IMG/VR virus record: IMGVR_UViG_2690316068_000002
DNA: 64,000 nt
Strand: one strand, 5' to 3'
Source of the DNA: a virus
Taxonomy: Duplodnaviria; Heunggongvirae; Uroviricota; Caudoviricetes
Part shown: piece by piece, positions 1-64,000 of the stretch
How the letters are laid out: the number at the start of each line of letters is the position of its first letter
Position numbering within the stretch: position 1 is the first letter of the stretch
Position numbers and translations under genes: made by a program
Notes under the pieces: generated by a model
Databases searched by the model: none
What the model was told of the DNA's origin: nothing
Seen by the model: only the letters and a program-made list of their open reading frames with translations

Positions 1-56
1 CTAACATCCTGTCAGCGCCACAATGATAGTAAATTAGTACTTACTTATCCAGATAC

Positions 57-392
57 TTAAGCCTCAAATACTTGTCTGAATGTAGCAGTTAAGACACAGT
101 ACCCCTGATATCGCTTGACCGTATGACTGTCACATACAACTACAATCTGCTTGCCTCTTGGATTAACCCAATAGAACGATTCAACGCCTGATCGCTCAGT
201 CAGGAAGTCATCGATTGCATTAATTTCGTTGTATGATCTTGTAAAGGTTAACGACCATTCTTCTTTAATACGATTAAGACCTTGAGCCTGTCGCTGCTCG
301 TAGTCATCACCAAAATTAAGTACCGTTACATTCGGTTTTACGCTTTTTTCAGATTCGTAATCTGGATACCAATTAAACGTTTGTCTTTCCAT
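57..392 (-). CDS. Minor tail protein, lambda gpM-like
   Basis: 111 aa; spaced similarity to lambda gpM (F.W...GDGY.QR...GLN ... F.W..P ... V.C); sits directly downstream of the tape measure gene as in lambda (H then M). Confidence 0.6.
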   Translation of the reverse strand: MERQTFNWYPDYESEKSVKPNVTVLNFGDDYEQRQAQGLNRIKEEWSLTFTRSYNEINAIDDFLTERSGVESFYWVNPRGKQIVVVCDSHTVKRYQGYCVLTATFRQVFEA

Positions 393-434
393 CTCACATC
401 CTTGTGAGACTGCCCCGACCGGGGCAGTCGATAG

Positions 435-3400
435 TTAGTTACGTTGAGTGTTTGGGTTGAGTGATCCGCCAGGGCGTTTCTCTTGAGCGATAGTCTCAAG
501 CGCGATTGCTTTCATCCGTTGAGCGGCATTGTTCCATATGCTTTCTGTATCGCCGGATTCAGTTGTGCTACCGTCACTATGGACGTTGATCTCAATTGAT
601 ACCGGAGAAAGAACATTTCCTCCTCCACTCATACCATCGGTACTGAGCGTTACAGGGATTGTTCGACCATCAGGCAATGGAACATACGCCTCATTCATAT
701 CGCCTTCCCCAAACAACGCCAATTGAGGTGAGTTGGCGATACCGCCTTTCTGGTATGCCCGGAGCGGGATCACGCCGTCTTTTCCGAATATGCCACCATT
801 TGCAAACTTCGGAATTGCAGGAATACCATTCGTGCCATCGGCAGCAGAACTGGTCAGATTGTTGAACCCGGAAGTTGAGCCAGAAGAACCGGACATCAAT
901 CCATCGAATCCACCACCAGCCCATACTGAAACCAAACCAGATGCAACTGTCGCGCCGAAATTCAACCACTTATTACCAGAGCCGGAAGCATTAGCTCCAA
1001 GCATTGCAAACGCGGCAGACAGAGCGCCGGTAACAGAGCTGAGGTTCTGCATCGAGAAGATGGAGTCCTTCACTGCTTTTGTCTCAGCATCTTTGGCTTC
1101 GGTGCTATTAAATAGCCCTGATACCCAGCTACCAATCGCATTTGTTGCTGTGCCAATTGCGCTGGTGGTCTGCTGTGTCGTTTGCCCCAATCCAGTTACC
1201 GAACTGGACGTCTCCTTCGTGGCTTCTCCTACCGACTTGTCGCCATTAACAGTGTTGCTTATGCGCACACCTTGATTGGCAACTGCGGAAGCAACCCCGG
1301 TGAGCAAATTACCACTCTGTGAACTACCAGCTGCGGTGGTTCCCATCCCCAACATGTTCATTAGAGGCAGCGTGATCTGCGACTTCACGACCATATTGGT
1401 GATATCTTTCAAAATGGACTGAGATAGGCTGGAGAAGCTCATCTTCCCGTTAATAACGAAATCAGTCAGGACATCAGTTAAGCCACTAAACAAATCAGTC
1501 CAGGTGCTTTCGATCTGCTCTGCCAGATTTTCGTATTCCAGTGCCAACTTCTGCGTCGCAGTCCCCGTCTCTTTAATAAGCGCGGTATTGCCAGCAGCAA
1601 TCAGTTGATTGATTTTCTTTGTATAAAGCGCCACAACTTTAGGATCAGACGCCTTATCACGAAGTTCTATCAACGCTTTGAGATTGCGGTTGTAGGTGTC
1701 TTCGAAATCAGCAACTTTCTCTTCGCGAGACGGCGTATAGCCAGCACTAATAATGGAATCCGCCTCCGGTGCCCAAGTGGAGATCATCTGCTCAACATTG
1801 CGGCGATTAAACATCTCGCGATATTCAGGTGTCGCATTTTTGAGGTCTTCAAGACGTTTTTTCGCCTTGTCGATCATCTCTTGAGTGATGAACTCGTTAG
1901 GTACCGCATTAGCCAAATCTGTCAGCGATTTCGTTGTATCGCGAAGAGACTGATCAAACGATACCGTAGCCTTAGAGCTTTCACCCATTTGCCCCATAAG
2001 CTGATCAGCTTTGTCCAGAGCCTTCTGGTATCCGGCTGCCAGTTTCTGTTGCGCTGCCTGTTCCTTCTTGGCCGCACGCTGCGAGGCGTTAGCTGATCGT
2101 TGGGCTGCTTTCTCGGCAGCTGCTGCATCCTGTTCACGAGCTTTAGTAAGTGCGGCAATGGCTGCGGCACGCTCTTCATCGCTCATTTTCTCCAGAGAGC
2201 TGGCACTGGATGCTTTCTGCAAATTAAGCTGCGTCTTGAGTTGTTTAGGCCCAATAATCGGCTTACCTTCGAAGTCCATCATCGGAGTGCCGTCAGGCAA
2301 AGTACGCTGATAAGTCGCAGAATCCATCTGGTTTCGCATATATTGCGCCAACGCCTTCTGAGCAGCTTTATCAGTTGTACCTAACCCAAGAACAGTCCCC
2401 TGGTTTGACATTACGCCCTTACCAGTTTTGGCCGCGTTATCTCTCTCGAACTCTGCCTGAGTAAGTTCCTGAGCAACGGCTTCCAAATGCTCCTGATAAC
2501 CACGAATACTGCCTTGCAGTTTCTGGATTTGCTCGGTATTGCCATCCTTTTTGGCTTTTTCAAGCTGATCATTAAGAGTCGCGATTTGCTTCTCGGTCGC
2601 ATTCTTACGAGAAGAAAGTGAATCAACCAGTTTTTGCGCAGGCTCCAGATAGCTTTTGTTTACCGTTTCACGTAACGGTGCCAATAGCTTGTTCTTTTCG
2701 TCATCTGAAAGTGAACCGTCATCATTGATTTTCTGGATCTTATCCAGAGCCTCCTGCCGGGCTTTCACGAATGTTGCCGCGAAAATCTGGTTTTCCGCTC
2801 GAATTTTCTCAATCTGAGATTCGGCAGCCTCTTTAGCCAAACGCTTTGCTACAGCGCCGTCACCAAGAGCTATCGTGCCGGTTATCTTTTGATACTCTTC
2901 CTGATTTTTTTTCAGGCGTGCTTCGATGTCAGCCTTCGACTCTTTGTGAGTAATAACACCGGCAGAGTTAGATACGTAATTAACACCATCACCAGTTTTT
3001 AATGCTCGTTGATCAGCAAGAATCTGCTTTTCGAGCTTTTCTGCGCGGTCGGCCATTTGTGCACGTTTGGCCGCCGTCATCGCCTCTGGTATTTTCCTAA
3101 TCTCGTCAACGACCTTTGAAGTTTCGCTGCGGAGCATGGTCATGTACGTGATTAGGCCAGCAACAGCTACAGTGGCAACTGTAAATGCTGCCCCTATAGG
3201 GTTTGCTGCAATGAACGCCGTTAATCCAGCAAAAGCGCCTTTAAGCCCCGTAATCGCCCCACGGATGGCGAAAATAAGAGAGGGGATCGGAGCCAGCCCC
3301 ATACGTGCCGCACGATTGAATCGGGTTACTGCTGTAGCGCCGAGGTTAAATGGAGTCTGTATGGCGGTCGCCATCGTGGCAAAGGTGCTAACCATCTGGC

Positions 3401-5027
3401 TGCCTGCGCCAACTACCCCCATGATCCCTGCTCGCATCAGTTTGAACGCAACCATCGCGGCCACGACCTTACCGAGATTAATTACCAGCTCTTGGTTCTT
3501 TGCTAACCATTGAGCAAGCTGACGCAACCCATCGATTGCCGTCGTTAACCCCGAACCTAAAGAATTGGCAAACGAAATCCCTTCGGCGCTATTCATGATT
3601 GAAGCCAGTTCTTTCATCCCCTTCGATAGAGAATCCAGATATCCGGCCTGACCAACCCGATCAGCAAATAACGTGAATGACGTCTGAAGTTGCGCCAGCG
3701 CACCTGTGTAGGTTTGCATCATGTCTTTCGCTGCGTTCTCATTCTCCGCACGCAGACCAACAAACATCAGAGACAACGCCTGTTTTGCCTCAACCGTACC
3801 GCTGGCAACGGCTTTAGTCAGTTCCCCCATAGTGATGCCTGCGGCGTCTGCCATTGCCTGCATCGCGTTAGGAACGGCTTCACCTAATTGCTGACGTAGC
3901 TCTTCCATTGACACAACGCCCTTACCGGACATCTGCTGAACGGCCACAGCCGCACGTTTCAACAGCTCACTATCACCACCAAAACGAGCAACGGAGTCCA
4001 CCAGCGCCTTCAGAGAACCATCGGTTGGATCTAAGCCAGCAGAACGAAACTTCACGAAGGAGTCTGTTAACGCCTGCATCGCGAACGGCGCATTTTGAGC
4101 CATGTCTACGATGTACTTCATATCATCAGCGGCAGCCTGGCCCGGGTTGGACTTCTCCTTATTCAACCCTCGAAGCATCACCCGCATACGTTCCATTTCG
4201 GCCGCAGCTTCAACAATAGGCTTCTGCCACCCAAACATGATGTCAGTAACCGTTCTGGCTGCATCTCCGATCTCGCCAAGCAGAAAAATGTTGCCACGAA
4301 GGCCAGAGAACATACCTCCTTCGTTACTTTTACCGCTATGGCCAGAAGCGCCGCTACGCCGCCCGCTACCACCATCGCCACTTCCAGATGTACGAACGCG
4401 TACCGGCTTGCTAATCAGTTGCTGACGTCCGATAACTTCGTCCATCTGCTCACGAACCTTTTTCAGTCCCTCGGCAGCCTGACTCGTTGTGACACCCCAA
4501 TTACTGAGTCGCTTCGTCGTGGTATTAAGGCGCGTATTCATGCCACTCACGGACACAGAGGCTTCTTTGACCTCCGTACCAAAGCGGCTTGCGCTTTTGC
4601 TTGCATAGGTCGCCCAATCAGAGAAATCATTTAGCTCTGATTGCACTTTACGTAATGACGCGGTGAGTTTATCTACTGAAGAAGTTGTCGTATCGACGCG
4701 CTCAATCAGGGCTTTAAGACCAGAATTGAGGCTGGTGATGTTGCCACGCATTTTACGCGTAGCATCTGAAGCAAGCTCAAAACCGGCAGCTACATCCTGT
4801 AGTTTATCTGCCGTAGAATCGAGCTTGCTTTCCAGAACGCCAATGATACGGGCGACCGAACCCAAAGAGCGTTCAAAGGTTTGGATTTTTTGAGCAGGCT
4901 TTGTTACCTGCTCACCAAATCGAGTAAGCAGTTTCCCCGCACGATCGATTGACGCTGTAAACTGTTTGTCTTCCAGCGACAGGATAAACTCTACGTTTTG
5001 TGACATTCCCTTGTCATCCTCTGCCAA
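435..5027 (-). CDS. Tail tape measure protein
   Basis: 1530 aa; long coiled-coil-rich N-terminal half, hydrophobic Gly/Ala-rich membrane-like segment, Gly/Ser-rich C-terminus; sits between chaperone pair and gpM-like gene. Confidence 0.85.
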   Translation of the reverse strand: MAEDDKGMSQNVEFILSLEDKQFTASIDRAGKLLTRFGEQVTKPAQKIQTFERSLGSVARIIGVLESKLDSTADKLQDVAAGFELASDATRKMRGNITSLNSGLKALIERVDTTTSSVDKLTASLRKVQSELNDFSDWATYASKSASRFGTEVKEASVSVSGMNTRLNTTTKRLSNWGVTTSQAAEGLKKVREQMDEVIGRQQLISKPVRVRTSGSGDGGSGRRSGASGHSGKSNEGGMFSGLRGNIFLLGEIGDAARTVTDIMFGWQKPIVEAAAEMERMRVMLRGLNKEKSNPGQAAADDMKYIVDMAQNAPFAMQALTDSFVKFRSAGLDPTDGSLKALVDSVARFGGDSELLKRAAVAVQQMSGKGVVSMEELRQQLGEAVPNAMQAMADAAGITMGELTKAVASGTVEAKQALSLMFVGLRAENENAAKDMMQTYTGALAQLQTSFTLFADRVGQAGYLDSLSKGMKELASIMNSAEGISFANSLGSGLTTAIDGLRQLAQWLAKNQELVINLGKVVAAMVAFKLMRAGIMGVVGAGSQMVSTFATMATAIQTPFNLGATAVTRFNRAARMGLAPIPSLIFAIRGAITGLKGAFAGLTAFIAANPIGAAFTVATVAVAGLITYMTMLRSETSKVVDEIRKIPEAMTAAKRAQMADRAEKLEKQILADQRALKTGDGVNYVSNSAGVITHKESKADIEARLKKNQEEYQKITGTIALGDGAVAKRLAKEAAESQIEKIRAENQIFAATFVKARQEALDKIQKINDDGSLSDDEKNKLLAPLRETVNKSYLEPAQKLVDSLSSRKNATEKQIATLNDQLEKAKKDGNTEQIQKLQGSIRGYQEHLEAVAQELTQAEFERDNAAKTGKGVMSNQGTVLGLGTTDKAAQKALAQYMRNQMDSATYQRTLPDGTPMMDFEGKPIIGPKQLKTQLNLQKASSASSLEKMSDEERAAAIAALTKAREQDAAAAEKAAQRSANASQRAAKKEQAAQQKLAAGYQKALDKADQLMGQMGESSKATVSFDQSLRDTTKSLTDLANAVPNEFITQEMIDKAKKRLEDLKNATPEYREMFNRRNVEQMISTWAPEADSIISAGYTPSREEKVADFEDTYNRNLKALIELRDKASDPKVVALYTKKINQLIAAGNTALIKETGTATQKLALEYENLAEQIESTWTDLFSGLTDVLTDFVINGKMSFSSLSQSILKDITNMVVKSQITLPLMNMLGMGTTAAGSSQSGNLLTGVASAVANQGVRISNTVNGDKSVGEATKETSSSVTGLGQTTQQTTSAIGTATNAIGSWVSGLFNSTEAKDAETKAVKDSIFSMQNLSSVTGALSAAFAMLGANASGSGNKWLNFGATVASGLVSVWAGGGFDGLMSGSSGSTSGFNNLTSSAADGTNGIPAIPKFANGGIFGKDGVIPLRAYQKGGIANSPQLALFGEGDMNEAYVPLPDGRTIPVTLSTDGMSGGGNVLSPVSIEINVHSDGSTTESGDTESIWNNAAQRMKAIALETIAQEKRPGGSLNPNTQRN

Positions 5028-5283
5028 ATATTTGCATCAGTTGCTCTTTGGCGTCAGGGTCTGCCTTATCCTGGCTTGGATCGTAGACTTTATCTGTTAC
5101 GACTGGTCTTCCAATCCTGAGTTGCAAACCCTCCATGAACGCCTTCACAGCCTCGCCATCCGCCTGGGACGCACGAGCGACTTGTAAGTTGCGGACATCC
5201 TCTTCCGCACGCAGACGGTCTATATTGCGACTGAGCATCCAGAACATCGTGAGAGGAACGTTCAGTAGCTCTAATGGCGACAC
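5014..5283 (-). CDS. Tail assembly chaperone, gpT-like frameshift extension
   Basis: ORF in the -1 frame relative to the upstream G-like ORF; this frame is open from about 5400, overlapping the 3' end of the G-like gene, the classic G/G-T arrangement before the tape measure. Confidence 0.45.
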   Translation of the reverse strand: MSPLELLNVPLTMFWMLSRNIDRLRAEEDVRNLQVARASQADGEAVKAFMEGLQLRIGRPVVTDKVYDPSQDKADPDAKEQLMQIFGRG

Positions 5284-5363
5284 GGCGTAGTGAGCAACTA
5301 CACGACTGAAATAGAATCCGAGATCTATTGAGACGGTCCTTGTCCCGGATTCATCGCGGGAAA

Positions 5364-5681
5364 TTACTTTGCCCCTTCGCCAGCCGCTTTTTCGTTTTCT
5401 TCATCAATCACTTCCATAGCGAAGGTGAAGATCTGCTGGAGTTGCGGAACAGTCAGTTTTTCAAGAACTTCATCAGGCACTGAAGGGATAACCTTACGAA
5501 CCAGATCTGCATAAGCTGTCACTTGCTCAACAGGAGACATGTTCATGAGATCTTTGCCTTCCATCTGCTTGATGGAAACGAACAAACCTACCGTCATTTC
5601 AACGATGGGATATTCCTGACCGCCAAATTTGATGCTTTTCTTCGGAGGCAGAATGGAATCGAGATCGAGTAATTTGGTCAT
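5364..5681 (-). CDS. Tail assembly chaperone, gpG-like
   Basis: 105 aa acidic protein between tail tube and tape measure; -1 frame ORF overlaps its 3' end. Confidence 0.55.
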   Translation of the reverse strand: MTKLLDLDSILPPKKSIKFGGQEYPIVEMTVGLFVSIKQMEGKDLMNMSPVEQVTAYADLVRKVIPSVPDEVLEKLTVPQLQQIFTFAMEVIDEENEKAAGEGAK

Positions 5682-5736
5682 TGGTTAAAATCCTTTTAAA
5701 AGAGAGGCCCATCCTGAGCCTCTGCTTAATTACTGA

Positions 5737-6519
5737 TTAATCTGCGGGGTTAATCGTTACTGACTTAGTTGTCTTCTTACCACCGCTATTGCTGGTGAAG
5801 GAGATATTTGTAGAACCCTGCGCCACACCACGTACCAGACCCGTTTGATCTACCGTGGCCTTTTCCTGGTCTTCGGATTCCCAAACACCGGTTTTGTCTG
5901 CGGCATCAGCTGGAGTGATTTCGGCTGTCAGTTGCACAGTTTCTCCAGCTTTTACGGTTGGAGATTCCGGTGAGATCGACACAGTTTTTACCGGTTTAGG
6001 ACCGCTCATTTTGCCCAGAACGCCTTCATCATCCGGGTATGCGCTGAACTGAACAGAGAACACACGAACATCATCAGACTGGTAGGTCATAGTGAAGTTG
6101 CCCGCGGTTGCCGCTTTCGGGATGGTCAACACATAGTCGGTGGTGTCCTGCGGAGTCAGAACCAGCTCCTTCGCCACATCAATCAGGTTAACGCCCTGTG
6201 CAGATGTGATCGTGACAGAGTTGTCATCTTCGCTCAGAGTAGAACCAGGCATCAGGTCAACCATGTTTTGGAGTACAGACTCAGCCAGAGGCGCGGTGAT
6301 GGTAATGTTGCGCCCCTGAACTAATTCGGAAATTACGGTCTGCCCCAACTGATCGACGGTGACTTTCAGCGTTTCAGTGGCTACTTCAACCTGAACACCA
6401 CCTTTGGTGTAACCCAAATCCACACCACCAAACGACACCTTACAGGCACCAAGTTTGATGTTTTTTACATGGGTATTAGACATTGATGGAAAACTCCTTT
6501 TTCCGTTAATTCTACGCAT
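5737..6519 (-). CDS. Major tail tube protein with C-terminal Ig-like (Big_2-type) domain
   Basis: Position upstream of chaperone pair; C-terminal ~80 aa is Thr/Val-rich Ig-like repeat (TVKAGETVQLTAEITPADAADKTGVWESEDQEKATVDQTGLV...). True start probably the internal Met near 6483 (MSNTHVKNIKLG). Confidence 0.7.
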   Translation of the reverse strand: MRRINGKRSFPSMSNTHVKNIKLGACKVSFGGVDLGYTKGGVQVEVATETLKVTVDQLGQTVISELVQGRNITITAPLAESVLQNMVDLMPGSTLSEDDNSVTITSAQGVNLIDVAKELVLTPQDTTDYVLTIPKAATAGNFTMTYQSDDVRVFSVQFSAYPDDEGVLGKMSGPKPVKTVSISPESPTVKAGETVQLTAEITPADAADKTGVWESEDQEKATVDQTGLVRGVAQGSTNISFTSNSGGKKTTKSVTINPAD

Positions 6520-6557
6520 TCATTGCGCTAATAGTAAGTATATACTTACTAATTGAG

Positions 6558-7064
6558 TTAATTCAATAAATAGCCAGCAAATTCAACAGGAATGCCTGCT
6601 TCTATTAATGCCCCATCATTTTTGGGATAAATGATTGGCATCGCCATCGGTCGTACAAGTCGAAAATAAACACCACCAGATTCCGTTTCCTCTACTGGAA
6701 ACATCTCAATGATTTTATTGGCTTTCTCAACCGTCGTAGTAATTGACGAACCACGCACAATGATTGTGAATGATTCGAGATAAAAGCCCTGTAGCTCATG
6801 ATCGATGCTGATACCGGTATTTGGGTTAATAAGCAGGACGCCAGATTTCACATTGGCAGGCAAGTAGTGACAGAAAATGTCAGTCCCGACCGTGCCAATC
6901 TTTGCCTTCTGCATCAAACTTGCAAACGCTTCAATAAACACATTAACCTCTCGTAAATCCGGCTTTTCTGGCAGCCTCAAGAATCGCTTCTGAGAACTGC
7001 TTCTCGCTAATTTCCACCGCTCTTTCCAGAAAGTGTGGCCCAACACGAGGTTTAACACCGGCAA
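6558..7064 (-). CDS. Putative tail completion/terminator protein
   Basis: Position only (between head-tail genes and tail tube); ORF-track start may be too far upstream. Confidence 0.35.
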   Translation of the reverse strand: MPVLNLVLGHTFWKERWKLARSSSQKRFLRLPEKPDLREVNVFIEAFASLMQKAKIGTVGTDIFCHYLPANVKSGVLLINPNTGISIDHELQGFYLESFTIIVRGSSITTTVEKANKIIEMFPVEETESGGVYFRLVRPMAMPIIYPKNDGALIEAGIPVEFAGYLLN

Positions 7065-7416
7065 TTGGTGGGTTTGTCACGTTCTTCATTCGAGAAAGAT
7101 AACCGAGTCGGTATTTACCCAGCTCCATGTACTTAGCATAGTCACCGACTTCTACGCCAGGATGCCCCTGACGTGGTTTTGCTCCAGACACAGAAAGCTC
7201 AATGCGCAGCCCTGAATAACCTTCTTTAATCACCCTGGCAAAGATAGCTGTCTCCAGAGATCCGGTTTCCAGCGGGGCCATTGCACGGCTAAGGCGCTCA
7301 ACCAAACGCGCCAGCTTTTCCATGTCCCGAATAAGATATCGCTTAAATGCTTTCTGGCTGTTGTTGAGTCGATTCCCCGCACGTTTGAACTGATGCGCAT
7401 CGTATTTCAGACCCAT
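6943..7416 (-). CDS. Putative head-tail joining protein (HK97 gp10-like by position)
   Basis: 157 aa basic protein in head-tail connector region; assignment is positional. Confidence 0.35.
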   Translation of the reverse strand: MGLKYDAHQFKRAGNRLNNSQKAFKRYLIRDMEKLARLVERLSRAMAPLETGSLETAIFARVIKEGYSGLRIELSVSGAKPRQGHPGVEVGDYAKYMELGKYRLGYLSRMKNVTNPPIAGVKPRVGPHFLERAVEISEKQFSEAILEAARKAGFTRG

Positions 7417-7847
7417 ATATTCGCCCCTACTTCAAGATGCCCAGGTCTTCCTCGTAGCCCCCAGCGGCGATGAACACTGGACACCTTTAATTTTTGACCT
7501 TCAAGGATCAGTACATCATCAAGTTGTACAGCCGCTTCTAAAGGGACAACTAACACAGCATCAAACAGCTCCAGACTCGCCTTACCACGACTACCAGAGC
7601 TATCAGCACGAACTGACGATTTCTCATTACTCTGTTCGAACTTAACCACGCCGACATTCGTCTTCCTGACGAATTGTAATTGCGCCTCGCCGTAAACGTT
7701 CTTTGCGCCAAAGCGGTAGATCGCAATTTCTGTTTGCCACGAAATATTCATGCTCTCTCTCTGTTGTTGCCGGTCGCTCTCATTACTGGCCAAAAACCCT
7801 TTCGACCAAAAGTAAATAATGCGACTGGCGTTACGCACGGCGAACAA
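7407..7847 (-). CDS. Putative head-tail adaptor/head closure protein
   Basis: 146 aa, overlapping start/stop with neighbours, structural-module position. Confidence 0.35.
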   Translation of the reverse strand: MFAVRNASRIIYFWSKGFLASNESDRQQQRESMNISWQTEIAIYRFGAKNVYGEAQLQFVRKTNVGVVKFEQSNEKSSVRADSSGSRGKASLELFDAVLVVPLEAAVQLDDVLILEGQKLKVSSVHRRWGLRGRPGHLEVGANIWV

Positions 7848-8664
7848 TCATACGGTTGTTGATGTAACTGACCAGCAAGCGCCAGGTACTGCGAGCCACA
7901 TGCACGTTTGCAGCTTTACCGGTACGGTACATGTTGGTTGTTTCACCGATTGACTCTGACAAAATGCCATCCTCTCGTGCTGCGGCAACATCATTGCCAT
8001 TTGCGATCTCACACGCTTCGTTGACAACGGCAAGCATCAACGCTTCTTTGAAGTAGTCAGGGAACTCTTCAAACTTCTCTTGCGTCATCTTTTCCCAATC
8101 GACTAAATCATGCCGGTACGCTCCATCTGCTCCCCACGGAATGTCATACACATTCAGCATATTTTGAGGGCGATCGTATCGGTCAAAGTCGATACGTAGA
8201 ATTTTGCGGATTGAGAACGGTAAAGTTTTAATTCGTCTGGTAGCCTCAATGAGACGCTTGCGCATTAAGCCTTCACCATCCGACAGCAAAGTGTCCCCAT
8301 TCAGCATATCGATCGCCTGCATTTGAGCATCAGCGACAGTTGCAAACGACTGTTCTGGTATCGACAGTTCAAAACTATTCAGCAGAACATACATTTGCCG
8401 CTCTTCATGCGTCAGACCCGATGCAACAGCCTTCACAATGACGTACCGCAGATCGCGTTCTTTCTCAGAGAGCTGGTTATATTCAGCCGACACGACAACC
8501 GGAATCGACATTTGACCGCTGGTAATTTCTAGCGGCTCGCCATCAACGAGAATAGCCCCGGTGCTGTCCTTTACTGTGTAGGTGGCAGATTCGATATCCA
8601 GCACGTTGAAGGCAAATGAAAGAGAAACAGCTTCACCGCTACGATACGAGTCGATCTGCGCCAT
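7831..8664 (-). CDS. Hypothetical structural protein
   Basis: 277 aa ORF in structural module; no recognisable motif. Confidence 0.4.
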   Translation of the reverse strand: MAQIDSYRSGEAVSLSFAFNVLDIESATYTVKDSTGAILVDGEPLEITSGQMSIPVVVSAEYNQLSEKERDLRYVIVKAVASGLTHEERQMYVLLNSFELSIPEQSFATVADAQMQAIDMLNGDTLLSDGEGLMRKRLIEATRRIKTLPFSIRKILRIDFDRYDRPQNMLNVYDIPWGADGAYRHDLVDWEKMTQEKFEEFPDYFKEALMLAVVNEACEIANGNDVAAAREDGILSESIGETTNMYRTGKAANVHVARSTWRLLVSYINNRMIVRRA

Positions 8665-9098
8665 TACTCACCGCCTTGTGCTTTCAGGATGCCTTCAATC
8701 ATCTCGACAATTCCTTTCGCTTTGACACCAACCTGATTACCAATCACACGTAGACCGGCAATGCCTTCATTGTCTGCAATTGACTCCAACTCTTCTCGTG
8801 TGAAAGTCTGGATCTGTTTGGCCGGTTCATCTGGTGTCCCACGTTTCATTGGCACAATGTCAGGTGCTGCTGGCTCGGTAATCAGGTCTGCGGTCAACTC
8901 GCCACGATCACTGTATGCGGCAGACGGAGAAACATTTTTGCCCTCGACTGTTGATGCTCGCATTGAGGCACAAATCCTTTGCTGATCGATAAAAGGCAAC
9001 TCCGCTACGGACACCCCGTTCTCGAACTGAACGCCGCACAACATTCCCGAATAACCGGAAAATTGCGGTTCTAATAAAACAATTTTTGCTGGTTTCAT
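8664..9098 (-). CDS. Hypothetical structural protein
   Basis: 144 aa ORF abutting neighbouring genes, between decoration and head-tail genes. Confidence 0.4.
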   Translation of the reverse strand: MKPAKIVLLEPQFSGYSGMLCGVQFENGVSVAELPFIDQQRICASMRASTVEGKNVSPSAAYSDRGELTADLITEPAAPDIVPMKRGTPDEPAKQIQTFTREELESIADNEGIAGLRVIGNQVGVKAKGIVEMIEGILKAQGGE

Positions 9099-9142
9099 AA
9101 CGCATTCTCTCTACATGGGCGGCTTTCGCCGCCCAATATTGA

Positions 9143-10063
9143 TTATTCCTGTGCAGCAGTGACTTCTATGGTCGCTGTCGCTTTGTGGCTACCATCTTGG
9201 GTAGTAACCTCGATTGTGGCAGTACCAGCCGCAACGCCAGTTACAACACCGGTTTCGCTATCCACCGTTGCAAACTCGGTATTTTTGGATTCCCAAGTAA
9301 CGGTTTTATTTGTTGCTCCTGCCGGCTCGACATTTGCGGTCAGCTGAACAGTTTTGTTTGCCTCAACGGTTGTGCTATTTGGGTCGATTTCGACGCCGGT
9401 AACAGCCACAACAGGCGCAGTTACTTCCACCGTTGCAGTTCCCTTTTTGCTGCCATCTTGGGAAACGATCTCAATCGTCGCAGTGCCAACTTCTACACCA
9501 GTAACGTTCCCGCTCTGGTCTACCGTTGCCTTATCTTCATTTTTGGAAGACCAGGTAACAGCCTTATTCGTCGCATTTGACGGCTGAACATTCGCTTTCA
9601 GACTGACTGATTTCCCTTTCTCAACAGACGTTGATTCTGGCGTTACCGTTACGGATTGAACGGCTACCGGATTTACGGTGACTTCCACTGAAGCGGAAAG
9701 CTGGGTTTCCTGATCAGTTGCAGTAATTTTTACTTTGCCTGGTGCTACGCCAGTTACTAATCCAGTGCCGTTAACGGTTGCAATTTGGTCATTTGCTGAC
9801 TTCCAGGTGAATGAACTAGCACTCTTACCCATACTAATACCTGCACTAAGTTGAACAGTTTTCCCAACCAAAACTGACGGTGAAGCCGGGGTTATGTTTA
9901 CGGATTGGGAGAGGGGAACCGCCTGCAAACAAGCAGATAGCTGACTTTGTTGCCGCTCGGTTAAAGGTTCATCGGAGATAGAATTGGTAAATCCGGCACG
10001 GCACATATGCCCCGTAAAATCCGAAAATGCCTCTTCCGTAATCTTCATCTTTTGTTCTGGCAT
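9143..10063 (-). CDS. Ig-like (Big_2) repeat protein, probable capsid decoration protein
   Basis: Three tandem ~85-aa Ig-like repeats (KTVQLTANVEPAGATNKTVTWESKN...ATVD..GVVTGV..GTATIEV); immediately downstream of capsid gene. Confidence 0.6.
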   Translation of the reverse strand: MPEQKMKITEEAFSDFTGHMCRAGFTNSISDEPLTERQQSQLSACLQAVPLSQSVNITPASPSVLVGKTVQLSAGISMGKSASSFTWKSANDQIATVNGTGLVTGVAPGKVKITATDQETQLSASVEVTVNPVAVQSVTVTPESTSVEKGKSVSLKANVQPSNATNKAVTWSSKNEDKATVDQSGNVTGVEVGTATIEIVSQDGSKKGTATVEVTAPVVAVTGVEIDPNSTTVEANKTVQLTANVEPAGATNKTVTWESKNTEFATVDSETGVVTGVAAGTATIEVTTQDGSHKATATIEVTAAQE

Positions 10064-10136
10064 TTCTTGCTCCTACAAAAAGGGTGGGCGTATAGCCCAC
10101 CCTTAAACATAGATAATTACTTATCTACCACACTGA

Positions 10137-11012
10137 TTAAATTTTTACATTGGTCAGTGCAGCGATAGCCTTATCGTGCTTATTCGCCAGAGAGCAGTAC
10201 CACTTCACACGGGTACGTACTGCGTCTTTGTTCTGTACAGTACCAATGTTTTCAACAACGATACCTGCGTTATCGCCGCCATACAGACCAGTAACGCCGT
10301 TCTCTTCTGACAGATGCAAGCAGTAGATGCTTGCTTTGCCAGCATCGGTCGGGATGAAGTCGTTGATGATGAACGGAACGCCGTTATGACACAGCATCGG
10401 ACGACCGAAGTTCTCCATCATGATTTCAGACGGACCTACATTTACTGTACGCAGCAGCGCACGGTAAGCACGAAGGTGCTCTGAACGCATCATGATGCAG
10501 TCAGCACCAAGATCTTTCACCGCATCGACCAGTTCGTCGAACATAGAGAAAGTCATAGATGCACCGGCGATATCGATCTTCTGATCTGCGTGCATCAGGC
10601 GTGGAATACCGTCGAACGCTTTGTTGTTGGAGCTGGAGTCACCCAAAATCAGGTTGCGGCGGAACGCACGAGCCAGACCTTTAACTTTCTGACGAACCTG
10701 AATAGCCAACTGGTTATTGGTGTCGGCCATAGTGGTTGCCAGGAATTTATCAACGTCTACGTCACCAGCCAGAATACGCAGTTTCGCAACGCATTCTTCG
10801 AAGGTTGCTGCACCTTCAGGGATGGTGTCGTTAACGTCGATGAAGGTAGCTTCACTCAGCGTTTTTTCACGGTTGTACAGATATGCCTTTGAATTAATTT
10901 TCATAAAAGGCAGGATGGCAAACAGGTCATCGCGATCGATGATAGTTTCGATCACACCCTGTTCAAGTTCGTTGTTAGATAGCTTTTCAGCTTCTTCACG
11001 CAGTAATGGCAT
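10137..11012 (-). CDS. Major capsid protein (positional)
   Basis: 291 aa, strong codon usage, between scaffold-like and decoration genes; no motif-level proof of fold. Confidence 0.6.
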   Translation of the reverse strand: MPLLREEAEKLSNNELEQGVIETIIDRDDLFAILPFMKINSKAYLYNREKTLSEATFIDVNDTIPEGAATFEECVAKLRILAGDVDVDKFLATTMADTNNQLAIQVRQKVKGLARAFRRNLILGDSSSNNKAFDGIPRLMHADQKIDIAGASMTFSMFDELVDAVKDLGADCIMMRSEHLRAYRALLRTVNVGPSEIMMENFGRPMLCHNGVPFIINDFIPTDAGKASIYCLHLSEENGVTGLYGGDNAGIVVENIGTVQNKDAVRTRVKWYCSLANKHDKAIAALTNVKI

Positions 11013-11037
11013 CTATCAATTCCCTTTGATTTAGATG

Positions 11038-11925
11038 TTACTTAAGTCCAATTTTCCCCAGACCGGAGGCCAACTTATCCATAGTCGACTTGTTCTTCGG
11101 TTGGGATATTGTGTAGGTCGATTTGGAATGTGAGCCTACACCCTGCTTGGCTTCGCTACGCATCAATGCGTCAGCTTCCGGATCTGCCCGCACAATGCGT
11201 TCAATCGCGGATTCAAACGGCAACGGCTTACCTTCACCGTCAACCAGAACAGCTCGTTCTTTGTGACCTGCCGGTTTGTCATAACCCACTACGCTACCGT
11301 CTTCACCCACTTCAAAATGAGAACCGTAGATCACGCGGGCTTTTGCCGGGGTCATCAGAACTTTGTCACGTAGGAAGAGAGAGTTACTGAAGGAAGCGCC
11401 CACGGTCATCTCGACTAATTGAGATTTCAGTGATGCGTTTTCACTTTCCAGTGCTGCATAACGTTCGTCACGCTGTGCCAGCTCTGCCTGGTGTGCTTCG
11501 ATCATCTGTTTTTTAACAGCATCGAACTCACCACGACGCTCCAGTTCAGCTTGCTCCGCCTCACGACGTGCGTTTTCTGCGGCCTGTTCAGCTTCTAAAA
11601 GCTGGCGAGCACGAGCCGGATCGATATCACCGTACTGAGCAAGCTGATCGGCCAATGTGCGCTCTTTCTCTTTGCGCTTCATGTTCTCCTTCAGCAGTTC
11701 AGCACCAGCTTTCTTGGTTTTACGAAGTTCGGCCAGTAACTCTTCCTGAGTCATGCCAGCGTATTCGTCATCGCCCTTCGGCTGCTCTTTTTGTTCACCC
11801 TGTTTGTCAGGATCTTGTGTACTCTGCTCATTATCAGCAGCTACACCGCCAGCGCCTCCACGCTCATGCGCTTCAGCGACATCCATCAGACCACGACGGG
11901 CCAAAAGCATTTGCCACAGATTCAT
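11038..11925 (-). CDS. Scaffolding protein
   Basis: 295 aa, highly charged coiled-coil-type composition (EAEQAAENARREAEQAELERR...), between portal and capsid genes. Confidence 0.6.
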   Translation of the reverse strand: MNLWQMLLARRGLMDVAEAHERGGAGGVAADNEQSTQDPDKQGEQKEQPKGDDEYAGMTQEELLAELRKTKKAGAELLKENMKRKEKERTLADQLAQYGDIDPARARQLLEAEQAAENARREAEQAELERRGEFDAVKKQMIEAHQAELAQRDERYAALESENASLKSQLVEMTVGASFSNSLFLRDKVLMTPAKARVIYGSHFEVGEDGSVVGYDKPAGHKERAVLVDGEGKPLPFESAIERIVRADPEADALMRSEAKQGVGSHSKSTYTISQPKNKSTMDKLASGLGKIGLK

Positions 11926-11946
11926 AAAAATTCCTTTTGTTACTTA

Positions 11947-13521
11947 TCACTCGTTCTCTTGAGTAGATGAGTCCCCATTCCCTCGGGGTTGATCTTGCCC
12001 GCTTTCTTGGGCTGCACCACGATCATAAGTAAGTACTGACTTATTTTCAAGGGTATTTAGATCATTTTTTGGAGGAAAATTCAAGAGATCTTTATCAAAT
12101 TCCTTTTTCATCGCCTCAGTAATGTTCGGGAAAATCTTCTCAATAAGCATTTCCATCTGGTGACGACGTACAGAGTCCGGTGCCTGAAGTAATGACAGTT
12201 TCTCGGCAACAGAAAATTCATCAGTAAGGCCACGAATATCGAAACTTTCTGGATACGCAATTAAAGAGTGGTCTTCGTCCAGATCTACCCCCATCCATTT
12301 CGCAACCAGTAGCATGATTTGGCGTTCAGCCCTTTCCAGACGCTCTGCTTTTGTGACAAGCAAGCTATTTACACGCTGGAAGTCATACATTTTTGCGGCA
12401 CCAGATGAATTATCGATTCCCTGTGCGTTGTCCTGCTTCGTTCGCTCACCAGCTACACCAACTGAATGGTAGATTTCGTTAATCACCGTCTTAATCGTAG
12501 TGATGATCATCTGAGCTTGTTTCGGGTCTGGTGACAGATAAAACGGCTGGTTTCCACCTTCAGAATCGTAGGTGAAGACTCGCTTTGTGCCCATTTCAAG
12601 CACTTTAGTGTGGTTTTCATCACCAGGTAAAAGCGACTGTACCGGTATAGCCAACTGGCTAAATGTCTGATCCTGAATAATGGCATCAAGGTTTGACAGA
12701 TAGTTTGCAACCGCACGATCAAGATAAGCGATATCATCGATCAACGATGGGCTGAAATACGGTGATTCACTTTCTCCAATACAATCAACAGGAAACACAG
12801 GAACTACGCCGAGATTATGCGCGCCGCTGTCCTCTAAAATAACTTTTGCCTGACGACGACCTGCTCCACCAGCCCCCTTCTTCACTTCCTCACGGAACAG
12901 ATACCACTCGTTTTGTGTCCACAGACGATAACGTTGGTATTCCTGACCTGTAGAAGTAAAAGGATCTGCGTCATCGCGAGCGACTTCCACAATTAACGCC
13001 CATAACATATTCCCGTCGTCGTCCCATGCCACATCCAGCATTTGCTGAGGTGAAATCCAGTAGGCGTAGGCGCGAGCATCTTTCTTTTTCTCGTCAGCTA
13101 CTGACTCAACATCACCACTCATCGTGCTATCGACAACAACCCATATGCGACCGTAAATAGACGACTGCAAATCAATAGCGGCCATAAATGAGTCAATAGA
13201 GGCATTCTGGCGAGTCGCACGTTTCCAGAAATTGCGGATCTGCTCTGGTGCCTCTTCGATATTTCTATGAATGTCTTCTTTAAAGAGATATTTGTTGATG
13301 AGGTTTACCACCTCACGAGTGTGGTTGAAGCGATAAGCACGCTCAACTCGCTCCTTAAACTCCTGATCTCCCTCTTTAAAGTAACGAAAGATATTGTCTG
13401 TAAACCAACCACGCCCGCCAGCGTAAGTGCTGGCGAGGAAGTCCCAATGTTCTTTTTTCTTTTCGTATTCCGGGTGGCGTCGCGCCACCAGATCCTTAAT
13501 TTGTTTGTCGTTCAATTCCAT
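11947..13521 (-). CDS. Portal protein
   Basis: 524 aa, immediately downstream of large terminase and upstream of scaffold; acidic C-terminus. Confidence 0.7.
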   Translation of the reverse strand: MELNDKQIKDLVARRHPEYEKKKEHWDFLASTYAGGRGWFTDNIFRYFKEGDQEFKERVERAYRFNHTREVVNLINKYLFKEDIHRNIEEAPEQIRNFWKRATRQNASIDSFMAAIDLQSSIYGRIWVVVDSTMSGDVESVADEKKKDARAYAYWISPQQMLDVAWDDDGNMLWALIVEVARDDADPFTSTGQEYQRYRLWTQNEWYLFREEVKKGAGGAGRRQAKVILEDSGAHNLGVVPVFPVDCIGESESPYFSPSLIDDIAYLDRAVANYLSNLDAIIQDQTFSQLAIPVQSLLPGDENHTKVLEMGTKRVFTYDSEGGNQPFYLSPDPKQAQMIITTIKTVINEIYHSVGVAGERTKQDNAQGIDNSSGAAKMYDFQRVNSLLVTKAERLERAERQIMLLVAKWMGVDLDEDHSLIAYPESFDIRGLTDEFSVAEKLSLLQAPDSVRRHQMEMLIEKIFPNITEAMKKEFDKDLLNFPPKNDLNTLENKSVLTYDRGAAQESGQDQPRGNGDSSTQENE

Positions 13522-13547
13522 TTGAATAACCTTAGATAATTACTTAC

Positions 13548-14804
13548 CTATCTAGAACCACCAAGAATAACACGGTTTTTGACTGGATACCTACGATGTA
13601 CTGGATAGCCCAATGCGTCTGCACTATGCTCAATGCCACCTGTCTTATCCATATCTCGTGTTCCAGGCTTGTAGATGACTTTTTCCAATGAATCAATCAA
13701 ATGCTTGCACTTCGGATCGATATACAGCCGGATATCTCCAGATGCGGTCATCAGCATTCGGTTAACAGCATTAACACGATCCGCAATTGGCGGGTGCTTT
13801 TTCGAATAATCGACACGTAAGAATCCCTTCTCTTTGAATATGTCGACGTCAGACTCCCCGCGAGCATGTTGGCGATAAGCACCTGCCGGATCTGGAAATA
13901 CCGTTATCTGTGATTTCCAGCGCCAGAAGCGTCTCTCAAGCTCATCACAAACCTCTGCCGTGTTAGAGGAAAAGAGCACCAATTCATCAATTGCCCATAG
14001 CTCACCATTTGGCTGAGGTTGCAAAATTACTGAAGACATCGGGTCAATGTTGAAGTCCTGCCCTACCCATATAGGCAACCGAGGGTTGAACTGAAGCGGT
14101 TTTACATGCACGTTACGATCGAACGGGTAGTAAACGCGCCCGGACATGTTCTCAAAGCTCGCCAGGTACTCCTGAGCGAACGATTTCGGGTCCATATCGT
14201 TCTTAGCAGCTTCAATTTCCGCCGTAGGCACAAACGGAGAATCAGCAGTTACAAACTGCCAGCTCTTCCACTGTCCCTTTCTTTGCAGCTCTACGTTCTG
14301 GCCTATAGTCCACAGTTTGTGAAATTCCGAGAAGCCTTTTGGCGTACCAATGATCAGTGCACCGCCGCGTGTCGATGAAAGAGTAGGTCGTAACACCTTG
14401 TACCAAGTGTCAGCCTTCATATCCTGAAATTCATCAAGCACTACAAAATGCAACGCTACGCCGCGCAGAGTGTCAGGCTTATCAGCACCTTTGAGGGCGA
14501 TCTCCGAACCGTTCTTCAACACGATTGTCATCGTGGTGTCGTTCTTTTTCCTAACCCACTTACGAGGCAGAACTTCCTGTAGATCGTCCCACAAAATCTG
14601 GCGAGCCATCTGGTAAGTAGGAGCGACATACCAGACCCTTTGCTTTTTTTCCTTTGCCGCCGCACGAATAATAGTGGAGATCGACAACCGGGATTTTCCC
14701 CAGCGTCGACCAGCACAAACAACTTTAAATCGATGCGGAGACTGGAAGACTTTCATCTGTCCAGAATGCAGTTGCACAAGACTGAGCGAGGACGGGATTG
14801 CCAT
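13548..14804 (-). CDS. Terminase large subunit
   Basis: 418 aa; Walker A (CAGRRWGKS), Walker B (HFVVLDEFQD), C-terminal nuclease-type acidic motifs (WVGQDFNIDP). Confidence 0.85.
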   Translation of the reverse strand: MAIPSSLSLVQLHSGQMKVFQSPHRFKVVCAGRRWGKSRLSISTIIRAAAKEKKQRVWYVAPTYQMARQILWDDLQEVLPRKWVRKKNDTTMTIVLKNGSEIALKGADKPDTLRGVALHFVVLDEFQDMKADTWYKVLRPTLSSTRGGALIIGTPKGFSEFHKLWTIGQNVELQRKGQWKSWQFVTADSPFVPTAEIEAAKNDMDPKSFAQEYLASFENMSGRVYYPFDRNVHVKPLQFNPRLPIWVGQDFNIDPMSSVILQPQPNGELWAIDELVLFSSNTAEVCDELERRFWRWKSQITVFPDPAGAYRQHARGESDVDIFKEKGFLRVDYSKKHPPIADRVNAVNRMLMTASGDIRLYIDPKCKHLIDSLEKVIYKPGTRDMDKTGGIEHSADALGYPVHRRYPVKNRVILGGSR

Positions 14805-15436
14805 TATTCGTCCTCCCCTTCACTTCCATCATCTGTCGCGTCAAATTCGCTTAGAGCTTCTTCTTCCAACGTCTCAAGCAATTCGTCATCGATGATTTCA
14901 GGCTCGTCGTCTTCCTGACGTAATTTCGCCACCTGGGAAGGCGTAAGCTCACCAAATACCAGGTTCGGAATTTCTTCCTCGTCATTTTCCGCATGATCCA
15001 TGCCCAATGCTTTGGACGAAACTTCAAAGCATTTTGCAAGGGTATTACTGGCTCTCTGTAAGCTCTTGAGAGAATCCTCAATCGCCCCTAAAGGCTTACC
15101 CTCACGTTTGGCCGTAGTGACTTCGACCATCACCATCTGCCCCAACGCATACGCCCAGCCGTCATAACGTGTACGACGTTCTTCTATCTTTTCCGCACGG
15201 GCTTTAGCGCGAAGCTCTGCGTCAGATTTAAGAGACTCACGAACCATCTTCCCAACAGAGTCCGCGCCTTTCTCTAATCCTCGCTTTTTGAAATGTCTGG
15301 AGAGTGTTTCACGACGAATGCCGTACTCTTCCTCCAGCTTTGAGAGTGTATATTCGCCTGACGTCCATTTGGCTTCAGCTTCGGCCCACTCCGCTGGTGT
15401 CAGGCGAGTTTTTACCTCGTCTTTTTCGACCGTCAT
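14804..15436 (-). CDS. Terminase small subunit (putative)
   Basis: 210 aa immediately upstream of and abutting terL; N-terminal HTH-like region, acidic C-terminal tail. Confidence 0.5.
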   Translation of the reverse strand: MTVEKDEVKTRLTPAEWAEAEAKWTSGEYTLSKLEEEYGIRRETLSRHFKKRGLEKGADSVGKMVRESLKSDAELRAKARAEKIEERRTRYDGWAYALGQMVMVEVTTAKREGKPLGAIEDSLKSLQRASNTLAKCFEVSSKALGMDHAENDEEEIPNLVFGELTPSQVAKLRQEDDEPEIIDDELLETLEEEALSEFDATDDGSEGEDE

Positions 15437-15550
15437 AGATCCCTCTAAAACACACAGAGCGCGTCCATGCGCTCTAAAACAACTTGTTTACTGCATCTGC
15501 TAACCAACTTGTTTTCTGGGTTGTTTAATTAGGTCTGGCATGTCTTACGA

Positions 15551-15609
15551 AGCCTGCTTCCGTATATATTTAATAAGTTACTTATTATTTATATATACAG
15601 AAGCAGGTC
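15551..15609. repeat. 59-bp AT-rich palindromic element, copy 1
   Basis: agcctgcttccgtatatat...atatatacagaagcaggtct; 19-bp stem around an AT-rich centre; a second near-identical copy lies at 47941-47999. Confidence 0.8.
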
Positions 15610-15631
15610 TTTAAATAAGCTCCCAGACCGA

Positions 15632-15898
15632 TTACATCACCAGTAACTTCGCTTTGGCTCGACCTAAAGTGGTTAACCCAAGAGTTCGGCGGTGATAGCG
15701 ATTGTCACTGCGTTGGCGCGTATGCCCTTTCTCCACCAGCCCCTTTTTTATCAGAGCGCGAATTGAGAACTGGATACTTTGCTTGGTTGTCTTGTACGGC
15801 AAAACTTCAAGCAATTCGTCCAGGTCAAGTAGATGACCTCGCTCATAACCGAGATTGAGCGTTTTGATGATGTCCTTTTGTTTATCGGTTAACGTCAT
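15632..15898 (-). CDS. Small winged-helix-type DNA-binding protein (putative)
   Basis: 88 aa, basic C-terminus; weak HTH resemblance. Confidence 0.35.
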   Translation of the reverse strand: MTLTDKQKDIIKTLNLGYERGHLLDLDELLEVLPYKTTKQSIQFSIRALIKKGLVEKGHTRQRSDNRYHRRTLGLTTLGRAKAKLLVM

Positions 15899-15907
15899 GG
15901 CAAATCC

Positions 15908-16798
15908 TTATGCCGGTAAAGCAATTTCTAACGGTTTATCCAAAGGTTGTTTGTCGAATGCCAGCAGTGGCAGCGTGTCAGGCAGTCGACGGCCAAAGTC
16001 AGGGTTTCGGTACACACCATACAACGGAGACGTAAAGCTCAGGTTGTGAATGTCCTTGAGCAGCTTCACAATGCTGGCCTCGTCCACCAGACTGTCGGCA
16101 ATGTCCTGAATCGTCGTGCCACGATTCCGCCCAGCTTTTGCCAGGGAACTGTTCTTGTGGTAGTCCGCTACCAGATCACGCAGTGCACGGCGACGACGAG
16201 ACTCGCTCATTGCGAACAACTCTTTGACGATCGCCTCGTTATCACCCGGGTCGGAACGGAAATGGCGCTGGAATACACGCAGTGCACTTTCATAGCTCTT
16301 CGGTCGCTCAGGGCGGATGAACTTAAACCCTGCTTTCATGGCGAAGGGATTGTATTTGCTCATCGAGGACTGGATCTCAATGATTGGCCGGTCATGCATC
16401 CTGCTAACCAGGTTAATCATTCGATAAGAGACGCCTACGCCACGATACTGAGTATCCACAACTGAGCGACTGATCACCGCAAAGTTGTTATTCACGTACC
16501 GACCCCAGTACTGGTTAGCCACGGTGGTATTAGTGGTTGGTTTCAACTTAGGAAACATGCGGTGGCGAGGTGCCAGCAGTAGTTTCGGGTAAGCCATAAC
16601 CACGACGCCCACCAGACGGTCATCAAGTTCGCAGCGATAGTAAGTTGGCGCGAAAGGTTTGCCGTCTGTTTTGTAGTGAAGCGACTTAAGAGCGTGCCAG
16701 TCCTCTACAGTTCCCTTTGTGACAGTCATTCGCTCCAGAAAGTCCAGATGACGCGGAAACTCTTCAGGGCGGTAGCGTTTAATGATGATGTCCGTCAT
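15908..16798 (-). CDS. GNAT-fold acetyltransferase-like protein (tentative)
   Basis: 296 aa; candidate acetyl-CoA motif R-x-x-G-x-G (YRGVGVSYRMINLV) in a beta-strand-rich context; stop overlaps start of downstream ABC ATPase gene. Confidence 0.4.
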   Translation of the reverse strand: MTDIIIKRYRPEEFPRHLDFLERMTVTKGTVEDWHALKSLHYKTDGKPFAPTYYRCELDDRLVGVVVMAYPKLLLAPRHRMFPKLKPTTNTTVANQYWGRYVNNNFAVISRSVVDTQYRGVGVSYRMINLVSRMHDRPIIEIQSSMSKYNPFAMKAGFKFIRPERPKSYESALRVFQRHFRSDPGDNEAIVKELFAMSESRRRRALRDLVADYHKNSSLAKAGRNRGTTIQDIADSLVDEASIVKLLKDIHNLSFTSPLYGVYRNPDFGRRLPDTLPLLAFDKQPLDKPLEIALPA

Positions 16799-17460
16799 AA
16801 ATGAACCTCATCATGACTACCATTGTGATATTCCACCTTCACGCGTTCTTTGTAGTGCTTGGTGATCTGCATATCCGGGCGCAGCGCGTTCTTCAGGTCT
16901 TCGTGAGTCGTCGCCACCATTACCGTCGCACCAACCTTTCGAGCGGCACGCTGGAGGTTAGATGCCACAACCTGAGCGGTTACACGGTCTAGAACAGCAC
17001 CGAACTCGTCAGCAGCCCACACTTTAGCGCCTGACTCAATCAGTTTGGCAATCTTGAGACGATATTTCTGACCGTCTGACATTTCAGAAGGCTTGCGAAC
17101 AAACAGATATGCATCGTTCAGACCAGCCATAGATAACAACCCAAGCGCATCGCTGGTCGTTTTGCCCAACTGATCGATGACGTTAACCTCATTATCGAAG
17201 GTAAAATCATCGATGGAGGCTACAGACAGCCCTTCATCCTTCATCTGTCGTTGCAACTCGCGCAGCACAACGGATTTGCCGGAACCGGATTGGCCGGTGA
17301 TGTACACCACATCGCCCTGCTTCACTTCCAGCTCCAGATTGTCGTAAAGCGTCCACTCTTTTTCGTCCAGGCCAAGCCCGAACGACTCAGCGATTTCCAA
17401 CGTGCGCGTGGTTTTATTTACGCGTGTCTGAAACGATACGTTGATGATGTATTTGCTCAT
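16795..17460 (-). CDS. Stand-alone ABC-type ATPase
   Basis: 221 aa; Walker A GQSGSGKS, ABC signature-like SDGQKYRL, Walker B VWAADEF, H-loop TTHED. Confidence 0.7.
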   Translation of the reverse strand: MSKYIINVSFQTRVNKTTRTLEIAESFGLGLDEKEWTLYDNLELEVKQGDVVYITGQSGSGKSVVLRELQRQMKDEGLSVASIDDFTFDNEVNVIDQLGKTTSDALGLLSMAGLNDAYLFVRKPSEMSDGQKYRLKIAKLIESGAKVWAADEFGAVLDRVTAQVVASNLQRAARKVGATVMVATTHEDLKNALRPDMQITKHYKERVKVEYHNGSHDEVHL

Positions 17461-18158
17461 GCAGCCATCTCCCCGGAAGAGATCTTCTCCGCATATGCCA
17501 CAAATGCGTCTACCCCGCTTTCTCCCGTCATTTCTTCCATGTGGGCAAGCAAATCACCAACAACAATGGCAGAGCCAGCAGGAAGCGTTTTAAAGCCCAA
17601 TACGTCGACAACACGTACTTCTTCCGCTGCAACTTCACGACTGATCTCGGTGTGTTCATCCTTCTGTCGTTTAGTTTCTTCGCCAAGATCGATAACTAGC
17701 GAGTCGGTGTCCATTTCTTCTGTCATGCTGCCAACGAGAACATTCAACTCACGCTCTTCAAAGCCGAAAACCTCGATATCGTCCAGAACAAGCGACTCAA
17801 GCTCTTTCTGTAGCTTAATTGCATCGTAATCAATGCTGGCAAGTCGGTTATCTTCAAGGCGCTTCGCACGAACCTCGTCATCACTGAGATCATCGCGAAC
17901 AATAACCGGTACGCGCTCAAGTCCAGCAAAAATTGCAGCCTCACGGCGGCCGTGGCCAGTAATAATTACGTCGTTCTTATCGACCGTAATTGGCTGGTCA
18001 AATCCGCGCTTTTTAATGGCTGCGGCTAGATCTCGGATCTGCTGTTCATCATGCTTTTTGGCATTCATCTCATAGGGAATAAGATCTGCCGGGTCGCGAT
18101 ATACGATTTCAAACTTTTTGGTCATTACATACGCTCCTTGTAGTAGTCGACCAGCCAC
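17457..18158 (-). CDS. ParB N-terminal domain (ParB/Srx-like) protein
   Basis: 233 aa; ParB-type motif ITGHGRREAA; acidic C-terminal half. Confidence 0.6.
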   Translation of the reverse strand: MAGRLLQGAYVMTKKFEIVYRDPADLIPYEMNAKKHDEQQIRDLAAAIKKRGFDQPITVDKNDVIITGHGRREAAIFAGLERVPVIVRDDLSDDEVRAKRLEDNRLASIDYDAIKLQKELESLVLDDIEVFGFEERELNVLVGSMTEEMDTDSLVIDLGEETKRQKDEHTEISREVAAEEVRVVDVLGFKTLPAGSAIVVGDLLAHMEEMTGESGVDAFVAYAEKISSGEMAA

Positions 18159-18823
18159 ACCAGAGCCTCACCAGCGTTCTCCATTTCATTACCGGTGTTA
18201 ATAGCCTGCTCTTTGATGATGTTTTTTATGGTTTCTGCAACACGATCTGACGCATCGAAAGTTACTTTGAAGCGCATGGTCTGATGTTCCGCCCCCACAC
18301 GTTCGGTTTTCTCTCGTTTGTCGGTATCGACAGGCTCATCACTACCACGAGACAACGCCTCCAGTGCTTCAAGGTCGATTGCCGCCTCTTTTGCTAAAAC
18401 CATCGAGATTTCGTCGTCATACGGGGCGATTTCAGACAGTTGATAGTCAAGTTCTGACTGAATTTCTTCAATGAAGCGTTGCAATGCGATTTGGTCGTCT
18501 TCACCGTATCGCTCGTTGTCCACCAGTGACATCTGTTTAGCTACGACATCGCTAATTTTGCCCACAGAAAGCACCGGAACCGTTGAAATTCCTTGCTCAA
18601 TAGCAGCACGCCAGCGATGTTCGCCGCCGAGGATTTCAAAAAATCCATCTTCAAGTTCACGAGCCAAAATTGGCTTAAAAAAGCCCAATTTTTCGATAGA
18701 ACCTTTCAGTTTTTCAAAATTCTGCGCACCAACCGAATTGGTGTTCCAGGTATTCGGGCGAAGGTTGGCAACATCAACCTGCAAAATCGTGATTTTTACA
18801 TCCATTTTATTGCTACAATCCAC
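18125..18823 (-). CDS. ParB-like nuclease domain protein
   Basis: 232 aa; ParB-box-like ILGGEHRWRAA. Confidence 0.55.
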   Translation of the reverse strand: MDCSNKMDVKITILQVDVANLRPNTWNTNSVGAQNFEKLKGSIEKLGFFKPILARELEDGFFEILGGEHRWRAAIEQGISTVPVLSVGKISDVVAKQMSLVDNERYGEDDQIALQRFIEEIQSELDYQLSEIAPYDDEISMVLAKEAAIDLEALEALSRGSDEPVDTDKREKTERVGAEHQTMRFKVTFDASDRVAETIKNIIKEQAINTGNEMENAGEALVWLVDYYKERM

Positions 18824-18887
18824 TAAGTAATCACTTACTTATTATAATAGCCAAATAACATACAAAAGGCACTAAGGAAAGAGGTTT

Positions 18888-20447
18888 ATGACTGTTCGGA
18901 TTGTATCTAACGCAGTAAATGCGCTTATTTCTGGCGCAGATGACAAGGTAAAGCAACTGGTGCAGCAAATGTTGAGCTACGAAGTCGAGACTGGCGACTG
19001 GAAGGGCACAAGCACGATGTTCAACTGGAGTAAAAACTCGTTCCCTGCTGGCTTTGCCAAGCCTGTAGCGGCGAACTTGAACAAGGCGGGCATCAAATGT
19101 GTTCATATCCGCAAAGACAAAGCCCCGGCGCTTGGTAAACCAAATCCGGCGGTTAACCCATTCCCATACAATCCTGATTATGCGTATCAGGATCAGACTG
19201 TGGAAACACTGGTTCGAGAGGGAATGATGATTGCGCAGATCGCTACTGGTGGCGGGAAATCTAATGTTGCCTGCAAAGCAGCTGCACGTATCGGTCGAAT
19301 GACATTATTTTTAACAACCCGCTCTGTTCTGATGTTTCAAATGGCCGAAAACTTCCAGAGATCCATCGACTACCGCGCCGAAAATGGCGAACCGTGGTTA
19401 AAGGGCCAAAAGGTTGGAGTCATTGGCTCGGGTGAGTTCCAGGTATCACGACATATCAACGTCGCTACAGTTCAAACTCTGGCAAGTTTCCTTGAAGAAC
19501 CACCACGCGATGCAACACCAGATAAAAAGAGCTACCACCTCAAACGTCGGGAGCTAGTGAAACGCTTCCTTTCAAGTGTGTCTCTGCTTATTCTGGAAGA
19601 AGCGCATGAGTCTTCAGGCTCTAATTTCTATGACATTGCCAGATTATGTGTGAACGCAGACTATCGTCTGGCGCTTACGGCCACGCCGTTCATGAAGGAT
19701 TCTACAGAAGCCAACATGCGTCTGATGGCTGTGGCCGGTCGAATTGAAATTAAAGTCACAGAAAAGTACCTGATTGATCGAGGCATTCTGGCAAAACCGT
19801 ACTTCCTTTATCATAAAGTTGCTTACAAGCCAGACGAGGTCAGAATCAAGGCGGAACTTGCCAACAAACACCTTAATTTTAGAGTAGGTATGAGCACAGC
19901 CTACCAAAAGGCTTATCAGTTGGGGATCGTGTATAATTTGGGACGTAACGAGGCCATTGTGCGCGAAGCATTGCTCTATAAGCAACATTCTCTCAATTGC
20001 ATGACTCTGGTTCGTCTTAAACGCCACGGGCAAATCCTGATGGAGATGATGAAAGAGTCCGGCCTTAGAGTTGACTTCATCTATGGGGAATCGAACCAGG
20101 CGACAAGGCAAGCAAAGCTGAACAGTTTAGCGTCTGGAGAAATAGATGTTTTAATAGGCTCGACTATTCTGGATGTCGGTGTTGATGTGCCAAGCGTGGG
20201 CGCGGTCATTCTTGCTGGTGGTGGGAAAGCAGAAGTTGAAATGAGGCAGCGTGTCGGTCGAGGCTTACGAGCCAAGAAGAATCAGGCAAACGTGTGTTTT
20301 ATCACTGATTTCATTGACATTAGCAACAAATACCTGTTGTCTCACTCTTATGAGCGAAAACACATCATCGACACCACACCTGGCTTTGCAGAAGGTGTAT
20401 TGCCTATTGATGGCGCATTCGATTTTGGAGTTCTGAAACGAGATTAG
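18888..20447 (+). CDS. SF2 (DEAD/DEAH-like) helicase
   Basis: 519 aa; Walker A TGGGKS, motif II LEEAH, motif III TATP, motif VI QRVGRGLR. Confidence 0.8.
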   Translation: MTVRIVSNAVNALISGADDKVKQLVQQMLSYEVETGDWKGTSTMFNWSKNSFPAGFAKPVAANLNKAGIKCVHIRKDKAPALGKPNPAVNPFPYNPDYAYQDQTVETLVREGMMIAQIATGGGKSNVACKAAARIGRMTLFLTTRSVLMFQMAENFQRSIDYRAENGEPWLKGQKVGVIGSGEFQVSRHINVATVQTLASFLEEPPRDATPDKKSYHLKRRELVKRFLSSVSLLILEEAHESSGSNFYDIARLCVNADYRLALTATPFMKDSTEANMRLMAVAGRIEIKVTEKYLIDRGILAKPYFLYHKVAYKPDEVRIKAELANKHLNFRVGMSTAYQKAYQLGIVYNLGRNEAIVREALLYKQHSLNCMTLVRLKRHGQILMEMMKESGLRVDFIYGESNQATRQAKLNSLASGEIDVLIGSTILDVGVDVPSVGAVILAGGGKAEVEMRQRVGRGLRAKKNQANVCFITDFIDISNKYLLSHSYERKHIIDTTPGFAEGVLPIDGAFDFGVLKRD

Positions 20448-20449
20448 TT

Positions 20450-20728
20450 ATGAGCGAAAAGAAAACAACTTATTGCCAGGTGGCATTGTCCGATAAGGCC
20501 AATGACAAACTTGGAAAGTTTCAAATGAAACTAAAAGAAAAAAACATCAAAATGTCTAAGGCTGAAGTTATCAATACCATTCTGGAAGCGATGACAATGG
20601 CTGAATTTGACAAAGTTTCATCTGCCGTTGGAGTCTCTGCTAAGGCTCGTGAGAAAATCATGCGCATCTATGAGAACTCTAATATGACAAAGGAAGATTT
20701 AGAGCAAATTCTAAGCAAACTGCCATAA
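20450..20728 (+). CDS. Hypothetical protein
   Basis: 92 aa ORF starting 3 nt after helicase stop. Confidence 0.45.
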   Translation: MSEKKTTYCQVALSDKANDKLGKFQMKLKEKNIKMSKAEVINTILEAMTMAEFDKVSSAVGVSAKAREKIMRIYENSNMTKEDLEQILSKLP

Positions 20729-20982
20729 CATTTCACATTGCCTCCATCCGCCAATTCCAAGATGTGCTTACTTGTAAAAGGAGCACATCAATTGATGTGG
20801 CCTAAAGAATGAATTTAATCAAGACAAACATTGAATGATTAATAGACTACGATAGTGTCCAACAGGGCATTCTCATGTGACATTTGTCACATTTTTAACC
20901 GCATAAGTCTCCGGCTGAAAAAAGTTCTTGATTGGCTGAATGATATTTGTAGGCTTATCAATGTTTAGAGCCGGAGGTGTGA

Positions 20983-21525
20983 ATGGGTGTACTTGACATT
21001 GATAGTAATTACTTAAGTGCAAGGCGAATAAAGGAATGTGTTCATATCTATTGTAAATCAAAGCAGTCTTGTTTAGAAAAGCAGGCGTACCTAACATCGT
21101 CTCAAAAAGGAGAGCACAAACTCATCAAATATAAACTAAAGGCTTCGCGCAAAGATCGTTATGAGCACTATATATACGTAAAGGATATTGAAGGTACCAA
21201 GACAAATTGCGGTATTATCTTTTATCCCTATGATATATCAAGACTGTTCTCCATTATGAAATCCTGTGTCGGCGTAGCTCCAGGTAAATTAGAGTTGCAT
21301 TCAAACTTATACGATTACCCAAATGCTCAAAAACAGATAAACGATAGTACTTCGCCCTATGGATTTTCGTTTCTCTTCAAGAATCATCTCGCATTGAAAG
21401 ATTTCATCGAAAAATACAATGAAGGAATAATATCAGGCGAATTAAATTTCAACAAAATCTGCGGAGATATAAAGAGGGACGACCTTTTAATAGATATTTA
21501 CAATAGAACCCAAGTTAACGTGTAA
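20983..21525 (+). CDS. Hypothetical protein (AT-rich cargo)
   Basis: 180 aa ORF in strongly AT-rich DNA, first of a four-gene plus-strand cassette. Confidence 0.5.
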   Translation: MGVLDIDSNYLSARRIKECVHIYCKSKQSCLEKQAYLTSSQKGEHKLIKYKLKASRKDRYEHYIYVKDIEGTKTNCGIIFYPYDISRLFSIMKSCVGVAPGKLELHSNLYDYPNAQKQINDSTSPYGFSFLFKNHLALKDFIEKYNEGIISGELNFNKICGDIKRDDLLIDIYNRTQVNV

Positions 21526-21552
21526 CCATCCATTAATCATAGCCAGACAAAT

Positions 21553-21972
21553 ATGAAAGTAACAAACCTATTTATTCTAACACTAGCCACATCACTAATT
21601 GGGTGTTCATCTTCATCTATATCTGTTTCAAAGGCAAAGTATGCACCTCAAAGCAGAATATTTAAATATCAAACACCACATGAGTCTAGTCTAACAATAG
21701 TTAGAGACAAAGGCCTGGTTGGTTCTGGATGTAACGCTTCCATATTCATCAATGGAGAAACGGCAGCAAAATTGGAACCTGGTGAAAAAGCAACTTTCTA
21801 TCTTAATGAAGGAGATTGGATCGTTGGGGCATCAATTGAAAGTTCAGGTCTTTGCGCATTTAACCCCTCTAGGATGGAGCGAGAAATAAAACTAAAGCAA
21901 GGCGACGCGAAAACATATCGGGTTTTCACTACCTGGGATGGTACAATGGATATATTGCCAACCACTTTATAA
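21553..21972 (+). CDS. Putative lipoprotein
   Basis: 139 aa; signal peptide with lipobox (LIGC) at residues 15-18. Confidence 0.6.
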   Translation: MKVTNLFILTLATSLIGCSSSSISVSKAKYAPQSRIFKYQTPHESSLTIVRDKGLVGSGCNASIFINGETAAKLEPGEKATFYLNEGDWIVGASIESSGLCAFNPSRMEREIKLKQGDAKTYRVFTTWDGTMDILPTTL

Positions 21973-21979
21973 TGATATG

Positions 21980-22501
21980 ACGACGAAAGACATCACCTAC
22001 GGTGTGCCAGCAGAAGTCTGGCCGCGAGATTACACTAACGTTGAAAAACTACTGATGTTCTGGCGCAGAGAACAAATTCCTGTAAGGGTCACTCTCGAAG
22101 ATGGCCAGGCGTTTTGCATGTACGTTTATGGCCTCATGCCATCTCGTAACAAAGTTGACCTTTGCCCAGCCCCTTTTGACAAAGAAAATCGTATAAGGCT
22201 CCCACTTGAACGCATTAGTACAATTGAATCAGGTGTGGTTGACAGTATCGCTCACGATTTCAAAGGTCGACTAACAGTTCACCCTGATTATGTCGATAAT
22301 CGGCCATCACGCCGCGATTTTTTTGCAATTTGCAACCAAGCCTACAAAGCAAACAAATCTATAAGGGTGTACATGGCGGATGGCCGTGAAATTGAGGGGG
22401 TGTCAGCAGGCGCAGATGCTTGTCAGGTTACACTACGTGTCGAGAACGGTAGAAAAATAGTTGTTTTGTTCGATTGGGTTGAACGAATTTTGCCTTTTTG
22501 A
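21980..22501 (+). CDS. Hypothetical protein
   Basis: ORF-track 21938-22501 overlaps the lipoprotein gene; an internal Met (MTTKDITYG) just after its stop is the likelier start. Confidence 0.45.
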   Translation, partial: TTKDITYGVPAEVWPRDYTNVEKLLMFWRREQIPVRVTLEDGQAFCMYVYGLMPSRNKVDLCPAPFDKENRIRLPLERISTIESGVVDSIAHDFKGRLTVHPDYVDNRPSRRDFFAICNQAYKANKSIRVYMADGREIEGVSAGADACQVTLRVENGRKIVVLFDWVERILPF

Positions 22502-22504
22502 GTT

Positions 22505-22813
22505 ATGAAATCGATATTGTTACCACCATTATTTTTACTTTGCTCAGTTGCGGCAAATGCAATGGACTATAAGCCTGTCATTCAGTCGCTGATGAATGAC
22601 GTGTGCTCAACGTCTCAGAATGTATCAGTTTGCATGTATCAATTTTCGGCAGCCGTAAAAGCAGGAAAAGCGATAGGTGAGAATGTGGAACTGTGTAAGA
22701 AAGTGGCAAATGAAGAACGGGCAATGTTGGATTGCGAATCTAGCGAGTCATCGGCACAGTTCGTTGATGCGCTATTTGACACCAATCGTAAGGCTGTAGA
22801 GTCTGTTCAATAA
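22505..22813 (+). CDS. Putative secreted/periplasmic protein
   Basis: 102 aa; N-terminal signal peptide (MKSILLPPLFLLCSVAANA) and several Cys. Confidence 0.55.
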   Translation: MKSILLPPLFLLCSVAANAMDYKPVIQSLMNDVCSTSQNVSVCMYQFSAAVKAGKAIGENVELCKKVANEERAMLDCESSESSAQFVDALFDTNRKAVESVQ

Positions 22814-23096
22814 ATCTATAAGGTTAATAACCGGCTAAGTCCGGTTATTATTTTTCACATCACTTCTTTATATCTACAAATCAAATAACCTAAATATATA
22901 TAAGGTCTAAAGCCGCAATCGATTATTTATTTAGGGAACACCTTCGACGATCTCGCTTTTATTTCTAGGACTTTCATCCCTGCAAAAAATTTAAAAAAAA
23001 CACTTGCAATCTTTTTTCGCGTATCGATAATTGAACTCGTCGAAAGCGAAGACGCTAACGACAATAAATTTTAAATTTACATAAGGAAAAATTATC

Positions 23097-23747
23097 ATGG
23101 CTAACATTATCATTTCTAAAAAGTCCATCATTGAAGCTGCATCTATTGTATCCGACGAGCTGCGCGAAAAAGCAGATCTGGCAACTCAAACATATAACGA
23201 ACATTATAAAAATGGTACGCACACTAAAGCAGACAAAGCAAATATGCAAGCTGCGACCACTAAACTTGCTTACTTCATCAACAACGTTGTAAACGCTGTA
23301 GAAGACGAAAAATTATGCTCTGTTTTCTACTATGCGATTAAAGCAAGCAAACAAGCGCCAGAAGTATTTTTCCGTGATGCAATGACTAATAGTTATTCTC
23401 TGGAAAAACTGGTTTATCTGGTTAAATCCATTAAAGCTGGTAAATGCGTTTATTCCGTCGCTGATATGTCTGGATCTCGTGTATTCGCTTTAATCGATAT
23501 GATTAACGACGAGATCGACACGTTCACTAATGGCGCTGTTTTCGATTTAATGAATGAAGCTAAAAAAGCGTGCGAAATTAAATTGGACGCTGGCTATACT
23601 CAAGCCAACCAGTTGATCAATCTTTGCGAACGTCTTGGACTTGTTGAAAAAGTCAAAGGAGCTGGGAGCGCGAAAGCTGGTACTCAGCAATATCGCTTCG
23701 TTAAAAATGATTTCTACAATTATTTAGCTGATGCTTTTAAAGCGTAA
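23097..23747 (+). CDS. Hypothetical protein
   Basis: 216 aa ORF after an AT-rich promoter-like region. Confidence 0.5.
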   Translation: MANIIISKKSIIEAASIVSDELREKADLATQTYNEHYKNGTHTKADKANMQAATTKLAYFINNVVNAVEDEKLCSVFYYAIKASKQAPEVFFRDAMTNSYSLEKLVYLVKSIKAGKCVYSVADMSGSRVFALIDMINDEIDTFTNGAVFDLMNEAKKACEIKLDAGYTQANQLINLCERLGLVEKVKGAGSAKAGTQQYRFVKNDFYNYLADAFKA

Positions 23748-23795
23748 TTAATGGAATCAAGCGCCCACAATGGGCGCTTTAAAGGAGCTTTAAAA

Positions 23796-23999
23796 ATGGT
23801 CAGCTATGACAAGATCCGCGCGGAATATCGCGCAAAGTATCGCGCTTATAAACTGGAATTAATCGATGTTTTGATCGCGCAACGCGACCAATTAAATTTT
23901 ACGTTTTCTGATTTGCTTAACAGTAAACGAGATTGTAAGCGTAAACGTGAATATTTACGTTTAAGCGCATTAATCGGAAAACTGCAAAATTCTATTTAA
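23796..23999 (+). CDS. Hypothetical small basic protein
   Basis: ORF-track start at 23751 would place a terminator-type hairpin (agcgcccacaatgggcgct) inside the coding region; internal Met (MVSYDKIR) is more plausible. Confidence 0.35.
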   Translation: MVSYDKIRAEYRAKYRAYKLELIDVLIAQRDQLNFTFSDLLNSKRDCKRKREYLRLSALIGKLQNSI

Positions 24000-24019
24000 T
24001 TTTTTTAAGGAGCTTAATC

Positions 24020-24250
24020 ATGTTTGTTCTTATCGCTGACGTTAACGTCCACAATGAATATTATGTTAATCGCATCGCTGGGATCGCTGGTTACGCTGGG
24101 CGCGCAGTCGAGCTTATAGATGAAACGACGCGCAAAATTGACTTATTGAGCGACCAGGAGCGAAAAAAAGCAGACGTGAACGACGCTGATATTTTTTTAA
24201 TGTTAAAAGCGTTTGTAGAAATGGGATTTAAAATCAGTTTACACAAATAA
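24020..24250 (+). CDS. Hypothetical protein
   Basis: 76 aa ORF followed directly by a hairpin plus T-run. Confidence 0.45.
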   Translation: MFVLIADVNVHNEYYVNRIAGIAGYAGRAVELIDETTRKIDLLSDQERKKADVNDADIFLMLKAFVEMGFKISLHK

Positions 24251-24254
24251 AATC

Positions 24255-24280
24255 GAGCGCCCACTATGGGCGCTTTTTTC
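24255..24280 (+). terminator. Rho-independent terminator (hairpin + T-run)
   Basis: agcgccca-cta-tgggcgct followed by tttttt. Confidence 0.6.
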
Positions 24281-24699
24281 GTTTCCAATACTCCCACCAT
24301 AACGCGCCAATGATGGCGCGTTTTTATTGTCTTTAACTCACTCCAACAACATAAAAATAAGCGCCAAAATAACGCCATAGACGCGCTTTTACATCCTTAC
24401 CAGTACATACCCATTACTTAACACATTAACGCGCTTAAAACGCGTTATATTGCGTTATGGTGTATGGTTAATCATTGGCTTTTATTCTTGCTATGTGATC
24501 CGCGTTTATTTGTCGGTGCGGATCGGCATTTTGTTTTGTTCTGTATCCGCTCGCGTATTATGTGCGCGTGATTTTTCACATAATCACACCACTTAATCAC
24601 GTATGTGATTATGCTACGAAAGAAATCTGGATGTCTCAGGTGACGAAAGTCATCATAATTTTCCCCGCTCACCTGTCCGACAACCGCTGGTTGGATTCC

Positions 24700-24860
24700 A
24701 CCAGCTTCCCGATGTTTTTTCTACATAAAGGCGAATGCAGCCGTTTCCCGAAAAAATCCTGGCCGTTTCCCGTCGGCTCATGAATACGTTCCTCGCCGTT
24801 TCTGAAAATTTCCCTGCGGCAGCTGGTGGCTATAGAGAAAGGGCCGTTTCTGGCCCTCTT
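24700..24860. repeat. Iteron-like direct repeat cluster 1 (GCCGTTTCCCGAAA-type)
   Basis: Five to six imperfect direct copies of ccgtttccc/ccgtttctg spaced ~20-35 bp, plus ccctgcggc...tatagagaaa shared with 27126-27146. Confidence 0.6.
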
Positions 24861-24865
24861 CTCAG

Positions 24866-25348
24866 TTACACGCCATCAAGGATGTGGATGCGGTTGCTTG
24901 CGTATACATTCAGCATAAAGTTAGCGCAAAACAGTTTCCATGTATCAACGCCAGCGGTATACGTAATGTTTTTGCATTTAATCGCATTGTTGGCGATCCG
25001 CATCCCCTGCGATACTGCTTCATCGTCGGAAAATTTGAACGACGATTGAGTTTTAATCCAGACAGAAATCTGCGTAGCGAACTCAATCAGCTTGGACTGG
25101 CAGAATCGCCCGGAGCGTACCGGGAAGACGAACGTTCCGAATCCAGAATTTACCACATATGCTTTCTCAAATACCCGCGAGTAACGACGATTGCCAATGA
25201 TGTCGCGTGCAATAATGCATTTTTCTTGTGCTGACAGTTCTACCGTCTCATTGTCGCGCCATGCACCAAGTACTCGTTTTTCAATGTCAGAGAACGTTAC
25301 AGCGATATTGCCATGTGCGGGTGCGTTTACAGTAGCGATAAAATTCAT
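24866..25348 (-). CDS. Hypothetical protein
   Basis: 160 aa ORF; palindromic motif-1 immediately upstream (25366-25402). Confidence 0.5.
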   Translation of the reverse strand: MNFIATVNAPAHGNIAVTFSDIEKRVLGAWRDNETVELSAQEKCIIARDIIGNRRYSRVFEKAYVVNSGFGTFVFPVRSGRFCQSKLIEFATQISVWIKTQSSFKFSDDEAVSQGMRIANNAIKCKNITYTAGVDTWKLFCANFMLNVYASNRIHILDGV

Positions 25349-25698
25349 GATTGATTCCTTATCGTAAATAACAAATTGTTTTCTTGTTGGTGTTAATTAT
25401 CGTTGTACGAATAAGGCGTCAAAGTGGAAAGTTGCGGTAGCCGGACGGGAACAGGTGGGTTTGTCGGTTGCCTGGAGGTAAGAGGTTGGTGTTTTTAGCC
25501 TGCGGGAAACAGGATGGTCATTTAAGGCCACCAATGCTGATGGCCTTAATAATTATCGACCTATTACGCTAAGGATCTTTTCCTCAACTGATTTGTTGTT
25601 GCGACTAAACTGCCTTGCGTATCTGATGACAGAAGAGGCGTTTTGCTTTCTGACCATCTCGGCTCTTTCCTTCAGGCGTTTCTTGAAATCGCCCATAT

Positions 25699-26115
25699 TT
25701 ACCACCAGGCGCAGAAGGTCAGTCTGTTATTGTGAAAGTCGTGGTTCCTGATCAGGTCTTCCACAAGTTTTTTCAGCTTATCCACGTCATGCCAGTAACC
25801 TTCATCGTACTCCTGACTGCCGAAGAAAAAACCTTCCCGGGTAGGCAAGTACTCTTCGCAATTACTTTCGTTTATGTGCATCAAATGAGCCTTCAGAAAA
25901 CAAATGTCATTCATCGTTAATTCTAAAAGCTCACAATTTTCGACTTCACCTACGTTGCGCTCCATCCACCCAACGAGCGCATTGAACTTACGGAAGTAAG
26001 CAACCTGCTTTCTGGATGCCTCGTTATTCAGATCGTTTTTAGGCTGCGTCTCGATATAGATATCAAGTCCCATGATGGTTTCCTTATTAAGTTGCTTCAG
26101 TGAAATCATTTTCAC
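25699..26115 (-). CDS. Hypothetical protein
   Basis: 138 aa ORF (true start may be internal MGLDIY); motif-1 copy upstream (26128-26150). Confidence 0.45.
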   Translation of the reverse strand: MKMISLKQLNKETIMGLDIYIETQPKNDLNNEASRKQVAYFRKFNALVGWMERNVGEVENCELLELTMNDICFLKAHLMHINESNCEEYLPTREGFFFGSQEYDEGYWHDVDKLKKLVEDLIRNHDFHNNRLTFCAWW

Positions 26116-26190
26116 AAATCAGATAAGGCAGAAAACAAATTGTTATCGGGCATAAGAAAATGGCGCGGTTTACGCGCCATTCAAAGAGGA

Positions 26191-26652
26191 TTAAGCGAAT
26201 ACGCTTTCAGGGATTAAGGTGTCGGCAGGAATGCCAGAGGTAATGCGCAGACCGTACTGGCCAATCCAGGTGGTGCTGGTGTTCAGGCTGGAGGCGAATA
26301 CGGTGTTAACCATATTCATCATGGTTTCAAACACCTCTTCGTCAACCTGGCGGAAGTAGTTCTCGATTTTCAGCAGCAGCGGGTCAGTTGCATCGAGAAT
26401 GGACTGGTATTGAGTCGCGTACTCGCCGCCGGAGGCATCACCTTTACGCACGATCGTACTGGCCTGGACTTCGGCACCAGTTTCGGTGTTGTACGTAACA
26501 ACGGTGATTTTTGCCACATTCTTACCTTCGGCGGTTTCAGAGGCATAGTAAACATCAACTGTCAGTTTTTCGCGTTTAACGGTCATTTCACTCTCCGTAG
26601 TGTATTGGTTATTTTTATATTCTATGATCGTAAGTATGTACTTACAATACAA
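26191..26652 (-). CDS. Hypothetical protein
   Basis: 153 aa ORF-track call; likely start is the internal Met (MTVKREKL, ~26586) since the extension runs into a terminator hairpin. Confidence 0.45.
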   Translation of the reverse strand: MYCKYILTIIEYKNNQYTTESEMTVKREKLTVDVYYASETAEGKNVAKITVVTYNTETGAEVQASTIVRKGDASGGEYATQYQSILDATDPLLLKIENYFRQVDEEVFETMMNMVNTVFASSLNTSTTWIGQYGLRITSGIPADTLIPESVFA

Positions 26653-26678
26653 AAAAGCCCCGTAAGGATGGCGGGGCT
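26650..26678 (-). terminator. Rho-independent terminator
   Basis: agccccg-taaggatgg-cggggct hairpin with T-run on the minus strand, downstream of the gene ending at 26713. Confidence 0.55.
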
Positions 26679-26712
26679 GTCGTACTGTCGACTAATTACC
26701 ACTTGCACATTA

Positions 26713-27054
26713 TCAGGCTATTGCCATCACTGATGCTCTCTGAATTTCTTGCTGGGCCACGCGGTTAACTTCCATCAAGGCCAGTTCGAGCTGATGTTCC
26801 GGCCACATTCTTTGAAATGCCACCCATCCTTTTCCACGCTGGCGACGAACATTCATTACATAACGAGTAAAGGTGTTTTTATCGAAAGACACCGCTGTTT
26901 CACGGAACAGACGAATAGAGGTTCCATTGGCAACGATGTCCAGCAAAGTTAATTGAGCAACCAGCGCAGGCTTCTCTTTTCTCTTCTGGTCTTTGTCCAG
27001 ACCAAGAACCAATGATTTTTTCATTACAACTCCGTAAACAACTTGTTTTCTCAA
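26713..27054 (-). CDS. Hypothetical basic protein
   Basis: 113 aa ORF-track call; probable start at the internal MKKSLVLG; motif-1 upstream (27045-27068). Confidence 0.45.
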   Translation of the reverse strand: MRKQVVYGVVMKKSLVLGLDKDQKRKEKPALVAQLTLLDIVANGTSIRLFRETAVSFDKNTFTRYVMNVRRQRGKGWVAFQRMWPEHQLELALMEVNRVAQQEIQRASVMAIA

Positions 27055-27177
27055 TGGCGTAAATAATACCAGTAAGAAAACGGCTACAAAGCATATTGAT
27101 CAGGTGCATGAGCGATATGCAGGTTCTTCCCTGCGGCTATAGAGAAATTAAGCCAGCAATGCTGGCTTTGGTTGAGG

Positions 27178-27525
27178 TTACGCGAATACCTCAAGAAATT
27201 CCTGAACGTCCCAATGCTGGACAAGGTGAAGATAGACCTTAGAAATCACGTCATTCTCGCTATCGCATGTGAAGTAGTACTTCTGGCTGCGGTTGTATGT
27301 GTCTACACAAAATTCGCTCATATCCATAAAGTCAGCATCTTCACCCATGTCGCAAATCATCAAAGCAGGTGCGTCATCACGAGTCATCAGCTCAAGCACC
27401 CACCGCGAATTGATCAGAGTGGAAGACCAACCTTCTAACTCATAAAACTGATCAAACTCTTTTTGAGTTAATTTCTTGATTTGGTTGATGTCGATATTTG
27501 CAAACATAAAGCAATCCTTAAACAA
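27178..27525 (-). CDS. Hypothetical acidic protein
   Basis: 115 aa ORF; motif-1 immediately upstream (27527-27565). Confidence 0.5.
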   Translation of the reverse strand: MFKDCFMFANIDINQIKKLTQKEFDQFYELEGWSSTLINSRWVLELMTRDDAPALMICDMGEDADFMDMSEFCVDTYNRSQKYYFTCDSENDVISKVYLHLVQHWDVQEFLEVFA

Positions 27526-27864
27526 GATGTTTTCTTAATGGTGTTATTATCGCAATAACGCACAGGCGAAAAAGGATTTTATTCCGGTGAATGTGGTTTT
27601 GGCAGTGAGTTTTCAGGTTCAGTACCGAGTACACTTTTTACATTATTCTGATTTAGTGGCCGAAGGTGGCTGGTGGGCAGAATAATCCTCTCCCCGAAAA
27701 CCTACTGAAATCGATTGTGACCCGTTGGCTGTCTGGCACAATTACGCTGTAGCTGGGCATTCAGAGGGAGTCCAACGGTAAGTTAGTCCGCCTGCACGTG
27801 AGCGCCTCTCTTCTTCCCGCACATTACAGGTGTGTAGCCGCAACTCTCCCTCTCGCTATACCGG

Positions 27865-28010
27865 TACGCCGCCGTTCCTGAACCGGCATCGATCCTTTTC
27901 CCGAAATCCATACAGGCAACTCGACCGTTTCCCTGAAAATCCCCAGCCGTTCCCCGAAGGCAACCCAGCCATTTCTGTAGCGGGATGCAACCTTTTCCCT
28001 GTATGGACCG
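27865..28010. repeat. Iteron-like direct repeat cluster 2 (CCGTTTCCCTGAAA-type)
   Basis: Six imperfect direct copies (gccgttcctgaa, ccttttcccgaaa, accgtttccctgaaaa, gccgttccccgaa, gccatttctg, accttttccctg) at ~24-30 bp spacing; same repeat family as 24700-24860. Confidence 0.65.
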
Positions 28011-28039
28011 AAGGCTGACCGTAGGGGTGTTACGGGGGA

Positions 28040-28920
28040 TAAAATCAGGAGTTGAATAAATACGAAAAAGGAGGCGACACCCCTCCTTCCCTCCCCACTT
28101 ATACATACCTGGCTTCTTCGCTATACATGTTGTGTTTTCTTCGTGTTTTATCTGTCTCAACCTCTCTATAGGCGTTAATGCTCACTCCTTCCAGAACGTT
28201 CTATACGGCGACTATTTCTGTTGGTGAATTGGGTGTGTTGTTTTCTCTGTCGGTGTATGTGGTTTCGTTCGTTTTGCGGTGGTTCTTCTAGGGGGTGTTC
28301 TCGTCGTTTTGGTGATTGTTCTTCTCCATGTATGGAGTAATGGCAGGTGGGCGATTCCTTTCGTTATTGTGTTTGAGTTGTTTGTCTGGAGTGTGTGAAA
28401 GGCTTTTGTAGTTATTCGTGTATTGGGTAATGGCGTTTCCCGTGATTGTTATGCTTCGAGTCTTTTGGGATTGAGAGAATCCTTGCGGTTACAGGCTTCG
28501 TTGGGGTTTCAGTGATTCTGGTGTTTCTTCGCTGTTTGGGGAATGGCGTGTCGTGGGTATCGCGCGTATGAATGTTTTCGGATTGCCTGTGAAAGTTAGG
28601 TTGGTTGTCCGGTAGCCTGGGAAGAAGAGGTGGGTCTTTTCGGTAGCCTGCCATAAAGAGGTTGGTTGTTTTGGGTAATGGCATATGTGTTATTTAGTTG
28701 TTTTGTTATGCCTGAAAATAAGTTGTTTATATGGTTGTGTAACGCAACGGGAGCGATTTTGAGCGTGTGTTTTTGTTGGTAGTGTGTTGGGTCGTCTGTG
28801 GTGAAAATTGGACGCTGTGGCGCTGTCTGCTGCGTAGAATTACGGGTATAAGAAGTGATGTGTGAATACGTCAATTTTTTAGACCAAATCGGGTGAAAGC
28901 GTTGACGTTTCGTTGATCTG
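28040..28920. other. ORF-free, strongly GT-skewed region with loose ~100-bp periodic motifs
   Basis: About 75% G+T on the plus strand over ~0.9 kb; recurring GG(G/A)TAATGGC and GGTAGCCTG...AGAGGTnGGT motifs; no credible ORF on either strand. Confidence 0.6.
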
Positions 28921-29081
28921 TTATTTAGTTGTTTTCTTATTGGTATAAACAACGTTAACCTATTGATATTTAAAGGTGTGATTGCAGGTATGGAAGAAGA
29001 GTAGTGGCGATCAACGGATTCTTATAGAAAAGAATCAAATTGTGACCGCCATTATCAACTGATTGATTAAGCTAATTACAC

Positions 29082-30311
29082 TCAAACATCCCCGTTCTTA
29101 ATCCACTGCCTGACTTGCTCGTCTTGTGCGACTTCTTTCTCATGTTTGGCAATATACAAGTCTGGCAATAGGGGTGGAGCGAATTCAGGCTCTGTCGCAC
29201 GCCACTTTTCATATGCGTCACGCATGGATTTCTCAACATTCCAATGCTCCAACTCTTGGTATTCAATCGGCCAGTTATCCTGCAATCTCTTCACTGCATT
29301 AGCCAGGTCGTATCGGAAGTAAGGATTAAGACCAATGAAATTACCAGCCAGCATGTCATCAACCTCCTTCACTCTGGCAATCTTAGAAAACTTACCAATA
29401 GCAATGTTGAGGTCCCAATCTGACACGAACAACAAAAGTGCTGCAAATGCCAGAAACTTAGCTTCCCCGTATGCTCTGTCGCTAACCGTTTTTGTCTGAA
29501 ACTCAATGTAATTGCCCATCACAAAACTAGTAAGCTTATAGGTCTTACTTATCTCGTCCTCCAAATGCGATGGATCGAGAATTGTGCGGTCACGATTATT
29601 GTTTATGTGTTCTAAGATTACAGCAATGTCTCTATGTGAGACTGAAATTTCACGCAATTGCTGGAGAGTCTTGATGTGAACTCTTAGCACCTCTTTGTCA
29701 ATCGCACGCTTCCAAGAAAAACCAGGCACAGTAACCTGAATGGGCGCGAAAGGTAGAATATCAGGAGTTGTCCATGCTAGATATGCATCACGTAACCCAC
29801 TAATATAATAAAGCCAGTCTAAATGCTCGCTTTCTAACCATATTTCAAATGTGGAATCCTTTCGCTTATTGAAGAACCATTCCCTCATCTGCCACATTTT
29901 TTCTTGAGTAAATATCCCTTCCTGTATGCCGGCACAGACCAGCTTTCGTATTACCTGCGAATACTTTGTTCGATCTTTTGTGAATGAGACAAGGTGCTGC
30001 TTCACCTCAGATGTTAGTCTATCTCCATAGAAATCACATGATGGATGATGGCCTTGACCATCTTCACCGGTAAATCTGAAATGCGCCTTCTTGTGATAGC
30101 CACCATTCCTAGTGGCTCTAACGAACGAACCACCTCCAACTTTGCAAATGGGGCAGATGATATCGTCACGGGCAATAGCATGAACCGAGCTGTCATCTAA
30201 ATTCTTTAGCGCCAAGTACTGCTCAGGATCGACTTCTTTTTGTAACGATTTTGAAAAAGCGGTATCAGTCATTCCAAGCTCCGAGCAAGGGGTTATTTGT
30301 TCAATTATCAT
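29082..30311 (-). CDS. Hypothetical protein with N-terminal Cys/His zinc-ribbon-like motif
   Basis: 409 aa; CPICK...(28 aa)...HHPSCDF cluster near N-terminus; no other recognisable domain. Confidence 0.55.
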   Translation of the reverse strand: MIIEQITPCSELGMTDTAFSKSLQKEVDPEQYLALKNLDDSSVHAIARDDIICPICKVGGGSFVRATRNGGYHKKAHFRFTGEDGQGHHPSCDFYGDRLTSEVKQHLVSFTKDRTKYSQVIRKLVCAGIQEGIFTQEKMWQMREWFFNKRKDSTFEIWLESEHLDWLYYISGLRDAYLAWTTPDILPFAPIQVTVPGFSWKRAIDKEVLRVHIKTLQQLREISVSHRDIAVILEHINNNRDRTILDPSHLEDEISKTYKLTSFVMGNYIEFQTKTVSDRAYGEAKFLAFAALLLFVSDWDLNIAIGKFSKIARVKEVDDMLAGNFIGLNPYFRYDLANAVKRLQDNWPIEYQELEHWNVEKSMRDAYEKWRATEPEFAPPLLPDLYIAKHEKEVAQDEQVRQWIKNGDV

Positions 30312-30442
30312 TCGGAATTATTTACTGTCTCGCCCAGTTTCACGTCATTTTATTCCCTAGTCTAGCTTTTCTAGGGTATACAGCTTATTACAAGCTCCTC
30401 ATTATTAACTGTTTCCGTAACTCATTGATCCGCTTATACACT

Positions 30443-30751
30443 CTACCAACACCAGCACTCAAGCCCTTCAACGATCGGCGCACCACAATCAAAATGTACA
30501 GAGTCAAAGCCTACATCAAGTACTTTCTGAATGTTAGCAATCGCGCCTTCGGATATACCATATCGACGCAAGTTGTCTTTCCAGACATCATCCTGTAACC
30601 CGGCGTGGACAATACAACCGCCGTCAATTTGTGAAACCCAATCCAGCTCATTGCTTGCGATCATGAACCGGCGAGCATCTTCCTCTGATGTATGAGATGA
30701 ACTGATCAATGCCACCTGGTAGGCTTGGGTAATGTTCAACATTTCAACCAC
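30443..30751 (-). CDS. Hypothetical protein
   Basis: 102 aa ORF; motif-1 copies in both orientations immediately upstream (30754-30825). Confidence 0.5.
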   Translation of the reverse strand: MVEMLNITQAYQVALISSSHTSEEDARRFMIASNELDWVSQIDGGCIVHAGLQDDVWKDNLRRYGISEGAIANIQKVLDVGFDSVHFDCGAPIVEGLECWCW

Positions 30752-30903
30752 TCCGAAACAATTTGTTTTCTTATGTGGCTTATTATCTCAATCAACAAAA
30801 GGTAGAAAACAAATTATTTTAGGGCTTGTGTAAATCAGGAGGGATTGTGTCTATATGAAAATGCCCAGCGTGTTGCCGGGCATTGTGAAGAATGGTTGTT
30901 TAG

Positions 30904-32937
30904 TTACTTAACTTGGTGGCCTGGTTTAGCACCAGCATCCGGGCTTAACAGGAAGATATCTTTTCCGCCAGGGCCAGCAGCCATCACCATGCCTTCAGAG
31001 ATACCGAAGCGCATTTTACGCGGAGCCAGGTTAGCCACCATAATTGTGTGACGACCAATCAGTGCCTGTGGGTCTGGATAAGCAGAACGGATGCCTGAGA
31101 AGACATTACGCTTTTCACCACCGAGATCCAGTGTCAGGCGCAACAGTTTGTCAGAACCTTCAACAAACTCCGCGTTTTCAATCAGCGCCACACGCAGGTC
31201 AACTTTGGCGAAGTCGTCAAAGGTGATGGTTTCCTGAATCGGGTCGTCAGCCAGTGGGCCAGTTACCGGTGCGGCTGTGGCTTTCACTTCTTCTTTGGAT
31301 GCTTCCACCAGTGCTTCCACCTGTTTCATATCGATACGGTTATACAGTGCCTTGAACGGATTCACTTTATGGCCCAGCAGCGGTTGCTGGATACCATCCC
31401 AGGTCAGTTCTGTATTCAGGAATGCTTCTGCACGTTCAGTCAGTTTCGGCAGTACCGGTTTCAGGTACGTCATCAGCACGCGGAACAGGTTAATGCCCAT
31501 AGAGCAAATCGCCTGCAGATCGGCATCGCGCCCTTCCTGCTTCGCCACCACCCACGGAGCCTGTTCATCGACATAGCGGTTAGCCAGGTCAGCCAATGCC
31601 ATGATTTCACGGATAGCTTTACCAAATTCGCGGCTTTCCCATGCTTCGCCAATCACTTCAGCGGCATCAGTAAAGGTTTTGTACAGTTGCGGGTCAGCCA
31701 GTTCGCTTGCCAGCACGCCGTCAAAACGCTTGTTGATAAAGCCTGCATTACGGGAGGCCAGGTTAACCACTTTGTTCACGATATCGGCATTCACGCGCTG
31801 AACGAAATCCTCCAGGTTGAGATCGATATCATCAATGCGCGAAGAGAGTTTCGCAGTGTAGTAGTAACGCAGGCTGTCGGCGTCAAAATGATTCAGCCAG
31901 GTGCTGGCTTTAATAAAGGTGCCGCGAGACTTGGACATCTTCGCGCCGTTCACCGTCACATAGCCATGAACAAACAGGTTGGTCGGCTTGCGGAAGTTGC
32001 TGCCTTCCAGCATGGCAGGCCAGAACAGGCTGTGGAAGTAAACAATATCTTTACCGATGAAGTGGTACAGCTCGGCGGTGGAGTCTTTCTTCCAGTATTC
32101 ATCGAAGCTGGTGGTATCGCCGCGCTTGTCGCACAGATTCTTGAAGGAACCCATGTAGCCAATCGGCGCGTCCAGCCAGACGTAGAAATATTTGCCCGGC
32201 GCGTTCGGAATTTCAAAACCGAAGTAAGGCGCATCTCGGGAGATATCCCACTGTTGCAGGCCGGATTCAAACCATTCCTGCATTTTGTTCGCCACCTGCT
32301 CCTGCAACGCGCCGCTGCGGGTCCATGCCTGCAACATTTCGCTGAAAGAAGGCAGATCAAAGAAGAAGTGTTCGGAATCACGCATTACCGGGGTAGCGCC
32401 AGAAACCACCGATTTCGGCTCGATCAATTCAGTCGGGCTATATGTTGCGCCGCAGACTTCACAGTTATCGCCGTATTGATCTGGCGCTTTACATTTCGGG
32501 CAGGTGCCTTTTACAAAACGATCCGGCAGGAACATGCCTTTTTCCGGGTCGTACAACTGAGAGATAGTGCGGTTTTTAATAAAACCGTTCTCTTTCAGGC
32601 GAGTATAGATAAGCTCAGACAACTGACGGTTCTCTTCGCTGTGCGTCGAGTGATAGTTGTCATAGCTGATGTTAAAGCCTGCGAAATCAGTCTGGTGTTC
32701 CTGACTCATTTCGCCAATCATCTGCTCCGGTGTGATACCAAGCTGCTGTGCTTTCAGCATGATCGGCGTACCGTGGGCATCGTCGGCACAGATGAAATTA
32801 ACCTCGTGGCCGCGCATTCGCTGGTAACGAACCCAGACATCAGCCTGGATGTGCTCCAGCATATGGCCGAGGTGGATTGAGCCGTTAGCGTACGGCAGCG
32901 CGCACGTCACCAGAATTTTCTTCGCGACTTGGGTCAT
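30904..32937 (-). CDS. metG: Methionyl-tRNA synthetase
   Basis: 677-aa product from [29 protein letters not shown] (HIGH motif), KMSKS motif, C-terminal tRNA-binding domain; near-identical to enterobacterial MetG from memory. ORF-track upstream extension (to 33066) rejected. Confidence 0.95.
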
Positions 32938-33094
32938 AGTAGGCATTACTTCTTTGTAGTGAAAAGGGGCTTGATAGTAACAAAATGGCCTTATGTCTGC
33001 CATGTGATAACAGCATTTCTCATAAATGATTAAATGTCGTAGCTGGAGTACACTACAAGGCGACAATTGCGCAAATTAAAATAAAGGAGACGGG

Positions 33095-34195
33095 ATGAGC
33101 GAGTCCAAATCGCCGGATGCCCTGAGAGCAATGGTAGCCGGTACGCTGGCTAATTTTCAGCACCCAACCCTGAAACACAACCTGACTACGCTTAAAGCGT
33201 TACACCATGTTGCGTTGATGGATGACACACTGCATGTCGAACTAATCATGCCTTTCGTGTGGAATAAGCCTTTTGAAGACCTGAAAGAGCAATGTAATGG
33301 TGATCTGCTCCGTATCACTGGCGCAAAGGCTATTGACTGGAAGCTGTCGTACAACATTGCCACGCTTAAGCGCGTCAAAAACCAACCAGGTATTAATGGC
33401 GTTAAGAACATTATCGCCGTCAGCTCAGGCAAGGGCGGCGTGGGTAAATCCTCCACGGCGGTAAACCTGGCACTGGCGTTGGCTGCTGAAGGTGCGAAAG
33501 TTGGTATTTTGGATGCCGATATCTATGGTCCATCAATTCCAACCATGCTGGGCGCGGAAAACCAACGTCCAACCTCACCTGACGGTACTCACATGGCACC
33601 TATCATGTCTCATGGCCTGGCAACCAACTCTATTGGTTATCTGGTCACCGACGACAATGCAATGGTGTGGCGTGGACCGATGGCCAGCAAGGCGCTGATG
33701 CAGATGTTGCAGGAAACTCTATGGCCTGATCTGGACTATCTCGTTCTCGATATGCCGCCGGGCACTGGTGATATTCAGTTGACGCTGGCGCAGAACATTC
33801 CTGTAACTGGTGCGGTTGTGGTAACTACGCCGCAAGACATCGCGCTGATCGATGCGAAGAAAGGCATTGTGATGTTCGAAAAAGTCGAAGTGCCGGTACT
33901 GGGTATCGTCGAAAACATGAGTGTGCATATTTGCAGTAACTGCGGTCATCACGAGCCAATTTTTGGCACCGGTGGCGCACAGAAACTGGCCGAGAAATAC
34001 AACACGCAGTTGTTAGGCCAAATGCCACTTCATATCTCTCTTCGTGAAGATCTGGATAACGGAACACCAACCGTTATTAGTCGTCCAGATAGCGAATTTA
34101 CGGCTATTTATCGTGACCTCGCAGATCGCGTTGCTGCCCAAATGTATTGGCAAGGTGAAGTAATACCTGGCGAAATCGCATTCCGCGCAGTGTGA
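33095..34195 (+). CDS. apbC: Fe-S cluster carrier ATPase ApbC/Mrp
   Basis: 366 aa; P-loop SSGKGGVGKSS, CxxC motif (CSNCGHH), divergent from metG as in enterobacterial chromosomes. Confidence 0.9.
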   Translation: MSESKSPDALRAMVAGTLANFQHPTLKHNLTTLKALHHVALMDDTLHVELIMPFVWNKPFEDLKEQCNGDLLRITGAKAIDWKLSYNIATLKRVKNQPGINGVKNIIAVSSGKGGVGKSSTAVNLALALAAEGAKVGILDADIYGPSIPTMLGAENQRPTSPDGTHMAPIMSHGLATNSIGYLVTDDNAMVWRGPMASKALMQMLQETLWPDLDYLVLDMPPGTGDIQLTLAQNIPVTGAVVVTTPQDIALIDAKKGIVMFEKVEVPVLGIVENMSVHICSNCGHHEPIFGTGGAQKLAEKYNTQLLGQMPLHISLREDLDNGTPTVISRPDSEFTAIYRDLADRVAAQMYWQGEVIPGEIAFRAV

Positions 34196-34232
34196 TAAAA
34201 AGGCGGTGCATTGCACCGCCTAATCAGTTCTC

Positions 34233-34622
34233 CTACATCACGGGACAATCATCAAACTCGCCACTTCTTGCGTCGTTGATAATGTGAGTGATCACACCAA
34301 ACACGGCATTGCTGCCCGTGCATCCATCGTCATCCTTTGGCAATGCTTCCTTCTTACCGGTTCTTAAATCCTCCAGATGCTGACGTGGATACTTCCGGTA
34401 TCTTTTTACGCGATATTCCCCATCCAGAGCGCATACAAGCAGAGAACCATCAACCGGGGTAAGTGAGGAATCGACCACCAGCAATGCACCCTGTAATATT
34501 CCCTCACGATGATGACTATCAGCTGCCCTCATGAAGTAGGTCGCTGAAGGATGTCTAATTATCTGCTGATCAAGAGAAATACGGCTCTCAGCATAATCCG
34601 CCGCAGGAGAAGGGAAGCCCAT
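34233..34622 (-). CDS. UmuD'-like S24 peptidase-family protein (N-terminally short relative to UmuD)
   Basis: 129 aa; begins MGFPSPAADY, i.e. at the position equivalent to the RecA-facilitated Cys24-Gly25 cleavage site of UmuD; Ser (ADSH) and Lys (RVKRY) positions conserved; C-terminal insertion relative to UmuD. Confidence 0.7.
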   Translation of the reverse strand: MGFPSPAADYAESRISLDQQIIRHPSATYFMRAADSHHREGILQGALLVVDSSLTPVDGSLLVCALDGEYRVKRYRKYPRQHLEDLRTGKKEALPKDDDGCTGSNAVFGVITHIINDARSGEFDDCPVM

Positions 34623-34638
34623 AATACTCGCCTCTTAA

Positions 34639-34658
34639 TACTGTATATACATACAGTA
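34639..34658. promoter_or_regulatory. LexA (SOS) box
   Basis: taCTGTatatacatACAGta, a perfect CTGT-N8-ACAG palindrome, 17 bp upstream of the UmuD'-like start codon and its AAGAGG Shine-Dalgarno. Confidence 0.75.
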
Positions 34659-35284
34659 TATGTTGAAGCTATATATTTTTGAACTCTATCTCTTAAAAAA
34701 GATGTTAATAAGATGCTAACTATTGAAAGGCATAAATATATACAATTCCAACAAACGTTATTTTTAACAAATTTTTTCTCTCTGTTGACTTTTGCGAAAG
34801 CCTTGTCTGGCCTAAATTGCGCGGAAGCTACTTTTTCCTTCCTGAGTTATCCACAGAGTTATGCACTTGCATGCATAACCTATACACACTATCTTAATTC
34901 GCAAGACACTGATGTTGCGGTATTGAAGGTTCATTGGGTTAAAAATAGACATTAAAAAGCCCAGTTGACTAGGCTGGGCTTTTTAAAAGGAAACAGAGTT
35001 TGCGGCTCTGTTCCTGAGCCATAAGTATCTGGCGACTGAATTAAGATTAACCGAATGTACTGGATTCATCAAGAAACGTTGAGTGGTCATACCAGGTAAT
35101 AATGACCATTTACTAAACATCGTTGTTCTCAAAGAAGATTTAAGTCCAGGTTTTTGGTGACTCTAAAACCTTACCTTAACTCGAAATCGTGCCGTAAGTA
35201 TCTGGCGACTACAGATATTGCAACTGCAAAGGCAAGCCCAAAGGTATTTGCAGCTAGGCGCGATAAAACTAAGTGAGGCCTGTT

Positions 35285-35368
35285 ATGGTTAACTTACTGT
35301 TCAAAATCGTGCCGCCGATGTTCGCGATTATCAAAGCGATCATTGAGTACGTAAACCAGCGTCCATAA
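35285..35368 (+). CDS. Candidate 27-aa hydrophobic peptide (MVNLLFKIVPPMFAIIKAIIEYVNQRP)
   Basis: Short ORF followed by a hairpin (ggccccatcaagagcatggggcc); lies in an intergenic block with 16-bp perfect direct repeats (taagtatctggcgact at 35023 and 35205). Confidence 0.25.
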   Translation: MVNLLFKIVPPMFAIIKAIIEYVNQRP

Positions 35369-35423
35369 CGCTAGTTGCTACAGGCCCCATCAAGAGCATG
35401 GGGCCTCTTTATCGTACTATTGC

Positions 35424-36050
35424 TTATTTTTTACGGACTGAGTTGTTCACTGCTCTGGCAATCTTCTCCCGCAATTGCTGCGTTCCGTGGTACTGAACCG
35501 CAATATCTCTCAACTCGTTCACCAGTTCTCGAATCTGGTGATCTTTAAGCTCATTATTTGGGTGATTGGTAACAACTCTGGTTAATTCACCCTTGTCTTT
35601 TGCTCTTACGTATGCAGCTCTTGTGCATTCGACCCATGTATTACCGCCTACATTAACTTCGTAGATTAGGCTGGACTTATCTGTCAATTCGGAACAAATA
35701 CGGGCCGTGGTCTGGCAACTAGAGCATTCGCAGTTATCGCGGAAACCGTGATCTACCGGTCGAGAAAGAGGTTTAACTTTTTCATCCAACTTCATCACAG
35801 CATCGTGATAAGCGTTCCAGCCGTCATCTTTACCAAGTTGATAAATCTCTGAAGGCTCCATGTAGTCTATATCGCAACCTTCTTCATCCGATCTATCTGG
35901 TCGCTTCCCTGGTAATCGCTCATAAAAACAATTTCTGTCTCGACGTTCGGCTCTCAGTGCTAACGCAAGAAGTTGCTCAAGCGAGGTATTTGCACCAGCA
36001 ATAATTTCATTGAGAATATCTTCTGTGAGATCTTTCGCTACCGTGCTCAT
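35424..36050 (-). CDS. Hypothetical protein
   Basis: 208 aa ORF, Cys-containing, no recognisable motif. Confidence 0.5.
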   Translation of the reverse strand: MSTVAKDLTEDILNEIIAGANTSLEQLLALALRAERRDRNCFYERLPGKRPDRSDEEGCDIDYMEPSEIYQLGKDDGWNAYHDAVMKLDEKVKPLSRPVDHGFRDNCECSSCQTTARICSELTDKSSLIYEVNVGGNTWVECTRAAYVRAKDKGELTRVVTNHPNNELKDHQIRELVNELRDIAVQYHGTQQLREKIARAVNNSVRKK

Positions 36051-36430
36051 TTATCTCTCTCAGTATGTTGCGATGGCGTAAATTTGACGACATCAAATAT
36101 TTTGGATGGCATCAACTTTATCCGCGAGCTTAGTTCGGCTCTTCTCTGTAATGCGGTTAATAATGTTTTCGTTCTGACGCCTTCGTGTATCCTCATCCCT
36201 GGCACAAGAACTACATCGCAGGGGAGATGCTCAGGTGACAAATCATTTTGGGCATCGCTAATCAGTCGTGTAATCTCTCTTTCAAGCCGACCGCCTAGCT
36301 CTGTTTTAGTGCAATGTTCTGACCAATCGCCAGCCTCAAGCAGCGCGAGAATGCTTAAAATATCGTCCAATAGATCAGTGGTATTATCGACTTCCTTCTG
36401 AAACTCACCGGCTACTGATTTATGCATCAT
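36047..36430 (-). CDS. Hypothetical protein
   Basis: 127 aa ORF with overlapping start/stop with neighbours. Confidence 0.45.
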   Translation of the reverse strand: MMHKSVAGEFQKEVDNTTDLLDDILSILALLEAGDWSEHCTKTELGGRLEREITRLISDAQNDLSPEHLPCDVVLVPGMRIHEGVRTKTLLTALQRRAELSSRIKLMPSKIFDVVKFTPSQHTERDK

Positions 36431-37080
36431 TCGTCATCCTCATCCGAGTCATCCTCATCAAAGGATGAGAGTAGTGGGTTAGTCATTCGCCCTACTTGAG
36501 TGGCGTAGCCACGCCGACAGAGATTGCGCAGCACACTGTATATTTCGAACATCTCGGTTCGTTCATCGCCAACATCAAGCTCAGATGCTATAGCGTGGCA
36601 TTCAGTCGCGAGAGCCGATATTTTCTGAAATAACTCTGCATTATTCACTGTTCGACTCCTGCGGCGTTCTGGTAGTGGCATCCAGTGTGTGACATTGCTA
36701 ATCAGACCATATTCATTAGTTTGAGGATGGTTGCCGTTATCGTCTCCGTATTTAAGACTCTCCATAAAGCCATAATGCCTATCACCATTAACGCTCACAA
36801 AGCCGTAATAAGCAGGTATAACGCCGATCTCACACGTAACCAGTAAAGGAAAACTAGTTCTCCAATTTAGCTCGCCAATTACAGGCATTCGCTCACTACA
36901 GCTTATCCAACCATCCTTAGATGCGGCTGTATTGGCATAGGCCTTACGGTGCTTCTGTAGCTCTGCTGCAATCGCTCTCACGACTTCAACTGGTGCCCTT
37001 GCAGCAAACTCAATGTTGGTGATCAGCTCATTAAGATATTTCTCGCTTGGGTAGCATTTCTTATTGTTAACGGTGGTCAT
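36427..37080 (-). CDS. Hypothetical protein, DUF551-like motif
   Basis: 217 aa; W..C.ERMP / HWMPLPE pattern typical of a phage domain of unknown function; acidic C-terminus. Confidence 0.45.
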   Translation of the reverse strand: MTTVNNKKCYPSEKYLNELITNIEFAARAPVEVVRAIAAELQKHRKAYANTAASKDGWISCSERMPVIGELNWRTSFPLLVTCEIGVIPAYYGFVSVNGDRHYGFMESLKYGDDNGNHPQTNEYGLISNVTHWMPLPERRRSRTVNNAELFQKISALATECHAIASELDVGDERTEMFEIYSVLRNLCRRGYATQVGRMTNPLLSSFDEDDSDEDDE

Positions 37081-37265
37081 TAGGCAGCTCTCTCAACAAC
37101 AAGCAATTCGTCGTAGTCATAATCAGTTTCGGAACCATCCGTACCGAACAGAGTCACTTTGTCATTTTCCATCCAAAAAGATTTAACCGCACATTGTTGA
37201 CCTTTAGATGTTATGAGCACATCACCAGGGATTACGTCTTCAGCGCGAACCTCTAGTGTTCTCAT
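37080..37265 (-). CDS. Hypothetical small protein
   Basis: 61 aa ORF tightly packed between neighbours. Confidence 0.35.
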   Translation of the reverse strand: MRTLEVRAEDVIPGDVLITSKGQQCAVKSFWMENDKVTLFGTDGSETDYDYDELLVVERAA

Positions 37266-37921
37266 CGTGCTGCCCCCTCTTTGGTGAAAATGCCTGCTGC
37301 AATGCTGTTTATGATGCTGTCAGTGCATGGAGTAGAAAGCTGGGCATCTCCAGCAATTTTCATGACCTCAACATCCGCATATCGAATACCGAGGTGTATC
37401 AGACCGGCTATACCTGACTTAAGTCGAACATTTTCCATAAACAGATCTTTTTCCCGCTGTTTAGCGGCTTCCAACTCCATCGACAATTTTTCCAACTGCT
37501 CTTTATGCTTCTTGTATTCCTGATACGCGTGCCAAGACTGACCTTTGCGCACACTATCAGCGATATCAGCAACCTGCTCTGGTGTTAGCGTGGTCAGTGG
37601 CTGTGATGGAAAAATCATCACTTGCCCGGCATCCCAATCAAAACCCGCCTGAATTGACTGAACCTCAACTGATGGTGTTGAACCGATGCGACCAGGCGAA
37701 TGAACAACGATCGTTACATCCATATCGCGACGATGGCTGTGGTTGTTGGACAAAATACGATTCACCAACTCAGAAAATTTGGATAATTTCATGCTGATCT
37801 CTCTTTCTCTCCCCGGATAATTCTGTTGCACACATCCACACACTCGTCGCAGATGAAAACGGCGTCCCCAGCAATTAACTTTTTGACGGCGTACTGGGAT
37901 TTGTTGCAGAAGCTGCAACAA
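37262..37921 (-). CDS. Hypothetical protein
   Basis: 219 aa ORF; C-terminal coiled-coil-like segment. Confidence 0.45.
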
Positions 37922-38112
37922 AGTGTTCGCCTGACTGATAAGGATGGAGCGCCAGATGTCAGCCGCTCCATATCGTTCTTGCGACGCAATATCACACGGC
38001 TGAACTCAACCAGTTTCTCCGGGGATATCTCCTCCTCCGTAGCGAGCGTCTCTAGTCGTTCGAGTATGTTGAAGGCTTTTTCTTGGGTAATAGCAGAGTG
38101 CGATGTGGTCAT
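37789..38112 (-). CDS. Small protein with ClpX-type C4 zinc-binding domain
   Basis: C-terminal [38 protein letters not shown] closely parallels the ClpX N-terminal zinc-binding domain ([37 protein letters not shown]); no AAA+ module. Confidence 0.6.
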
Positions 38113-38510
38113 TTTCTTTCACCTTCAATGTTCGTGGCGCTGGCAAGATTGTCCTTGCGAAGAAGAGCGGCTATGCGCTTACTTCCATCCGAGATAACGC
38201 CCTCGTAATACTCACGCTGCTCGTTGAGTTTTGATTTTGCCAACTCCAGTTGTTTTGTTAGTTCCGCAATACGGCAAACATCGTTGATACGCGTTTCCTC
38301 TAATGCGTTGATCTCATCCAGTAGTGCCAGCACGGTTTCTGGTCCGGCCAGAAATTTGAAGGCGTTGAGGGCATCAATATCAACACCGCTATCTTTAAGT
38401 TCCTGTTCGCATATCAGATCATCATCAACTGGCAACATTAACAGGCGTTCCATTGCCGGAATTGCACGCTCTGCCGCCTCACGCAGTGCCTGATAGTCAA
38501 TCTTGCTCAC
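38109..38510 (-). CDS. Hypothetical protein
   Basis: 133 aa acidic ORF. Confidence 0.45.
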
Positions 38511-39007
38511 TGGATGACTCCTTTACGAAGCTGTTCAGCAATACTTACGCATATCTCTGCGCCTCTAATCAGCCCCGGAACGTTCTTGTTTGGCCCAACT
38601 TCACCATCAACAAAATCAATCATCGCGTTACGAGCCATATCCACGCCCTGCGCACGTACTTCAGCCAGAAAAGCATCGGTGGCTGGAGTCTCCGTTAATT
38701 CGCTAACCCAATTATCTCCGTGTTCCTCGGCACACATCGCATCGAATGCTCGCTCAGATTCTTTCAGGGCTGCATTCTCCGCCGCTAATGCGTCTCTCTG
38801 CGCTCGCAACTTCTCAATTTCGGCAGCCATGTAGTAACCAACCATAGCGAAAGTGGCGAAAGGGTAGTCAGAATCATCAGGAGATACGGAGGCCATTAGC
38901 AGACCATCGTGCATGTTCTGGCTTCCATCAGTGATGGATACCGCATAAGAATCGCTGGTTTCCCGTTTATACAATACGACGACCGGGTTCTTGATTTTCT
39001 CTCTCAT
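38507..39007 (-). CDS. Hypothetical protein
   Basis: 166 aa ORF. Confidence 0.45.
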   Translation of the reverse strand: MREKIKNPVVVLYKRETSDSYAVSITDGSQNMHDGLLMASVSPDDSDYPFATFAMVGYYMAAEIEKLRAQRDALAAENAALKESERAFDAMCAEEHGDNWVSELTETPATDAFLAEVRAQGVDMARNAMIDFVDGEVGPNKNVPGLIRGAEICVSIAEQLRKGVIQ

Positions 39008-39561
39008 TACGATGCCTCTAACTTATCTAACTCTTTCAGCCCTTCACGTACCGCGTTCACAATGCGTTCCAGATACTGGTATTTCGGGTTTGGTACCGTT
39101 GGCCAGTCGGCATACCACGGATCATCACCAAAGAGATTCAGCAGTTTGTTACCGACGCCGAAACAACAGCAGCTTTCTTTTACGTCATCGGTGTTTTCCG
39201 CCTCGTCCCACATTTCACGAGCCAGTACGGCGTCGATTTCTCTCTCTCTTCGTAACTTTATGATTTCTGACTTCACGAAAAGCAGATTTGCATCGTTGTC
39301 ATCGTCGACCGTGCTTCGCAGTTGAGAGTCGAAATAGCCGATTAGATACTCGTTGCTGACCCGCTTAATGAACGTCTGCACATCATCACCGCCCATAGCA
39401 AACCAAGCCGCAGTCCACGCTTTTCCGTAGCAGATGATGGTGATTCTTCCCTTACCAGGTTCGTAGTTTTCAATCATCACTCGAACCGGATCGAGGCGTT
39501 CCAGATCCGTCAGCACAAAGGAAAGAACATCTATTTTTTCGACCTTCATGCAGCCTCCCAC
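39007..39561 (-). CDS. Hypothetical protein
   Basis: 184 aa ORF. Confidence 0.45.
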   Translation of the reverse strand: MGGCMKVEKIDVLSFVLTDLERLDPVRVMIENYEPGKGRITIICYGKAWTAAWFAMGGDDVQTFIKRVSNEYLIGYFDSQLRSTVDDDNDANLLFVKSEIIKLRREREIDAVLAREMWDEAENTDDVKESCCCFGVGNKLLNLFGDDPWYADWPTVPNPKYQYLERIVNAVREGLKELDKLEAS

Positions 39562-40187
39562 GCGCTCCAGATCAGCGATTTGTGTTTTTCATAACGTTTG
39601 ATGTGTACCGGTTTCAGAAGCGCAATACCTTCAGTGACTTTCGCCATTGCGCTTAATAGCAACGGGTGTTCTATACCTATCCTCTCCATGTACTCGACAA
39701 CATCAGCGTTGGCACCAATCTCTTTGCCGTGAAAGAGTACGTCCAGCATCAGTTCTTTCTCTGCGAGGTAGACAGCTGAAAACTCGGGATCGCGACTCAC
39801 GATAGAAGAGGTATTGTCGAGCAGGTCAGCCAGCTTGATCATGCGCGTCTGCATGTCGAGATTTTGCTCCAGCTCCCGGACATTGATGATGAAACGCTGT
39901 ATTCGATTGCCGTCTTCTGGCCTTGCAATGTTGGTCAGAGCCTGAACCATTTCAGCTACGCGCTCACCGAAGTGATCACGAACCATCTCTATGGTTACAT
40001 GGGTGTCTTCGACCACATCATGCAGAAGCGCCGCGATTTGCATCTCCACGGTTCCGTCATGCAATGCAACAATCTCTCGGACAGCAACCGGGTGGTTGAT
40101 GTAGTCTTCGCCGGTATATTTTCTTTTCTGACCAACGCCACCATGAGCGCCAGCGGCGAACATATGAGCTTCGGAAATACTAGACAT
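39546..40187 (-). CDS. HD-domain phosphohydrolase, SpoT/Mesh1-type small alarmone hydrolase-like
   Basis: 213 aa; INHPVAVREIV...AALLHDVVEDT matches the (p)ppGpp-hydrolase HD motif of SpoT/RelA; no synthetase domain. Confidence 0.7.
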   Translation of the reverse strand: MSSISEAHMFAAGAHGGVGQKRKYTGEDYINHPVAVREIVALHDGTVEMQIAALLHDVVEDTHVTIEMVRDHFGERVAEMVQALTNIARPEDGNRIQRFIINVRELEQNLDMQTRMIKLADLLDNTSSIVSRDPEFSAVYLAEKELMLDVLFHGKEIGANADVVEYMERIGIEHPLLLSAMAKVTEGIALLKPVHIKRYEKHKSLIWSAWEAA

Positions 40188-40306
40188 TCTTAACTCCGTT
40201 GTTTTCTAGTTGTGGTTATTTTCACAAATAAGAAAAGGTAGAAAACAATTTATTTAAGGCCACAACTTATGGCCTTTATTTATTCATGCCGAAGGATTTG
40301 TAGCGT

Positions 40307-40687
40307 CTAATTGCCGGATAAAATGGGGTGAGGTGCTTGCCAGTAGGCTCCACCGGTCCATGTGAACCCCATGCGAATAAGAGTGTTTATTGCGGCTTTG
40401 GTAGACTCCGATTCGACACTGGCTTTTCGAAACTCTTGAACCTCTTTCGCCAACTTGTATGTAATTGTGCAGGGGACGATTGCAGCCCAGCCTTTCTCAT
40501 GACTGTTAATGACCATCTGGATGTGACCATCCAGAATAGGTTGATTAGGCATGTTATTGAAAATGTCTGCCTGTTTTTGAATGTGAAGAAAAAGCCTTGC
40601 CAGCTCCATTTGCTCACTACGAGACAAGGGATTATCAAGAGGGCTTTTTGCAAAAGCGGCTATACGCTGTGCGTCAATGCCAAACAT
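40307..40687 (-). CDS. Hypothetical protein
   Basis: 126 aa ORF. Confidence 0.4.
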   Translation of the reverse strand: MFGIDAQRIAAFAKSPLDNPLSRSEQMELARLFLHIQKQADIFNNMPNQPILDGHIQMVINSHEKGWAAIVPCTITYKLAKEVQEFRKASVESESTKAAINTLIRMGFTWTGGAYWQAPHPILSGN

Positions 40688-41391
40688 CAGCGCACCTCAC
40701 CATCTTTATGGCTGGAGTTAACTTCCGCCATTAAATGTCTGACGTAATCGACAAGAGAGCCACCTGGTGGAATCTGGCATTCCTCAACTAACTGGAAGTA
40801 GATATCCGCTGCATTACGTGTATTGCTACCCGCACATATTCTTTCTTCCCGAAGTGCATGAAGCTCGTTGATCAAACGGTCACACTCTCCGTTACGCTGA
40901 TCCACAACGGCCTCAAGCTCTGCGACGCGTTCACCTGGCGTCTTACCTTCTTTGCGTTGGATGGTAACGACGAAATCGCCAATTGCAGGGACGTTGTAAT
41001 CCAGCTCAAGGTAGTTTTTGGCACCGCTGCGGACGAACTCACCCGCGAACATGGTGGCGAACATCGCAGAGGCCACTTCGCCGTTGAAAAGTGACTCCAG
41101 ATCTAACGGAGTCCCGGCATCAAGAGCCTCTTTTGCTGTATCCATTGCATCCATGAACCGATCAAACTCATTGGCGCGCTTTTCCAGGTTTTTCCATTGC
41201 TCGCTCCAACGTTTGGCAACGAAGTCTATGAATGTTTTCGCGGATTCATCAAAATCCCCCTCAAACTTAACGATGCCTTTATCAATAATGATCTGGCCTA
41301 CCGCATCCTCTGCATAACCTTTCAATGTAAACTTGAAAGGAAAATCAGAATGGCCTGTGACGTTAAAATGCTCTAACTGGAGGTTGTTCAT
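40687..41391 (-). CDS. Hypothetical protein
   Basis: 234 aa ORF. Confidence 0.45.
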   Translation of the reverse strand: MNNLQLEHFNVTGHSDFPFKFTLKGYAEDAVGQIIIDKGIVKFEGDFDESAKTFIDFVAKRWSEQWKNLEKRANEFDRFMDAMDTAKEALDAGTPLDLESLFNGEVASAMFATMFAGEFVRSGAKNYLELDYNVPAIGDFVVTIQRKEGKTPGERVAELEAVVDQRNGECDRLINELHALREERICAGSNTRNAADIYFQLVEECQIPPGGSLVDYVRHLMAEVNSSHKDGEVR

Positions 41392-41452
41392 GTGTTTTTC
41401 TCTTATCGTTTAGTAACTACATTCTTACACAAATTAGGTAAGTATTTACCTA

Positions 41453-43138
41453 TCATTTAACGCGTTTGAAAACGTATACGCTGACTGTGATCCCTGTGTC
41501 TTCAAACTCGTTGGTAAACGACTTCCCTCTGGCATAAACGTAATTATCCATCGTCATCCAGTCCAGTATTGGCGCAGTGCCCGGCAATACTGCTACAAGA
41601 CGCCCGCCGACTTTCAGATGCCCCAGCGCAGCCAGCGTGTGCTCTCTATGACGACCAAGCGAGTACGGCGGGTTCATAACGATTTTGTCGAACTGATAAC
41701 CTACGTTGTCCTCAGACCACTTTATGAAGTCGCAGCAAATCGTGTTCGTATACCCTTTTCCGCGCAGGATATCAGCGAAGAGAGGTGCGATTTCTATGCA
41801 GGTAACATCTTCCAGATCGGCGTTGATATAGGCCAGAAGATCCCCACGTCCGGCTTGAGGCTCCAGCAGCTTCTCACCAGACTTCAATTCAGTGGCTCTG
41901 GCAACGTACTCAGCAATCAAGCGTGGGGTAGGGTAGAACTGGTGTGATTTTGTATCCGGTATTAATCCGGTAGCCACAATCGTATTTAGCGTATGGCCGA
42001 TCTCATACGGGAACTGCCAGTGCTTTTTCTCCTGCACGCCGCCAATGAAGCTCAGTGTGCGCTCAAGCTCTTCCACCTGCGACTTCTGGAGAGCTGAATC
42101 AGAGAAGTACCATACGCCTTTGTCTTTGCTTAATCGCCCGTCACGAAGCGCAGTGCGAACCGGCACGGAGATCGTCTTCTGGATTAACCCGAACTGCTTT
42201 GGTGCCCGTGTTTTTGGCGCGGTGCGACATGGCGCGGGGATTGCAGCAGGCATACTGTAAGCCAGCACCTCATTCAACTTCCAGGCCACGTCAGGATGTA
42301 TTTCAAAGTGAACGTTGCCGTTCTTGAACATCTTCACGCGCATTAGATTTCCATCGACGTTCATCCAGTCACCGGTCTGGCAGTCGTTTGCCCGATACGC
42401 AGCTGATAGCACCTCAGCAGTGCGGTTGATGGTAATAAATTCTTTGTGCGCGAAGAAATGAAGCAAGACACGCAGATCGTCGATATAGTCCTCTTTGCGA
42501 TAGTTCACACTAACGCTGTCCCGCCAGAAATCAGAAATGCAGTCAGCGATTATCAGACGTTCGCTGAAACCGTTTGTCTTATTTGTCTTGTGCGCAGGAC
42601 TCAGCGCCTTAAACAAGCCATACACGCGCTCAGAGAGATATTTGTGCCTGTCATTCAGCAAATTAAGCATCGTGGGTATGACCGTTTCTGCTTTGAACTC
42701 CGGTACACCAACGAACTCTTTAACCTTCATCTGGTAGCCGGTTCTGTCAGTTTTGATGACTTCCTGTTTGCCCTCTATAAACTGCTCGCGCCACTCATCT
42801 CGACGGGAAGCTGGCATGATCAGCAAAACGTTAGTCATGTCCGTGACCTTCCTCCAGTACTCGGCCCAAATATTCTGTTTCACCCATTCCAGATCGACTT
42901 TATCCAACCAACCTCGATTTAAACGCGAGCGATCTTCATCTGGTCGATGGTTTAGTCTCAGCAGGCGATTAATCATGTTGTGGCGTTCGTCGCCATAAAC
43001 GAAGTCGTGTACCTGATACATGAAGGCGATCTCTTTCTCGCACTCGGCCACAATTTCGTGGATGACGTTCATTTCCTGCCGATAGTCGATAGCAGTGTTT
43101 GAGTTGGCATCGTCGATGATGGAAAGGGCTGTATTCAT
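41453..43138 (-). CDS. DNA methyltransferase (amino-MTase, NPPY motif) with large N-terminal domain
   Basis: 561 aa; C-terminal AdoMet-binding-like EPQAGRGDL followed by catalytic NPPY. Confidence 0.65.
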   Translation of the reverse strand: MNTALSIIDDANSNTAIDYRQEMNVIHEIVAECEKEIAFMYQVHDFVYGDERHNMINRLLRLNHRPDEDRSRLNRGWLDKVDLEWVKQNIWAEYWRKVTDMTNVLLIMPASRRDEWREQFIEGKQEVIKTDRTGYQMKVKEFVGVPEFKAETVIPTMLNLLNDRHKYLSERVYGLFKALSPAHKTNKTNGFSERLIIADCISDFWRDSVSVNYRKEDYIDDLRVLLHFFAHKEFITINRTAEVLSAAYRANDCQTGDWMNVDGNLMRVKMFKNGNVHFEIHPDVAWKLNEVLAYSMPAAIPAPCRTAPKTRAPKQFGLIQKTISVPVRTALRDGRLSKDKGVWYFSDSALQKSQVEELERTLSFIGGVQEKKHWQFPYEIGHTLNTIVATGLIPDTKSHQFYPTPRLIAEYVARATELKSGEKLLEPQAGRGDLLAYINADLEDVTCIEIAPLFADILRGKGYTNTICCDFIKWSEDNVGYQFDKIVMNPPYSLGRHREHTLAALGHLKVGGRLVAVLPGTAPILDWMTMDNYVYARGKSFTNEFEDTGITVSVYVFKRVK

Positions 43139-43241
43139 AATTGCACCATTAAGAAGTGATTTGTTTAATGGTGCAATTATTTCAAAAATGAAAAGGTACT
43201 AAATAGAAATAAACAGGCAATCCTTCAAATAAAGGCATTGG

Positions 43242-43913
43242 CTAATCATACTTGGAGGTATTTATCACCAGAATTTTGTTTGTATAAATCTTCTTAATAT
43301 CCCATGTGACATTACCGGAATACCATTGACCGTTATATACTTGGTTTCCAGTTGCACCTGTCATTGTTACATAGACAGGTCTGTCGTAATCGGTTCGTCT
43401 ATAGTTATATACCCCAACCATAGCAGGCATTACCGCACATGGATACCCCATATCTATTGTAAATTGAGGGTCAGAAATAGTGATAAGTTTCGCATCAAGG
43501 GGCATCATCTCACCGTGATACACCATTGCGCCTGCGCTGTTATACATGGCAATGCCATAGCCAGAATGTGGTAACACCATATCAGAAAAAGCATAAACTG
43601 TTATTGTTCCGGGGCTACCATTTACCTGATGCAATCTGAGAGCATTGTATCCGTTACTATGCTCATGAATAAACATCATGTTCGCCTTATTACTGCTTTT
43701 TATGAAGAAAAAGCATGATTTGTTTGATGGGATTGATGTTTGAAAAACAGAACCTTTAGATGTAGACATTGTCCCTTTATTAATCAGATTTTGCGGAGTA
43801 AATTCTGGACTCATCCACAAACTTCCATCTGATTGAGTAATTGACATCCCGAACATAATTATCCCCAGTATGTGTATATGTAAGAACCAAGCCCCGTATA
43901 TAAATTTGACCAA
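43242..43913 (-). CDS. Hypothetical protein (AT-rich island)
   Basis: 223 aa ORF in low-GC DNA; overlaps the next ORF in another frame. Confidence 0.4.
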   Translation of the reverse strand: MVKFIYGAWFLHIHILGIIMFGMSITQSDGSLWMSPEFTPQNLINKGTMSTSKGSVFQTSIPSNKSCFFFIKSSNKANMMFIHEHSNGYNALRLHQVNGSPGTITVYAFSDMVLPHSGYGIAMYNSAGAMVYHGEMMPLDAKLITISDPQFTIDMGYPCAVMPAMVGVYNYRRTDYDRPVYVTMTGATGNQVYNGQWYSGNVTWDIKKIYTNKILVINTSKYD

Positions 43914-44140
43914 CTAACCGTATTTCCATTAATAGTAACTGTTGGAACAGGTAAATTAATGTAGTTGTCGTTGTTAAGAGGCATCAATGACCACACGGCA
44001 TGTAGCGATTTACCCGGTGGCGGATTGGAGTACGTCTTAGAGCCTGATGACGCAGTAAATCGATCAAGAAAAAAAATAGGAGTAAGGAAGCCAGTAACGT
44101 TAATTCCTTTATTGTTGTAAATCCCTGTACCGTATGCCAT
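43859..44140 (-). CDS. Hypothetical protein (AT-rich island)
   Basis: 93 aa ORF; 55-nt out-of-frame overlap with 43242-43913. Confidence 0.35.
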   Translation of the reverse strand: MAYGTGIYNNKGINVTGFLTPIFFLDRFTASSGSKTYSNPPPGKSLHAVWSLMPLNNDNYINLPVPTVTINGNTVSWSNLYTGLGSYIYTYWG

Positions 44141-44195
44141 TTTTCATCCTTGTTTTTTATCAACACAATATGGCCGATCATGCGGCCATATCAGA

Positions 44196-44765
44196 TCAAT
44201 TAGAGCTTTGAAAGGCTTTGTGTGGCTGTGTTGCGAGGTTATGTCGATGGCTTAACTCACGCATCATGTCTTCAAGCCGACTCTTTGTGTCGTCGAGTTG
44301 GTCGGCCATTGCTCCCAAAAGCTGACGAACGGCCATCGGATCATCGCTGTTTAGTGATGGCATTTTATAACCCGCCTGAGAAGACATAAGATTGAACGCA
44401 GACATCAACATCGTTAGAGAGGATGTAAGCCCAGCAATTTCACGATCTTTGCTGGCAATAATCGCCTCACTCTTGTTAGTGTCATCAGTTCGTTGAGTCT
44501 CGCTCACCATATCCAAAGTCGCCTGCAACTTATCAGCGCGCTCTTTTTCAGCAAGATAATGAACACCGAAATGATGTGCTAAAGCTACAACCTGAGTTGG
44601 CTCTTCAAAGGTGGACTCAAAATTAAGTGCTGTAACCACTCTCTCAAATATGGAAACGTCTTCTATTCCTCGAAGAATGGCTAACATTTTGACCAGTTCA
44701 TTAGCATCCATTTCTTCGAATAAGGCGTTTTGTTCATCAGCTATCGCTTTGCATTTCTTGCACAT
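44196..44765 (-). CDS. Hypothetical protein
   Basis: 189 aa ORF; motif-1 upstream (44781-44820). Confidence 0.5.
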   Translation of the reverse strand: MCKKCKAIADEQNALFEEMDANELVKMLAILRGIEDVSIFERVVTALNFESTFEEPTQVVALAHHFGVHYLAEKERADKLQATLDMVSETQRTDDTNKSEAIIASKDREIAGLTSSLTMLMSAFNLMSSQAGYKMPSLNSDDPMAVRQLLGAMADQLDDTKSRLEDMMRELSHRHNLATQPHKAFQSSN

Positions 44766-44780
44766 GTGTTTTTCCTAATG

Positions 44781-44820
44781 CTTAAACAAGTTGTTTTCTT
44801 ATTGGCTTTATTGTGATGTG
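44781..44820. promoter_or_regulatory. Palindromic upstream motif family 1, representative copy
   Basis: cttAAACAAgTTGTTTtcttattggctttattgtgatg; AAACAA-N-TTGTTT inverted repeat about 20-45 bp upstream of the start codon. Confidence 0.5.
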
Positions 44821-45062
44821 GCATAAAAGGGGAGCAAGCTAAACGTAAAGGTGCAAACTCTCTATTTCGGTCAACGAAACACAAGGGCCATTTGGCCCTT
44901 GTCATTAACACGTTGCTTTACGGACTAGCGGATAAGCGAAGTAGATCGCCAGACCAATGAGGACGCCATCAGAAATGACAGACATCATCTTTCCCGTAAA
45001 ATCCACCAACACCGCCATCACCAGAAGAGCAATGACGGTCACAAGCCGGAATCTCTCAAGCA

Positions 45063-45488
45063 TTAGAGATAAGCATCCAGTGACAACTGAAGCGCCTGTG
45101 CGATCTTTTTCAGGGCCAGCTCTTCTTGTTCGCCAATACCGTCTTGGTCGGCAATATCAAGGCACAGACACAGTACATCTACTGCATCATTAGTCCCGGC
45201 CACATCAGCCAGCTCACGTAAAGCCTGGGCATTAGCGCGGCGCGGTGAGGCTTCGTATTGAGCACGGATATTGGCGCTCATTTGGGCAATCTCACCAGCA
45301 AACGGAGAAAACGCAGGCAGAGCTGCAATTGTTTTCTCAAGAATGGAAATTTCCTTTGCGTCGCATGTGCCATCGGCATAGGAGATCATGTACGCGCCCC
45401 ACACGGTGGCTTCAACCGCATCTCGGTTCTCCATTTTTTTGACCTCGATAACAGCTTTACGAGTTTTCTTTTTGAATAAACCTAACAT
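45063..45488 (-). CDS. TerB-like domain protein
   Basis: 141 aa; helical pattern and acidic motifs resembling tellurite-resistance TerB-family proteins; motif-1 upstream (45511-45535). Confidence 0.55.
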   Translation of the reverse strand: MLGLFKKKTRKAVIEVKKMENRDAVEATVWGAYMISYADGTCDAKEISILEKTIAALPAFSPFAGEIAQMSANIRAQYEASPRRANAQALRELADVAGTNDAVDVLCLCLDIADQDGIGEQEELALKKIAQALQLSLDAYL

Positions 45489-45581
45489 GTGCTTTCCTTT
45501 TGTTATTTGTTAAAACAAGTTGTTTTCTAGTTACATGAATTGCTTACGAAAAGACGGTCAATGCATATGCACTAACAACCG

Positions 45582-45779
45582 TCAGAAATAACCAAGTACC
45601 GAACCGACTGGAAAAACAAAAATCCCAACAACACGAGCCAAGGTCATACCAGCCTGAAACTGGAGATCACCAGAGCAAACGAGTTTTACAATGTTCGATA
45701 CCCAACCGGCGGCCATGAGAGCTATGAAAGCCAGAATCGCCAGCCAAGTTTTTCCAAAGTGATTTGAAAACCAGTTCAT
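45582..45779 (-). CDS. Small membrane protein (two predicted TM helices)
   Basis: 65 aa with two hydrophobic stretches. Confidence 0.5.
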   Translation of the reverse strand: MNWFSNHFGKTWLAILAFIALMAAGWVSNIVKLVCSGDLQFQAGMTLARVVGIFVFPVGSVLGYF

Positions 45780-46027
45780 ACAACCGCCTTAGTCACAGCA
45801 TGATCCTGAGTAACTGGATGAACTTGAGGTATCGCATCCACCGTCATCCCATCCAGAGTGACAGGACGCTCTACTGGAGTGGTGGTAATTGTCGTCGACG
45901 GAGGTGTGGTGATGGATGAACCCGGCATCAAAAGGCTCTGGCCGGCTGGAACGGCTACCGTCGCCAGTGAAACTATAATGAGAACGTAGGCCATTGGTTT
46001 CAGCCTCTTTCTTTGAAAATTTTCCAT
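45776..46027 (-). CDS. Membrane-anchored Pro/Thr-rich protein
   Basis: 83 aa; N-terminal TM segment then PPSTTITTTP linker. Confidence 0.4.
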   Translation of the reverse strand: MENFQRKRLKPMAYVLIIVSLATVAVPAGQSLLMPGSSITTPPSTTITTTPVERPVTLDGMTVDAIPQVHPVTQDHAVTKAVV

Positions 46028-46283
46028 TCGAACTGTCCTTGTTGTTTTTCTCCTTCACTAAAGGCCGTGTACTTTTCGCTTCGCGTGAAGAACCAGAGGT
46101 AACAATCGCCCCCACGTTCGCAACAACTGACGCTTGCTTATCTAAACGTTCATTCAGCAACCGAACGGCAGTCTCTAGTTCATCAAGACGTGACAGAACA
46201 CGACCGCTAAATAATTCGGCCAAAATTTGACGTAGTGAACGAGGACGTTTAGTTGCAGAAGTGAAATAGGTTTGACGTGCCAT
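45789..46283 (-). CDS. Hypothetical protein (boundaries uncertain)
   Basis: 164 aa ORF whose N-terminal ~85 aa look protein-like; C-terminal part is low-complexity and overlaps 45776-46027 out of frame. Confidence 0.3.
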   Translation of the reverse strand: MARQTYFTSATKRPRSLRQILAELFSGRVLSRLDELETAVRLLNERLDKQASVVANVGAIVTSGSSREAKSTRPLVKEKNNKDSSNGKFSKKEAETNGLRSHYSFTGDGSRSSRPEPFDAGFIHHHTSVDDNYHHSSRASCHSGWDDGGCDTSSSSSYSGSCCD

Positions 46284-46428
46284 GTGGACTCCATCCAGTG
46301 TCAGAAAGAGTTGCGGCTGGCGATTGCCAGCCGCCTTTCTCGTTCCATCCTGGAACTGTGTCTTACCGACACATTGTCATCCTGACGCCGATAAGATACA
46401 TGATTTAAAATGATAGGTAAACACTTAC

Positions 46429-47022
46429 TTACTGCTTGTTGTAAACAAAACCAATATCTTTCTTGTGAGGCATATCTGCTGCGGAAAAAGCTGCGATCTT
46501 CGCGAGTCGATCACATATTTCATTTTCACGATGCCCGGCGTGACCTTTAACCCACTTCCAGCGAACATTATGTCGACTTGCAGCCTCATCCAGACGCTTC
46601 CACAGATCAACATTCTTTACCGGTTTTTTATCAGAAGTCATCCATCCATTACGTTTCCACCATTTCATCCACTGTGTCATGCCGTTTTTCAGATACTGGC
46701 TATCAGAGTACAAAATAACGTTGCATGGATATTTCAAACGCTCCAGCCCGATAAGTGCGCCCATCATCTCCATGCGGTTATTGGTGGTGCTATGAAAACC
46801 ATCTGAGAACTCGCGTTCCTCACCACGATACTGGAGAACGATACCGTAACCGCCCGGGCCACCCGGATTTTTAAGGCAAGAGCCATCACTAAAGATTTTC
46901 ACGGTTTTGAGCTGGGGATTGAACTCTACGACAGGCGTTGTGGGATTGGTGCGGGGAGATTTTTTGTTTTTGGCTTTTTTGCGAGTTTTTGCTTGCGATC
47001 GGGCTGGTGTCTTCGTCGTCAT
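46429..47022 (-). CDS. Ribonuclease H (RNase HI-like) with basic N-terminal extension
   Basis: Core IFSDGSC...GYG..L..R....S.TTNNRMEM...Y.DS.Y matches RNase HI active-site architecture; start placed at the Met preceded by GGAG. Confidence 0.75.
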
Positions 47023-47074
47023 ATAAACTCCTGAATCAAGCGCCGCGCCGATTTTTTCCTCGCGCGTGCGCACA

Positions 47075-47604
47075 CGCGTGCGTGTTAATAATTATTAAAA
47101 TAAACAAATTACTTCCCAGAACAGGTTTTTATAAACCTGAACTGAACGAACGAAGTGAGTGAAGTTCACCTCGAACGAAGTGAGAGGTTGTCTTTTCAGG
47201 TAATACTCTCCCAGGGAGGTGAGTATAAAATTCCTCACCAACCTGGTCGTTTCATAACCTGAAAAGCTATGGTCTAAGTCTACTGCCAGCTTAGACTTGG
47301 GAAGTTATGGATGACAGCACCCCAGAACCGAGATCTTCCCACACTTTATGAAGGGGAGTACTGGATTCAACCTCTCGAAACACCCCAGACTCGACAATCA
47401 TAAAGTGACCCTTGTCTCTGCTCACTTTGGTTCCCCCTTCCCCGACACCTAAACGGCACCGGTTCTACGCTGGTAGTGAGCTTTTTTAAACCTGACGCCA
47501 GTGACGCTTACCCCCACCCATCAGGTCGAGTCTCCAGTCTACGACTGGAAACTATCAGATCTTAGCACTTACAATTCACTTTATAAATAGTTTGTACTTA
47601 TCTA
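47075..47604. other. 530-bp intergenic region without ORFs
   Basis: Direct repeats (cgaacgaagtgag x2), hairpins (ggtgag...ctcacc), C-rich tracts; no ORF of 60 aa or more on either strand. Confidence 0.5.
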
Positions 47605-47859
47605 TCATTGTGATTGATTATTTTCTCGACCATGTAGTTGAACATTCAAGGCAAACACCTCATTGATCAACTCACCTAAAAGCTGTTCAACAAGTTCGCG
47701 ATGCTCGCCAAGATGCAAGCACTTAATTGCCCACTCGTACAAGTTGAAAGCCTGCTCACGATCTTTCATCATTTCACGAGCCTGGGCCAGAAAATCGCTC
47801 TCTACGAGCGCAACGACATTAGTCGGGTATGACATGTTGGTTTCCTTAAAGTGGTTCAT
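47605..47859 (-). CDS. Hypothetical protein
   Basis: 84 aa ORF. Confidence 0.45.
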   Translation of the reverse strand: MNHFKETNMSYPTNVVALVESDFLAQAREMMKDREQAFNLYEWAIKCLHLGEHRELVEQLLGELINEVFALNVQLHGRENNQSQ

Positions 47860-47940
47860 AAAATCGATTTTAAAGCGTCTGGGAAGGGGTTCTAGTGGAT
47901 TCTGTAGTGATGTTCAGGTCTGGAGTCTCTGATACAAAAC

Positions 47941-47999
47941 AGCCTGCTTCCGTATATTAATAATTAATATGTAGTTATTTATATATACAGAAGCAGGCT
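47941..47999. repeat. 59-bp AT-rich palindromic element, copy 2
   Basis: agcctgcttccgtatat...atatatacagaagcaggct; same arms as the copy at 15551-15609. Confidence 0.8.
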
Positions 48000-48020
48000 A
48001 ATTACAGACGCCAGAACAAA

Positions 48021-48614
48021 CTAAGCAGCCTTCTTTGATGGTCTTTTTTTCCTGATCACATTCGCAGGATCATACCCTCCCAGACTTTTCATGACGTCCA
48101 AAGGGATCTTGCTTATAGAGTGCCCAGCGTCCTGACAGAATCCTCGAAAAACAACGAGCATACTGCCACCGGGGTTGATGTTTACTTCTACCTGACCCAA
48201 ATTGACGTCAGGCTCGACAAACGCTACGCGGCCACCAGACAGAATAATCGTCTCATTCGCATACTCTGTTGCACGCTCATACCACTTTGTATCGAGGGAT
48301 TGAGGAATTAGCATCACTGTTGTAACTCCGCGAGCCTGCTCACGTATAGCAGCATCAATCCAGGGGGAGATTTTGGAGTAGGGTGGATTGAGGAAGGCAA
48401 TTGTACCTGGCTGTCCCCATTCAGATTTCAAAGCATCACGCTCAATGCCTATGAAATTAGGCAGCTTTGCGTTGTCCTTGTTGCAGGCAACGTCAACATC
48501 AAATGTCACTCCAAGATAACGTTGAATGGCAGAAAACAGCCAATCAGGTGTTCTCCAGAGGTCACGAAGAGAGTTGTCGCGCTTTCGCTGTTTGATTTTT
48601 TCGGCTGCAATCAT
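48021..48614 (-). CDS. DNA N6-adenine methyltransferase, phage Dam-like
   Basis: 197 aa; catalytic NPPYS motif in a small phage-type MTase scaffold. Confidence 0.7.
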   Translation of the reverse strand: MIAAEKIKQRKRDNSLRDLWRTPDWLFSAIQRYLGVTFDVDVACNKDNAKLPNFIGIERDALKSEWGQPGTIAFLNPPYSKISPWIDAAIREQARGVTTVMLIPQSLDTKWYERATEYANETIILSGGRVAFVEPDVNLGQVEVNINPGGSMLVVFRGFCQDAGHSISKIPLDVMKSLGGYDPANVIRKKRPSKKAA

Positions 48615-48623
48615 CTTCTTTCT

Positions 48624-48652
48624 CGATAGGTAAGTGATTACCTATTTTTGCA
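48624..48652. promoter_or_regulatory. Palindromic intergenic motif family 2, representative copy
   Basis: tcgATAGGTAAGTgatTACCTATtttt; about 14 related copies in intergenic positions across the window. Confidence 0.5.
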
Positions 48653-48675
48653 TTTGATTTTATGTCTGGCAATCA

Positions 48676-48724
48676 AATAAAACGCGCCAGAAATGCAAAC
48701 GAGAAGCTCTCTGGCGCGTTTTTG
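48676..48724. terminator. Bidirectional rho-independent terminator
   Basis: aacgcgccag...ctggcgcgtt hairpin flanked by A- and T-runs. Confidence 0.55.
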
Positions 48725-48797
48725 TGGTGCTGGATATGTGATTGGCTTACCCAGCACTATAAAGCTCTCTATGGGCTTTATTTTCAGTAGGGGGACG

Positions 48798-49607
48798 TCA
48801 TCCAATAGTGTACTCCGCTACAAACTTCTTAACGATCGGTGATTCTTCGTTCAATGTTAGATTTCCACCGTCTCTAACGGCAACTCCTGTCGCTGGAAAT
48901 ACAGCCATCATTTGCCCAGCCTGAGTTGACGCAGTGTTAAGCGGATACGGTTTTTCTGGATTGCTCATTAAAGCAATCTTAATACTATTACTTGTAGCCT
49001 TCTTTTCTGTGAGAAGGTGTCTCATGGAAATTACCGTGTAAACACTAATATCTGGACCTCCGCTAAACCAATTAAGAAGGTTTAATATCTTATCCTTTGC
49101 TTTGACAGGCGCGTTTTCGTAAGCGTCTAAGAAAATATCTGTTTCTAATCCTGCTTTATTGAAAAACGAATCATCTTTATCACTTAAAGTAAAACGAGGA
49201 CCTCTTGCAGTACGCGCTTTTTTATTTGTGTTGCTATCATTTGACTGTTGAACTTTTAATTCATCATTAACATCAACACACTCTTCAACCTCAATCAATC
49301 CCAATTGTTCTGGCTCGTTTTCGGCAGATTCAACACTTTCAGCGTTAATTACGTTTATAGGCTCATGCGCTAACTCCAACTCATTTAAAGCAGAGCTGAA
49401 ATCACCTGCTTTTTCTTCATTGAACAGTTCTTCGGCAACATCATCAGAACTCATGGCTACGCCAGCATCGAGGCCGAGCAGCAGATCGTCAATATCATCA
49501 GTATTTTCAACCTGTGCGGCTTTTTTTACTGGTTCATCAAGTGATTGCAACATGGCTGTCAGCTCGTCCAGATCATCATTTGTCATTACATTTTCAACCG
49601 AACTCAT
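48798..49607 (-). CDS. Highly acidic protein
   Basis: 269 aa; N-terminal ~120 aa are Asp/Glu-rich (DDLDELTAMLQSLDE...ENTDDIDDLLLGLD...), less acidic C-terminal half. Confidence 0.5.
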   Translation of the reverse strand: MSSVENVMTNDDLDELTAMLQSLDEPVKKAAQVENTDDIDDLLLGLDAGVAMSSDDVAEELFNEEKAGDFSSALNELELAHEPINVINAESVESAENEPEQLGLIEVEECVDVNDELKVQQSNDSNTNKKARTARGPRFTLSDKDDSFFNKAGLETDIFLDAYENAPVKAKDKILNLLNWFSGGPDISVYTVISMRHLLTEKKATSNSIKIALMSNPEKPYPLNTASTQAGQMMAVFPATGVAVRDGGNLTLNEESPIVKKFVAEYTIG

Positions 49608-49767
49608 GTAAGTCTCCTTCTGCTTGGTTACATTTGCGTTTCGATAGCTACATTTTGACTAAACCTATCAGGCGGAAAAGTATTAAATACAGGCAGGAAA
49701 TGATTGAAAGGCGGCTGTTCTTTAAAAGAAAGCCTGCTTTAAACTCTCTTTAAAGCAGGCTTTTGTT

Positions 49768-50322
49768 TTACACAATTTCAGAGGGTAATTTAAAAAATCC
49801 GTACTTATTACGTGCCTTAAAGAAGCATTGCATCATTAAGTTTGTGTCATATAAGGCACTATGTGCTTTAGTATGATCGTACATAAAGCCAAGAGAGAAG
49901 GCCAACTCTTCAAGGCGGGGACGTTTACCGTCTTCTGTGGCCCACAGGGAAAATATAGTGTCAATCAATGGGATGTCTGGAAGCGAAAAACCGTAACTTT
50001 TCAGCTCATGCCTAATAAACGGAATATCGAACGCTTCGCCGTTGTGGGCTATCCAAATATCGGAAGAAGAGAGATACGAAGCGACAGATGAAGCGTGATC
50101 GGCTAGTAACGGCTCGGCGGCTAAATCTTCAAGACTGATGCCGTGTACCGCTTGCGCTTTCGGATCGATACTGCGACGCGGGTTGAACCGCATTACAAAA
50201 CTATCAACCATTGTCTGTGTCTCCAGTTCATAGCGGGTAATTGCGATTTCAATAATTTTATGACCAGCAAGGAAATCCAGTCCCGTAGACTCGATATCGA
50301 TGCCTGCAACAATCGTTGTCAT
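49768..50322 (-). CDS. DnaQ-like 3'-5' exonuclease (DEDDh family)
   Basis: 184 aa; Exo I GIDIESTGL, Exo II HNGEAFDIPF, Exo III HSALYD. Confidence 0.8.
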   Translation of the reverse strand: MTTIVAGIDIESTGLDFLAGHKIIEIAITRYELETQTMVDSFVMRFNPRRSIDPKAQAVHGISLEDLAAEPLLADHASSVASYLSSSDIWIAHNGEAFDIPFIRHELKSYGFSLPDIPLIDTIFSLWATEDGKRPRLEELAFSLGFMYDHTKAHSALYDTNLMMQCFFKARNKYGFFKLPSEIV

Positions 50323-50331
50323 CAGAACTCC

Positions 50332-50751
50332 TTACAACTTCTTAGCGCCCTTAAGTAGTGCGCTACGTACAAATTGAGCCGCTTTTTTCAAAGTTTCTTC
50401 ACTGGTTTCACAGACAATCGGATCTTTCCACTTACCTGACGCAGTGTTGAGAATATTGATTTGGTTGCTATCCAGACAAACAGAGATATAAAGCACCGTG
50501 CCACCAGCCAGCATCAAATGCATAGGAAACAGAGGCTTTTTACTGTCTTCACTGAACTGAGACATGGCGATGTTAATGGCTTCACCTACTTGTGCGCCAA
50601 CAAGCCCTTGCGCAATTTCGAATACGGTACGAATAGCCAGACGAGCCTCTCGATCGCTCATAAGCGACCGGGAATGTTCGTCCGCTACACGAATCAAAGC
50701 CTCTGTTGTTTTCCGATCCAGTTCATCTTCAAGTAACATTTCACTAAACAT
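50332..50751 (-). CDS. Hypothetical protein
   Basis: 139 aa ORF. Confidence 0.45.
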   Translation of the reverse strand: MFSEMLLEDELDRKTTEALIRVADEHSRSLMSDREARLAIRTVFEIAQGLVGAQVGEAINIAMSQFSEDSKKPLFPMHLMLAGGTVLYISVCLDSNQINILNTASGKWKDPIVCETSEETLKKAAQFVRSALLKGAKKL

Positions 50752-50812
50752 TTTTTATCCTTAACCCATTTTGAGAGTTTTATTGTCGCAATGTCGAAGA
50801 GGCGAACAATTT

Positions 50813-51457
50813 CTAATGAACGGTTACTCGGCCACAGAACCGGTTTTCTATCTTTTCTACAGCGTTATCTAGCATTCTCATCACTGATCTGGCTCTTGCT
50901 TCAACCGTGCGATATCGGTTGGAAACGACGAAGGTTTGCAGATCTCCCCTTTGCGGATGCAGGTGAATTTTTGTCAGTTCCCCGCACATCAACGCATCAA
51001 TACGAGCGACATACAGACGGTCTAATGATGCTCGTTGTGATCGCAAGTAATCTCGCTCTGAGAGAGCGACCCCCGGGCGTAGGCCAGCAATGGCGTTAAA
51101 GTTTGAAATAGCAGTTTTGTGGCAAAACTTTTCGATATCGAGGGCTAACTCAATACACCGATCTTCATTTGTATGGCCAACCAAATCCAACGTGTAGGCC
51201 ATAACATCAGCAGGTGTGCGATCGATAACAAAGCCTTCAACACCACGTGTAAGTAGCTCTATATGCTTTGCTATTTCCATTTGAATCTGAAGCCGCTCAT
51301 ATAGAGGCATAGACTCACCTACTCGAACACCGAGGCGGCTCATCAAACTTCCGACACCAGCATCCACGTAAGGGATTCCGTAATGTTTGTCGATATATTT
51401 AGCCAGGGTTGTTTTCCCACTGCCCTGAGCACCAGTGATCCCAATCCGGTAATCCAT
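50813..51457 (-). CDS. P-loop nucleotide kinase (dNMP/nucleoside kinase-like)
   Basis: 214 aa; Walker A GAQGSGKTT at N-terminus; sits in the nucleotide-metabolism cluster. Confidence 0.55.
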   Translation of the reverse strand: MDYRIGITGAQGSGKTTLAKYIDKHYGIPYVDAGVGSLMSRLGVRVGESMPLYERLQIQMEIAKHIELLTRGVEGFVIDRTPADVMAYTLDLVGHTNEDRCIELALDIEKFCHKTAISNFNAIAGLRPGVALSERDYLRSQRASLDRLYVARIDALMCGELTKIHLHPQRGDLQTFVVSNRYRTVEARARSVMRMLDNAVEKIENRFCGRVTVH

Positions 51458-51933
51458 TACGACCTTCTGTATACGATCTGCGAAAAGCCAGGCTCTTCCT
51501 CGCTGGCTCGTTGGGTATAAGCTGTTTCAACAGGCACAAAGCCTAAGTTACGCATCATGCTTGCCGGGAAGAATGCATCGGCGTTTGGTACATCAACGCC
51601 GATGTGGGAGAGCCAAATCTCTTCAACATGCGGCATGAATAGCGAGTAAATTTGTTCCCCGCCAATCACCCACACAGGCTCTGGTAATCGCAACACATCA
51701 TCCACACCAGCAGGGTAGAATCCATTTGGTACAAAGCCATGAGAGCGCGTCAAAACGAGGTTATGACGCTCTGGAAGAGGGCGTTTGAGACTTTCCATCG
51801 TTTTACGCCCCATAACGACAGTGGCGTTTTTGGTGAGTCTCTTAAATAGCTTCAGATCGGTAGAACAACGCCAGGGCAGTTCGTTCGCTATGCCGATCTC
51901 ATAGTTACGGCCAACAGCAGCGATCATCTTCAT
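51457..51933 (-). CDS. Dihydrofolate reductase
   Basis: 158 aa; colinear with FolA (IAAVGRN..IG....PW, VVMGRKT, WVIGG..IY). Confidence 0.8.
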   Translation of the reverse strand: MKMIAAVGRNYEIGIANELPWRCSTDLKLFKRLTKNATVVMGRKTMESLKRPLPERHNLVLTRSHGFVPNGFYPAGVDDVLRLPEPVWVIGGEQIYSLFMPHVEEIWLSHIGVDVPNADAFFPASMMRNLGFVPVETAYTQRASEEEPGFSQIVYRRS

Positions 51934-52343
51934 TTGCTCACCTCATAGATGACCGGTCGATGGTGAGAGTCGGCTAAAGCGGCACGGAGTCGAGGATCGT
52001 GCACCAGCGCAGCGATAAGCAGATCGCCTTTATGCTCCGCTAATGTGCGCTTAATATGCTTCTCATAACTGGTGCCATTCGGTACGAGATGAAGCCAGTC
52101 ATAATCAACGCCAAAATCTTTCAGCCATCGTTTAGTTGGCGCTTCAAGAGTTTCAGAGCGGCTACTGATAAGCACCACTTCAGCCCCTGAGCGAGCAAAA
52201 CCACGCAACATACGGCTGGTGGGGAAAATGAGTTCATCACCGGCAATGAGCTGGCCTGCATCCGCGTCAGATACTGATTTACGATGGCTGGCATTTGCCA
52301 GCACACCTTCAATTTCGCATAAGACATACATACCTCTTGCCAT
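51930..52343 (-). CDS. Hypothetical protein
   Basis: ORF-track start (52391) overlaps thymidylate synthase by 47 nt; internal Met (MARGMYVLC) is used here. Confidence 0.4.
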   Translation of the reverse strand: MARGMYVLCEIEGVLANASHRKSVSDADAGQLIAGDELIFPTSRMLRGFARSGAEVVLISSRSETLEAPTKRWLKDFGVDYDWLHLVPNGTSYEKHIKRTLAEHKGDLLIAALVHDPRLRAALADSHHRPVIYEVSK

Positions 52344-52344
52344 A

Positions 52345-53448
52345 TCACACCGCCACTGGAACCTTGATCCACGGTAGAGGGTCATAGCCAAGAATTAAAA
52401 CCTCGTCCCATTTGAAATCATCCAACTCTGACCATTCATGAGGGAAAATAACGACCGGATCTGAATGCTCTGGAGCCTGTCGTTTCATTAGCTCACACAC
52501 ACCTTCCATGTGGTTGTTGTACAAATGCACGTCAAAGCCAAAATGCACAAATGCACCGGCCATGTGACCCGTAATCTTCGCGAGAAAATGAGTGAGAATG
52601 CCATAGCCAGCAATATTGAATGGCATACCAACAAAAGTGTCTACGCTACGCTGTACGAGGCAGGAGTTGAGGATGCGTTTGGGGATTCCAAGTTCATCCA
52701 GTTCAGCTTCAGTAACACTGCCGTCCATCTCCAGATCGTATAGCATCTTGGTGTAGATAGACTCGTAACCGAGGCGACTGTGTTGAAGACCAATGTCAGT
52801 TGCCATCGTTAAACGGGTTTCAAAATCCAGCTCACGACTCCACAAAGAGAAGACAAAGTGGCAAGGTGGCAGTTTCATATCCTCAAGCTCGCCTACGTTC
52901 CATGCGTTAAGCATGATGCGACGATCGGTAGGGTTCGTGCGCAGTGTATCGACAATACGCTGTAGCTGATCGATTTCACGGGACAGCACTACGCGATCTT
53001 CACTGATACCCAGGTATCCCTCGACTTTGTACCCGCGTTCACGGAAAGTAGCGATCTTGCTCAGATATTCACTATGGCTCACGATGCGGGTATCTTCCCA
53101 TCGACGCCACTGCTTACCGTAAACCGGCCCCAAATCGCCATTCTCATCGGCCCATGCATCCCAAATCTTAACGCCGTTATCCTTGAGAAATTGGATGTTG
53201 CCCGTGCCTTTCAGATACCACTCAAGTTCGACAAGTAGTGGCTTAAGATTTACCGCCTTTCCAGAAATAAGCGGCACAGTCCCACCAGTAAGCATGTAGT
53301 AAGAGGGAACGTAGCAGGTGCTTAAAGTGCCAGTGCCTGTGCGATCATCAGCCTGCACGCCGCTTTTAAGCACCGTCTCAATAACTTTTGCATACGATGC
53401 GTTTGTTACCTGACCGTTCGTATGCTCTCGATTCAAAAGGAGTGACAC
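52345..53448 (-). CDS. Thymidylate synthase family protein (ThyA-like, with insertions)
   Basis: DRTGTGT, YGKQWRRW, catalytic LPPCH, and QRS.D...G.PFNIA.Y motifs; larger than canonical ThyA, so a pyrimidine hydroxymethylase cannot be excluded. Confidence 0.75.
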   Translation of the reverse strand: MSLLLNREHTNGQVTNASYAKVIETVLKSGVQADDRTGTGTLSTCYVPSYYMLTGGTVPLISGKAVNLKPLLVELEWYLKGTGNIQFLKDNGVKIWDAWADENGDLGPVYGKQWRRWEDTRIVSHSEYLSKIATFRERGYKVEGYLGISEDRVVLSREIDQLQRIVDTLRTNPTDRRIMLNAWNVGELEDMKLPPCHFVFSLWSRELDFETRLTMATDIGLQHSRLGYESIYTKMLYDLEMDGSVTEAELDELGIPKRILNSCLVQRSVDTFVGMPFNIAGYGILTHFLAKITGHMAGAFVHFGFDVHLYNNHMEGVCELMKRQAPEHSDPVVIFPHEWSELDDFKWDEVLILGYDPLPWIKVPVAV

Positions 53449-53618
53449 AAAAACCTCACAAAGATAAGTAATTACTTATTCATCGTGTGAGTTTACATTC
53501 ATTGAGAGAACAAGACCAGACAGATAAAAAAATGGTGGCCATAGGCCACCAAAACGAATAGTCATTCCAGAGTTTTATTACGCATGTTAAATATACACAG
53601 ATAGATAACTACCTACAA

Positions 53619-54488
53619 TTATTTTTTGATCATTCCGTACATTGCTGAGGCTTTAGCTTGCTCAACAAAGGAGGATAAATCGACATCACTATAGGTTGGA
53701 GACTTCAGAATCTTTCCATCGGAAATTCGAAAACCGATCATCTTATCGGTGCCATCAGCATGGCGGAATCCCAGATCTGAAGAGTCGTATTTGCAGTTGG
53801 CCACAGCCTGGCGACGTTCCTCAACATCAGCAGGCCATAATTTTGTCATGTTAGACCGATGAATTTCGCCAACCAGCTCGACGACATTGATACCGAGGAA
53901 ATCAGCCAGTCGATAAGTCATCATGCACGCCACATAGATTTTGTTCATTACACGGCGCAGTTCCTGAATCAGCTCAGAATCCTTAACAGTCTTCTTCTCA
54001 AGTTTATCTGCCAGCTCTTCGAGCATACATGACGCCTCACGAGCTTCCTGAAATGGCATTGCCATATCATCGAAAACAGTGTTACCGGGCACAAAAATTG
54101 TCTGCATAAAGCGATCAATGCTCTGTTCCTGCGTGTAATAGGTCATGCCGGTAGAAATACCACCTTTGATGGAGACCATCGTACCAACACCAACGTATAA
54201 AAAGTCGGCCATTGCATCCAGCAGTTGCTCAATATCCCCATTCATTGCGGCTGGAATACCTTCCACTACAGCTTCTTCATGAATCAGGCTTGCACGGAGA
54301 CGAAGCAGCTCTGGTGTCGGCATAACGCGTCTCGGATGCTGGAAGAGTTCATGAAACTGATCGACCATCTTGTAAATACTTTCAGTGGCTACACCATGGC
54401 CTTCATGCAACTCATATGGTTCTGGCTTAAATCCAATGAGTCGATCGGTGGCAAGTTTCAGGTGGTCAGTCAGTTTGGTAAAGTTCAT
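53619..54488 (-). CDS. Putative nucleotide pyrophosphohydrolase (MazG-like), tentative
   Basis: Helical protein with EE..E...D acidic pattern (ASLIHEEAVVEGIPAAMNGDIEQLLDAMAD); start set at the Met preceded by an RBS, not the longer ORF-track start at 54686. Confidence 0.35.
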   Translation of the reverse strand: MNFTKLTDHLKLATDRLIGFKPEPYELHEGHGVATESIYKMVDQFHELFQHPRRVMPTPELLRLRASLIHEEAVVEGIPAAMNGDIEQLLDAMADFLYVGVGTMVSIKGGISTGMTYYTQEQSIDRFMQTIFVPGNTVFDDMAMPFQEAREASCMLEELADKLEKKTVKDSELIQELRRVMNKIYVACMMTYRLADFLGINVVELVGEIHRSNMTKLWPADVEERRQAVANCKYDSSDLGFRHADGTDKMIGFRISDGKILKSPTYSDVDLSSFVEQAKASAMYGMIKK

Positions 54489-54565
54489 GCTAGTTTTGTT
54501 CCTTCTTAATTCTTGTGATCCATTGTGGCCCAGCGTTGCCAGGCCACATAATGCTTTGTATCGGT

Positions 54566-55708
54566 TTACAGGTCTGCAAACTGGCTTAGAGAAGCCTTGT
54601 CCACGGTAGAATCGATCTGACCTACCAGATATGTGCTTTGCTCTGCCTCTTGTGGTGCAATTTGCAGTGTGTCGGTTAACAACCACTTGTTCATCCAGAC
54701 CAGCGGATCAGTGGTAACTTCTGGAAATAAAGCCTTCAGGCCAAGACGATTCATAGCCAGATTGGTTCGGTATTTTACATAGGTCTTCAGAATATCCGCG
54801 TTTAAACCAATCATCGAACCGTCTTTGAAGAGATAGTCTGCCCAGTTCATTTCTTGTTCGGCGACTGATTTCATGGTGTCGTAAATGACGTTTTCTTCAT
54901 CAGCAGCAATCTCTTTCCACAATAAACCTTCGCGACCGGTACGCATGAAGCGGATCATGCGTTCAGTTCCTTCGCAATGCAGAGCTTCATCACGGGCAAT
55001 AAAGCGCATAATTTTGGTGTTACCCTCAAGCAACTTCCGTTCGCCAAAGGCAAACGTACATGCAAAACTTACATAGAAACGGATCGCCTCAAGCGCATTA
55101 ATGGACACTAACGTGCGGAAAAGCTGACGGTGCAAAGGATATGGCTCCCAGCCATATTCATTTACGTACAGACGCTCAAATTCCTTCTCGCCTAACGACT
55201 GGCGATCGCAGGTCATCCCATAAAGCCTGTCATATTCAGCAGAGATACTGATGGCTCGGTTGATGATTTCTTCATCCGTAACAATACCGTCAAAAACAAT
55301 ACTCGGATCGTCCACCATGCCACGAATAATGTGGGTGTAGCTGCGGCTATGGATAGTCTCAGAGAAAGACCACGTTTCAACCCACGTTTCCAGTTCAGGA
55401 ATAGAGATAAGCGGCAGCAGAGTTGCGTTTGGGCTACGTCCCTGAACTGAATCGAGCAACGTTTGATAACGGAGATTACTCAGGAAAATGTGGCGTTCGT
55501 GGTCCCGCAGCTTCGTATTGAAGTCGATGCGATCGCTCGAAATATCAACTTCTTCCGGCCGCCAGAAGAAAGACAATTGACGTTCAATCAACTTTTCAAA
55601 ATCACGGTATTTTTGTTGATCGTAACGAGCCACGTTGACAGATTGTCCGAGGAACATAGGCTCTTTGGTTGCATCATTAGCACCCAAACGGAACGTTGAA
55701 TATGACAT
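54566..55708 (-). CDS. nrdB: Ribonucleotide reductase class Ia small subunit
   Basis: 380 aa, colinear with E. coli NrdB ([29 protein letters not shown], di-iron ligand region [12 protein letters not shown]); motif-1 upstream (55736-55760). Confidence 0.9.
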
Positions 55709-55808
55709 GTGTTTTTCCTTTTTTGATGTGTTTAAACAAGTTGTTATCTTATGTGTTTAAACAAGGCTTACAAATCAAAGATAAGGTGGGGATATACCCC
55801 ACCATATG

Positions 55809-58124
55809 TCAGATTTTGCAGGCTCCGTCGCACTCATCTTCTGGCTCGACGGCTACAGCTTGCGTAAGTGGATTCTGCGCTTCGTCGTCATCACGCTTTC
55901 CTGCACCATCTCTGGTGTTGTGGTAGTAAAGCGTTTTAACTCCCATCTTGTAGGCGAGAAGCAAATCTGACAGTAGCGTCATCATTGGGACTTTATCGCC
56001 TTCAAAGCGAGAAGGGTCATAGTTGGTATTAGCTGAAATAGCCTGGTCAAAGAACTTCTGGATGATCGCCACCTTTGTCAGATAGCCGCGGTTGTCCGGC
56101 ATATCCCACAGGTATTCATACTGTTCCTTCAGTTTTTCAAACTCAGGCACGACCATCTTAACGATGCCGTCCTTAGAAGATTTCACCGACACCGGGCCAC
56201 GAGGCGGTTCGATGCCGTTGGTGGAATTAGTGATCTGGCTGGAAGTCTCGCATGGCATTTGTGCCGTCAGAGTGGAGTTGCGAAGGCCGTATTTTGCAAT
56301 ACGTTCACGCAGTTCTTCCCACGGCATCTTTAACTCAAAGTTGGTTTCGCCGCTTTCGTCTAATGAAGAACGGTAATGGTCGATCGGCAACTGACCAATT
56401 GCGTATTTGGTCTGCTCAAACCAGTCACACTCACCTTTTGCTTCAGCAAGTCGGCAGCTGGCGTCAAGAAGGTAATACTGGATAGCTTCGAACGTTTCAT
56501 GCACCAGTTTATTGCCAGCGGTATCAGAATAACGAACGCCATTCTTTGCCAGGTAATAAGCAAAGTTGGTTACACCAATTCCCAGGCTACGACGAGCTTT
56601 GGCAGGCACTTCGGCTGCCTCCATCGGATAGTCTTGATAATCCAGTAACGAATCCAGTGCAGCAACGGCATAGAACGCCACCTCTTTAAGAGACTCCAGT
56701 GAACGGATGGCTCCGAGGTTAAAAGCGGATAAAGTGCATAGCGCGATCTCACCGTTCGGGTCGTCGGTAAATGCCAGTGGACGGGTGGGTAGAGTGATCT
56801 CCATGCACAGGTTTGACTGGCGAACAGGTGCAAGAGCAGGAATGAAAGCGCCATGCTCGTTAATATGATCGACGTTCGCAATATAAATTCGGCCCGTGGA
56901 CGCTCGTTCCTGCATCAGAGATGAGAACAGCTCAATGGCAGGTACTGACTTCTTGCGAATTGAATCATCGGCTTCGTATTTATGGTACAGCTTTTCAAAC
57001 AGATCCTGGTCTGTGAAGAAGGCTTCGTACATATCAGGCACATCATGCGGGCTGAACAGAGTGATGTTCTCGCTTCTGACGAGTCGACGGTACATTAGAC
57101 GGTTACTCATGACGCCGTAATCAAGATGGCGAACGCGGTTTTCATCAATACCACGGTTATTTTTCACCACCAGCAGACTTTCAACCTCAAGATGCCAAAT
57201 CGGGTAAAACGCTGTTGCTGCGCCACCACGAACACCACCTTGCGAACAAGATTTAACAGCCGTCTGGAAATGCTTCAGGAATGGAATAACTCCGGTATGG
57301 GTGGCTTCACCATTGCGGATCTCGCTGCCCAGCGCACGGATACGGCCAAAACCAATACCAATTCCAGCACGACGTGAAACGTAGTCGATAATTGCGGCTG
57401 AAGCTGCACTAATCCCTTTCAGACTATCGCCAGACTCAATCAGCACACAACTGGAGAACTGACGGGTTGGAGTACGGACGCCGGCCATGATTGGTGTGGG
57501 CAGAGACAGTTTGAACGTACTTGTAACGTCATAGAAACCTTTGACCATCTCCATACGTGTTTTGCCAGCGCAGTCGTCTTCCCAATTCTGGAACAGACAC
57601 ATGCCTACCAGCATATAGATATGTTGCGGCCCCTCATGAATCTCACCAGTAACACGGTTTTGAACGAGGTATTTGCTTTGCAACTGCACCGTAGCTGCAT
57701 AGCCAAAAAGATCGTCACGTTTCGGCTTAATGTAATTGCCGAGTTCTTCGATCTCTTCAAACGAATAATGTGTCAGCAAATCCTTGTCATAAACGCCCTT
57801 GTTAACGTTCTTGACAATGTGTTGGTAGAAGTTCGGATAGTCGTAACGACCGAAGGCATCTTTGCGGATTTTAAAAATGTTCAGGCGGGCAGCCACCTGT
57901 GAGTAATTTGGTGCTTCTGGTGAGATCAAATCAGCGGCAGATTTAACCAAAGCCTCATGCAACTGGCTGGTGGTAATCCCATCAAAAATGCTGGCCGCAG
58001 CTCCCATTGCTACAGCGGATGCGCTTACACCACGAATGCCTTCTACGCCATACATTACGACGCGGTTGTATTTTTCTTCGGATAACGGCTCTGTTTGGCC
58101 GTTACGTTTTACGATGCTTATCAT
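55809..58124 (-). CDS. nrdA: Ribonucleotide reductase class Ia large subunit
   Basis: 771 aa, colinear with E. coli NrdA (PTPIM.GVRTPTRQFSSCVLIE, KSCSQGGVRGGAAT, NLC.EI.LPT, C-terminal CxxxxC). Confidence 0.9.
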   Translation of the reverse strand: MISIVKRNGQTEPLSEEKYNRVVMYGVEGIRGVSASAVAMGAAASIFDGITTSQLHEALVKSAADLISPEAPNYSQVAARLNIFKIRKDAFGRYDYPNFYQHIVKNVNKGVYDKDLLTHYSFEEIEELGNYIKPKRDDLFGYAATVQLQSKYLVQNRVTGEIHEGPQHIYMLVGMCLFQNWEDDCAGKTRMEMVKGFYDVTSTFKLSLPTPIMAGVRTPTRQFSSCVLIESGDSLKGISAASAAIIDYVSRRAGIGIGFGRIRALGSEIRNGEATHTGVIPFLKHFQTAVKSCSQGGVRGGAATAFYPIWHLEVESLLVVKNNRGIDENRVRHLDYGVMSNRLMYRRLVRSENITLFSPHDVPDMYEAFFTDQDLFEKLYHKYEADDSIRKKSVPAIELFSSLMQERASTGRIYIANVDHINEHGAFIPALAPVRQSNLCMEITLPTRPLAFTDDPNGEIALCTLSAFNLGAIRSLESLKEVAFYAVAALDSLLDYQDYPMEAAEVPAKARRSLGIGVTNFAYYLAKNGVRYSDTAGNKLVHETFEAIQYYLLDASCRLAEAKGECDWFEQTKYAIGQLPIDHYRSSLDESGETNFELKMPWEELRERIAKYGLRNSTLTAQMPCETSSQITNSTNGIEPPRGPVSVKSSKDGIVKMVVPEFEKLKEQYEYLWDMPDNRGYLTKVAIIQKFFDQAISANTNYDPSRFEGDKVPMMTLLSDLLLAYKMGVKTLYYHNTRDGAGKRDDDEAQNPLTQAVAVEPEDECDGACKI

Positions 58125-58197
58125 GTATCACCAAATAAAGAGGGCCACTAAATATAGTGGCCCATGTTAATAGATAAGCACTTACCTATCAATGAAA

Positions 58198-58767
58198 TCA
58201 AATGAGAGACTTAAGAACATCGCGCACCTGGCGGAACTGATCTGTTTGCATACCGGTATGGATGGCAGCCACCGCATCAGCCAAATGTTCGTTTTTGTTC
58301 ACGAGAACATCCTGTCCAGATTGCTTACGACGCAGCCACGGTGCTTTAGGGTGTTTTTTCGTAGCCCACTGGATAATCTCTTCTTTCGATGTAGTAAGTT
58401 TATTGCCGACAAAATGCTTGATTTCGTTTGGAGTAACCTGGATCAATGGCTTATCCACACACGCAAGTACACCGATACAAATACCGTAAGACGTCTGCGA
58501 ACGAGAGTTTTGGCTCCCAACCGGTAGCTCACAAAAAACCATATTTGCCTTATCAATGATTGGCTTCGCAACACGCCATATTTCACTGGCGCGGCGCAGA
58601 TCGTCACTGTTCACACGAACGGTCTTTTTGTTACTCCCCGCTTTAGTCTCAACAAGAGTAAGGCCGTGAATCTCAAGTTCGTCCGTCTCAAGGTCTAAAG
58701 TGCCCACAGCAAGCCCAAAGTTGCTCATTGAGGGATCAACACCAACTACGCTGATTTTTTTACTCAT
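58198..58767 (-). CDS. RuvC-like Holliday junction resolvase (putative)
   Basis: 189 aa; N-terminal VVGVDPSMSNFGLAV resembles the RuvC/YqgF first catalytic-Asp strand. Confidence 0.55.
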   Translation of the reverse strand: MSKKISVVGVDPSMSNFGLAVGTLDLETDELEIHGLTLVETKAGSNKKTVRVNSDDLRRASEIWRVAKPIIDKANMVFCELPVGSQNSRSQTSYGICIGVLACVDKPLIQVTPNEIKHFVGNKLTTSKEEIIQWATKKHPKAPWLRRKQSGQDVLVNKNEHLADAVAAIHTGMQTDQFRQVRDVLKSLI

Positions 58768-58776
58768 ATAGTCTCC

Positions 58777-59520
58777 TTACCATGTTCCCCATATAGGGTT
58801 TTCCAATAATCTCGCCTCCAACGAATTGGCTACTATTGCCGTTTGCAACGTTGGTTGGGGATAGTTTGCAAAGTCTGAATACTCATTTTCCTGCGTGACA
58901 CGTTTATCTGCGGCATGTTTAACACCACTTGCTATGAAATGACGCATGATGCCCAATAGCCTCCGACTGTCTGCACTATCGTTTGCTAAAACATGAGGGA
59001 GCTGAAGTTCGATTTCTACCATTTCTCCATACTTACCAACAAACTGTAGTTTGTCCGCACTGTACTTTTTATCCCTCCTTTGGATAAGGAAACCAGTAAA
59101 AGCATCACCTGGCGATGCCAAACTATCCACCCGCTTATTGGCAAGTCGAATAAGGTTCGTGAAAGCCATACAGTGATGCGCACCCATTCCCCCAAAGAAC
59201 CCTTCGCTATTAATGTTAAGATCTTCAGTTTCATGGGATGCAATAAACCCAGGCCCGACGTTGGGAAGATATCCCCCCTCAACAAAAGGATTAATCAGGA
59301 TCGGCGCAATACATCCAGGTGGTAGTGATTTCAAACTTTGCATCAATGGCGTCTCGGATATTAGACCAAGCAACGCGGCGAATTGTACTCCGTCAATATT
59401 GTTGCTGCCCCACAGAATACGTGGAGCCGCACCATTGGAAGTATGCCCATTGATCAGTTTTATCGACTGCATCACTGCAAATACCTGCAAAAACTGCGAG
59501 CGGCTTAATTTAAACGACAT
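58777..59520 (-). CDS. Hypothetical protein
   Basis: 247 aa ORF between resolvase-like and SbcC-like genes. Confidence 0.45.
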   Translation of the reverse strand: MSFKLSRSQFLQVFAVMQSIKLINGHTSNGAAPRILWGSNNIDGVQFAALLGLISETPLMQSLKSLPPGCIAPILINPFVEGGYLPNVGPGFIASHETEDLNINSEGFFGGMGAHHCMAFTNLIRLANKRVDSLASPGDAFTGFLIQRRDKKYSADKLQFVGKYGEMVEIELQLPHVLANDSADSRRLLGIMRHFIASGVKHAADKRVTQENEYSDFANYPQPTLQTAIVANSLEARLLENPIWGTW

Positions 59521-61426
59521 AGCTGCGCCCCTCTTTAACTTCCAGCGTAATAGTTTCCCGGAACCATGACTTCATCTCTTTATGGGAGATAATCAGCACA
59601 GTACCTCGCTCGCGAGCTTTGGACTCCAGAATACCCATGAGACGTTCAAGACCGGCTGTATCGAGTGCATCGTCAATTTCGTCGCCGATAAACAAATCGA
59701 TGTTTTTACTCGCCCGGTTACTAACCAGATCCTGCAATGCCAAAGAACACGCAATGCGAACCTTCCGCTTCTCACCACCAGAGAGGGTTTGGAACGACTT
59801 ACTTGAACCTTTCTTCTGCACACTAATGTTGAATTTGTCGCGATACTCACCTTTTTTAGTGACATCCATCGTCGACCACTCAGCAGTAATATTCCCGTCA
59901 GACAACGTATTGAGATACTCGGCAGTGCGTGTATTCAGGAAAGGCGTAACAGACGTCAAAATATGAGAACGCACCCCGGCAGGAGAGTAGACCTGACGAG
60001 CTTTTTCCAATAGCAACGTTTGTTCCTGAATAGCCTTTAACTCATCTTTTAAGGACTTGAAGGTAGACTTACTGGATACCAAGTTATCTTCGTGTCTGGC
60101 GATAAGAGCAATAAACGGATTAATCTCTTTTGATATACGATCGACCTCAGTACGAGCACGAGTCACAAGAGACTCAATAGCAACAACCTCCTTCTCACGA
60201 TGACGCAAAGATGAGAGTTGTTTCGTAAGCTCTTCAATCCGGGCAATGATAGCCGTTACATCAGGTGTCGTTTTAACAAGGGCAGACTCAATGCTTAACG
60301 CTTTCTCAAGATTCGTTTTGTGTTTAGCCATTGCCTCTGCAAGTGTCTTCGCCTGACCAATTTCCTGACGTGCTTGTTCAATGAAATTCTCCTTCACCGT
60401 TGATAGATCTTCTTCGCAGTAGGCTTTGCCACAAGTAGGGCATGGTGATCCCACTTTAGTACCAACCTCTTCTGCTTTGGTCTTAAAATTACGCGCGCGG
60501 TTCATTGCATCAGCCTGACTATTTTCTGTAGCTTTGATGCTTGCCCGAATATCAGTTATCGCACCACGAACTTTGAGCAACTTGGCGTCATGTTCTTCTT
60601 TTGAGGCTAACTTTTTGCGCTCACTTTCGATTGCCTTCTCGGTATCACGTATCTGTTCGGGAAGAGTGCGGATCTCAAGTTCAACTTCCGTTAACTCAAC
60701 TTCGGCACTGGCCAGCCCAGCCAGGGCATCGTCATAACGTTTAGAACGCTCTTGCTCCCATGATTCAGAGGAGGCTTTCGCTGACTCAATTTCTGACTGT
60801 GTTGCCTCAATGGTCGAGATTGTCGACTCCAATTTGGTTTTAACCACATCCATACGTGCGGCAGCTGCATTAGCTCGCTCACGAGCAATAGCGTAGGCGC
60901 GTGTCAGTCTGTCAACGCCAGCGGCTTCTTCTACGATGGTTTTGAGGTTTTTGTCGGACATTCCAGGTAAATCTGGCATAGCTTCTTGGCTCGCATAGAT
61001 GGAAGCCATGAAAACCTCTTTAGATGCACCGATCAGACGCTCGACGAACTCCTGCGTCAGCGCATCTTTGCCTTTCGTCATATCGCCATCTTCACCACGA
61101 ACGATAAGACGATTTTTGAACTCTTTGTGTTTACGGTGACGAATGATTGCGTATCTCTTGCCTTCATCCTCGATGGTTACTGCAACACGACAGTTCTTTT
61201 CATGGTCGGTAGACAACACATCGTCACCCTTCACACCATGAGCTGTTTCGCCATAAAGACACCACATCAGGCTATTCATTAGAGTTGACTTTCCAGAGCC
61301 ATTACTTGATGCGGAACTATCATCACTATTAACACCCTGAATGAGCACTAAACCACGCTGATCTAACTCGACCTCCGCGCTGGCGATAGCCATAAAATTC
61401 TCAACCTGGAGTTTTAAAAACTTCAT
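59510..61426 (-). CDS. SbcC/Rad50-like recombination ATPase
   Basis: 638 aa; N-terminal Walker A (NGSGKST), long coiled-coil with central CxxC hook (CPTCGKAYC), C-terminal signature LSGGEKRK and Walker B DLFIGDEID. Confidence 0.8.
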   Translation of the reverse strand: MKFLKLQVENFMAIASAEVELDQRGLVLIQGVNSDDSSASSNGSGKSTLMNSLMWCLYGETAHGVKGDDVLSTDHEKNCRVAVTIEDEGKRYAIIRHRKHKEFKNRLIVRGEDGDMTKGKDALTQEFVERLIGASKEVFMASIYASQEAMPDLPGMSDKNLKTIVEEAAGVDRLTRAYAIARERANAAAARMDVVKTKLESTISTIEATQSEIESAKASSESWEQERSKRYDDALAGLASAEVELTEVELEIRTLPEQIRDTEKAIESERKKLASKEEHDAKLLKVRGAITDIRASIKATENSQADAMNRARNFKTKAEEVGTKVGSPCPTCGKAYCEEDLSTVKENFIEQARQEIGQAKTLAEAMAKHKTNLEKALSIESALVKTTPDVTAIIARIEELTKQLSSLRHREKEVVAIESLVTRARTEVDRISKEINPFIALIARHEDNLVSSKSTFKSLKDELKAIQEQTLLLEKARQVYSPAGVRSHILTSVTPFLNTRTAEYLNTLSDGNITAEWSTMDVTKKGEYRDKFNISVQKKGSSKSFQTLSGGEKRKVRIACSLALQDLVSNRASKNIDLFIGDEIDDALDTAGLERLMGILESKARERGTVLIISHKEMKSWFRETITLEVKEGRSYVV

Positions 61427-61701
61427 ATAACACCTCTGATACCGTGTGTTAGTTTTTGGCCTTCTTTCAATCTGAACTCCGTATGCGCCGGGAAGGATCT
61501 GCGCCTCAATACGCCTTTTCTGGTTAACCTTCCAAGATAAAACGCTACGGGATTTCCTTGTGGCGGGTAGGGCTTGTGAAACATCACCGTCTGGCCTCGT
61601 TCAAGTCTTTTCATCGTGATGGCAAAGTCTCGAAAGCTCCCATAACGACTTTGCCTCACACAGCCTCCGAACTCTCCGCTTCGGTGAGGATTTCCTGACA
61701 C
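61423..61701 (-). CDS. Small ORF in SbcD-SbcC spacer (doubtful)
   Basis: 92 aa ORF filling the ~230-bp gap between the two genes; basic, Arg-rich. Confidence 0.2.
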   Translation of the reverse strand: MSGNPHRSGEFGGCVRQSRYGSFRDFAITMKRLERGQTVMFHKPYPPQGNPVAFYLGRLTRKGVLRRRSFPAHTEFRLKEGQKLTHGIRGVI

Positions 61702-62741
61702 AAAATATCCAACTTGCTCAGATCAAATCCGCCGTCAGTATCGTGGACAATCTTGCAATAAGCAGATACCGACTCTCCCAGGCTATCGATTTTGCTGGTT
61801 TCCGTTGTGCTTGCTGTCCCTTCCATCATTGATGACTTACGGATGAAGTTGCACACAACACCTTTTGCACCCATTGTTTTGAGGATGTTCTGGTACTTAA
61901 TGCCTTCTTCGTCGTTCTCGATTACGGCGCGGAAACGCACGTAGTTGCCGCGAATTTGGTCATCAGCAACATAATCTTCCAGGTTAATGAATTTAGGCGC
62001 ACTAGTTTCGTAGTGACTAAAACTGCCGTCCGGGTTTACGATCATGTAACCAGCCAGAGAGCCAACATCCCCCCAATTTTGATGGGTCAGTGCACCGACA
62101 CTGATAACTCCAGGAATGACCTCTTTGTGGTTGTGGTAATGCCCACTAAGCACGAGACGAAAGCCGATATCCTTTAACTCCTGCGCATCAATACCGACGT
62201 CAGGCATTGTTGGAATGGCTTTGTTGATGGATGTATGGATAACAACGTCATGGTTATCACCTTCTACGCTCTTACGTAACGTTTTCAGATCGCTGATAAG
62301 CTCCGCATGATTGTTACGCCAGCTAATCAGGTGGACAGTGACATCACCAATTTTTATTGAGTGTGGGCGTTTTCCACATACGATTACCACGCCGATAGAA
62401 CTCAGCGATGCTGCTGCGTTGGCGCTATATACTGAATCGTTGGTTTCAAGATCGTGATTACCGGCCAGCATTACTACTGTCAGATCAAGCTCGTTGATAA
62501 TCCACTTGTACGTTTCAGTTACGTAATGCAGAACAGAAGGGGACACAGTTCCTCGGACGTGAAATGTATCACCGGCAACCAACATGTACTTACAACCAGC
62601 CTTCTTCATGGCGATGGCGGCTTCTTTCGTTGCTTCCAACTGTATTTCAAGTCTGGAGTTAAGCCCCTCAGCGTTCGTCGTGGAGAACGCATCCCATTTG
62701 TGGTAGTGGCAGTCAGAAATGACGCCGTATGGCAAAGTCAT
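61656..62741 (-). CDS. SbcD/Mre11-like nuclease
   Basis: Calcineurin-type phosphoesterase motifs (GVISDCHYH, VAGDTFH, GNHD, GHYH); start placed at MTLPYGV rather than the longer ORF-track extension to 62837. Confidence 0.8.
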   Translation of the reverse strand: MTLPYGVISDCHYHKWDAFSTTNAEGLNSRLEIQLEATKEAAIAMKKAGCKYMLVAGDTFHVRGTVSPSVLHYVTETYKWIINELDLTVVMLAGNHDLETNDSVYSANAAASLSSIGVVIVCGKRPHSIKIGDVTVHLISWRNNHAELISDLKTLRKSVEGDNHDVVIHTSINKAIPTMPDVGIDAQELKDIGFRLVLSGHYHNHKEVIPGVISVGALTHQNWGDVGSLAGYMIVNPDGSFSHYETSAPKFINLEDYVADDQIRGNYVRFRAVIENDEEGIKYQNILKTMGAKGVVCNFIRKSSMMEGTASTTETSKIDSLGESVSAYCKIVHDTDGGFDLSKLDILCQEILTEAESSEAV

Positions 62742-62967
62742 GTGTTTTTCCTTTGTGGTTATTTTGATACAGATATTAAGTGTGTTTGAGAGGCGAACAA
62801 TCCAGATAACACGGCCATTAAGAATGTTCACAGACACATGATTATGGCAAATTCATAGGTAAGTGAATACCTATTTTTATGGGCAGCAAAGATTTCTAGA
62901 TGTTACAAGCCACTCTATAATCGCAGTCACTTAATGATGACAACCAAACGAAAAAGGAGAACTGACG

Positions 62968-63471
62968 GTGAAACGCGTAATTATAGGGACGATGGCCATT
63001 GCTCTGATCGGATGCGTACCAAAACCACCTCAAGATGAAAAGTCAGCTGGCGGGTACGTTGATATTTACTCCACTTCAAGCGTAGCAATTGCCCAAGACA
63101 GAGCCGACAAATTGTGTGGAAGCCATGCCTATTATGTCTCTAACGACAATGATTTAACCAAAGTCATGGGTAGATACGCGCCTTCATTCCCAAAAATCAG
63201 GTTCAACTGTGATCTTGAAATGGCCGCTTATCTGGGCAGCAAAGAGGCAAAGGAGATCAAAATGAAACGCATAGAGGAAGCCTACAAGGAGATGTACAAG
63301 GCCCAATATGAGCTGAAAGAAGTGCGCCGTAAGAACGCTGATCCGAAGAAGCTGGAGTCTTACACAGAACGCGATCCGGACGGTACTATTCGCAGCTACA
63401 GCTTCTTGAATGGCAAGTCGTGCGAATCAATCGTGTACCCAGACGGCACGGGCAAAACGACTTGTGATTAA
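62968..63471 (+). CDS. Putative lipoprotein
   Basis: 167 aa; signal peptide with lipobox (LIGC); plus strand among minus-strand genes; followed by hairpin + T-run. Confidence 0.55.
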   Translation: MKRVIIGTMAIALIGCVPKPPQDEKSAGGYVDIYSTSSVAIAQDRADKLCGSHAYYVSNDNDLTKVMGRYAPSFPKIRFNCDLEMAAYLGSKEAKEIKMKRIEEAYKEMYKAQYELKEVRRKNADPKKLESYTERDPDGTIRSYSFLNGKSCESIVYPDGTGKTTCD

Positions 63472-63485
63472 TTCTTCAGGAGCAC

Positions 63486-63950
63486 CTCGTATGGGGTGCT
63501 TTTTATTTTGGGTCGCGAAACAGCATGTCGGCCATTTGCGAGGATTTGACGTAGCACTTTGCCATCATCGGCTGACTAGGGTTTGATGCGATCATGTCGG
63601 ACACCAGCATTGACCCATAGCCTTTTCCGCGAAGCTCTTTGACAATACTGACGGCACGGAGTTCAAGTCAAGGTGCGCCAGTCGGATCGAGTGCGGCACA
63701 GAACCAGATTAGTCCTACTTTTTGTCATCAGAACGATGCAGCAGGATGTAGATAAAATGCCCGGAGTATTGGCCCCGCTCGTTCGTCTTGATTGCCAGTC
63801 TGGTCTGCTGCTCAAAGGTTTTACCCCCCCTTTGATGTGAGGATCTCTTCGTAGAAGTGACCTTTGCGTGCGCCGTCCTCGAACTCAGCCATGATAAAAG
63901 GCATGTCTGTCACAGTTGCTGCCCTTGAATAAAATTCACTCATGTATTAA
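63486..63950 (-). pseudogene. Disrupted GNAT-family acetyltransferase gene
   Basis: Minus-strand reading gives MSEFYSRAATVTDMPFIMAEFEDGARKGHFYEEILTSKGG then frame changes; downstream frames encode ...LRGKGYGSMLVSDMIASN... (GNAT motif); a C7 homopolymer (63823-63829) sits at the first frame break. Confidence 0.45.
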
Positions 63951-64000
63951 TCCTAAAAGCCCTCAGTGTCTTTCTAATGCACCATATTTTATGCCTCGGT

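What the first reader, a model, noticed from the sequence alone, without database searches (positions are those of the whole stretch)
24700..28010. Two clusters of iteron-like CCGTTTCCC(T)GAAA direct repeats bracketing a block of five small genes
Cluster 1 (24700-24860, 5-6 copies) and cluster 2 (27865-28010, 6 copies) share the same short direct repeat at 24-30 bp spacing and a second shared motif (ccctgcggc...tatagagaaa at 24812 and 27126). They flank minus-strand genes 24866-27525. This resembles iteron-controlled plasmid replicons such as the P1 incC/incA layout, or a multi-site operator for one of the enclosed proteins, and would fit a phage-plasmid lifestyle.
Basis: partly seen in the sequence, partly recalled or inferred. 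Interest (0 to 1): 0.6.

Follow-up and report, generated by a model that had tools for sequence, protein, structure and literature searches.

The report
Paired phage-backbone DNA-binding repeat arrays
The two repeat clusters are real, deeply conserved arrays of protein-binding sites in the backbone of an SSU5-type phage-plasmid, but they are not the plasmid's replication iterons, which lie elsewhere, and what they do has not been described.

Summary
The window is an SSU5-type phage-plasmid, 99.7% identical to E. coli plasmid CP057251.1. The repeats exist. Array A1 (24741, 24763, 24796, plus a half-site at 24809) and array A2 (27872 to 27991, six sites) share the core CCGTTTCCC. All sites are on the + strand, spaced 22, 31 or 33 bp. 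These are the only such clusters in the 110-kb element. The spacing is kept in pHCM2, SSU5, Enterobacter and more than 60 viral contigs while the spacers diverge.

The P1-like replicon reading fails. The true Rep3-type initiator lies outside the window. It has tandem DnaA boxes, a GATC-rich stretch and 5+11 unrelated iterons (GTATGCTGTCAGCGGT). pHCM2 uses a different RepA with different iterons but has the same arrays.

The fourth "copy" of cluster 1 and the "tatagagaaa" motif belong to intrinsic terminators of minus-strand genes.

The best candidate binder is a 216-aa winged-helix protein (23097-23747). It co-occurs with the arrays down to 31% identity, and its recognition helix is its most conserved part.

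The function is inferred only. I favour a phage-mode origin or enhancer pair (about 0.3), next to a conserved 850-bp GT-skewed non-coding region. The rivals are a centromere for an orphan ParA/RHH pair, or looping operators.

The parts
24738..24820 (+). Array A1. Three phased sites (24741, 24763, 24796; core CCGTTTCCC/CCGTTTCT) plus the half-site TTTCCCTGCGGC at 24809-24820. Spacing 22 and 33 bp.
   Evidence: Nearly invariant in pMT1, pHCM2, Klebsiella and Enterobacter, in SSU5 and in more than 50 viral contigs.
24701..24713 (+). Degenerate upstream copy (CAGCTTCCCGATG). It overlaps a minus-strand Chi at 24698-24705.
   Evidence: A weak match only.
24841..24856 (-). Intrinsic terminator hairpin of gene g1. 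The U-tract runs through 24830-24840 (tatagagaaa on the + strand).
   Evidence: -17.7 kcal/mol, z -3.85. Compensatory GGGCC/GGCCC versus GGGGC/GCCCC in relatives.
27869..28006 (+). Array A2. Six phased sites at 27872, 27894, 27925, 27947, 27969 and 27991. Spacing 22, 31, 22, 22, 22 bp.
   Evidence: The spacing is identical in pHCM2, Enterobacter and SSU5 while the spacers diverge. Copy number varies by whole units, from 6 down to 3.
28028..28106 (.). Conserved block next to A2: GTTACGGGGGATAAAA, TTGAATAAATACG, a hairpin at 28065-28091, then CCCACTTATAC.
   Evidence: Invariant columns. Hairpin with 3 compensatory pairs. It looks like a terminator on the minus strand in E. coli but not in pHCM2. 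The block recurs in relatives as distant as L120.
28110..28950 (.). About 850 bp of non-coding DNA, extremely G+T-rich on the + strand (GC skew up to +0.54, AT skew down to -0.62). It holds GTAATGGC modules about 100 nt apart, GGTAGCC..AGGTGGGT units, and two promoter-like elements pointing towards A2.
   Evidence: No CDS is called by PGAP. The composition is conserved in pHCM2, Klebsiella, Enterobacter, L017, L018, L118 and L120.
23097..23747 (+). p216, the candidate array-binding protein: an N-terminal helical bundle plus a C-terminal winged helix.
24866..25348 (-). g1, 160 aa, basic (pI 9.2), always immediately next to A1. No known fold.
   Evidence: Not detectable in the most distant array-bearing relatives.
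25553..25696 (-). 47-aa basic ORF (pI 11), corresponding to CYRAN_109, which is reported as expressed in the lysogen.
   Evidence: PMC9928086.
25699..26073 (-). g2, 124 aa, acidic. A variable member of the cassette.
26191..26586 (-). g3, 131 aa, acidic.
26713..27024 (-). g4, 103 aa, basic (pI 10.5). Together with g1 it is the constant content between the arrays in close relatives.
27178..27507 (-). g5, 109 aa, very acidic (pI 4.2).
27126..27168 (-). Terminator of g5: hairpin at 27150-27168, with its tail forming the 'ccctgcggctatagagaaa' second motif.

Best explanation
Shown. A1 and A2 are two arrays of binding sites on one face of the helix, with an asymmetric core CCGTTTCCC. They act at the DNA level, belong to the conserved phage backbone of SSU5-type phage-plasmids, and are independent of whichever plasmid replicon the element carries.

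Inferred, moderately supported. The protein that binds them is the 216-aa winged-helix protein encoded at 23097-23747. It would oligomerise through its N-terminal helical bundle along sites two or three helical turns apart.

Inferred, my preferred mechanism. The two arrays mark the phage's own, lytic-mode replication origin region.
- Protein-loaded A2 and A1 would pair across the 1.5-4 kb cassette. This resembles P4 ori and crr, or SPP1 oriL and oriR.
- Initiation would take place in the unusual flanking DNA, chiefly the 850-bp GT-skewed region beside A2.
- That region carries phage-type promoters pointing at A2. Its transcript would be a G-poor, unstructured RNA, suited to an R-loop-primed or recombination-primed start.
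- The phage's own DnaB-like helicase, primase, DnaE, gp32-like SSB, RNase H and UvsX/UvsY-like proteins would then take over.

For the part marked 'shown' I would give about 0.9. For the whole statement including the origin function I give about 0.3.
For: Arrays real and clustered.

Spacing of 22/31/22/22/22 and 22/33-34 bp is conserved while the spacers diverge. This argues for a protein bound on one face of the DNA. RNAalifold finds no conserved structure in the array.

Independence from the plasmid replicon: IncFIB RepA with its own iterons in pHCM2, against a Rep3_N Rep with other iterons in E. coli, yet the same arrays in both. This fits the published picture of conserved phage genes and variable plasmid genes in this group (PMC7969092, title and abstract).

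p216 as the binder:
- winged-helix model;
- the recognition helix is the most conserved segment, and p216 is the only gene of those tested that is still detectable next to arrays in relatives with 31-36% identity (L116, L118, L120);
- the TTTCCC core persists in those same relatives.

Origin reading:
- the element encodes a full replisome of its own and T4-like recombination proteins, so it needs a backbone-encoded origin;
- apart from the Rep iterons, my repeat scan and the motif matrix found no other iteron-like array in 110 kb;
- A2 is always joined to a conserved block and to the GT-skewed, module-bearing non-coding region;
- that region has the same promoter-type element as the phage genes, pointing towards A2;
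- Chi sites cluster locally: 7 of 33 in pHCM2 lie within 2.5 kb here;
- array copy number changes by whole units.
Against: - No AT-rich unwinding element (maximum 73% AT in 60 bp, none adjacent), no DnaA-box pair and no IHF site lies next to either array.
- In the E. coli lineage a terminator-like hairpin stands between the GT-skewed region and A2. That would keep transcripts out of the array.
- A1 also sits between convergent terminators.
- Distant relatives keep only 1-2 recognisable sites per array (L015). That suits a regulator better than an origin.
- Both arrays survive in a 62-kb derivative that has lost all virion genes. This is equally or better explained by a role in plasmid maintenance.
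- No known initiator family was detected in p216.
- Binding by p216 has not been tested, and g1 and g4 (both basic) remain candidates in close relatives.
- No experimental data on this region were found.
Confidence: 0.3

Rival explanations
1. Centromere. The arrays are the partition sites for the element's orphan type Ib partition pair: a small ParA of 222 aa and a 117-aa protein that looks like a ribbon-helix-helix protein with a basic N-terminal tail. That operon lies about 39 kb away (CP057251.1 30907-31934). The loaded arrays would be moved apart by the ParA ATPase during plasmid maintenance.
For: - The ParA assignment is solid (NF041546, E 2e-33; phrog_164).
- The partner has an RHH-like sequence pattern.
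- No repeat array lies upstream of that operon, only the generic phage promoter motif, so its centromere must be elsewhere.
- Apart from the Rep iterons, no other obvious intergenic repeat array turned up in my scan of the genome, though that scan would miss repeats shorter than 8 bp.
- Both arrays lie in gaps shielded by terminators, as centromeres often do.
- A 62-kb derivative with no virion genes keeps the arrays and the ParA/RHH pair.
- pMT1 acquired a P1-type ParAB and has lost ParA/RHH and A2.
- From my own knowledge: N15 has dispersed centromeres, and pB171 par2 has two centromere arrays flanking its operon.
Against: - From my own knowledge, known type Ib centromeres lie next to the par operon and double as its operator. 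Here they would be 39 kb away.
- pMT1 keeps A1 without ParA/RHH.
- The pMT1 deletion is about 32 kb and also removes helicase, primase and many other genes, so the joint loss says little.
- The 9-bp asymmetric core with a variable right half looks more like a single winged-helix footprint than RHH sub-repeats. This is my inference.
- This reading does not explain the link to p216 or to the GT-skewed region.
Confidence: 0.2
2. Looping operator clusters. The arrays are two operator clusters for a backbone regulator (p216 or a cassette protein). Paired by a DNA loop, they would silence or insulate the variable accessory-gene cassette, or control leftward promoters just downstream of each array. 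This would be comparable to lambda OL and OR, which bracket cI-rex.
For: - Two clusters lie 1.5-4.2 kb apart and bracket small genes, one of which (CYRAN_109) is expressed in the lysogen.
- Distant lineages manage with 1-2 sites per end.
- Both arrays have the same orientation relative to minus-strand transcription, and each lies upstream of promoter-like sites: 24679-24652, 24637-24608 and 27605-27576.
- The cassette content is variable, includes acidic proteins, and a toxin-antitoxin pair is inserted there in one relative. It behaves like an accessory hotspot.
Against: - The sites do not overlap any convincing promoter, and promoter-like hits in the region are fewer than in shuffles (6 against 10).
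- Each cassette gene already has its own copy of the genome-wide promoter/operator motif.
- The sites are asymmetric direct repeats, not palindromes.
- This reading does not explain the conserved 850-bp skewed region attached to A2.
Confidence: 0.2
3. One reading: an iteron-controlled plasmid replicon laid out like P1 incC-repA-incA, with one of the enclosed proteins acting as the initiator.
For: Direct repeats at about 22-bp spacing, in two clusters flanking genes. The element is a phage-plasmid.
Against: - The complete canonical replicon is elsewhere and uses different iterons.
- The arrays are identical across lineages with different Rep proteins.
- No Rep-like family is found in the enclosed proteins, and g1 matches no known fold.
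- There are no DnaA boxes or unwinding element adjacent.
- pMT1 replicates without A2 and without most of the block.
Confidence: 0.03
4. RNA-level element. The repeats would act in a transcript, for example as UUUCGGGAAACGG motifs in a leader or 3' UTR bound by the neighbouring FljA/Hfq-like protein.
For: An FljA-like protein with an Hfq-like region is encoded at 21977-22501. Some copies can form short hairpins, which I read directly from the sequence.
Against: - There is no conserved structure or covariation in the arrays (covariation term -0.44) or to the left of A1 (+2.48).
- The conserved spacings are whole numbers of DNA helical turns.
- The arrays lie beyond terminators on both sides.
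- Rfam finds nothing.
Confidence: 0.03

Closest known systems
P1 oriR (incC iterons - repA - incA iterons) and F or Rep_3-type iteron replicons
   Same: Direct repeats on one strand at about 22-bp spacing, in two clusters flanking genes, within a phage-plasmid.
   Different: No Rep gene lies between or beside the arrays. No DnaA boxes or AT/GATC-rich unwinding element are adjacent. The repeat sequence does not change when the Rep type changes. A complete replicon of exactly this P1-like layout exists elsewhere in the same element.
Satellite phage P4 ori and crr (from my own knowledge)
   Same: Two clusters of one short repeat, a few kb apart with genes in between, presumed to be bound by one protein and to cooperate at a distance.
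   Different: P4's binder is the alpha primase-helicase, and its ori has an AT-rich stretch. Here the candidate binder is a small winged-helix protein and no AT-rich stretch is adjacent. Replication from this region has not been shown.
Bacillus phage SPP1 oriL and oriR (from my own knowledge)
   Same: A phage with its own DnaB-type helicase, and two separated non-coding or genic sites carrying the same initiator-binding repeats.
   Different: In SPP1 the initiator gene contains oriL and lies in the helicase operon. Here the helicase operon is about 40 kb away, and no initiator family was recognised.
Lambda OL/OR operator clusters with CI-mediated looping (from my own knowledge)
   Same: Two clusters of three or more sites at about 22-24 bp spacing, 2-4 kb apart, bracketing genes of which at least one is expressed in the lysogen.
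   Different: Lambda operators are near-palindromes that overlap strong divergent promoters, and the repressor gene lies between them. Here the sites are asymmetric, all in one orientation, not on promoters, and the candidate binder is encoded outside the bracket.
Repeat-array centromeres: pB171 parC1/parC2, R1 parC, TubR-tubC, and the dispersed sopC sites of N15 (from my own knowledge)
   Same: Phased direct repeats in two clusters. TubR is a winged-helix protein with an ArsR-like fold that coats repeat arrays. Dispersed centromeres are known in a phage-plasmid. An orphan ParA/RHH pair is present in this element.
   Different: The arrays are 39 kb from the par operon and do not regulate it. 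There is no TubZ. A1 persists in pMT1, which lacks the small ParA/RHH pair.

Membership tests
Iteron-controlled theta replicon (P1 RepA / F RepE / Rep_3 type) | An initiator (Rep) gene adjacent to or between the iteron clusters | tested here: not met
   No Rep, HTH or RHH family in the five enclosed proteins or their neighbours in Pfam, PHROGs or NCBIfam. g1 matches no known fold. The Rep3_N initiator is at CP057251.1 1-1095, outside the window.
Iteron-controlled theta replicon (P1 RepA / F RepE / Rep_3 type) | The iteron sequence is specific to its Rep, so it changes when the Rep changes | tested here: not met
   E. coli lineage: Rep3_N with GTATGCTGTCAGCGGT. pHCM2: RepA with CTACTCTCTACAGTGGTTA. 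The CCGTTTCCC arrays are identical in both.
Iteron-controlled theta replicon (P1 RepA / F RepE / Rep_3 type) | DnaA box(es) and an AT-rich or GATC-rich unwinding element beside the iterons | tested here: not met
   Only one relaxed DnaA box (24572), about 170 bp from A1. No 60-bp window above 73% AT is adjacent. No IHF site. The true origin has TTATTCACATTATCCACA plus GATC-rich repeats.
Iteron-controlled theta replicon (P1 RepA / F RepE / Rep_3 type) | Direct repeats of about 17-22 bp periodicity on one strand | tested here: met
   Spacing 22/31/33 bp, all on the + strand.
Iteron-controlled theta replicon (P1 RepA / F RepE / Rep_3 type) | The fragment replicates autonomously | not testable with these tools
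   Needs cloning of 24.2-28.1 kb into a suicide vector.
Type Ib partition centromere (ParA + RHH ParB) | An array of short direct repeats bound by the centromere-binding protein | tested here: inconclusive
   The arrays are present. Binding by the 117-aa RHH-like protein cannot be tested here.
Type Ib partition centromere (ParA + RHH ParB) | The centromere lies next to the par operon and serves as its operator | tested here: not met
   The par operon is at CP057251.1 30907-31934. Its upstream region carries only the generic phage promoter motif and no CCGTTTCCC sites. The arrays are about 39 kb away.
Type Ib partition centromere (ParA + RHH ParB) | Co-occurrence of centromere and par genes | tested here: inconclusive
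   Both are present in E. coli, pHCM2 and the 62-kb E. albertii derivative. pMT1 lacks ParA/RHH and A2 but keeps A1.
P4-type ori/crr or SPP1-type dual origin | Two separated clusters of the same initiator-binding repeat | tested here: met
   A1 and A2 share the core and lie 1.5-4.2 kb apart in all relatives.
P4-type ori/crr or SPP1-type dual origin | The repeats are bound by the phage initiator, and replication starts there | not testable with these tools
   No initiator family was recognised. Marker-frequency or 2D-gel data are needed.
Lambda-type operator clusters | Operators overlap the regulated promoters | tested here: not met
   No promoter-like site overlaps either array. The nearest are 60-270 bp away, and the region has fewer promoter-like hits than shuffles.
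Known RNA families | A match to an Rfam covariance model, or conserved structure with covariation | tested here: not met
   Rfam gathering threshold: 0 hits. At the E-value threshold there is one sub-threshold hit, in the terminators at 24263-24329. RNAalifold gives no support.

The most novel reading that the evidence does not exclude
The arrays, the winged-helix protein p216 and the adjoining 850-bp GT/AC-skewed modular region together form a previously undescribed kind of phage replication origin. Phased winged-helix nucleoprotein arrays would sit beside a zone transcribed into a G-poor, unstructured RNA, or exposed as RecA/UvsX-preferred GT-rich single strand next to a local Chi cluster. 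Starts would be primed by R-loops or recombination rather than by a DnaA/AT-rich unwinding element. This origin would be conserved across the SSU5/pHCM2/pMT1/pKpn superfamily, independently of the interchangeable plasmid replicon.
Probability: 0.2. Interest if true: 0.7.

Novelty: new variant of a known kind. Interest (0 to 1): 0.5.

Why it matters
SSU5-type phage-plasmids include pHCM2 of Salmonella Typhi, pMT1 of Yersinia pestis and widespread Klebsiella, Enterobacter and E. coli plasmids. The DNA search found 734 PLSDB records.

Their plasmid replicons are known and interchangeable. In the literature I could search, nothing describes their lytic origin, their centromere, or the large conserved non-coding region studied here.

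This analysis does three things:
- It removes a tempting mis-annotation of a 'second iteron replicon'.
- It locates the true origin.
- It defines a compact, testable unit: p216, arrays A1 and A2, and the skewed region.

That unit is the best candidate for the backbone's own cis-acting replication or maintenance site. Knowing what it does would help in engineering or curing these elements, and in understanding how a phage backbone can swap plasmid replicons freely.

Tried and rejected
- Tandem Repeats Finder found nothing relevant, because the units are interspersed with spacers.
- Rfam at gathering and E-value thresholds gave no family.
- RNAalifold on A2 and on the hairpin-rich region left of A1 gave no convincing conserved structure. 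Only the 28065-28091 hairpin and the g1 terminator show covariation.
- Pfam, PHROGs, NCBIfam and PDB sequence or profile searches of g1, g4 and p216 gave no informative family.
- Host-factor sites (DnaA, IHF, AT-rich element) next to the arrays are absent.
- A pac or cos role was rejected as unlikely by position: the arrays lie about 9-13 kb from the small and large terminase genes (14804-15436 and 13548-14804). No end data were available.
- A replication fork trap was rejected because both arrays have the same polarity.
- Chi orientation across the genome shows no polarity switch, only a local cluster.
- A search of viral contigs for the array pattern outside SSU5-type elements gave only chance hits. 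One example is a Pro-Phe-Pro coding run inside a P2 gpA-like gene.
- Literature searches found no description of these repeats or of an SSU5 lytic origin.
- The p396 protein (29082-30272) was rejected as the binder, because it is replaced by other genes in Enterobacter and Klebsiella relatives that keep full arrays.

Full report
WHAT THE WINDOW IS. The 4.6-kb region matches Escherichia phage-plasmids of the SSU5 group at 94-98% (CMS-2020a, Cyrano/pLF82, PhiR41_1). It matches E. coli plasmid CP057251.1 at 99.7%. Window coordinate = record coordinate minus 45667, and the PGAP gene coordinates in locus L007 coincide with window coordinates. 734 PLSDB plasmids share part of the region, including pHCM2 of S. 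Typhi, pMT1 of Y. pestis, and Klebsiella and Enterobacter plasmids.

THE OBSERVATION. Reading the sequence, together with pattern and matrix scans, confirms two clusters of a direct repeat with core CCGTTTCCC, often followed by (T)GAAA.
- A1 has sites at 24741, 24763 and 24796, a half-site TTTCCCTGCGGC at 24809, and a degenerate copy near 24701.
- A2 has six sites at 27872, 27894, 27925, 27947, 27969 and 27991.
- All sites are on the + strand.
- A matrix built only from relatives' sites still finds 3 and 4 hits within 150 bp. In 300 shuffles no cluster exceeded 2.
- Across the whole 110.6-kb plasmid, strong sites occur only in these two arrays plus one singleton. The same holds for pHCM2.
- Spacing is 22 and 33 bp in A1, and 22, 31, 22, 22, 22 bp in A2. 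These are whole numbers of helical turns.

- The "copy" at 24844 is the stem-loop of the intrinsic terminator of the gene 24866-25348 (-17.7 kcal/mol, z -3.85). A compensatory stem change in relatives supports this.
- The second shared motif (ccctgcggc...tatagagaaa at 24812 and 27126) is the U-tract tail of that terminator and of the terminator after gene 27178-27507. Only the TTCCCTGCGGC part of it is conserved outside the E. coli lineage.

CONSERVATION. A1 is almost invariant in pMT1, pHCM2, Klebsiella and Enterobacter. In A2 the cores and the exact 22/31/22/22/22 spacing are kept in pHCM2, Enterobacter and SSU5 while the spacers diverge.
- A scan of IMG/VR returned 80 loci. About 60 of them carry A1 (2-3 sites) and/or A2 (3-6 sites), all in SSU5-type context.
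- The remaining pattern hits are chance matches, for example a Pro-Phe-Pro coding run in a P2 gpA-like gene.
- Copy number changes by whole units. PhiR41_1, for instance, has five A2 sites.
- RNAalifold finds no conserved structure in the arrays.
- The pattern of conserved cores, free spacers and helical phasing is what a protein bound on one face of duplex DNA would leave.

WHY THIS IS NOT THE PLASMID REPLICON.
- The enclosed proteins have no Rep, HTH or RHH family.
- No AT-rich element, DnaA-box pair or IHF site adjoins either array.
- The real replicon of this lineage lies at CP057251.1 110.4-1.65 kb, just beyond the right end of the window. In order, it has two tandem DnaA boxes (TTATTCACATTATCCACA), GATC-rich repeats, five iterons, a 364-aa Rep with a Rep3_N WH1 domain (named "RepB family" by PGAP in a sister plasmid), and eleven more iterons GTATGCTGTCAGCGGT.
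- pHCM2 instead has an IncFIB RepA flanked by at least 20 copies of CTACTCTCTACAGTGGTTA.
- The CCGTTTCCC arrays are the same in both lineages, so they belong to the conserved phage backbone and not to the exchangeable plasmid module (compare PMC7969092).
- pMT1 has lost A2 and most of the block through an IS1541-associated deletion of about 32 kb, and it is still a plasmid.

WHO BINDS THE ARRAYS.
- g1 (160 aa, basic) is always next to A1, but its confident model (pLDDT 87) matches no known fold.
- g4 (103 aa, basic) has no detectable relatives of known function.
- In close relatives the constant content between the arrays is g4 plus g1 (L048 and L060, arrays 1.5 kb apart).
- The p216 family is tiny and confined to these elements.
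- In the most distant members (31-36% identity; L116, L118, L120) g1 and g4 are no longer detectable. Yet p216 is still followed, 0.4-0.7 kb downstream, by an array of TTTCCC-type repeats. A second array, the conserved block and the GT-skewed region are present in both distant loci whose contig reaches that far, L118 and L120.
- The invariant residues of the family concentrate in the recognition helix: T168, Q169, Q172.
- This is correlative evidence, but it makes p216 the best candidate binder.

THE SURROUNDINGS.
- A2 is followed by a conserved block (GTTACGGGGGATAAAA, TTGAATAAATACG, a hairpin with three compensatory pairs, CCCACTTATAC).
- After that comes an 850-bp region without genes, extremely G+T-rich on the + strand. 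This composition is conserved in all relatives that keep A2.
- The skewed region contains GTAATGGC modules about 100 nt apart (four in 350 bp), GGTAGCC..AGGTGGGT units, and two copies of the promoter-type element that precedes the cassette genes. Both copies point towards A2.
- That element, AACAANTTGTTTTCT, occurs 20 times in the window against 1.1 expected. It lies just upstream of many minus-strand genes and also upstream of the ParA-like operon.
- Chi sites are ten-fold enriched in the window and cluster locally in the cassette.
- The element encodes its own DnaE, DnaB-like helicase, primase, gp32-like SSB, ligase, RNase H, SbcCD, a recombinase and a UvsY-like protein.
- It also encodes an orphan small ParA with an RHH-like partner that has no repeat array nearby.

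INTERPRETATION. What is shown: two backbone-specific, phased DNA-binding arrays that are independent of the plasmid Rep. What is inferred: p216 is the binder. For function I favour a phage-mode origin or enhancer pair, at about 0.3. My reasons:
- a phage with its own replisome needs a backbone origin;
- apart from the Rep iterons, these are the only iteron-like arrays I found in it;
- A2 is joined to an unusual, conserved, promoter-bearing, strand-skewed region next to a Chi cluster.

Against this reading: there is no unwinding element or DnaA or IHF site; terminator-like hairpins shield the arrays; distant relatives keep few sites; and both arrays survive in a 62-kb derivative with no virion genes. 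The centromere reading (about 0.2) and the looping-operator reading (about 0.2) remain live. The P1-like plasmid replicon reading (about 0.03) does not.

LITERATURE. I found no description of these repeats or of an SSU5-type lytic origin in the searchable library.

Noticed in passing
window 28110-28950: An 850-bp stretch with no genes and extreme strand asymmetry: G+T up to about 74% on the + strand, GC skew up to +0.54, AT skew down to -0.62. The composition is conserved across the whole SSU5 superfamily. It has GTAATGGC modules about 100 nt apart and inward-pointing promoter-like elements. If transcribed on the minus strand it would give a G-poor, unstructured RNA. Function unknown.
   Followed up: partly
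window 15474-15517, 20460, 25366-25384, 26130-26148, 27033-27051, 27521-27535, 30757-30818, 40240, 44785, 45510-45528, 55735: The near-palindromic motif AACAANTTGTTTTCT occurs 20 times against 1.1 expected. It usually lies 10-60 bp upstream of start codons of minus-strand genes, and also upstream of the ParA-like operon in the sister plasmid. It looks like a genome-wide phage promoter or repressor operator, in the manner of the scattered C1 operators of P1.
   Followed up: partly
window-wide; locally 24698-24705(-), 24822-24829(+), 27669-27676(+): Chi (GCTGGTGG) occurs 15 times in 64 kb against 1.5 expected. Sites cluster in the array-flanked cassette: 7 of pHCM2's 33 Chi sites lie within 2.5 kb there, and L060 has 4 within 1.3 kb. 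No genome-wide switch in orientation was seen.
   Followed up: partly
window 25436-25460, 28611-28635, 28642-28666: A further repeat family, GGTAGCC-N(9-10)-AGGT(G/T)GGT (3 against 0 expected). It is found upstream of g1 and in the GT-skewed region. Three to four tandem units occur in relatives (L060, L118).
   Followed up: no
window 21977-22501 (+): A homologue of FljA, the post-transcriptional repressor of phase-1 flagellin (PF03614, E 7.5e-85), with a weak Hfq-like match. It is conserved in the block upstream of p216 throughout the family. Its target in a phage-plasmid is unknown.
   Followed up: no
window 24400-24690: A non-coding stretch left of A1 that is rich in hairpins. It holds TAACGCG/CGCGTTA palindromes, a CAGGTGA...TCACCTG hairpin with compensatory changes in pHCM2, three TAATCAC repeats and one relaxed DnaA box at 24572. 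RNAalifold gave no convincing overall structure.
   Followed up: partly
CP057251.1 110400-110652 and 1-1650 (just beyond the window's right end); loci L008, L009: The true plasmid origin: two tandem DnaA boxes, GATC-rich repeats, 5 iterons, a Rep3_N initiator gene that is missing from the PLSDB gene table for this record, then 11 iterons. pHCM2 has a different RepA and different iterons at the same syntenic place, which indicates a replicon swap.
   Followed up: yes
CP057251.1 30907-31934 (locus L009, outside the window): An orphan type Ib partition pair: a small ParA of 222 aa, and a 117-aa protein with a basic tail and an RHH-like pattern. It heads the helicase-primase operon. No centromere-like repeats lie nearby.
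   Followed up: partly
window 30904-34195: The phage-plasmid carries full-length host-like metG (methionyl-tRNA synthetase) and apbC/mrp genes next to the region studied. They are also retained in the 62-kb E. albertii derivative.
   Followed up: no
locus L113 (CP043239.1, E. albertii, 62 kb): A reduced derivative with no capsid, tail or terminase genes. It keeps Rep, ParA/RHH, helicase, primase, both arrays and the GT-skewed region, and has a RelE/ParE toxin-antitoxin pair inserted inside the array-flanked cassette.
   Followed up: partly
[not shown]
   Followed up: yes
window 24263-24329 (-): A sub-threshold Rfam hit to the Hfq-regulated sRNA Hrs1 (28.6 bits against a gathering score of 56.4). 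It overlaps the bidirectional terminators after the gene 24020-24250, and is probably just terminator hairpins.
   Followed up: no

Follow-up and report, generated by a model that had tools for sequence, protein, structure and literature searches.

The question raised by this locus is what a short palindrome, repeated just ahead of the start codons of many genes, does for the element that carries it. The whole stretch of DNA analysed here (64 kb, hereafter the window) is part of a phage-plasmid of the SSU5/pHCM2/pMT1 type. Clinical Escherichia, Salmonella Typhi, Klebsiella, Enterobacter and Yersinia pestis commonly harbour phage-plasmids of this type, which can carry resistance genes; to our knowledge, the gene regulation of these elements is essentially unstudied. 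Most likely, the palindrome marks genes that are switched off together by one DNA-binding protein. Phage and plasmid regulons built on a repeated operator are already a well-known kind of system; a full-text literature search returned no description of this particular motif.

The core of the motif is a 13-base palindrome, AAACAA-N-TTGTTT (6-1-6). Searching the window with AAACAANTTGTTT at up to one mismatch returned 13 matches against 0.38 expected, and no more than two matches were found in any of 100 dinucleotide-preserving shuffles of the window, confirming an enrichment over shuffled sequence. Across the whole 110.6-kb element (CP057251.1) we counted 17 copies of the palindrome, four of them beyond the window, and all 17 fall in annotated intergenic DNA, the coding share of the element being 82%. 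The preliminary description had placed the motif upstream of at least ten minus-strand genes, and ten such genes were located in the window (14804-15436, 24866-25348, 25699-26073, 26713-27024, 27178-27507, 30443-30742, 39546-40187, 44196-44765, 45063-45488 and 54566-55708). Every position that it named holds a copy (starting at 25369, 26133, 27036, 27520, 30756, 30807, 40243, 44784, 45513 and 55734, together with a half-site at 40191-40209), and to these we add a tandem pair (15477 and 15502) and a weaker copy (28716).

The motif proved to be part of a stereotyped cassette, about 75 bp long, that comprises, in order, a T-rich stretch, a GCCTT box, a -10, a ACACCAACA-type start region, the palindrome, a Shine-Dalgarno and the ATG. 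The consensus of about 35 bp with a TTATTATC extension was correctly described at the outset; the gene-strand reading of TTATTATC is a GATAAT -10-like hexamer lying 10-11 nt upstream of the 16-mer AGAAAACAAnTTGTTT, and we refine the earlier reading by inferring that this extension is the -10 and the palindrome the operator part. In genes of the usual type, 11-25 nt separate the end of AGAAAACAAnTTGTTT from the ATG. The -10 is GATAAT-like and often extended by TGn (16/30 downstream-type units and 16/23 upstream-type units), and the cassette is without a canonical -35: scanning 24800-31000 with the canonical sigma-70 -35/-10 consensus called zero motif-linked promoters, and the nearest TTG to the -10 is a palindrome arm at 19-bp spacing, as against 16-18 bp for a canonical TTGACA-like -35. 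The GCCTT box is conserved at about -29 to -24.

The palindrome occupies two positions only, with its centre at about +14 or about -38 relative to the inferred start, values that rest on the -10 assignment, or it occupies both, 51 bp apart. Among 89 palindromes from eight lineage samples, gene-strand -10-like hexamers peaked at just two places, where their end lies 20 nt before the palindrome centre (25/89 sites) and where their start lies 26 nt after it (22/89 sites, 16 of the 22 with TGn); mirror-image peaks on the opposite strand, at 27 nt and 19 nt, arise because the hexamers are nearly palindromic. Spacings between neighbouring palindromes form two clusters of four pairs each, at 51 bp and at 25 bp. 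The site is also not fully symmetric, the AG(A/G)AAAC side always facing the -10 and the TTGTTTA(A/C)GG side facing away, so that a simple symmetric dimer is no sufficient explanation. The promoter of the parA operon has a geometry unlike that of the other cassettes.

Several units in the window are headed by a downstream-type palindrome on the minus strand. For gene 24866-25348, the palindrome (25369-25381; centre about +14) is followed by an ATG 20 nt past the 16-mer, and the GATAAT hexamer (25395-25400, minus strand) ends 20 nt from the palindrome centre. The same arrangement recurs at gene 26713-27024 (palindrome 27036-27048, ATG 11 nt past the 16-mer, extended -10 TGGTATTAT at 27063-27068, minus strand), at gene 27178-27507 (palindrome 27520-27532, AAACATCTTGTTT on the gene strand; extended -10 TGCGATAAT at 27546-27551, minus strand), at gene 44196-44765 (44784-44796, exact match) and at the TerB-family gene 45063-45488 (45513-45525, exact match). 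Gene 25699-26073 has instead an upstream-type palindrome (26133-26145, plus strand; centre -38), whose AGAAAAC half faces the -10, and its extended -10 TGTGAAAAT (26108-26113, minus strand) starts 26 nt from the palindrome centre. The inverted pairs mentioned in the preliminary description are real. At gene 30443-30742, the extended -10 TGAGATAAT (30782-30787, minus strand) is flanked on both sides, by a downstream-type exact match centred at 30762 (30756-30768, minus strand) and an upstream-type palindrome centred at 30813 (30807-30819, plus strand; -38), 51 bp apart. At gene 39546-40187, an upstream-type palindrome centred at 40249 (40243-40255, plus strand; -38), which adjoins the terminator hairpin of the gene upstream, is paired with a half-site AGAAAACAAC (40191-40209, minus strand) that is merged with the Shine-Dalgarno and corresponds to a downstream-position copy that has lost its outer arm. 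The terS-like gene 14804-15436 is preceded by two minus-strand copies 25 bp apart, the first (15502-15514) reading AAACAAGTTGGTT on the gene strand with CCTAAT 10 nt upstream of AGAAAAC, and the promoter-distal one (15477-15489) being an exact match; this tandem pair and the hairpin after it are kept in Yersinia, Kluyvera and a MAG. A further copy (55734-55746, minus strand) occupies the spacer between nrdA and nrdB, has a poor -10 and stands 25 nt ahead of the nrdB ATG; in Cronobacter and Klebsiella this spacer holds a second palindrome 25 nt downstream.

The core is identical in all lineages sampled, from Escherichia, Salmonella, Klebsiella, Cronobacter, Yersinia, Kluyvera and Buttiauxella. 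Sampled stretches of four other lineages held 11 sites in pHCM2 and, as both-strand matches, 6 in Kp2, 13 in Cronobacter and 22 in a diverged Klebsiella, the expected number being below 0.2 in the three tested. The region is matched by more than 700 PLSDB records, and among the matches listed for the exact 18-mer in IMG/VR viral contigs, 109 of 120 loci were SSU5-like. Across the 20 kb examined of one lineage (L178-L181), each of the six promoters carries the palindrome only upstream of the extended -10 (cTGgGATAAT), their leaders being free of it, and at least one of these upstream palindromes lies beyond the terminator of the gene before it. For one orthologous gene, that of DUF4942, the placement varies by lineage: pHCM2, Kp2 and Cronobacter have the +14 site, L178 has the -38 site alone, and KpB has both.

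Intergenic confinement, orientation to the genes, a fixed distance to the -10 and family-wide conservation all support the original proposal of an element-specific promoter or operator that would define a co-regulated gene class. At a probability of roughly 0.55, we read the motif as the operator part of a promoter-operator cassette heading about 17 transcription units, bound by a repressor that silences this gene set; what we infer in this reading is where transcription starts, that control is by repression and not activation, and which protein binds. A protein bound at the palindrome, whether downstream or upstream of the -10, would exclude or trap RNA polymerase, and in some promoters paired operators 51 bp apart, about five helical turns, would flank the -10. 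Kept silent in the plasmid-prophage state would be small early-type genes, the helicase, cobT, nrdB, an HD-domain gene and the terS operon. In lysogens of Cyrano, a close relative, motif-led genes are at background, about 5-20 normalised counts (PMC9928086 S1 table). The parA operon stands as an exception, carrying the motif yet being expressed in lysogens, at 36-100 normalised counts in Cyrano (PMC9928086 S1 table).

That the palindrome acts on DNA is argued by the diverged lineage that uses only the -38 position and by the negligible RNA hairpin, which is worth -0.7 kcal/mol, no better than shuffles; minimum free energies were -0.7 to -2.8 kcal/mol with z between -0.4 and +0.6, palindrome variants altered in a single arm occur without compensating change, and there were no Rfam matches within the window. 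Two other explanations place the activity in the transcript. FljA blocks translation of fliC mRNA, and the element encodes an FljA-family Sm-like protein among its core genes (21977-22501, plus strand); conceivably, though we think it unlikely, this protein binds the leader AGAAAACAAnUUGUUU of a transcribed copy beside the Shine-Dalgarno, blocks translation and destabilises leaky early mRNAs. The usual copies do lie in the leader adjoining the Shine-Dalgarno, and the fliC leader has CAAGUUGU in common with the motif. However, upstream-type copies lie outside the mRNA and in reversed orientation, they are the sole copies in the 20 kb examined of the L178 lineage and suffice there, the spacing is fixed to the -10 and not to the Shine-Dalgarno or ATG, and an RNA operator would have to work without a stable hairpin. 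The protein diverges while the motif does not, being only 26-35% identical between lineages that share the invariant core, against 58-91% for most of the other core proteins compared, and in Cyrano lysogens the mRNAs are not just untranslated but themselves at background (PMC9928086 S1 table). That the motif is a cis-acting A/U-rich translational enhancer or leader working without a dedicated trans-acting factor, as the leader of phage T7 gene 10 does, strikes us as highly improbable. The T7 leader AGAAATAATTTTGTTTAAC, verified in T7, matches AGAAAACAAnTTGTTTAAG at 14/18 specified positions and likewise lies just upstream of a strong Shine-Dalgarno, and leaders from which the outer arm has been lost still retain the inner half AGAAAACAA, a hint that the transcribed sequence may have a further role. 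Left unexplained by such a leader are the exact 6-1-6 complementarity, the untranscribed -38 copies and the 51-bp and 25-bp spacings, and the near-invariance of the motif far exceeds what S1-type enhancers need.

On the DNA side, the palindrome might be bound by an activator or dual regulator made early after induction, the cassettes then being 'middle' promoters without a -35 of the kind served by T4 MotA, P1 Lpa and P2 Ogr. A canonical -35 is indeed absent, TGn is present in only about half of the promoters, the GCCTT box is conserved, the -38 position is near that of class II activators, and the separate canonical sigma-70 promoters of the CI-like repressor could supply the early activator. 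As in T4 middle promoters, a -10 is kept, a phage-specific box near -30 replaces the -35 and copies are many; the element also has a T4-like set of replication and recombination genes, with UvsW, UvsY, gp32-like, Frd and RNase H by the Cyrano annotation. The box here, GCCTT(T/A)TC (about -29 to -21), is only loosely similar to the MotA box TGCTTtA (centred at -30), and the additional palindrome likewise sets these promoters apart from those of T4. The genes are silent without induction in Cyrano lysogens (PMC9928086 S1 table), in keeping with activation. We nevertheless regard activation as doubtful, in that the commonest position in most lineages is +14, within the transcribed region where activators normally do not work, one orthologous gene switches between +14 and -38, and no candidate protein was identified. 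A conserved Enterobacteriaceae host protein, such as a nucleoid-associated or global regulator, would account for a core that stays invariant while the element's candidate regulators have diverged to about 30% identity, and the motif matches the IHF consensus WATCAANNNNTTR at 7/9 specified positions and the lambda H' site at 10/13. This origin of the binder appears very unlikely, however: the IHF-defining ATCAA occurs in 0 of about 90 copies, the third position is A or T-free in all listed copies, we know of no E. coli regulator with the motif's consensus, and the element itself encodes an alternative with an invariant putative DNA-reading segment.

That alternative, and the best candidate for the repressor of our preferred reading, is a 117-residue protein encoded after a small ParA at CP057251.1 30907-31260 (same element, outside the window). 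By its sequence it reads as a putative ribbon-helix-helix centromere-binding protein of the ParG/omega type, with a pattern of a strand, SRTMS, followed by two helices that fits this fold; Pfam, a PDB profile search and hhalign against ribbon-helix-helix sequences gave nothing significant in support. The protein is 48-51% identical between lineages and keeps PQGRPTRGK..I(K/Q)SRTMS.EDE and F(T/N)RSDVIRAAI invariant, the invariant segment putatively being the one that reads DNA. If it is the binder, it would be a plasmid-wide repressor in the manner of KorB or omega. In lysogens of Cyrano, expression of the corresponding protein exceeds background 9-fold (PMC9928086 S1 table). Upstream of parA, the motif is found in E. 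coli (L002 31970-31985), Buttiauxella (L130 2843) and the diverged Klebsiella (L186 5013). Besides the FljA-family protein, the other candidate regulator is a 92-residue protein (window 20450-20728). It is unlikely that the partition protein after parA uses the roughly 17 palindromes as centromere-like sites as well as operators, with the tandem-Sm protein of the FljA family as a second layer on A/C-rich leaders. Plasmid keeping and lytic gene silencing would then be done by one protein, and FljA, which acts as a repressor in Salmonella flagellar phase variation, would be a relative, since domesticated, of a translational repressor from phage-plasmids. The tandem-Sm protein is a neighbouring, fast-diverging one, and the A/C-rich leaders are conserved.

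Among known systems, omega (pSM19035) and ParG (TP228) are ribbon-helix-helix centromere-binding proteins of type Ib partition systems, small, encoded after a small ParA and bearing an Arg-rich N-terminal tail, which autoregulate the par operon and bind paired 7-bp subsites. The 6-1-6 palindrome corresponds to exactly two inverted 7-bp subsites and stands at the par operon promoter in the three lineages named above, but omega and ParG sites form arrays at a few promoters, whereas here some 17 single or paired sites are spread over 110 kb. KorB of the IncP plasmid RK2, a partition protein doubling as global repressor of many operons, recognises OB, TTTAGCSGCTAAA, a 13-bp 6-1-6 palindrome with about a dozen dispersed copies, and its class I operators lie just upstream of the -35, at about -39. 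The 17 dispersed 13-bp copies in 110.6 kb and the upstream class at -38 recall this arrangement; the motif sequence is unlike OB, copies here also lie at +14, and KorB is a ParB-family HTH protein as opposed to the small candidate protein after a type-Ib-like ParA. A KorB-like binder of the ParB family expressed in the plasmid state finds no support in Cyrano lysogens, where both ParB_N proteins of the element (window 17457-18805) are at background level (PMC9928086 S1 table).

On the best reading, the regulon of this motif and that of the CI-like repressor are distinct; a different dispersed palindrome, TARGTAAGnnCTTACYTA (13 window copies against 0.32 expected), belongs to the CI-like repressor. 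The divergent control region beside the CI-like gene (L002 17739-17989) contains no AAACAAnTTGTTT and holds GGTAAG..CTTACC palindromes instead. Phage P1 C1 offers a likeness, a plasmid prophage governing many scattered operons through one short repeated operator. The C1 operator ATTGCTCTAATAAATTT is nevertheless asymmetric and gave zero matches at up to three mismatches, and the motif studied here is absent from the control region of the CI-like master repressor; the C1-type role seems to be filled by the TARGTAAGnnCTTACYTA family. Together, two dispersed operator families, two promoter classes and a short list of testable candidate regulators provide a regulatory map with which the lysis-lysogeny circuitry of the family would become experimentally tractable. 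The weaker copy of the motif, TGAAAATAAGTTGTTT (28716-28728, plus strand), lies within a 1.5-kb non-coding stretch, and its place beside TAACGCAACGGGAGCG..TGAGCGTG is kept in other lineages.

The element is a member of the SSU5/pHCM2/pMT1 phage-plasmid family. The region of the finding is 99.7% identical to the E. coli plasmid pRHB31-C19_2 (CP057251.1, 110,652 bp; record coordinate minus 45,667 gives the window coordinate), and the phage-plasmid Cyrano of E. coli LF82 aligns at 97% identity across 78% of the region's length. Almost all genes in the window lie on the minus strand; tail and head genes come first, then a small-gene block, metG, and the genes of nucleotide metabolism and replication. 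A low-G+C block at 20000-24000 (0.39-0.40 vs 0.45-0.50 elsewhere) holds plus-strand genes, including lysogen-expressed regulators.

The preliminary description had placed copies of an element-specific promoter or operator motif, centred on the palindrome AAACAA-N-TTGTTT, upstream of minus-strand genes, and a copy was present at each position listed. With ≤1 mismatch allowed, AAACAANTTGTTT matched the window 13 times, where dinucleotide-preserving shuffles predict 0.38, and the extended consensus it had proposed was also borne out, reading GATAAT(A/T)AACACCAAcA-AGAAAACAAnTTGTTT-AAGGAg on the gene strand with the ATG 11-25 nt further on. Additional copies were found in the window at 15477 and 15502, with a weaker one at 28716, and four more in the rest of the element upstream of a 141-residue gene, cobT, the DnaB-like helicase gene and parA. 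All 17 copies in the element (17/17) are intergenic by annotation, the coding fraction of the element being 82%. The sequence ACACCAACA was too frequent within coding sequence to be assessed as a motif of its own. Strong over-representation of the motif core extended to pHCM2 of S. Typhi (11 sites in 40.7 kb), one Klebsiella and one Cronobacter plasmid, Yersinia pestis pMT1, Kluyvera and Buttiauxella, and likewise to a second Klebsiella plasmid, so diverged that its nrd region shows just 69% identity. In IMG/VR the exact 18-mer occurred at 120 loci or more, and 109 of the 120 listed are SSU5-like; at the remaining 11, all on AT-rich contigs, the copy stands isolated with no cassette architecture around it, and these look like chance matches rather than a motif shared with other phage families. 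Given this distribution, the motif appears specific to the SSU5-type family, and no description of it was found in the literature searched.

Alignment of about 100 oriented motif copies resolved a promoter cassette in the order T-rich stretch, GCC(T)TT(T/A)TC box, -10-like hexamer, start region, palindrome and Shine-Dalgarno sequence. The hexamers read GATAAT, TATTAT, GAAAAT or CACAAT, about half of them with a TGn in front, and the start region is conserved as (T/A)AACACCAAcA. A standard -35/-10 scan of 24800-31000 called none of the motif-linked promoters. A -35 at 16-18 bp is absent from them. Across 89 palindromes from eight lineage samples, gene-strand -10-like hexamers peaked at two distances from the palindrome centre and no others, either ending 20 nt upstream (25 sites) or starting 26 nt downstream (22 sites, TGn in 16); being almost palindromic, the hexamers also give mirror peaks at 27 nt and 19 nt on the opposite strand. 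A transcription start about 7 nt past the hexamer would put the palindrome centre at approximately +14 or -38; here we infer the transcription starts, these two position labels, the binder and the direction in which it regulates. Both positions are occupied in four promoters, 51 bp apart and flanking the -10, and 25-bp tandem copies occur in the terS and nrdB leaders. The site is oriented, always with AG(A/G)AAAC towards the -10.

Plus-oriented copies were considered as independent divergent promoters or sources of decoy small RNAs, and a terminator does follow in that direction after some of them, though only some, while none has a -10 at the standard 10-nt spacing. For these two reasons the plus-oriented copies are read as the -38 operator of a minus-strand promoter. 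An RNA hairpin or riboswitch-like element was likewise rejected: the folding energy (-0.7 kcal/mol) was no better than that of shuffles, single-arm variants occur without compensation, and an Rfam search of the window gave no match. In a diverged lineage (L178-L181) the palindrome lies only at -38, in 6/6 promoters over 20 kb, with TGCCT and cTGgGATAAT after it; one or more of the six promoters come after an intrinsic terminator that belongs to the gene before, and the leaders are palindrome-free. Orthologues of the DUF4942 gene differ in where the site lies: pHCM2, Klebsiella p2 and Cronobacter have it at +14, pB-KP1118-1 has both positions filled, and L178 has the -38 copy only. Together, the hairpin result, the L178-L181 promoters and the DUF4942 orthologues point to a palindrome that acts as DNA. 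A site that can change sides of the core promoter without its gene leaving the regulon would fit a repressor operator rather than an mRNA element or a conventional activator site. A simple symmetric repressor does not explain the asymmetry of the site, nor the retention of AGAAAACAA in leaders without the outer arm. The T7 gene 10 leader matches the motif at 14/18 positions, a likeness that keeps alive a minor role of the transcribed inner half as a possible translational enhancer. The E. coli element itself no longer has the palindrome at its DUF4942 gene (41453-43138), whose leader (43139-43180) instead contains a 12-bp perfect inverted repeat (TTGCACCATTAA...TTAATGGTGCAA) up to the start codon.

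Cyrano is inducible by ciprofloxacin (PMC9928086), and in RNA-seq of LF82 lysogens carrying it the motif-led genes lie at local background, about 10 normalised counts, with the exception of the parA operon at 36-100 counts (PMC9928086, S1 table), the sole motif-led operon expressed in lysogens. Background counts fit either repression at the level of transcription or lack of activation. Three plus-strand core genes after uvsW are also expressed in lysogens.

The element encodes a CI-like HTH repressor outside the window (CP057251.1 17990-18376; CYRAN_45 in Cyrano), and the motif was rejected as its operator: the repressor's control region has no motif copy and contains another palindrome instead, the gene being flanked by GGTAAG..CTTACC. 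A second palindrome, TARGTAAGnnCTTACYTA, has 13 dispersed copies in the window versus 0.32 expected (30-47, 6535-6552, 10110-10127, 12026-12043, 13533-13550, 18824-18841, about 26620-26647, 41435-41452, 46414-46431, 48627-48644, 53461-53482, 58171-58188 and 62856-62873), often within the spacer of canonical sigma-70 -35/-10 promoters of other genes, for example 26191-26586, nrdA, thyX and dam. As related copies flank the CI-like repressor gene, this palindrome is probably its operator. With separate palindromes at separate promoter types, the element would have two promoter classes with two different operators.

Proteins of the element were weighed as possible binders of the motif. The FljA-family protein ('repressor of phase-1 flagellin'; 21977-22501, plus strand) is encoded by a core gene of the phage-plasmid family, even where the hosts are non-flagellated, and is modelled as two Sm/Hfq-like domains; a genome-contig search with its profile returned 5 loci. 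The 92-residue core protein directly after uvsW (20450-20728, plus strand; N-terminus TTYCQVALSDKANDKL...) was attractive at first, being highly expressed in Cyrano lysogens (114 vs background 10) and having a strand-helix-helix-like pattern; its structural model was poor (pLDDT 50), no RHH match was found, and its identity is only 33-34% between lineages with a common motif core. Both proteins retain only 26-35% identity among three such lineages, against 58-91% for most other core proteins compared, a divergence that for the FljA-like protein resembles that of immunity determinants. Regulators that diverge in this way are poor candidates for an invariant site, and as sole explanation the FljA-like protein is further weakened by the untranscribed copies. 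The best candidate, to which we give about a one-in-three chance, is a 117-residue protein encoded after the 222-residue ParA (CP057251.1 30907-31260, outside the window), in an operon whose parA promoter carries the motif in three lineages. Its overall identity is 48-51%, yet its Arg-rich tail and core are invariant (PQGRPTRGK..I(K/Q)SRTMS.EDE and F(T/N)RSDVIRAAI), and we read it, tail included, as a putative ribbon-helix-helix protein of the ParG or omega kind. Proteins of that kind typically target two inverted 7-bp subsites. The 117-residue protein belongs to no Pfam family, and Pfam, PDB profile search and hhalign gave no confirmation of the fold; its probable role is centromere binding in a type-Ib-like partition system.

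Functionally, the layout resembles the dispersed operator networks of P1 (C1), RK2 (KorB/OB) and pSM19035 (omega). The OB sites that KorB recognises on RK2 are likewise 6-1-6 palindromes of 13 bp and include positions near -39. By sequence the motif system falls outside all three, its binder being a candidate only: the OB sequence differs from the motif, and the P1 C1 operator is absent. T4 middle promoters share with the cassette the lack of a -35 and a box near -30.

Several other elements were seen in the window. A umuD-like S24 peptidase gene (34233-34622), whose expression in Cyrano lysogens is strong, has a perfect LexA box (TACTGTATGTATATACAGTA; 34639-34658) immediately upstream. The 1.5 kb at 27540-29090 have no annotated gene and no Rfam match, are G+T-rich on the plus strand, and contain degenerate repeats (GGGTAATGGC, CGGTAGCCTG..AGAGGT(G/T)GGT) and partial motif copies; Salmonella, Cronobacter, Buttiauxella and Kluyvera have conserved the segment TAACGCAACGGGAGCG..TGAGCGTG that adjoins the 28716 copy, and the stretch may serve as an origin or encode a non-coding RNA. 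A terminator-like hairpin (AGAGCGC..GCGCTCT, then GTGTGTTTT, gene strand; 15447-15475), conserved in Yersinia and Kluyvera, separates the tandem palindromes from the terS start; its placement, after the promoter and ahead of the late operon, suggests control of the terS operon by antitermination. At 24808-24860 and 27125-27170 the 3' ends of minus-strand genes carry a further repeat, TTCCCTGCGG..CTATAGAGAAA, with a GC-rich hairpin after it.

Follow-up and report, generated by a model that had tools for sequence, protein, structure and literature searches.

The C>G bubble is the best known predictor of Rho-dependent transcription termination, and all tested templates with a bubble of more than 78 bp or a bubble area of more than 700 showed Rho-dependent termination in vitro (Nadiras et al., 2018, PMC6144790). 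The descriptors that separated the classes best included %C, %CA, %AAC, %ACA, and %CAC, and also %G, %GG, %GTG, and %GGT; G-rich motifs were inversely correlated with termination (PMC6144790). CA-rich elements in nascent RNA attenuate transcription in E. coli and lead to a premature, Rho-dependent termination (Sedlyarova et al., 2017, as summarized in PMC7714431). The non-coding element described here shares with Rho terminators, e.g., lambda tR1, a predicted untranslated, C-rich, G-poor, and unstructured RNA right after a stop codon, as well as the bubble, the chain of YC dimers, and the CA, AAC, ACA, and CAC descriptors. It differs from them in that it exceeds the required length about tenfold, includes invariant blocks as well as phased direct repeats, has been kept as one unit in different genera, and has promoter-like blocks at both ends; its Rho dependence is putative. 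With RAPs and iRAPs it shares a predicted CA-rich nascent RNA of the kind that attenuates transcription and promotes Rho-dependent termination. However, as outlined in PMC7714431, RAPs are short and lie within genes or on antisense strands, whereas the region is a dedicated tract of 650-900 nt, and the likeness is one of composition.

The element is a gene-free region of about 1.5 kb (27508-29081) between two minus-strand genes, located in a 64-kb window, i.e., the whole stretch of DNA that was analyzed, of an SSU5/pHCM2-type phage-plasmid. It reaches from the start of the left gene (about 27507/27525) to the stop codon of the right gene at 29082, and the flanking genes are all function-unassigned. 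Phage-plasmids of this type reside in gut bacteria; among 5426 complete E. coli genomes, 246 have them on plasmids, and they account for about 800 PLSDB plasmids. Full-length homologs of the region in the same orientation were found in 839 plasmids, several phages, and 80 metagenome contigs, and the length of about 1.5 kb and the orientation are constant in all homologs examined, including 17 non-redundant lineages. An invertible segment between the GGTATAAG inverted repeats was therefore rejected, as one orientation was present in all sampled homologs. Apart from homologs in Kluyvera, a genome scan for distant homologs yielded no more than two single copies, located on a contig of a Bacillota MAG and on a 604-nt Catenulispora contig. 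Two matches in Acinetobacter were discarded; they have no further similarity, and the one inspected sits within an ORF and looks like chance. An SSU5-like plasmid of Acinetobacter has a gene-free gap of 1.35 kb at a similar place, which lacks the extreme skew. A literature search on non-coding RNA, the origin, or RNA-seq of SSU5/pHCM2 retrieved nothing relevant. The initial annotation had proposed a nucleotide search for conservation independent of the flanking genes, and this search revealed that the region is retained while the right-hand gene is swapped between lineages. In every lineage a minus-strand gene ends a few bases from the right end of the region, but its identity varies, lysozyme inhibitors being among the encoded products, and it is co-directional in all eight annotated homologs that have an adjacent gene. 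The region is thus not the variable or missing stretch in close relatives that would have spoken against a function, and no deletion variants were present among more than 120 sampled homologs.

No conserved reading frame exists in 27508-29081, in agreement with the initial view that the region contains no credible ORF, and a hidden coding frame did not emerge either. PGAP called nothing here in nearly all of the 839 plasmids and in the 246 E. coli genomes, and across nine lineages no ORF was constant in position or frame, as both frame and extent differ. A 3-nt periodicity was absent from column entropy and base composition (power at 3 nt at most 0.7), and none of the candidate frames had an excess of variation at third positions (entropy 0.42/0.51/0.45 and 0.44/0.51/0.47), whereas the flanking genes, which served as positive control, had a divergence of 0.5-0.65 at third versus 0.12-0.25 at second positions. 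The divergence within the region was 24-38%, compared to 50-65% at the third codon positions of the neighboring genes. In the core (28200-28830) G<->T exchanges are the commonest class of differences (27% versus 12-13% in sub-regions A and B), and therefore the composition itself is maintained. The region is a real non-coding element under purifying selection and compositional constraint. That it is instead decaying or neutral DNA, e.g., pseudogenes and dead promoter cassettes, or that it encodes small hydrophobic peptides on its GT-rich strand, is highly improbable. The annotators of Cyrano and SSU5 called ORFs here, GT-rich DNA gives rise to hydrophobic ORFs of 26-45 aa (e.g., 28666-28782), and the units resemble gene-leader cassettes. 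However, the divergence is far below that of neighboring third codon positions, deletion variants are missing from the sampled homologs, and the annotated ORFs and hydrophobic plus-strand peptides were rejected as coding based on their unstable frames and the lack of a codon-position signal.

The GT bias of the plus strand is real and unique in the window, although the initial value of about 75% over 28040-28920 was slightly overstated, as 67.2% were measured. In the GT-rich core, sub-region C (28200..28830, plus strand), the G+T content is 73.1% (z about +8), and a 600-nt segment starting at 28204 reaches 73.8% compared to a window-wide mean of 49.7% (sd 3.1). All diverged homologs share this skew. 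The GC skew of the core on the plus strand is +0.4 to +0.5 at a G content of 33%, and the plus strand has 17 GGG runs versus one CCC run. Sub-region B (27751..28110) has 52-56% G+C, a C-rich plus strand, and about five TTTCCC(T/C)G(A)AA motifs, and two plus-strand C>G bubbles at 27736-28029 (area 3360) and 28025-28238 (area 1708) are conserved in all lineages. On the minus strand, with which all flanking genes are co-directional, a single uninterrupted C>G bubble extends over about 0.9 kb (28160..29081) and is a candidate giant Rho-loading (rut) tract. Its area of 15445 %xbp is 2.6 times that of the next largest bubble on either strand of the 64-kb window, and no comparable bubble is present in a further 36 kb of the plasmid. 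The bubble begins where the upstream gene has its stop codon and is kept in eight lineages with areas of 8600-15400.

The predicted minus-sense RNA of 28201-28830 consists of 40% A, 33% C, 13% G, and 14% U. Compared to the minus strand of the window, the region is enriched in CA (12.4% versus 6.5%) and AAC (5.6% versus 1.9%) and depleted of GG (1.8% versus 5.3%). A rut site was defined by an uninterrupted C>G bubble of at least about 80 nt in the non-template strand, by four or more YC dimers that are 9-13 nt apart, and by an RNA of low structure. All three features were found on the minus strand, including a chain of five YC dimers with linkers of 9-13 nt, and the tract is untranslated and located downstream of a co-directional gene. 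YC dimers, Hfq ARN motifs, and SD-like motifs are not enriched in the minus-sense RNA beyond its composition.

Signals for transcription initiation were predicted at both ends. Near the left end, a rightward promoter (27715..27742, plus strand) has the sequence TTGTGA-16-TGgCACAAT, or TTGAGA-16-TGgCAGAAT in other lineages; its hexamers and the TG are conserved and its spacer is variable in 12 of 17 lineages, while the score alone is not significant. In the remaining five, the SSU5 lineage, a plus-strand ORF of 81 aa replaces it. At the right end, a predicted leftward promoter (29031..29058, minus strand; TTGATA-16-GATTCT, or TTGACA-16-GAGGAT in other lineages) is present in all 17 lineages and coincides with the right edge of conservation. 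Because its spacer is also invariant, this block may be a protein-binding site instead. A hairpin with a U tail that resembles an intrinsic terminator (28065..28091, minus strand) is found at the same site in Klebsiella, and in other lineages its stem is rich in G.U pairs. Its pairing is retained in 95% of cells versus 94% in shuffles and thus gives no proof of covariation. The left border is formed by the predicted promoter and 5'-leader cassette of the downstream gene (27519..27575, minus strand), which comprises an extended -10 TGCGATAAT, CCATTAAGAAAACA, the palindrome AAACA-N3-TGTTT, and a Shine-Dalgarno sequence. This cassette precedes at least seven minus-strand genes, and the palindrome occurs 17 times compared to 3.9 expected occurrences.

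Within the GT-rich core, three tandem 31-bp direct repeats (28579..28671, plus strand) have the pattern (C)GGT(A/T)GCCTG-N7-(A/T)GAGGT(G/T)GGT-N5. The initial annotation had instead seen GGTAGCCTG...AGAGGT motifs at intervals of about 100 bp. A periodicity of about 100 bp or about 31 bp across the whole core was rejected, and only the local 31-bp triple is real. A weak T-tract signal was noted at 32.8 bp (power 10). The 31-bp register, about three helical turns per unit, is free of indels in 17 lineages, and the variable positions are transversions (A/T, G/T). One Klebsiella lineage contains four units, and some E. coli-type contigs contain three matches to the exact pattern. The motif that had been seen to reappear at 25440-25500 turned out to be a paralogous triple (25435..25525, plus strand; 4 matches versus 0.01 expected), which is located 3.2 kb away, immediately upstream of the -35 promoter element of the minus-strand gene 24866..25348. 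No repeats were found beyond these two clusters in the window or in L109, and by inspection no conserved -10 follows the main array, as analogy to the smaller array would have predicted. The recurrence of phased 31-bp repeats just upstream of a promoter suggests a DNA-binding regulator. SSU5_116, an HTH-like protein, was rejected as the repeat binder because it is lineage-specific. The core also contains four G(G/A)GTAATGGC units on the plus strand (28335-28344, 28425-28434, 28538-28547, and 28673-28682; six in other lineages). These correspond to the GGnTAATGGC-type recurrence noted before, but their spacings of 90, 113, and 135 bp do not form a regular 100-bp period. The three phased repeats support the idea of a protein-binding array, for which the GTAATGGC units are plausible candidates as well.

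The CGGTAGCCTG cores of the 31-bp repeats resemble the RfaH ops element, the sequence of which is GGCGGTAGnnTG, and it could be imagined that they recruit host RfaH to RNA polymerase that transcribes in plus sense and thus enable Rho-resistant rightward transcription, which would be antisense to the early arm. The ops positions 3-12 are matched by two of the three units, a predicted rightward promoter lies upstream, and, to our knowledge, RfaH is present in all host genera. With ops/JUMPStart elements the region thus shares repeated CGGTAGnnTG cores. However, G1 and G2 are missing, so that 10 of 12 positions agree, G4 or A7 is altered in some copies, the cores occur only on the plus strand and thus opposite to all neighboring genes, and no operon follows on that strand. 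Statistically the likeness is weak, as ops-like matches are near chance across the window (49 versus 35 +/- 5) and this is one match among many motifs considered, and a role of RfaH is very unlikely.

Further blocks resemble control elements of early genes. The segment 28685..28728 contains a copy of a leader-like motif, TGTTATTTAGTTGTTTTGTTAT, and an operator-like palindrome, AAATAAGTTGTTT, which is GAAAACAACTTGTTTA in other lineages. The most conserved blocks are found in sub-region D (28844..29063), at the end of which conservation stops abruptly at about 29063. Here, GGGTATAAGA (28844-28853) repeats CACTTATAC (28096-28104) in inverted orientation, and ACGTCAA (28868-28874) and TTGACGT (28902-28908) form an inverted repeat. 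A leader-like motif at 28916-28944 includes 17 nt (28927-28943) that are identical to an early-gene leader at 44789-44805. Additional blocks are GGCGATCAACG (29006-29016), TCTTATAG (29020-29027), and GTGACCGCCA (29042-29051). AT-rich segments are located at 28685-28740 and 28900-28990, and the GC content of sub-region D is 38%. The Chi octamer GCTGGTGG at 27669..27676 (plus strand) is the single Chi site, and clusters of Chi or KOPS are absent from the region. It is kept in the lineages of E. coli and E. fergusonii, is replaced by GCTGGTGA in Klebsiella, is missing in the SSU5 lineage, and may be incidental.

Based on these features, we tentatively favor a transcriptional insulator or attenuator with regulator sites, i.e., a very long Rho-type stop zone with embedded protein-binding repeats, and the main job of the region is probably to stop or to meter leftward (minus-sense) transcription. 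Translation of the upstream gene would end at 29082, and thus RNA polymerase would enter about 0.9 kb of untranslated sequence. The transcript would be A+C-rich, G-poor, and almost unfoldable along one uninterrupted C>G bubble, and in enterobacteria the Rho helicase loads preferentially on such RNA. The CA-rich nascent RNA would additionally attenuate the RNA polymerase. By the combination of both effects, transcription should terminate within or just past the tract, and the intrinsic terminator at 28091-28065 may act as a backup in the E. coli and Klebsiella lineages. The conserved downstream cluster of small genes, each with its own predicted promoter/operator cassette, would thereby be insulated. 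Transcripts in plus sense would also meet a C>G tract, i.e., sub-region B, after the conserved rightward promoter, and therefore a bidirectional block of transcription is predicted. The embedded sites, i.e., the 31-bp repeats in common with the promoter region of 24866..25348, the four to six GTAATGGC units, and the copies of early-gene operators and leaders, would most likely be bound by a phage regulator that ties the spacer to early-gene control, e.g., by regulated read-through. Minus-strand transcription, the action of Rho on the transcript, and the binding of a protein to the repeats are all inferred from the sequence.

Several features do not fit easily to a Rho-based stop zone. About 80 nt of a rut site suffice, yet 650-900 nt are kept, and an intrinsic terminator would insulate within 40 bp. 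Conservation of the blocks between the motifs exceeds that of composition and is not accounted for, and the strong T>A skew is explained only indirectly. At the right edge, the promoter-like block (29058-29031) would direct transcription straight into the terminator zone, which is odd for a pure insulator, and the conserved rightward promoter (27715-27742) implies plus-sense transcription as well. In addition, the YC, ARN, and SD-like motifs occur at the level expected from composition.

The region does not encode a structured RNA. Covariance and structure prediction on homologous regions, as suggested initially, revealed no conserved fold on either strand (SCI at most 0.54 in all 150-nt windows of both strands; covariation term -1.5). 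Folding of single sequences yielded z-scores of +1.3 to -1.7. The whole window had no Rfam match at the gathering threshold, and none passed an E-value threshold either, as only a chance match of 19.8 bits (E = 2.3) was obtained. The minus-sense RNA would be nearly free of structure (-124 kcal/mol over 861 nt). Of the long non-coding RNA proposed by the initial annotation, only a weak form is plausible, a CA-rich and essentially unstructured minus-sense transcript.

Such an RNA might act in trans. In minus sense, a CA-rich RNA could titrate Rho, Hfq, or a phage regulator of GCCAUUA-type early-gene leaders in a CsrB/CrcZ-like manner; in plus sense, a GU-rich RNA could pair with CA-rich leaders of early mRNAs, similar to GcvB or P1 c4. 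Known protein-sponge RNAs are CsrB/RsmZ for CsrA and CrcZ, with its CA motifs, for Hfq/Crc. Like these, the region is non-coding and has several copies of short conserved motifs that would be kept single-stranded, namely, four to six invariant GTAATGGC / GCCAUUAC units and three longer repeats in an unfoldable context, which would be ideal for motif display. The 17-nt identity with an early-gene leader, further leader-like copies, and the strong conservation whatever the flanks also fit to this idea. In contrast to the sponges, the region lacks GGA hairpins, its ARN (or SD-like) motifs are not enriched, and the transcript and its partner protein are hypothetical. A full-length sponge is unlikely because Rho should cut the untranslated C-rich RNA short. 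The complementarity to the window exceeds the expectation only a little apart from the leader motif (88 shared 11-mers versus 49 in shuffles, no strand bias), and a broad antisense pairing with other parts of the window was therefore rejected. The transversions in the repeats fit better to recognition by a protein than to RNA pairing, and the exact 31-bp phasing points to DNA, not RNA. Taken together, a trans-acting unstructured long RNA is unlikely. A type III antitoxin (ToxI-like) or a CRISPR array was rejected, as there are only three units and no downstream gene on either strand.

The phased repeats also recall iteron-type origins such as lambda ori, P1 oriR/incA, and P4 ori with crr. Accordingly, the region could be the origin of lytic (phage-mode) DNA replication, at which the 31-bp repeats and GTAATGGC units would be initiator sites beside the AT-rich unwinding segments at 28685-28740 and 28900-28990. 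As in iteron-type origins, direct repeats (3 x 31 bp) hold a helical register beside AT-rich DNA, among it the conserved block D with its inverted repeat, and a second cluster lies some kb away, which recalls P4 ori/crr. However, this second cluster belongs to an ordinary promoter region, an adjacent initiator gene is lacking, conserved DnaA or IHF signatures are missing from the region, GATC is not enriched, cumulative GC skew does not switch at the site, and an extreme keto skew is a feature of the region and not of these origins. The RepA iterons of the plasmid origin are different, having the sequence A(T/A)CCACTRTAGAGAG at 21-bp spacing about 33 kb away, and the region was therefore rejected as the plasmid origin. 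The suggested packaging or partition site found no backing, as terminase and ParB-like genes are about 12-14 kb away, the distance to terminase being about 14 kb, and no ParA/ParB genes are adjacent.

Such an origin could be activated by transcription. G-rich plus-sense RNA from the promoter at 27715-27742 would form an R-loop, and the RNase HI of the element would process this RNA into a primer, as in ColE1, T4, and mitochondrial DNA. With R-loop-primed origins and control regions (ColE1 RNA II, T4 oriF/oriG, the mtDNA D-loop) the region shares about 1 kb of non-coding DNA, a predicted promoter at one end, conserved blocks, a G-rich non-template strand, and a G+T-rich strand. A keto (G+T) skew is a signature of a frequently single-stranded strand, e.g., the mtDNA H strand, and could be read in this way here. 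Of 17 lineages, 12 have kept the rightward promoter and the rest have the plus-strand gene in its place, the GC skew and the excess of GGG over CCC runs have the required direction, and the element encodes RNase HI (rnhA is annotated), DnaE, and other replication genes. The region is also dispensable for plasmid maintenance, as an IS3 insertion is present at 28297 and pMT1 lacks the region. However, a G content of only 33% is below the typical requirement of R-loop predictors, and the C>G tract of sub-region B intervenes between the promoter and the G-rich part and would expose the plus-sense RNA to Rho before the latter is reached. A replication start here would be hypothetical, and in sum we regard a lytic origin as rather unlikely.

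The element might also be a new phage regulatory device that exploits the extreme amino/keto asymmetry of its strands, and this is given a similarly low chance. In one version, a dedicated structure-free, CA-rich RNA would titrate or engage Rho or a leader-binding regulator and thereby time the early genes. In the other, an R-loop-primed lytic origin would have a layout like that of the mitochondrial control region, with a promoter, conserved blocks, a displaced G+T-rich strand, and RNase HI.

SSU5/pHCM2-type phage-plasmids are common in clinical Enterobacterales and carry resistance genes, and hardly any studies deal with their biology, such as the lytic origin or the control of lysis and lysogeny. 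The element of 1.5 kb is conserved like the genes of these phage-plasmids, yet it is absent from annotations, Rfam families, and the literature. As a Rho-based insulator or attenuator, it would represent a natural rut tract of unusual clarity and size and would offer a handle on the silencing of early genes beside variable neighbors. As an origin or an RNA decoy, it would reveal a missing core function of these phage-plasmids. In either case the element is a cheap genetic target, e.g., for deletion and reporter fusions, to understand or to cure such plasmids.

The spacer that separates gene 27178..27525 from gene 29082..30311, both on the minus strand, is a real, widespread and unannotated non-coding element, and its unusual composition is under selection. 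The window represents an SSU5/pHCM2-type phage-plasmid of E. coli of about 110 kb, and in almost every record PGAP has left the gap empty, in agreement with the initial annotation, which saw no credible ORF. ORFs of 30-125 aa occur on both strands, and their frame and extent differ from lineage to lineage. An alignment of 17 non-redundant full-length homologs, with pairwise identities down to 60%, revealed no third-position excess in column entropy in any candidate frame, and no 3-nt periodicity of base composition was found in the region. For comparison, differences in the neighbouring genes amount to 0.5-0.65 at third versus 0.12-0.25 at second codon positions. The GT bias of the plus strand is real and is shared by all eight diverged homologs checked, but it is weaker than the 75% originally proposed: G+T reaches 67% over 28040-28920, 73% in the core (28200-28830), and 73.8% in the highest 600-nt window, compared to a mean of 49.7% (sd 3.1) in the 64-kb window.

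The fraction of sites that differ between lineages is 38% at the left end (sub-region A, 27526-27750), and, for the same lineages, 33% in sub-region B (27751-28110), 26% in the GT-rich core (sub-region C, 28201-28830), and 24% in the right-hand blocks (sub-region D, 28831-29081). Adjacent third codon positions differ at 50-65%, and therefore the element is constrained about as strongly as the surrounding genes. In the core the most common class of differences is the exchange of G and T (27%, versus 12-13% in sub-regions A and B), which indicates that the keto-rich composition itself is maintained. Neutral decay and hidden peptides are ruled out by these selection and periodicity tests. Conservation ends abruptly around 29063, and the gene to the right has been swapped between lineages while the element has stayed constant. 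This gene encodes a 409-aa protein here and a shorter or different hypothetical protein in other lineages, in which it is followed by, e.g., a GIY-YIG nuclease, an Ivy lysozyme inhibitor, or a DUF1380 protein. Some homologous sequences (L007, L089, and L099, compared with the window and L005) are mosaics with recombination breakpoints inside the non-coding region; the left part of L007 is L005-like and its right part window-like. Other genes of the phage-plasmid encode a full-length methionyl-tRNA synthetase (30904-33066, minus strand; Pfam tRNA-synt_1g, E = 5e-166), a MinD/ApbC-like ATPase (about 33.1-34.2 kb, plus strand), and, elsewhere, RNase HI, DnaE, NrdAB, ThyA, and DHFR.

The region (27526-29081) is present in 839 PLSDB plasmids (Klebsiella 430, Escherichia 224, Enterobacter 90, Salmonella 49, Citrobacter 25, Cronobacter 10); a less sensitive megablast search with 27400-29200 matched 259 plasmids and, with 97% identity, phage Cyrano. 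Phage SSU5 and several Klebsiella phages also carry it, as do 246 of 5426 complete E. coli genomes, plasmid-borne in every case. It is further found in 97 stretches from IMG/VR and on about 75 contigs from metagenomes, where its architecture and orientation are identical throughout. A literature search retrieved no paper mentioning the region. For comparison, 799 plasmid records encode the terminase at 80% protein identity or more. The counts of terminase and region are close in several genera, equal in Enterobacter, Citrobacter, Cronobacter, and Shigella, and 50 versus 49 in Salmonella. The region outnumbers the terminase in Escherichia (224 versus 206) and Klebsiella (430 versus 342), and the Klebsiella excess is at least partly due to truncated remnants in large plasmids. 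In Klebsiella plasmids of 157-260 kb the right-hand 730 bp or so are left (L010 3388-4793), cut off by an IS3-family transposase fragment and adjoined by a group II intron and a type I R-M system. The opposite exception is Yersinia pestis pMT1, which has kept the terminase gene (96% identity); some 40 kb of its early/replication arm, and the region with them, have been lost, and IS1541 marks the junction (16703-17480 of pMT1). In plasmid pECAZ155_2 an IS3 has inserted into the GT-rich core at 28297-28299, with a 3-bp overlap that is presumably the target duplication, and the plasmid is maintained. Taken together, the two cases show that plasmid maintenance does not depend on the region. In an SSU5-like plasmid of Acinetobacter baumannii (terminase 60% identical), 1.35 kb of A-rich sequence at a similar place on the map is free of genes (17541-18890); it contains two neighbouring C>G bubbles on opposite strands (areas about 3500-3650) but lacks extreme keto skew.

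A known or structured RNA is ruled out, because Rfam has no match for the region, folding energies are no better than those of shuffled sequences on either strand, no 150-nt window has a structure conservation index above 0.54, and covariation is negligible. The region is not the plasmid replicon, since repA lies 33 kb away and has its own iterons of unrelated sequence at 21-bp spacing. The packaging or partition site considered initially was not borne out, as partition or packaging genes are not adjacent, and gene layout and repeat pattern rule out a toxin-antitoxin or CRISPR-like array.

At its left end the region overlaps the promoter/leader cassette of the downstream gene (27519-27575), which also precedes at least seven minus-strand early genes. 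In this cassette an extended -10 is followed by CCATTAAGAAAACA, then by the palindrome AAACA-N3-TGTTT, and finally by a Shine-Dalgarno sequence. The palindrome occurs 17 times versus 3.9 expected (window 15477, 25369, 26133, 27036, 27520, 30756, 44784, 45513, 55734, and others). Many early genes of the minus strand have it in their 5' leaders, and it is probably a phage repressor operator or a leader hairpin. A second dispersed type, AAGTA...TACTT (e.g. AAGTAAGTGATTACTTAG and GTAAGTACATACTTAC), is found upstream of several genes in the homologous sequence L011 (10791-10874; upstream of 18792-19187, 31068-31772, and 38395-38988) and could represent a further family of operators; searching the window with a fixed spacing did not retrieve it. 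In plasmid pLAU-OXA1 a 357-bp extra unit with a 216-bp gene is present at the leader cassette (window 27519-27539), flanked by a 21-bp duplication of the cassette motif. It seems that recombination at the common leader adds and removes small early genes as cassettes. To the right of the left-end cassette, at a distance of about 180 bp, a divergent rightward promoter (27715-27742, plus strand) is predicted, with hexamers and TG conserved and a variable spacer in 12 of 17 lineages; the other five have a plus-strand 81-aa gene in its place. At the very edge of conservation in sub-region D, all 17 lineages contain a promoter-like TTGACA-16-GAGGAT on the minus strand. Both promoters are predicted from conservation only, and comparable scores arise about once per kb by chance. 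Sub-region B is C-rich on the plus strand and contains TTTCCC(T/C)G motifs. The transition from B to C comprises a conserved block, which includes a terminator-like hairpin (28091-28065, minus strand), and a segment that is less conserved than any other part of the region (28106-28165). Sub-region D is AT-rich, highly conserved, and contains an inverted repeat and a leader-motif copy, 17 nt of which are identical to the leader at 44789-44805.

The GT-rich core carries GTAATGGC units and three 31-bp repeats. The GGnTAATGGC units reported initially exist, four here, at spacings of 90-135 bp, and six in other lineages, but there is no regular period of about 100 bp. Likewise, GGTAGCCTG...AGAGGT recurs, including a paralogous triple at 25435-25525, but is arranged as three tandem 31-bp units (28579-28671). 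This register has no indels in any lineage, and one Klebsiella lineage has four units. The paralogous array directly precedes the -35 in the promoter of gene 24866..25348, and in SSU5 it is located in a divergent promoter region. The recurrence beside promoters suggests a DNA-binding regulator with a role here too. Each of the two intergenic regions with repeats is bordered, in the SSU5 lineage, by a plus-strand gene specific to that lineage; these genes (2604-2846 and 329-601 of SSU5) encode an 81-aa protein (phrog_23830) and a 90-aa, weakly HTH-like "repressor-like" protein (SSU5_116). The CGGTAGCCTG cores match the RfaH ops element at 10 of 12 positions, but this similarity is statistically weak, and they are on the strand opposite to all genes. 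The phased repeats with their second cluster, the conserved AT-rich block, the predicted rightward promoter, a GC skew of +0.4 to +0.5, the RNase HI of the phage-plasmid, and the dispensability for plasmid maintenance would also suit a lytic origin, possibly primed by an R-loop. However, an initiator gene is lacking, and neither DnaA boxes nor a GC-skew switch were found at the region. An origin seems unlikely.

The region is flanked by minus-strand genes only, with the end of the upstream gene at 29082. When C>G bubbles are computed in 78-nt windows, as described by Nadiras et al. (2018; PMC6144790), positions 29081 to 28160 of the minus strand form a single unbroken C>G bubble with an area of 15445 %xbp, 2.6-fold larger than any other bubble on either strand of the window, unequalled across another 36 kb of the phage-plasmid, and kept in every lineage. 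In that study, Rho-dependent termination occurred in vitro on every template with a bubble of more than 78 bp (area above 700), %CA, %AAC, %ACA, and %CAC were among the descriptors that best separated termination classes, and G-motif richness was inversely correlated with termination. Here, the minus strand shows a two- to four-fold enrichment of CA, AAC, ACA, and CAC and a depletion of G motifs. The minus-sense RNA (A 40%, C 33%, G 13%, U 14%) is A+C-rich and can hardly base-pair, with a predicted folding energy of only -124 kcal/mol over 861 nt. CA-rich nascent RNA is reported to attenuate E. coli RNA polymerase and to provoke Rho-dependent termination (PMC7714431). In the opposite sense, sub-region B has its own conserved C>G tract. 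An unstructured RNA acting in trans, as a sponge or a multi-target antisense RNA, would fit the repeated motifs and leader-like sequences, but it should be Rho-sensitive, motif enrichment is lacking, and the repeat phasing is DNA-like. This reading is unlikely.

The bubble, the descriptors, the low structure, and the plus-sense tract tentatively suggest that the region is a bidirectional transcription barrier or attenuator, mainly Rho-dependent, between the variable right-hand genes and the conserved early small-gene cluster. We infer the direction of transcription, the Rho dependence, and the protein binding, and there is a small but meaningful chance that the region is something more original than an exceptionally long rut-type tract with embedded regulator sites. 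RNA polymerase moving leftward past the stop at 29082 would produce an unstructured, C-rich minus-sense RNA and undergo Rho-dependent termination, rightward transcription would be stopped by the C>G tract in sub-region B, and a DNA-binding regulator may act at the 31-bp arrays of both loci.

Follow-up and report, generated by a model that had tools for sequence, protein, structure and literature searches.

The whole stretch of DNA analysed here, 64,000 nucleotides in length and referred to as the window, is an E. coli SSU5-type phage-plasmid. It is assigned as such because it matches E. coli plasmids of ~110 kb at 98–99.8% identity, has a phage gene content and encodes a protein which is 57% identical, over 97% of its length, to SSU5_107 of Salmonella phage SSU5. 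Positions 1–25000 carry tape measure, portal, terminase, ParB and DEAD-box helicase genes and match plasmids only, with no chromosomal matches (0 places), whilst positions 34000–58000 hold nrdAB, thymidylate synthase and related genes. The gene encoding the SSU5_107 homologue lies between these regions on the minus strand, where an intact open reading frame of 409 codons was confirmed from the first ATG (29082..30311). Its surroundings are as follows.

27560..29066, minus strand: conserved non-coding element of ~1.5 kb, outside the gene and given for context
29067..30436, minus strand: cargo cassette of 1.37 kb, which replaces ~15 nt of empty-slot plasmids (alignment with L072, L073 and L071)
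30443..30751, minus strand: small DUF5983-family gene (Pfam PF19419, E = 8e-10; phrog_5003; annotated by RefSeq in sister plasmids)
30904..34195: captured host-type block, fixed in the lineage, comprising metG (to ~32937, minus strand) and apbC (33095..34195, plus strand)

The true start of the gene is probably Met14 of the open reading frame (ATG 30272..30270), giving a protein of 396 amino acids. The features which bear on this are listed here.

29082..30272, minus strand: probable coding sequence of 396 amino acids, from Met14 of the 409-residue frame to the TGA stop, placed by the starts of homologues and phrog_12525 and by pLDDT
30273..30311, minus strand: 13-codon extension of the longest open reading frame, the start used by RefSeq and in the first-pass annotation
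30279..30282, minus strand: Shine-Dalgarno motif GGAG, 6 nt before the Met14 ATG, as read from the sequence
30304..30331, minus strand: sigma-70 promoter-like site, GAGACA, 16 nt spacer, GATAAT (9 of 12 positions match; a consensus match only)

Met14 is favoured because nearly all homologues, along with the phrog_12525 profile, begin at residue 14 of the 409-residue frame, because residues 1–13 are the sole disordered part of the AlphaFold model (pLDDT <50), because GGAG is suitably placed 6 nt upstream, and because the first ATG (30311) overlaps the –10 hexamer of the single promoter-like site found upstream. A Shine-Dalgarno sequence was sought upstream of the ATG at 30311 and none was found. 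Promoter-like sites in the region as a whole are fewer than in shuffled sequence. RefSeq annotates the 409-residue form in some plasmids (e.g. WP_230467036, L001 11083-12312), most database entries having 396 residues. Since the ATG of the longer form sits within the promoter-like –10 hexamer, the RefSeq start is probably a mis-call, and 30273..30311 is probably the 5′ untranslated region of the 396-residue gene.

The protein combines a small N-terminal module with a larger helical domain, each marked by a conserved motif.

30036..30155, minus strand: metal-binding signature C53-x2-C56 ... H88-x3-C92 (codons 53–92), with the AHFRF strand between the knuckles
29319..29345, minus strand: G-N-x-I-G-L-N-P-[FY] loop (codons 323–331), the most conserved motif of the C-terminal helical domain

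The N-terminal Cys/His cluster recognised from the sequence at the outset is real and occupies residues 53–92. Its four ligands, C53, C56, H88 and C92, are invariant in all 49 of the diverse family members compared, and H77 is present in 47 of them; on this alignment, the cluster is under selection. An AlphaFold2 model computed from the family alignment (mean pLDDT 87, pTM 0.80) predicts four short strands between the knuckles (residues 61–64, 67–69, 72–74 and 77–80; pLDDT 76–88 for the block), the N-terminal module being followed by an all-helical domain at residues 116–406. The CCHC site would be expected to bind zinc. In the model, it resembles zinc ribbons such as Zn_Ribbon_TF, Zn_ribbon_InsA and zf-Di19 in that CxxC and HxxxC knuckles flank short β-strands. 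It scores below the curated thresholds, however: Pfam zinc-ribbon hits recur across family members at sub-threshold level, with no significant match to a curated zinc-ribbon model or to a solved structure. The knuckle spacing of ~31 residues with its four-strand meander is specific to the family, as is a conserved N-terminal strand, M-x-x-T-A-[FY]-S ... E26-x-D28-x-x-Q31. Also conserved are the AHFRF strand, R143 within a conserved helix, an A[FL]xALLLF helix and the G-N-x-I-G-L-N-P-[FY] loop, in which N324, G327 and L328 are invariant and G323, I326, N329 and P330 are at least 90% conserved. The loop motif is specific enough to have served as a pattern for scanning sequence collections.

Searches for a known domain were negative. 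Pfam and NCBIfam gave no significant match to the 409-residue protein, and PADLOC-DB v2 no system-model match, its sole hit being to SP_VI over 30 residues (E = 0.007). The family profile finds nothing among PDB sequences, and a Foldseek search of PDB and BFVD with the predicted structure returned no neighbour (best E ~0.2). The original description of a protein with no recognisable enzymatic motif is thus borne out by the Pfam, NCBIfam, PADLOC and structure searches alike. Nor was homology to a phage structural or replication protein found, Pfam, NCBIfam, PHROG, PDB and BFVD being either negative or returning 'unknown function', and the gene is dispensable. As modelled, the C-terminal helical fold is novel relative to solved and viral predicted structures only. 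The protein's charge is close to neutral, and its sequence shows no convincing membrane segment.

The protein is nevertheless not the orphan it had been taken for, as its family comprises 86 clusters when grouped at 90% identity and 217 when grouped at 50%. The former were found in a word-indexed search; the latter come from an exhaustive profile search of 1.84 billion representatives (E ≤0.001), 119 of them at E ≤1e-30. Full-length members are nearly all of 350–400 residues and share one architecture without fusions, the shorter entries having the look of fragments. The 409-residue protein belongs to phrog_12525 (E = 6.8e-210, residues 14–408 against profile positions 1–396 of 399), which PHROG places in the category 'unknown function'. 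Every source names family members 'hypothetical', and no mention of an SSU5_107-family protein was found in the literature. The family occurs in SSU5-type elements of Escherichia, Salmonella, Klebsiella, Enterobacter, Citrobacter, Cronobacter, Kluyvera, Serratia and Yersinia, and members of ~30% identity are found in Alpha-, Beta- and Gammaproteobacteria and in Cyanobacteria. It is present on 267 PLSDB plasmids, 67 of which are predicted to be conjugative, and on 27 viral contigs; among 50,697 phage records the only carriers are SSU5 and two Klebsiella phage-plasmids. SSU5_107 itself (YP_006906739, 'hypothetical protein') is a true homologue occupying the same place beside the same non-coding element. 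The window allele differs from it as a distinct type, common to E. coli, Enterobacter and Cronobacter, and these two alleles, which share only 57% identity, coexist in the same host genera. Truncated copies also exist.

The first-pass annotation had set the gene at a boundary between phage DNA and a host-type segment. This boundary does not exist, since phage-plasmid genes flank metG–apbC on both sides. It is correct that metG–apbC lies on that side of the gene; however, the DUF5983 gene intervenes, and the block belongs to the phage-plasmid. In complete E. coli genomes there are 222 plasmid copies of metG–apbC which are only ~90% identical to the chromosomal genes; on this sequence evidence the phage-plasmid captured this core translation gene long ago, and the block has become fixed. 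The phage-plasmid itself therefore carries a methionyl-tRNA synthetase, the product of metG. In the closest sister plasmid, pLR-48_2, a further acquisition is found a few kilobases away from the gene, just beyond apbC.

L001 17333-22001 / L101 2572-8607: region of pLR-48_2 with a complete type I restriction–modification system (hsdM, hsdS, hsdR) and an IS3-family element

The corresponding region of the window contains no open reading frame of HsdR length, and the metG side as a whole would thus seem to be a zone of variable cargo in these phage-plasmids. Further along, the nucleotide-metabolism module includes a gene annotated by RefSeq as the trimethoprim-resistant dihydrofolate reductase DfrA51 (L101 18712-19188 in pLR-48_2; ~51457-51933 in the window by synteny). 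This annotation agrees with a published account of dfrA50/51 in phage-plasmids (PMC12217456).

The gene occupies a defined slot between the conserved non-coding element and DUF5983–metG, with the DUF5983 gene, which sits between the gene and metG, forming its upstream border. The cassette consists of the gene and ~125–165 nt of its own upstream region. The window allele is found in only 36 complete E. coli genomes, always plasmid-borne and always at least 99% identical, and the contents of the slot vary in sister plasmids.

L069 6503-7237, minus strand: pEP91B-1, unrelated gene of 244 amino acids
L070 6513-7082 and 7235-7420, minus strand: pCP53-113k, unrelated gene of 189 amino acids and an open reading frame of 61 amino acids
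L071 5005-5190, minus strand: one sister plasmid, the 61-amino-acid frame alone

In Esc8 plasmid 2 and pSEV1_2 the slot is empty. BLASTP revealed no relation between the slot occupants and the 409-residue protein (E = 3.9 and 0.27), and the alternative genes of 244, 189 and 61 residues have no Pfam or PADLOC match. The site behaves as a small cargo hotspot. The proposal that the gene is accessory cargo is therefore well supported by a 1.37-kb indel cassette whose slot is empty or otherwise filled in sister plasmids. From the variable slot, the cassette indel, the two alleles and the truncated copies, it follows that the gene is dispensable, swappable cargo in E. coli phage-plasmids. The phage-plasmids of Salmonella, Klebsiella and Kluyvera seem to have the gene as a regular constituent, and this would also be compatible with a benefit to the element itself.

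The neighbourhoods of distant homologues were compared across 50 loci from species-representative genomes, in which open reading frames were called and neighbours clustered. No universal partner gene emerged. The commonest neighbours are GajA, an OLD-type ATPase/nuclease, and GajB, a UvrD-type helicase, both confirmed by PADLOC and Pfam; together they form Gabija, and one or both lie within five genes of the homologue at half of the loci (25/50). Four Gabija subtypes are represented (PDLC00093/00111, PDLC00099/00147, PDLC04168 and PDLC00102/00148), in at least five arrangements with respect to the gene. These include convergent pairs with 23–36 nt between the genes as well as upstream and downstream co-directional placements, the gaps spanning 23–214 nt across both orientations. 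After dereplication, Gabija neighbours were retained in 12 of 31 lineages at 90% identity and in only 4 of 15 deep lineages at 50% identity. The link is therefore strong in a single alphaproteobacterial clade, with further instances in Xanthobacter, Shewanella and Pseudomonas and none in other lineages. Gabija was not found within 10 kb in 11 of the 15 deep lineages, the SSU5 type among them, and neither the window nor the SSU5 locus contains GajA or GajB.

Other defence genes recur around the family. Shedu is among the neighbours of homologues, YhcG/PDC-S02 occurs beside an integrase, and in prophage contigs the gene has SIR2/PDC-S25 proteins to either side. Neighbours at the non-Gabija loci include Hachiman, MADS components, Uzume and PDC-M23, and on IncX1 conjugative plasmids the gene is accompanied, within their accessory region, by an Abi or a NACHT protein. 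At several loci the neighbours are umuDC, a 2OG-Fe(II) oxygenase, efflux genes or regulators, a Pseudomonas locus having umuDC and a P2-type tail cluster nearby, and at some there are only integrases, conjugation genes or housekeeping genes. The early label of 'defence-type' cargo holds in so far as homologues adjoin Gabija, Shedu, SIR2/PDC-S25, PDC-S02, Hachiman, Abi and NACHT genes; the support is, however, one of association. Further unannotated families are found repeatedly in these alphaproteobacterial and prophage defence islands and may be additional defence candidates.

L023 9167-9940: family c7, 257 amino acids
L043 11170-12333: family c14, 387 amino acids
L027 8162-9094: family c15, 310 amino acids
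L096 3415-4605: protein of 396 amino acids

The c14 and L096 proteins have in common an R-N-D-x-L-H-G-N motif (Rx4H, a HEPN-like signature), whilst c15 has a weak PD-T7-1 hit.

Because the family consists of accessory mobile-element genes found alongside defence systems, the tentative reading preferred here, with a probability of roughly 0.4, is that the product is a stand-alone conflict or defence protein of mobile elements. It would be a soluble protein of 396 residues carried by SSU5-type phage-plasmids as optional cargo, exerting a single-gene exclusion or defence function which shields the carrier cell or element from rival phages or plasmids. Binding or sensing may fall to the zinc module, and an effector or scaffold activity to the helical domain with its GNxIGLNPF loop, R143 and D246. 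A single architecture, no fusions and no fixed partner gene are as expected for a self-contained module. The gene also has the habits of PADLOC PDC-S25 (SIR2-like) and PDC-S02 (YhcG/DUF1016), which are likewise stand-alone genes on islands and mobile hotspots shuffled beside other systems, and which directly adjoin family members at several loci. Those proteins possess SIR2 or PD-(D/E)xK nuclease domains, however, whereas the window protein has no PADLOC match or enzymatic domain. Curing of an SSU5-like Klebsiella plasmid is reported to have increased both plasmid uptake and phage burst, albeit with no gene assigned to the effect (PMC8969562).

Several observations count against the defence reading. 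There is no PADLOC match and no recognisable enzymatic or effector domain, Gabija accompanies the gene in only 4 of 15 deep lineages, and some loci have housekeeping neighbours only. The near-neutral charge means that the protein is not an obvious nucleic-acid binder. Guilt by association has had a validation rate of ~35–60% in published screens.

The main rival, albeit an unlikely one, is that the protein is a counter-defence factor or modulator directed at OLD-nuclease and UvrD-helicase systems of the Gabija type, neutralising host Gabija when carried by a phage-plasmid and gating or regulating the neighbouring Gabija on islands. The repeated juxtaposition with four Gabija subtypes, convergent and co-directional and at short gaps, speaks for such a role, and the lack of Gabija genes in the window and at the SSU5 locus is as expected of a phage-borne inhibitor. 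The slot also has neighbours such as DUF5983 and DUF1380, families associated with the anti-restriction regions of plasmids and islands. Against this, many lineages lack Gabija, the arrangements include convergent ones, the protein is like no solved structure and the gene is absent from lytic phages. The phage anti-Gabija protein Gad1 (PMC10781630) offers a partial parallel, since it too has a few hundred residues, comes from a temperate phage and is, as may be the case here, linked to Gabija. Unlike Gad1, the window family is also found on chromosomal islands beside Gabija itself. Identity with a Gad1-like protein was considered and rejected, there being no structural or sequence likeness to any PDB chain. 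A Gabija component was rejected also, given the lack of homology to GajA or GajB and the absence of Gabija from most gene-bearing lineages; no published case of a third Gabija gene was found.

It is also improbable that the gene is accessory cargo unrelated to mobile-element conflict, serving instead, for example, in the stress response, in metabolism or in adaptation to the host. Cargo of many kinds is found in the variable regions of mobile elements, the umuDC, oxygenase, efflux and regulator neighbours at several loci would suit such a role, and the other slot occupants are equally without an assigned function. The breadth and recurrence of defence neighbours, on chromosomes, prophages, plasmids and phage-plasmids, are hard to explain by chance on this account.

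A bolder version of the defence reading can be considered, although it must be rated a long shot. In this, the protein would be a new kind of immune protein with an unseen fold and its repeated pairing with four Gabija subtypes a real partnership, for example as an optional third component which senses infection on behalf of the OLD-nuclease/UvrD-helicase defence, gates it or broadens it. Phage-plasmids would then use the protein alone, either to exclude rivals or to hinder host Gabija.

The non-coding element next to the gene merits separate description. The ~1.5-kb GT-skewed region reported on the low-coordinate side was confirmed, having no annotated genes, a GC skew of +0.33 and an AT skew of –0.33 (28001–29000). 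It adjoins the gene in SSU5 and in the E. coli, Kluyvera and Klebsiella lineages, and its conservation exceeds that of the surrounding genes: column identity to SSU5 is ~76%, whereas the protein encoded next to it has 57% amino-acid identity. Read on the minus strand, the element has a C+A-rich first half with five same-strand GCCATTACYC copies (28335–29008) and two tandem 31-nt units containing CAGGCTACCG. A conserved promoter-like site, TTGACG-18-TATACC (28874..28845), with a non-canonical –10, and a terminator-like hairpin (28091..28065) complete a layout that could correspond to a CA-rich RNA of ~770 nt. G+C-rich sequence makes up the second half, in which GGGAAA[AC]GG and cUUCGg motifs recur. 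Rfam gave no match for the element, and single-sequence folding was not significant (z = +0.96). The element is independent of the gene, being present in 239 E. coli plasmids as against 36 with the gene, and missing beside the L084 and L086 homologues. A role for the protein in maintaining or regulating the phage-plasmid, for example on or through the element or in the control of replication or lysogeny, would suit a gene abutting the element in four lineages and a zinc-ribbon-like module, zinc ribbons being common in nucleic-acid-binding regulators. This very improbable role is largely excluded, however: ~200 E. coli plasmids, some of them with an empty slot, have the element but not the gene, the reverse is true of L084, L086 and all distant homologues, and repA is not beside the element, RepA lying ~35 kb from the gene, nor does Pfam detect a helix-turn-helix or other regulator domain.

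This is therefore a real, intact gene of an uncharacterised family and, plausibly, a reasonable candidate immunity gene. Should it prove to have no phenotype, it would stay one of many conserved unknowns on mobile elements. If, on the other hand, the exclusion or immunity function is true, it would represent a single-gene system without a known domain or structural relative, the mechanism of which would be new biology. The recurrent adjacency to Gabija provides a testable lead, in that these proteins may be optional partners or dedicated antagonists of a very common system. An exclusion or immunity function would also mean that a defined site for swapping such cargo exists, beside a conserved non-coding element, in SSU5-type phage-plasmids, a common type in clinical Enterobacteriaceae.
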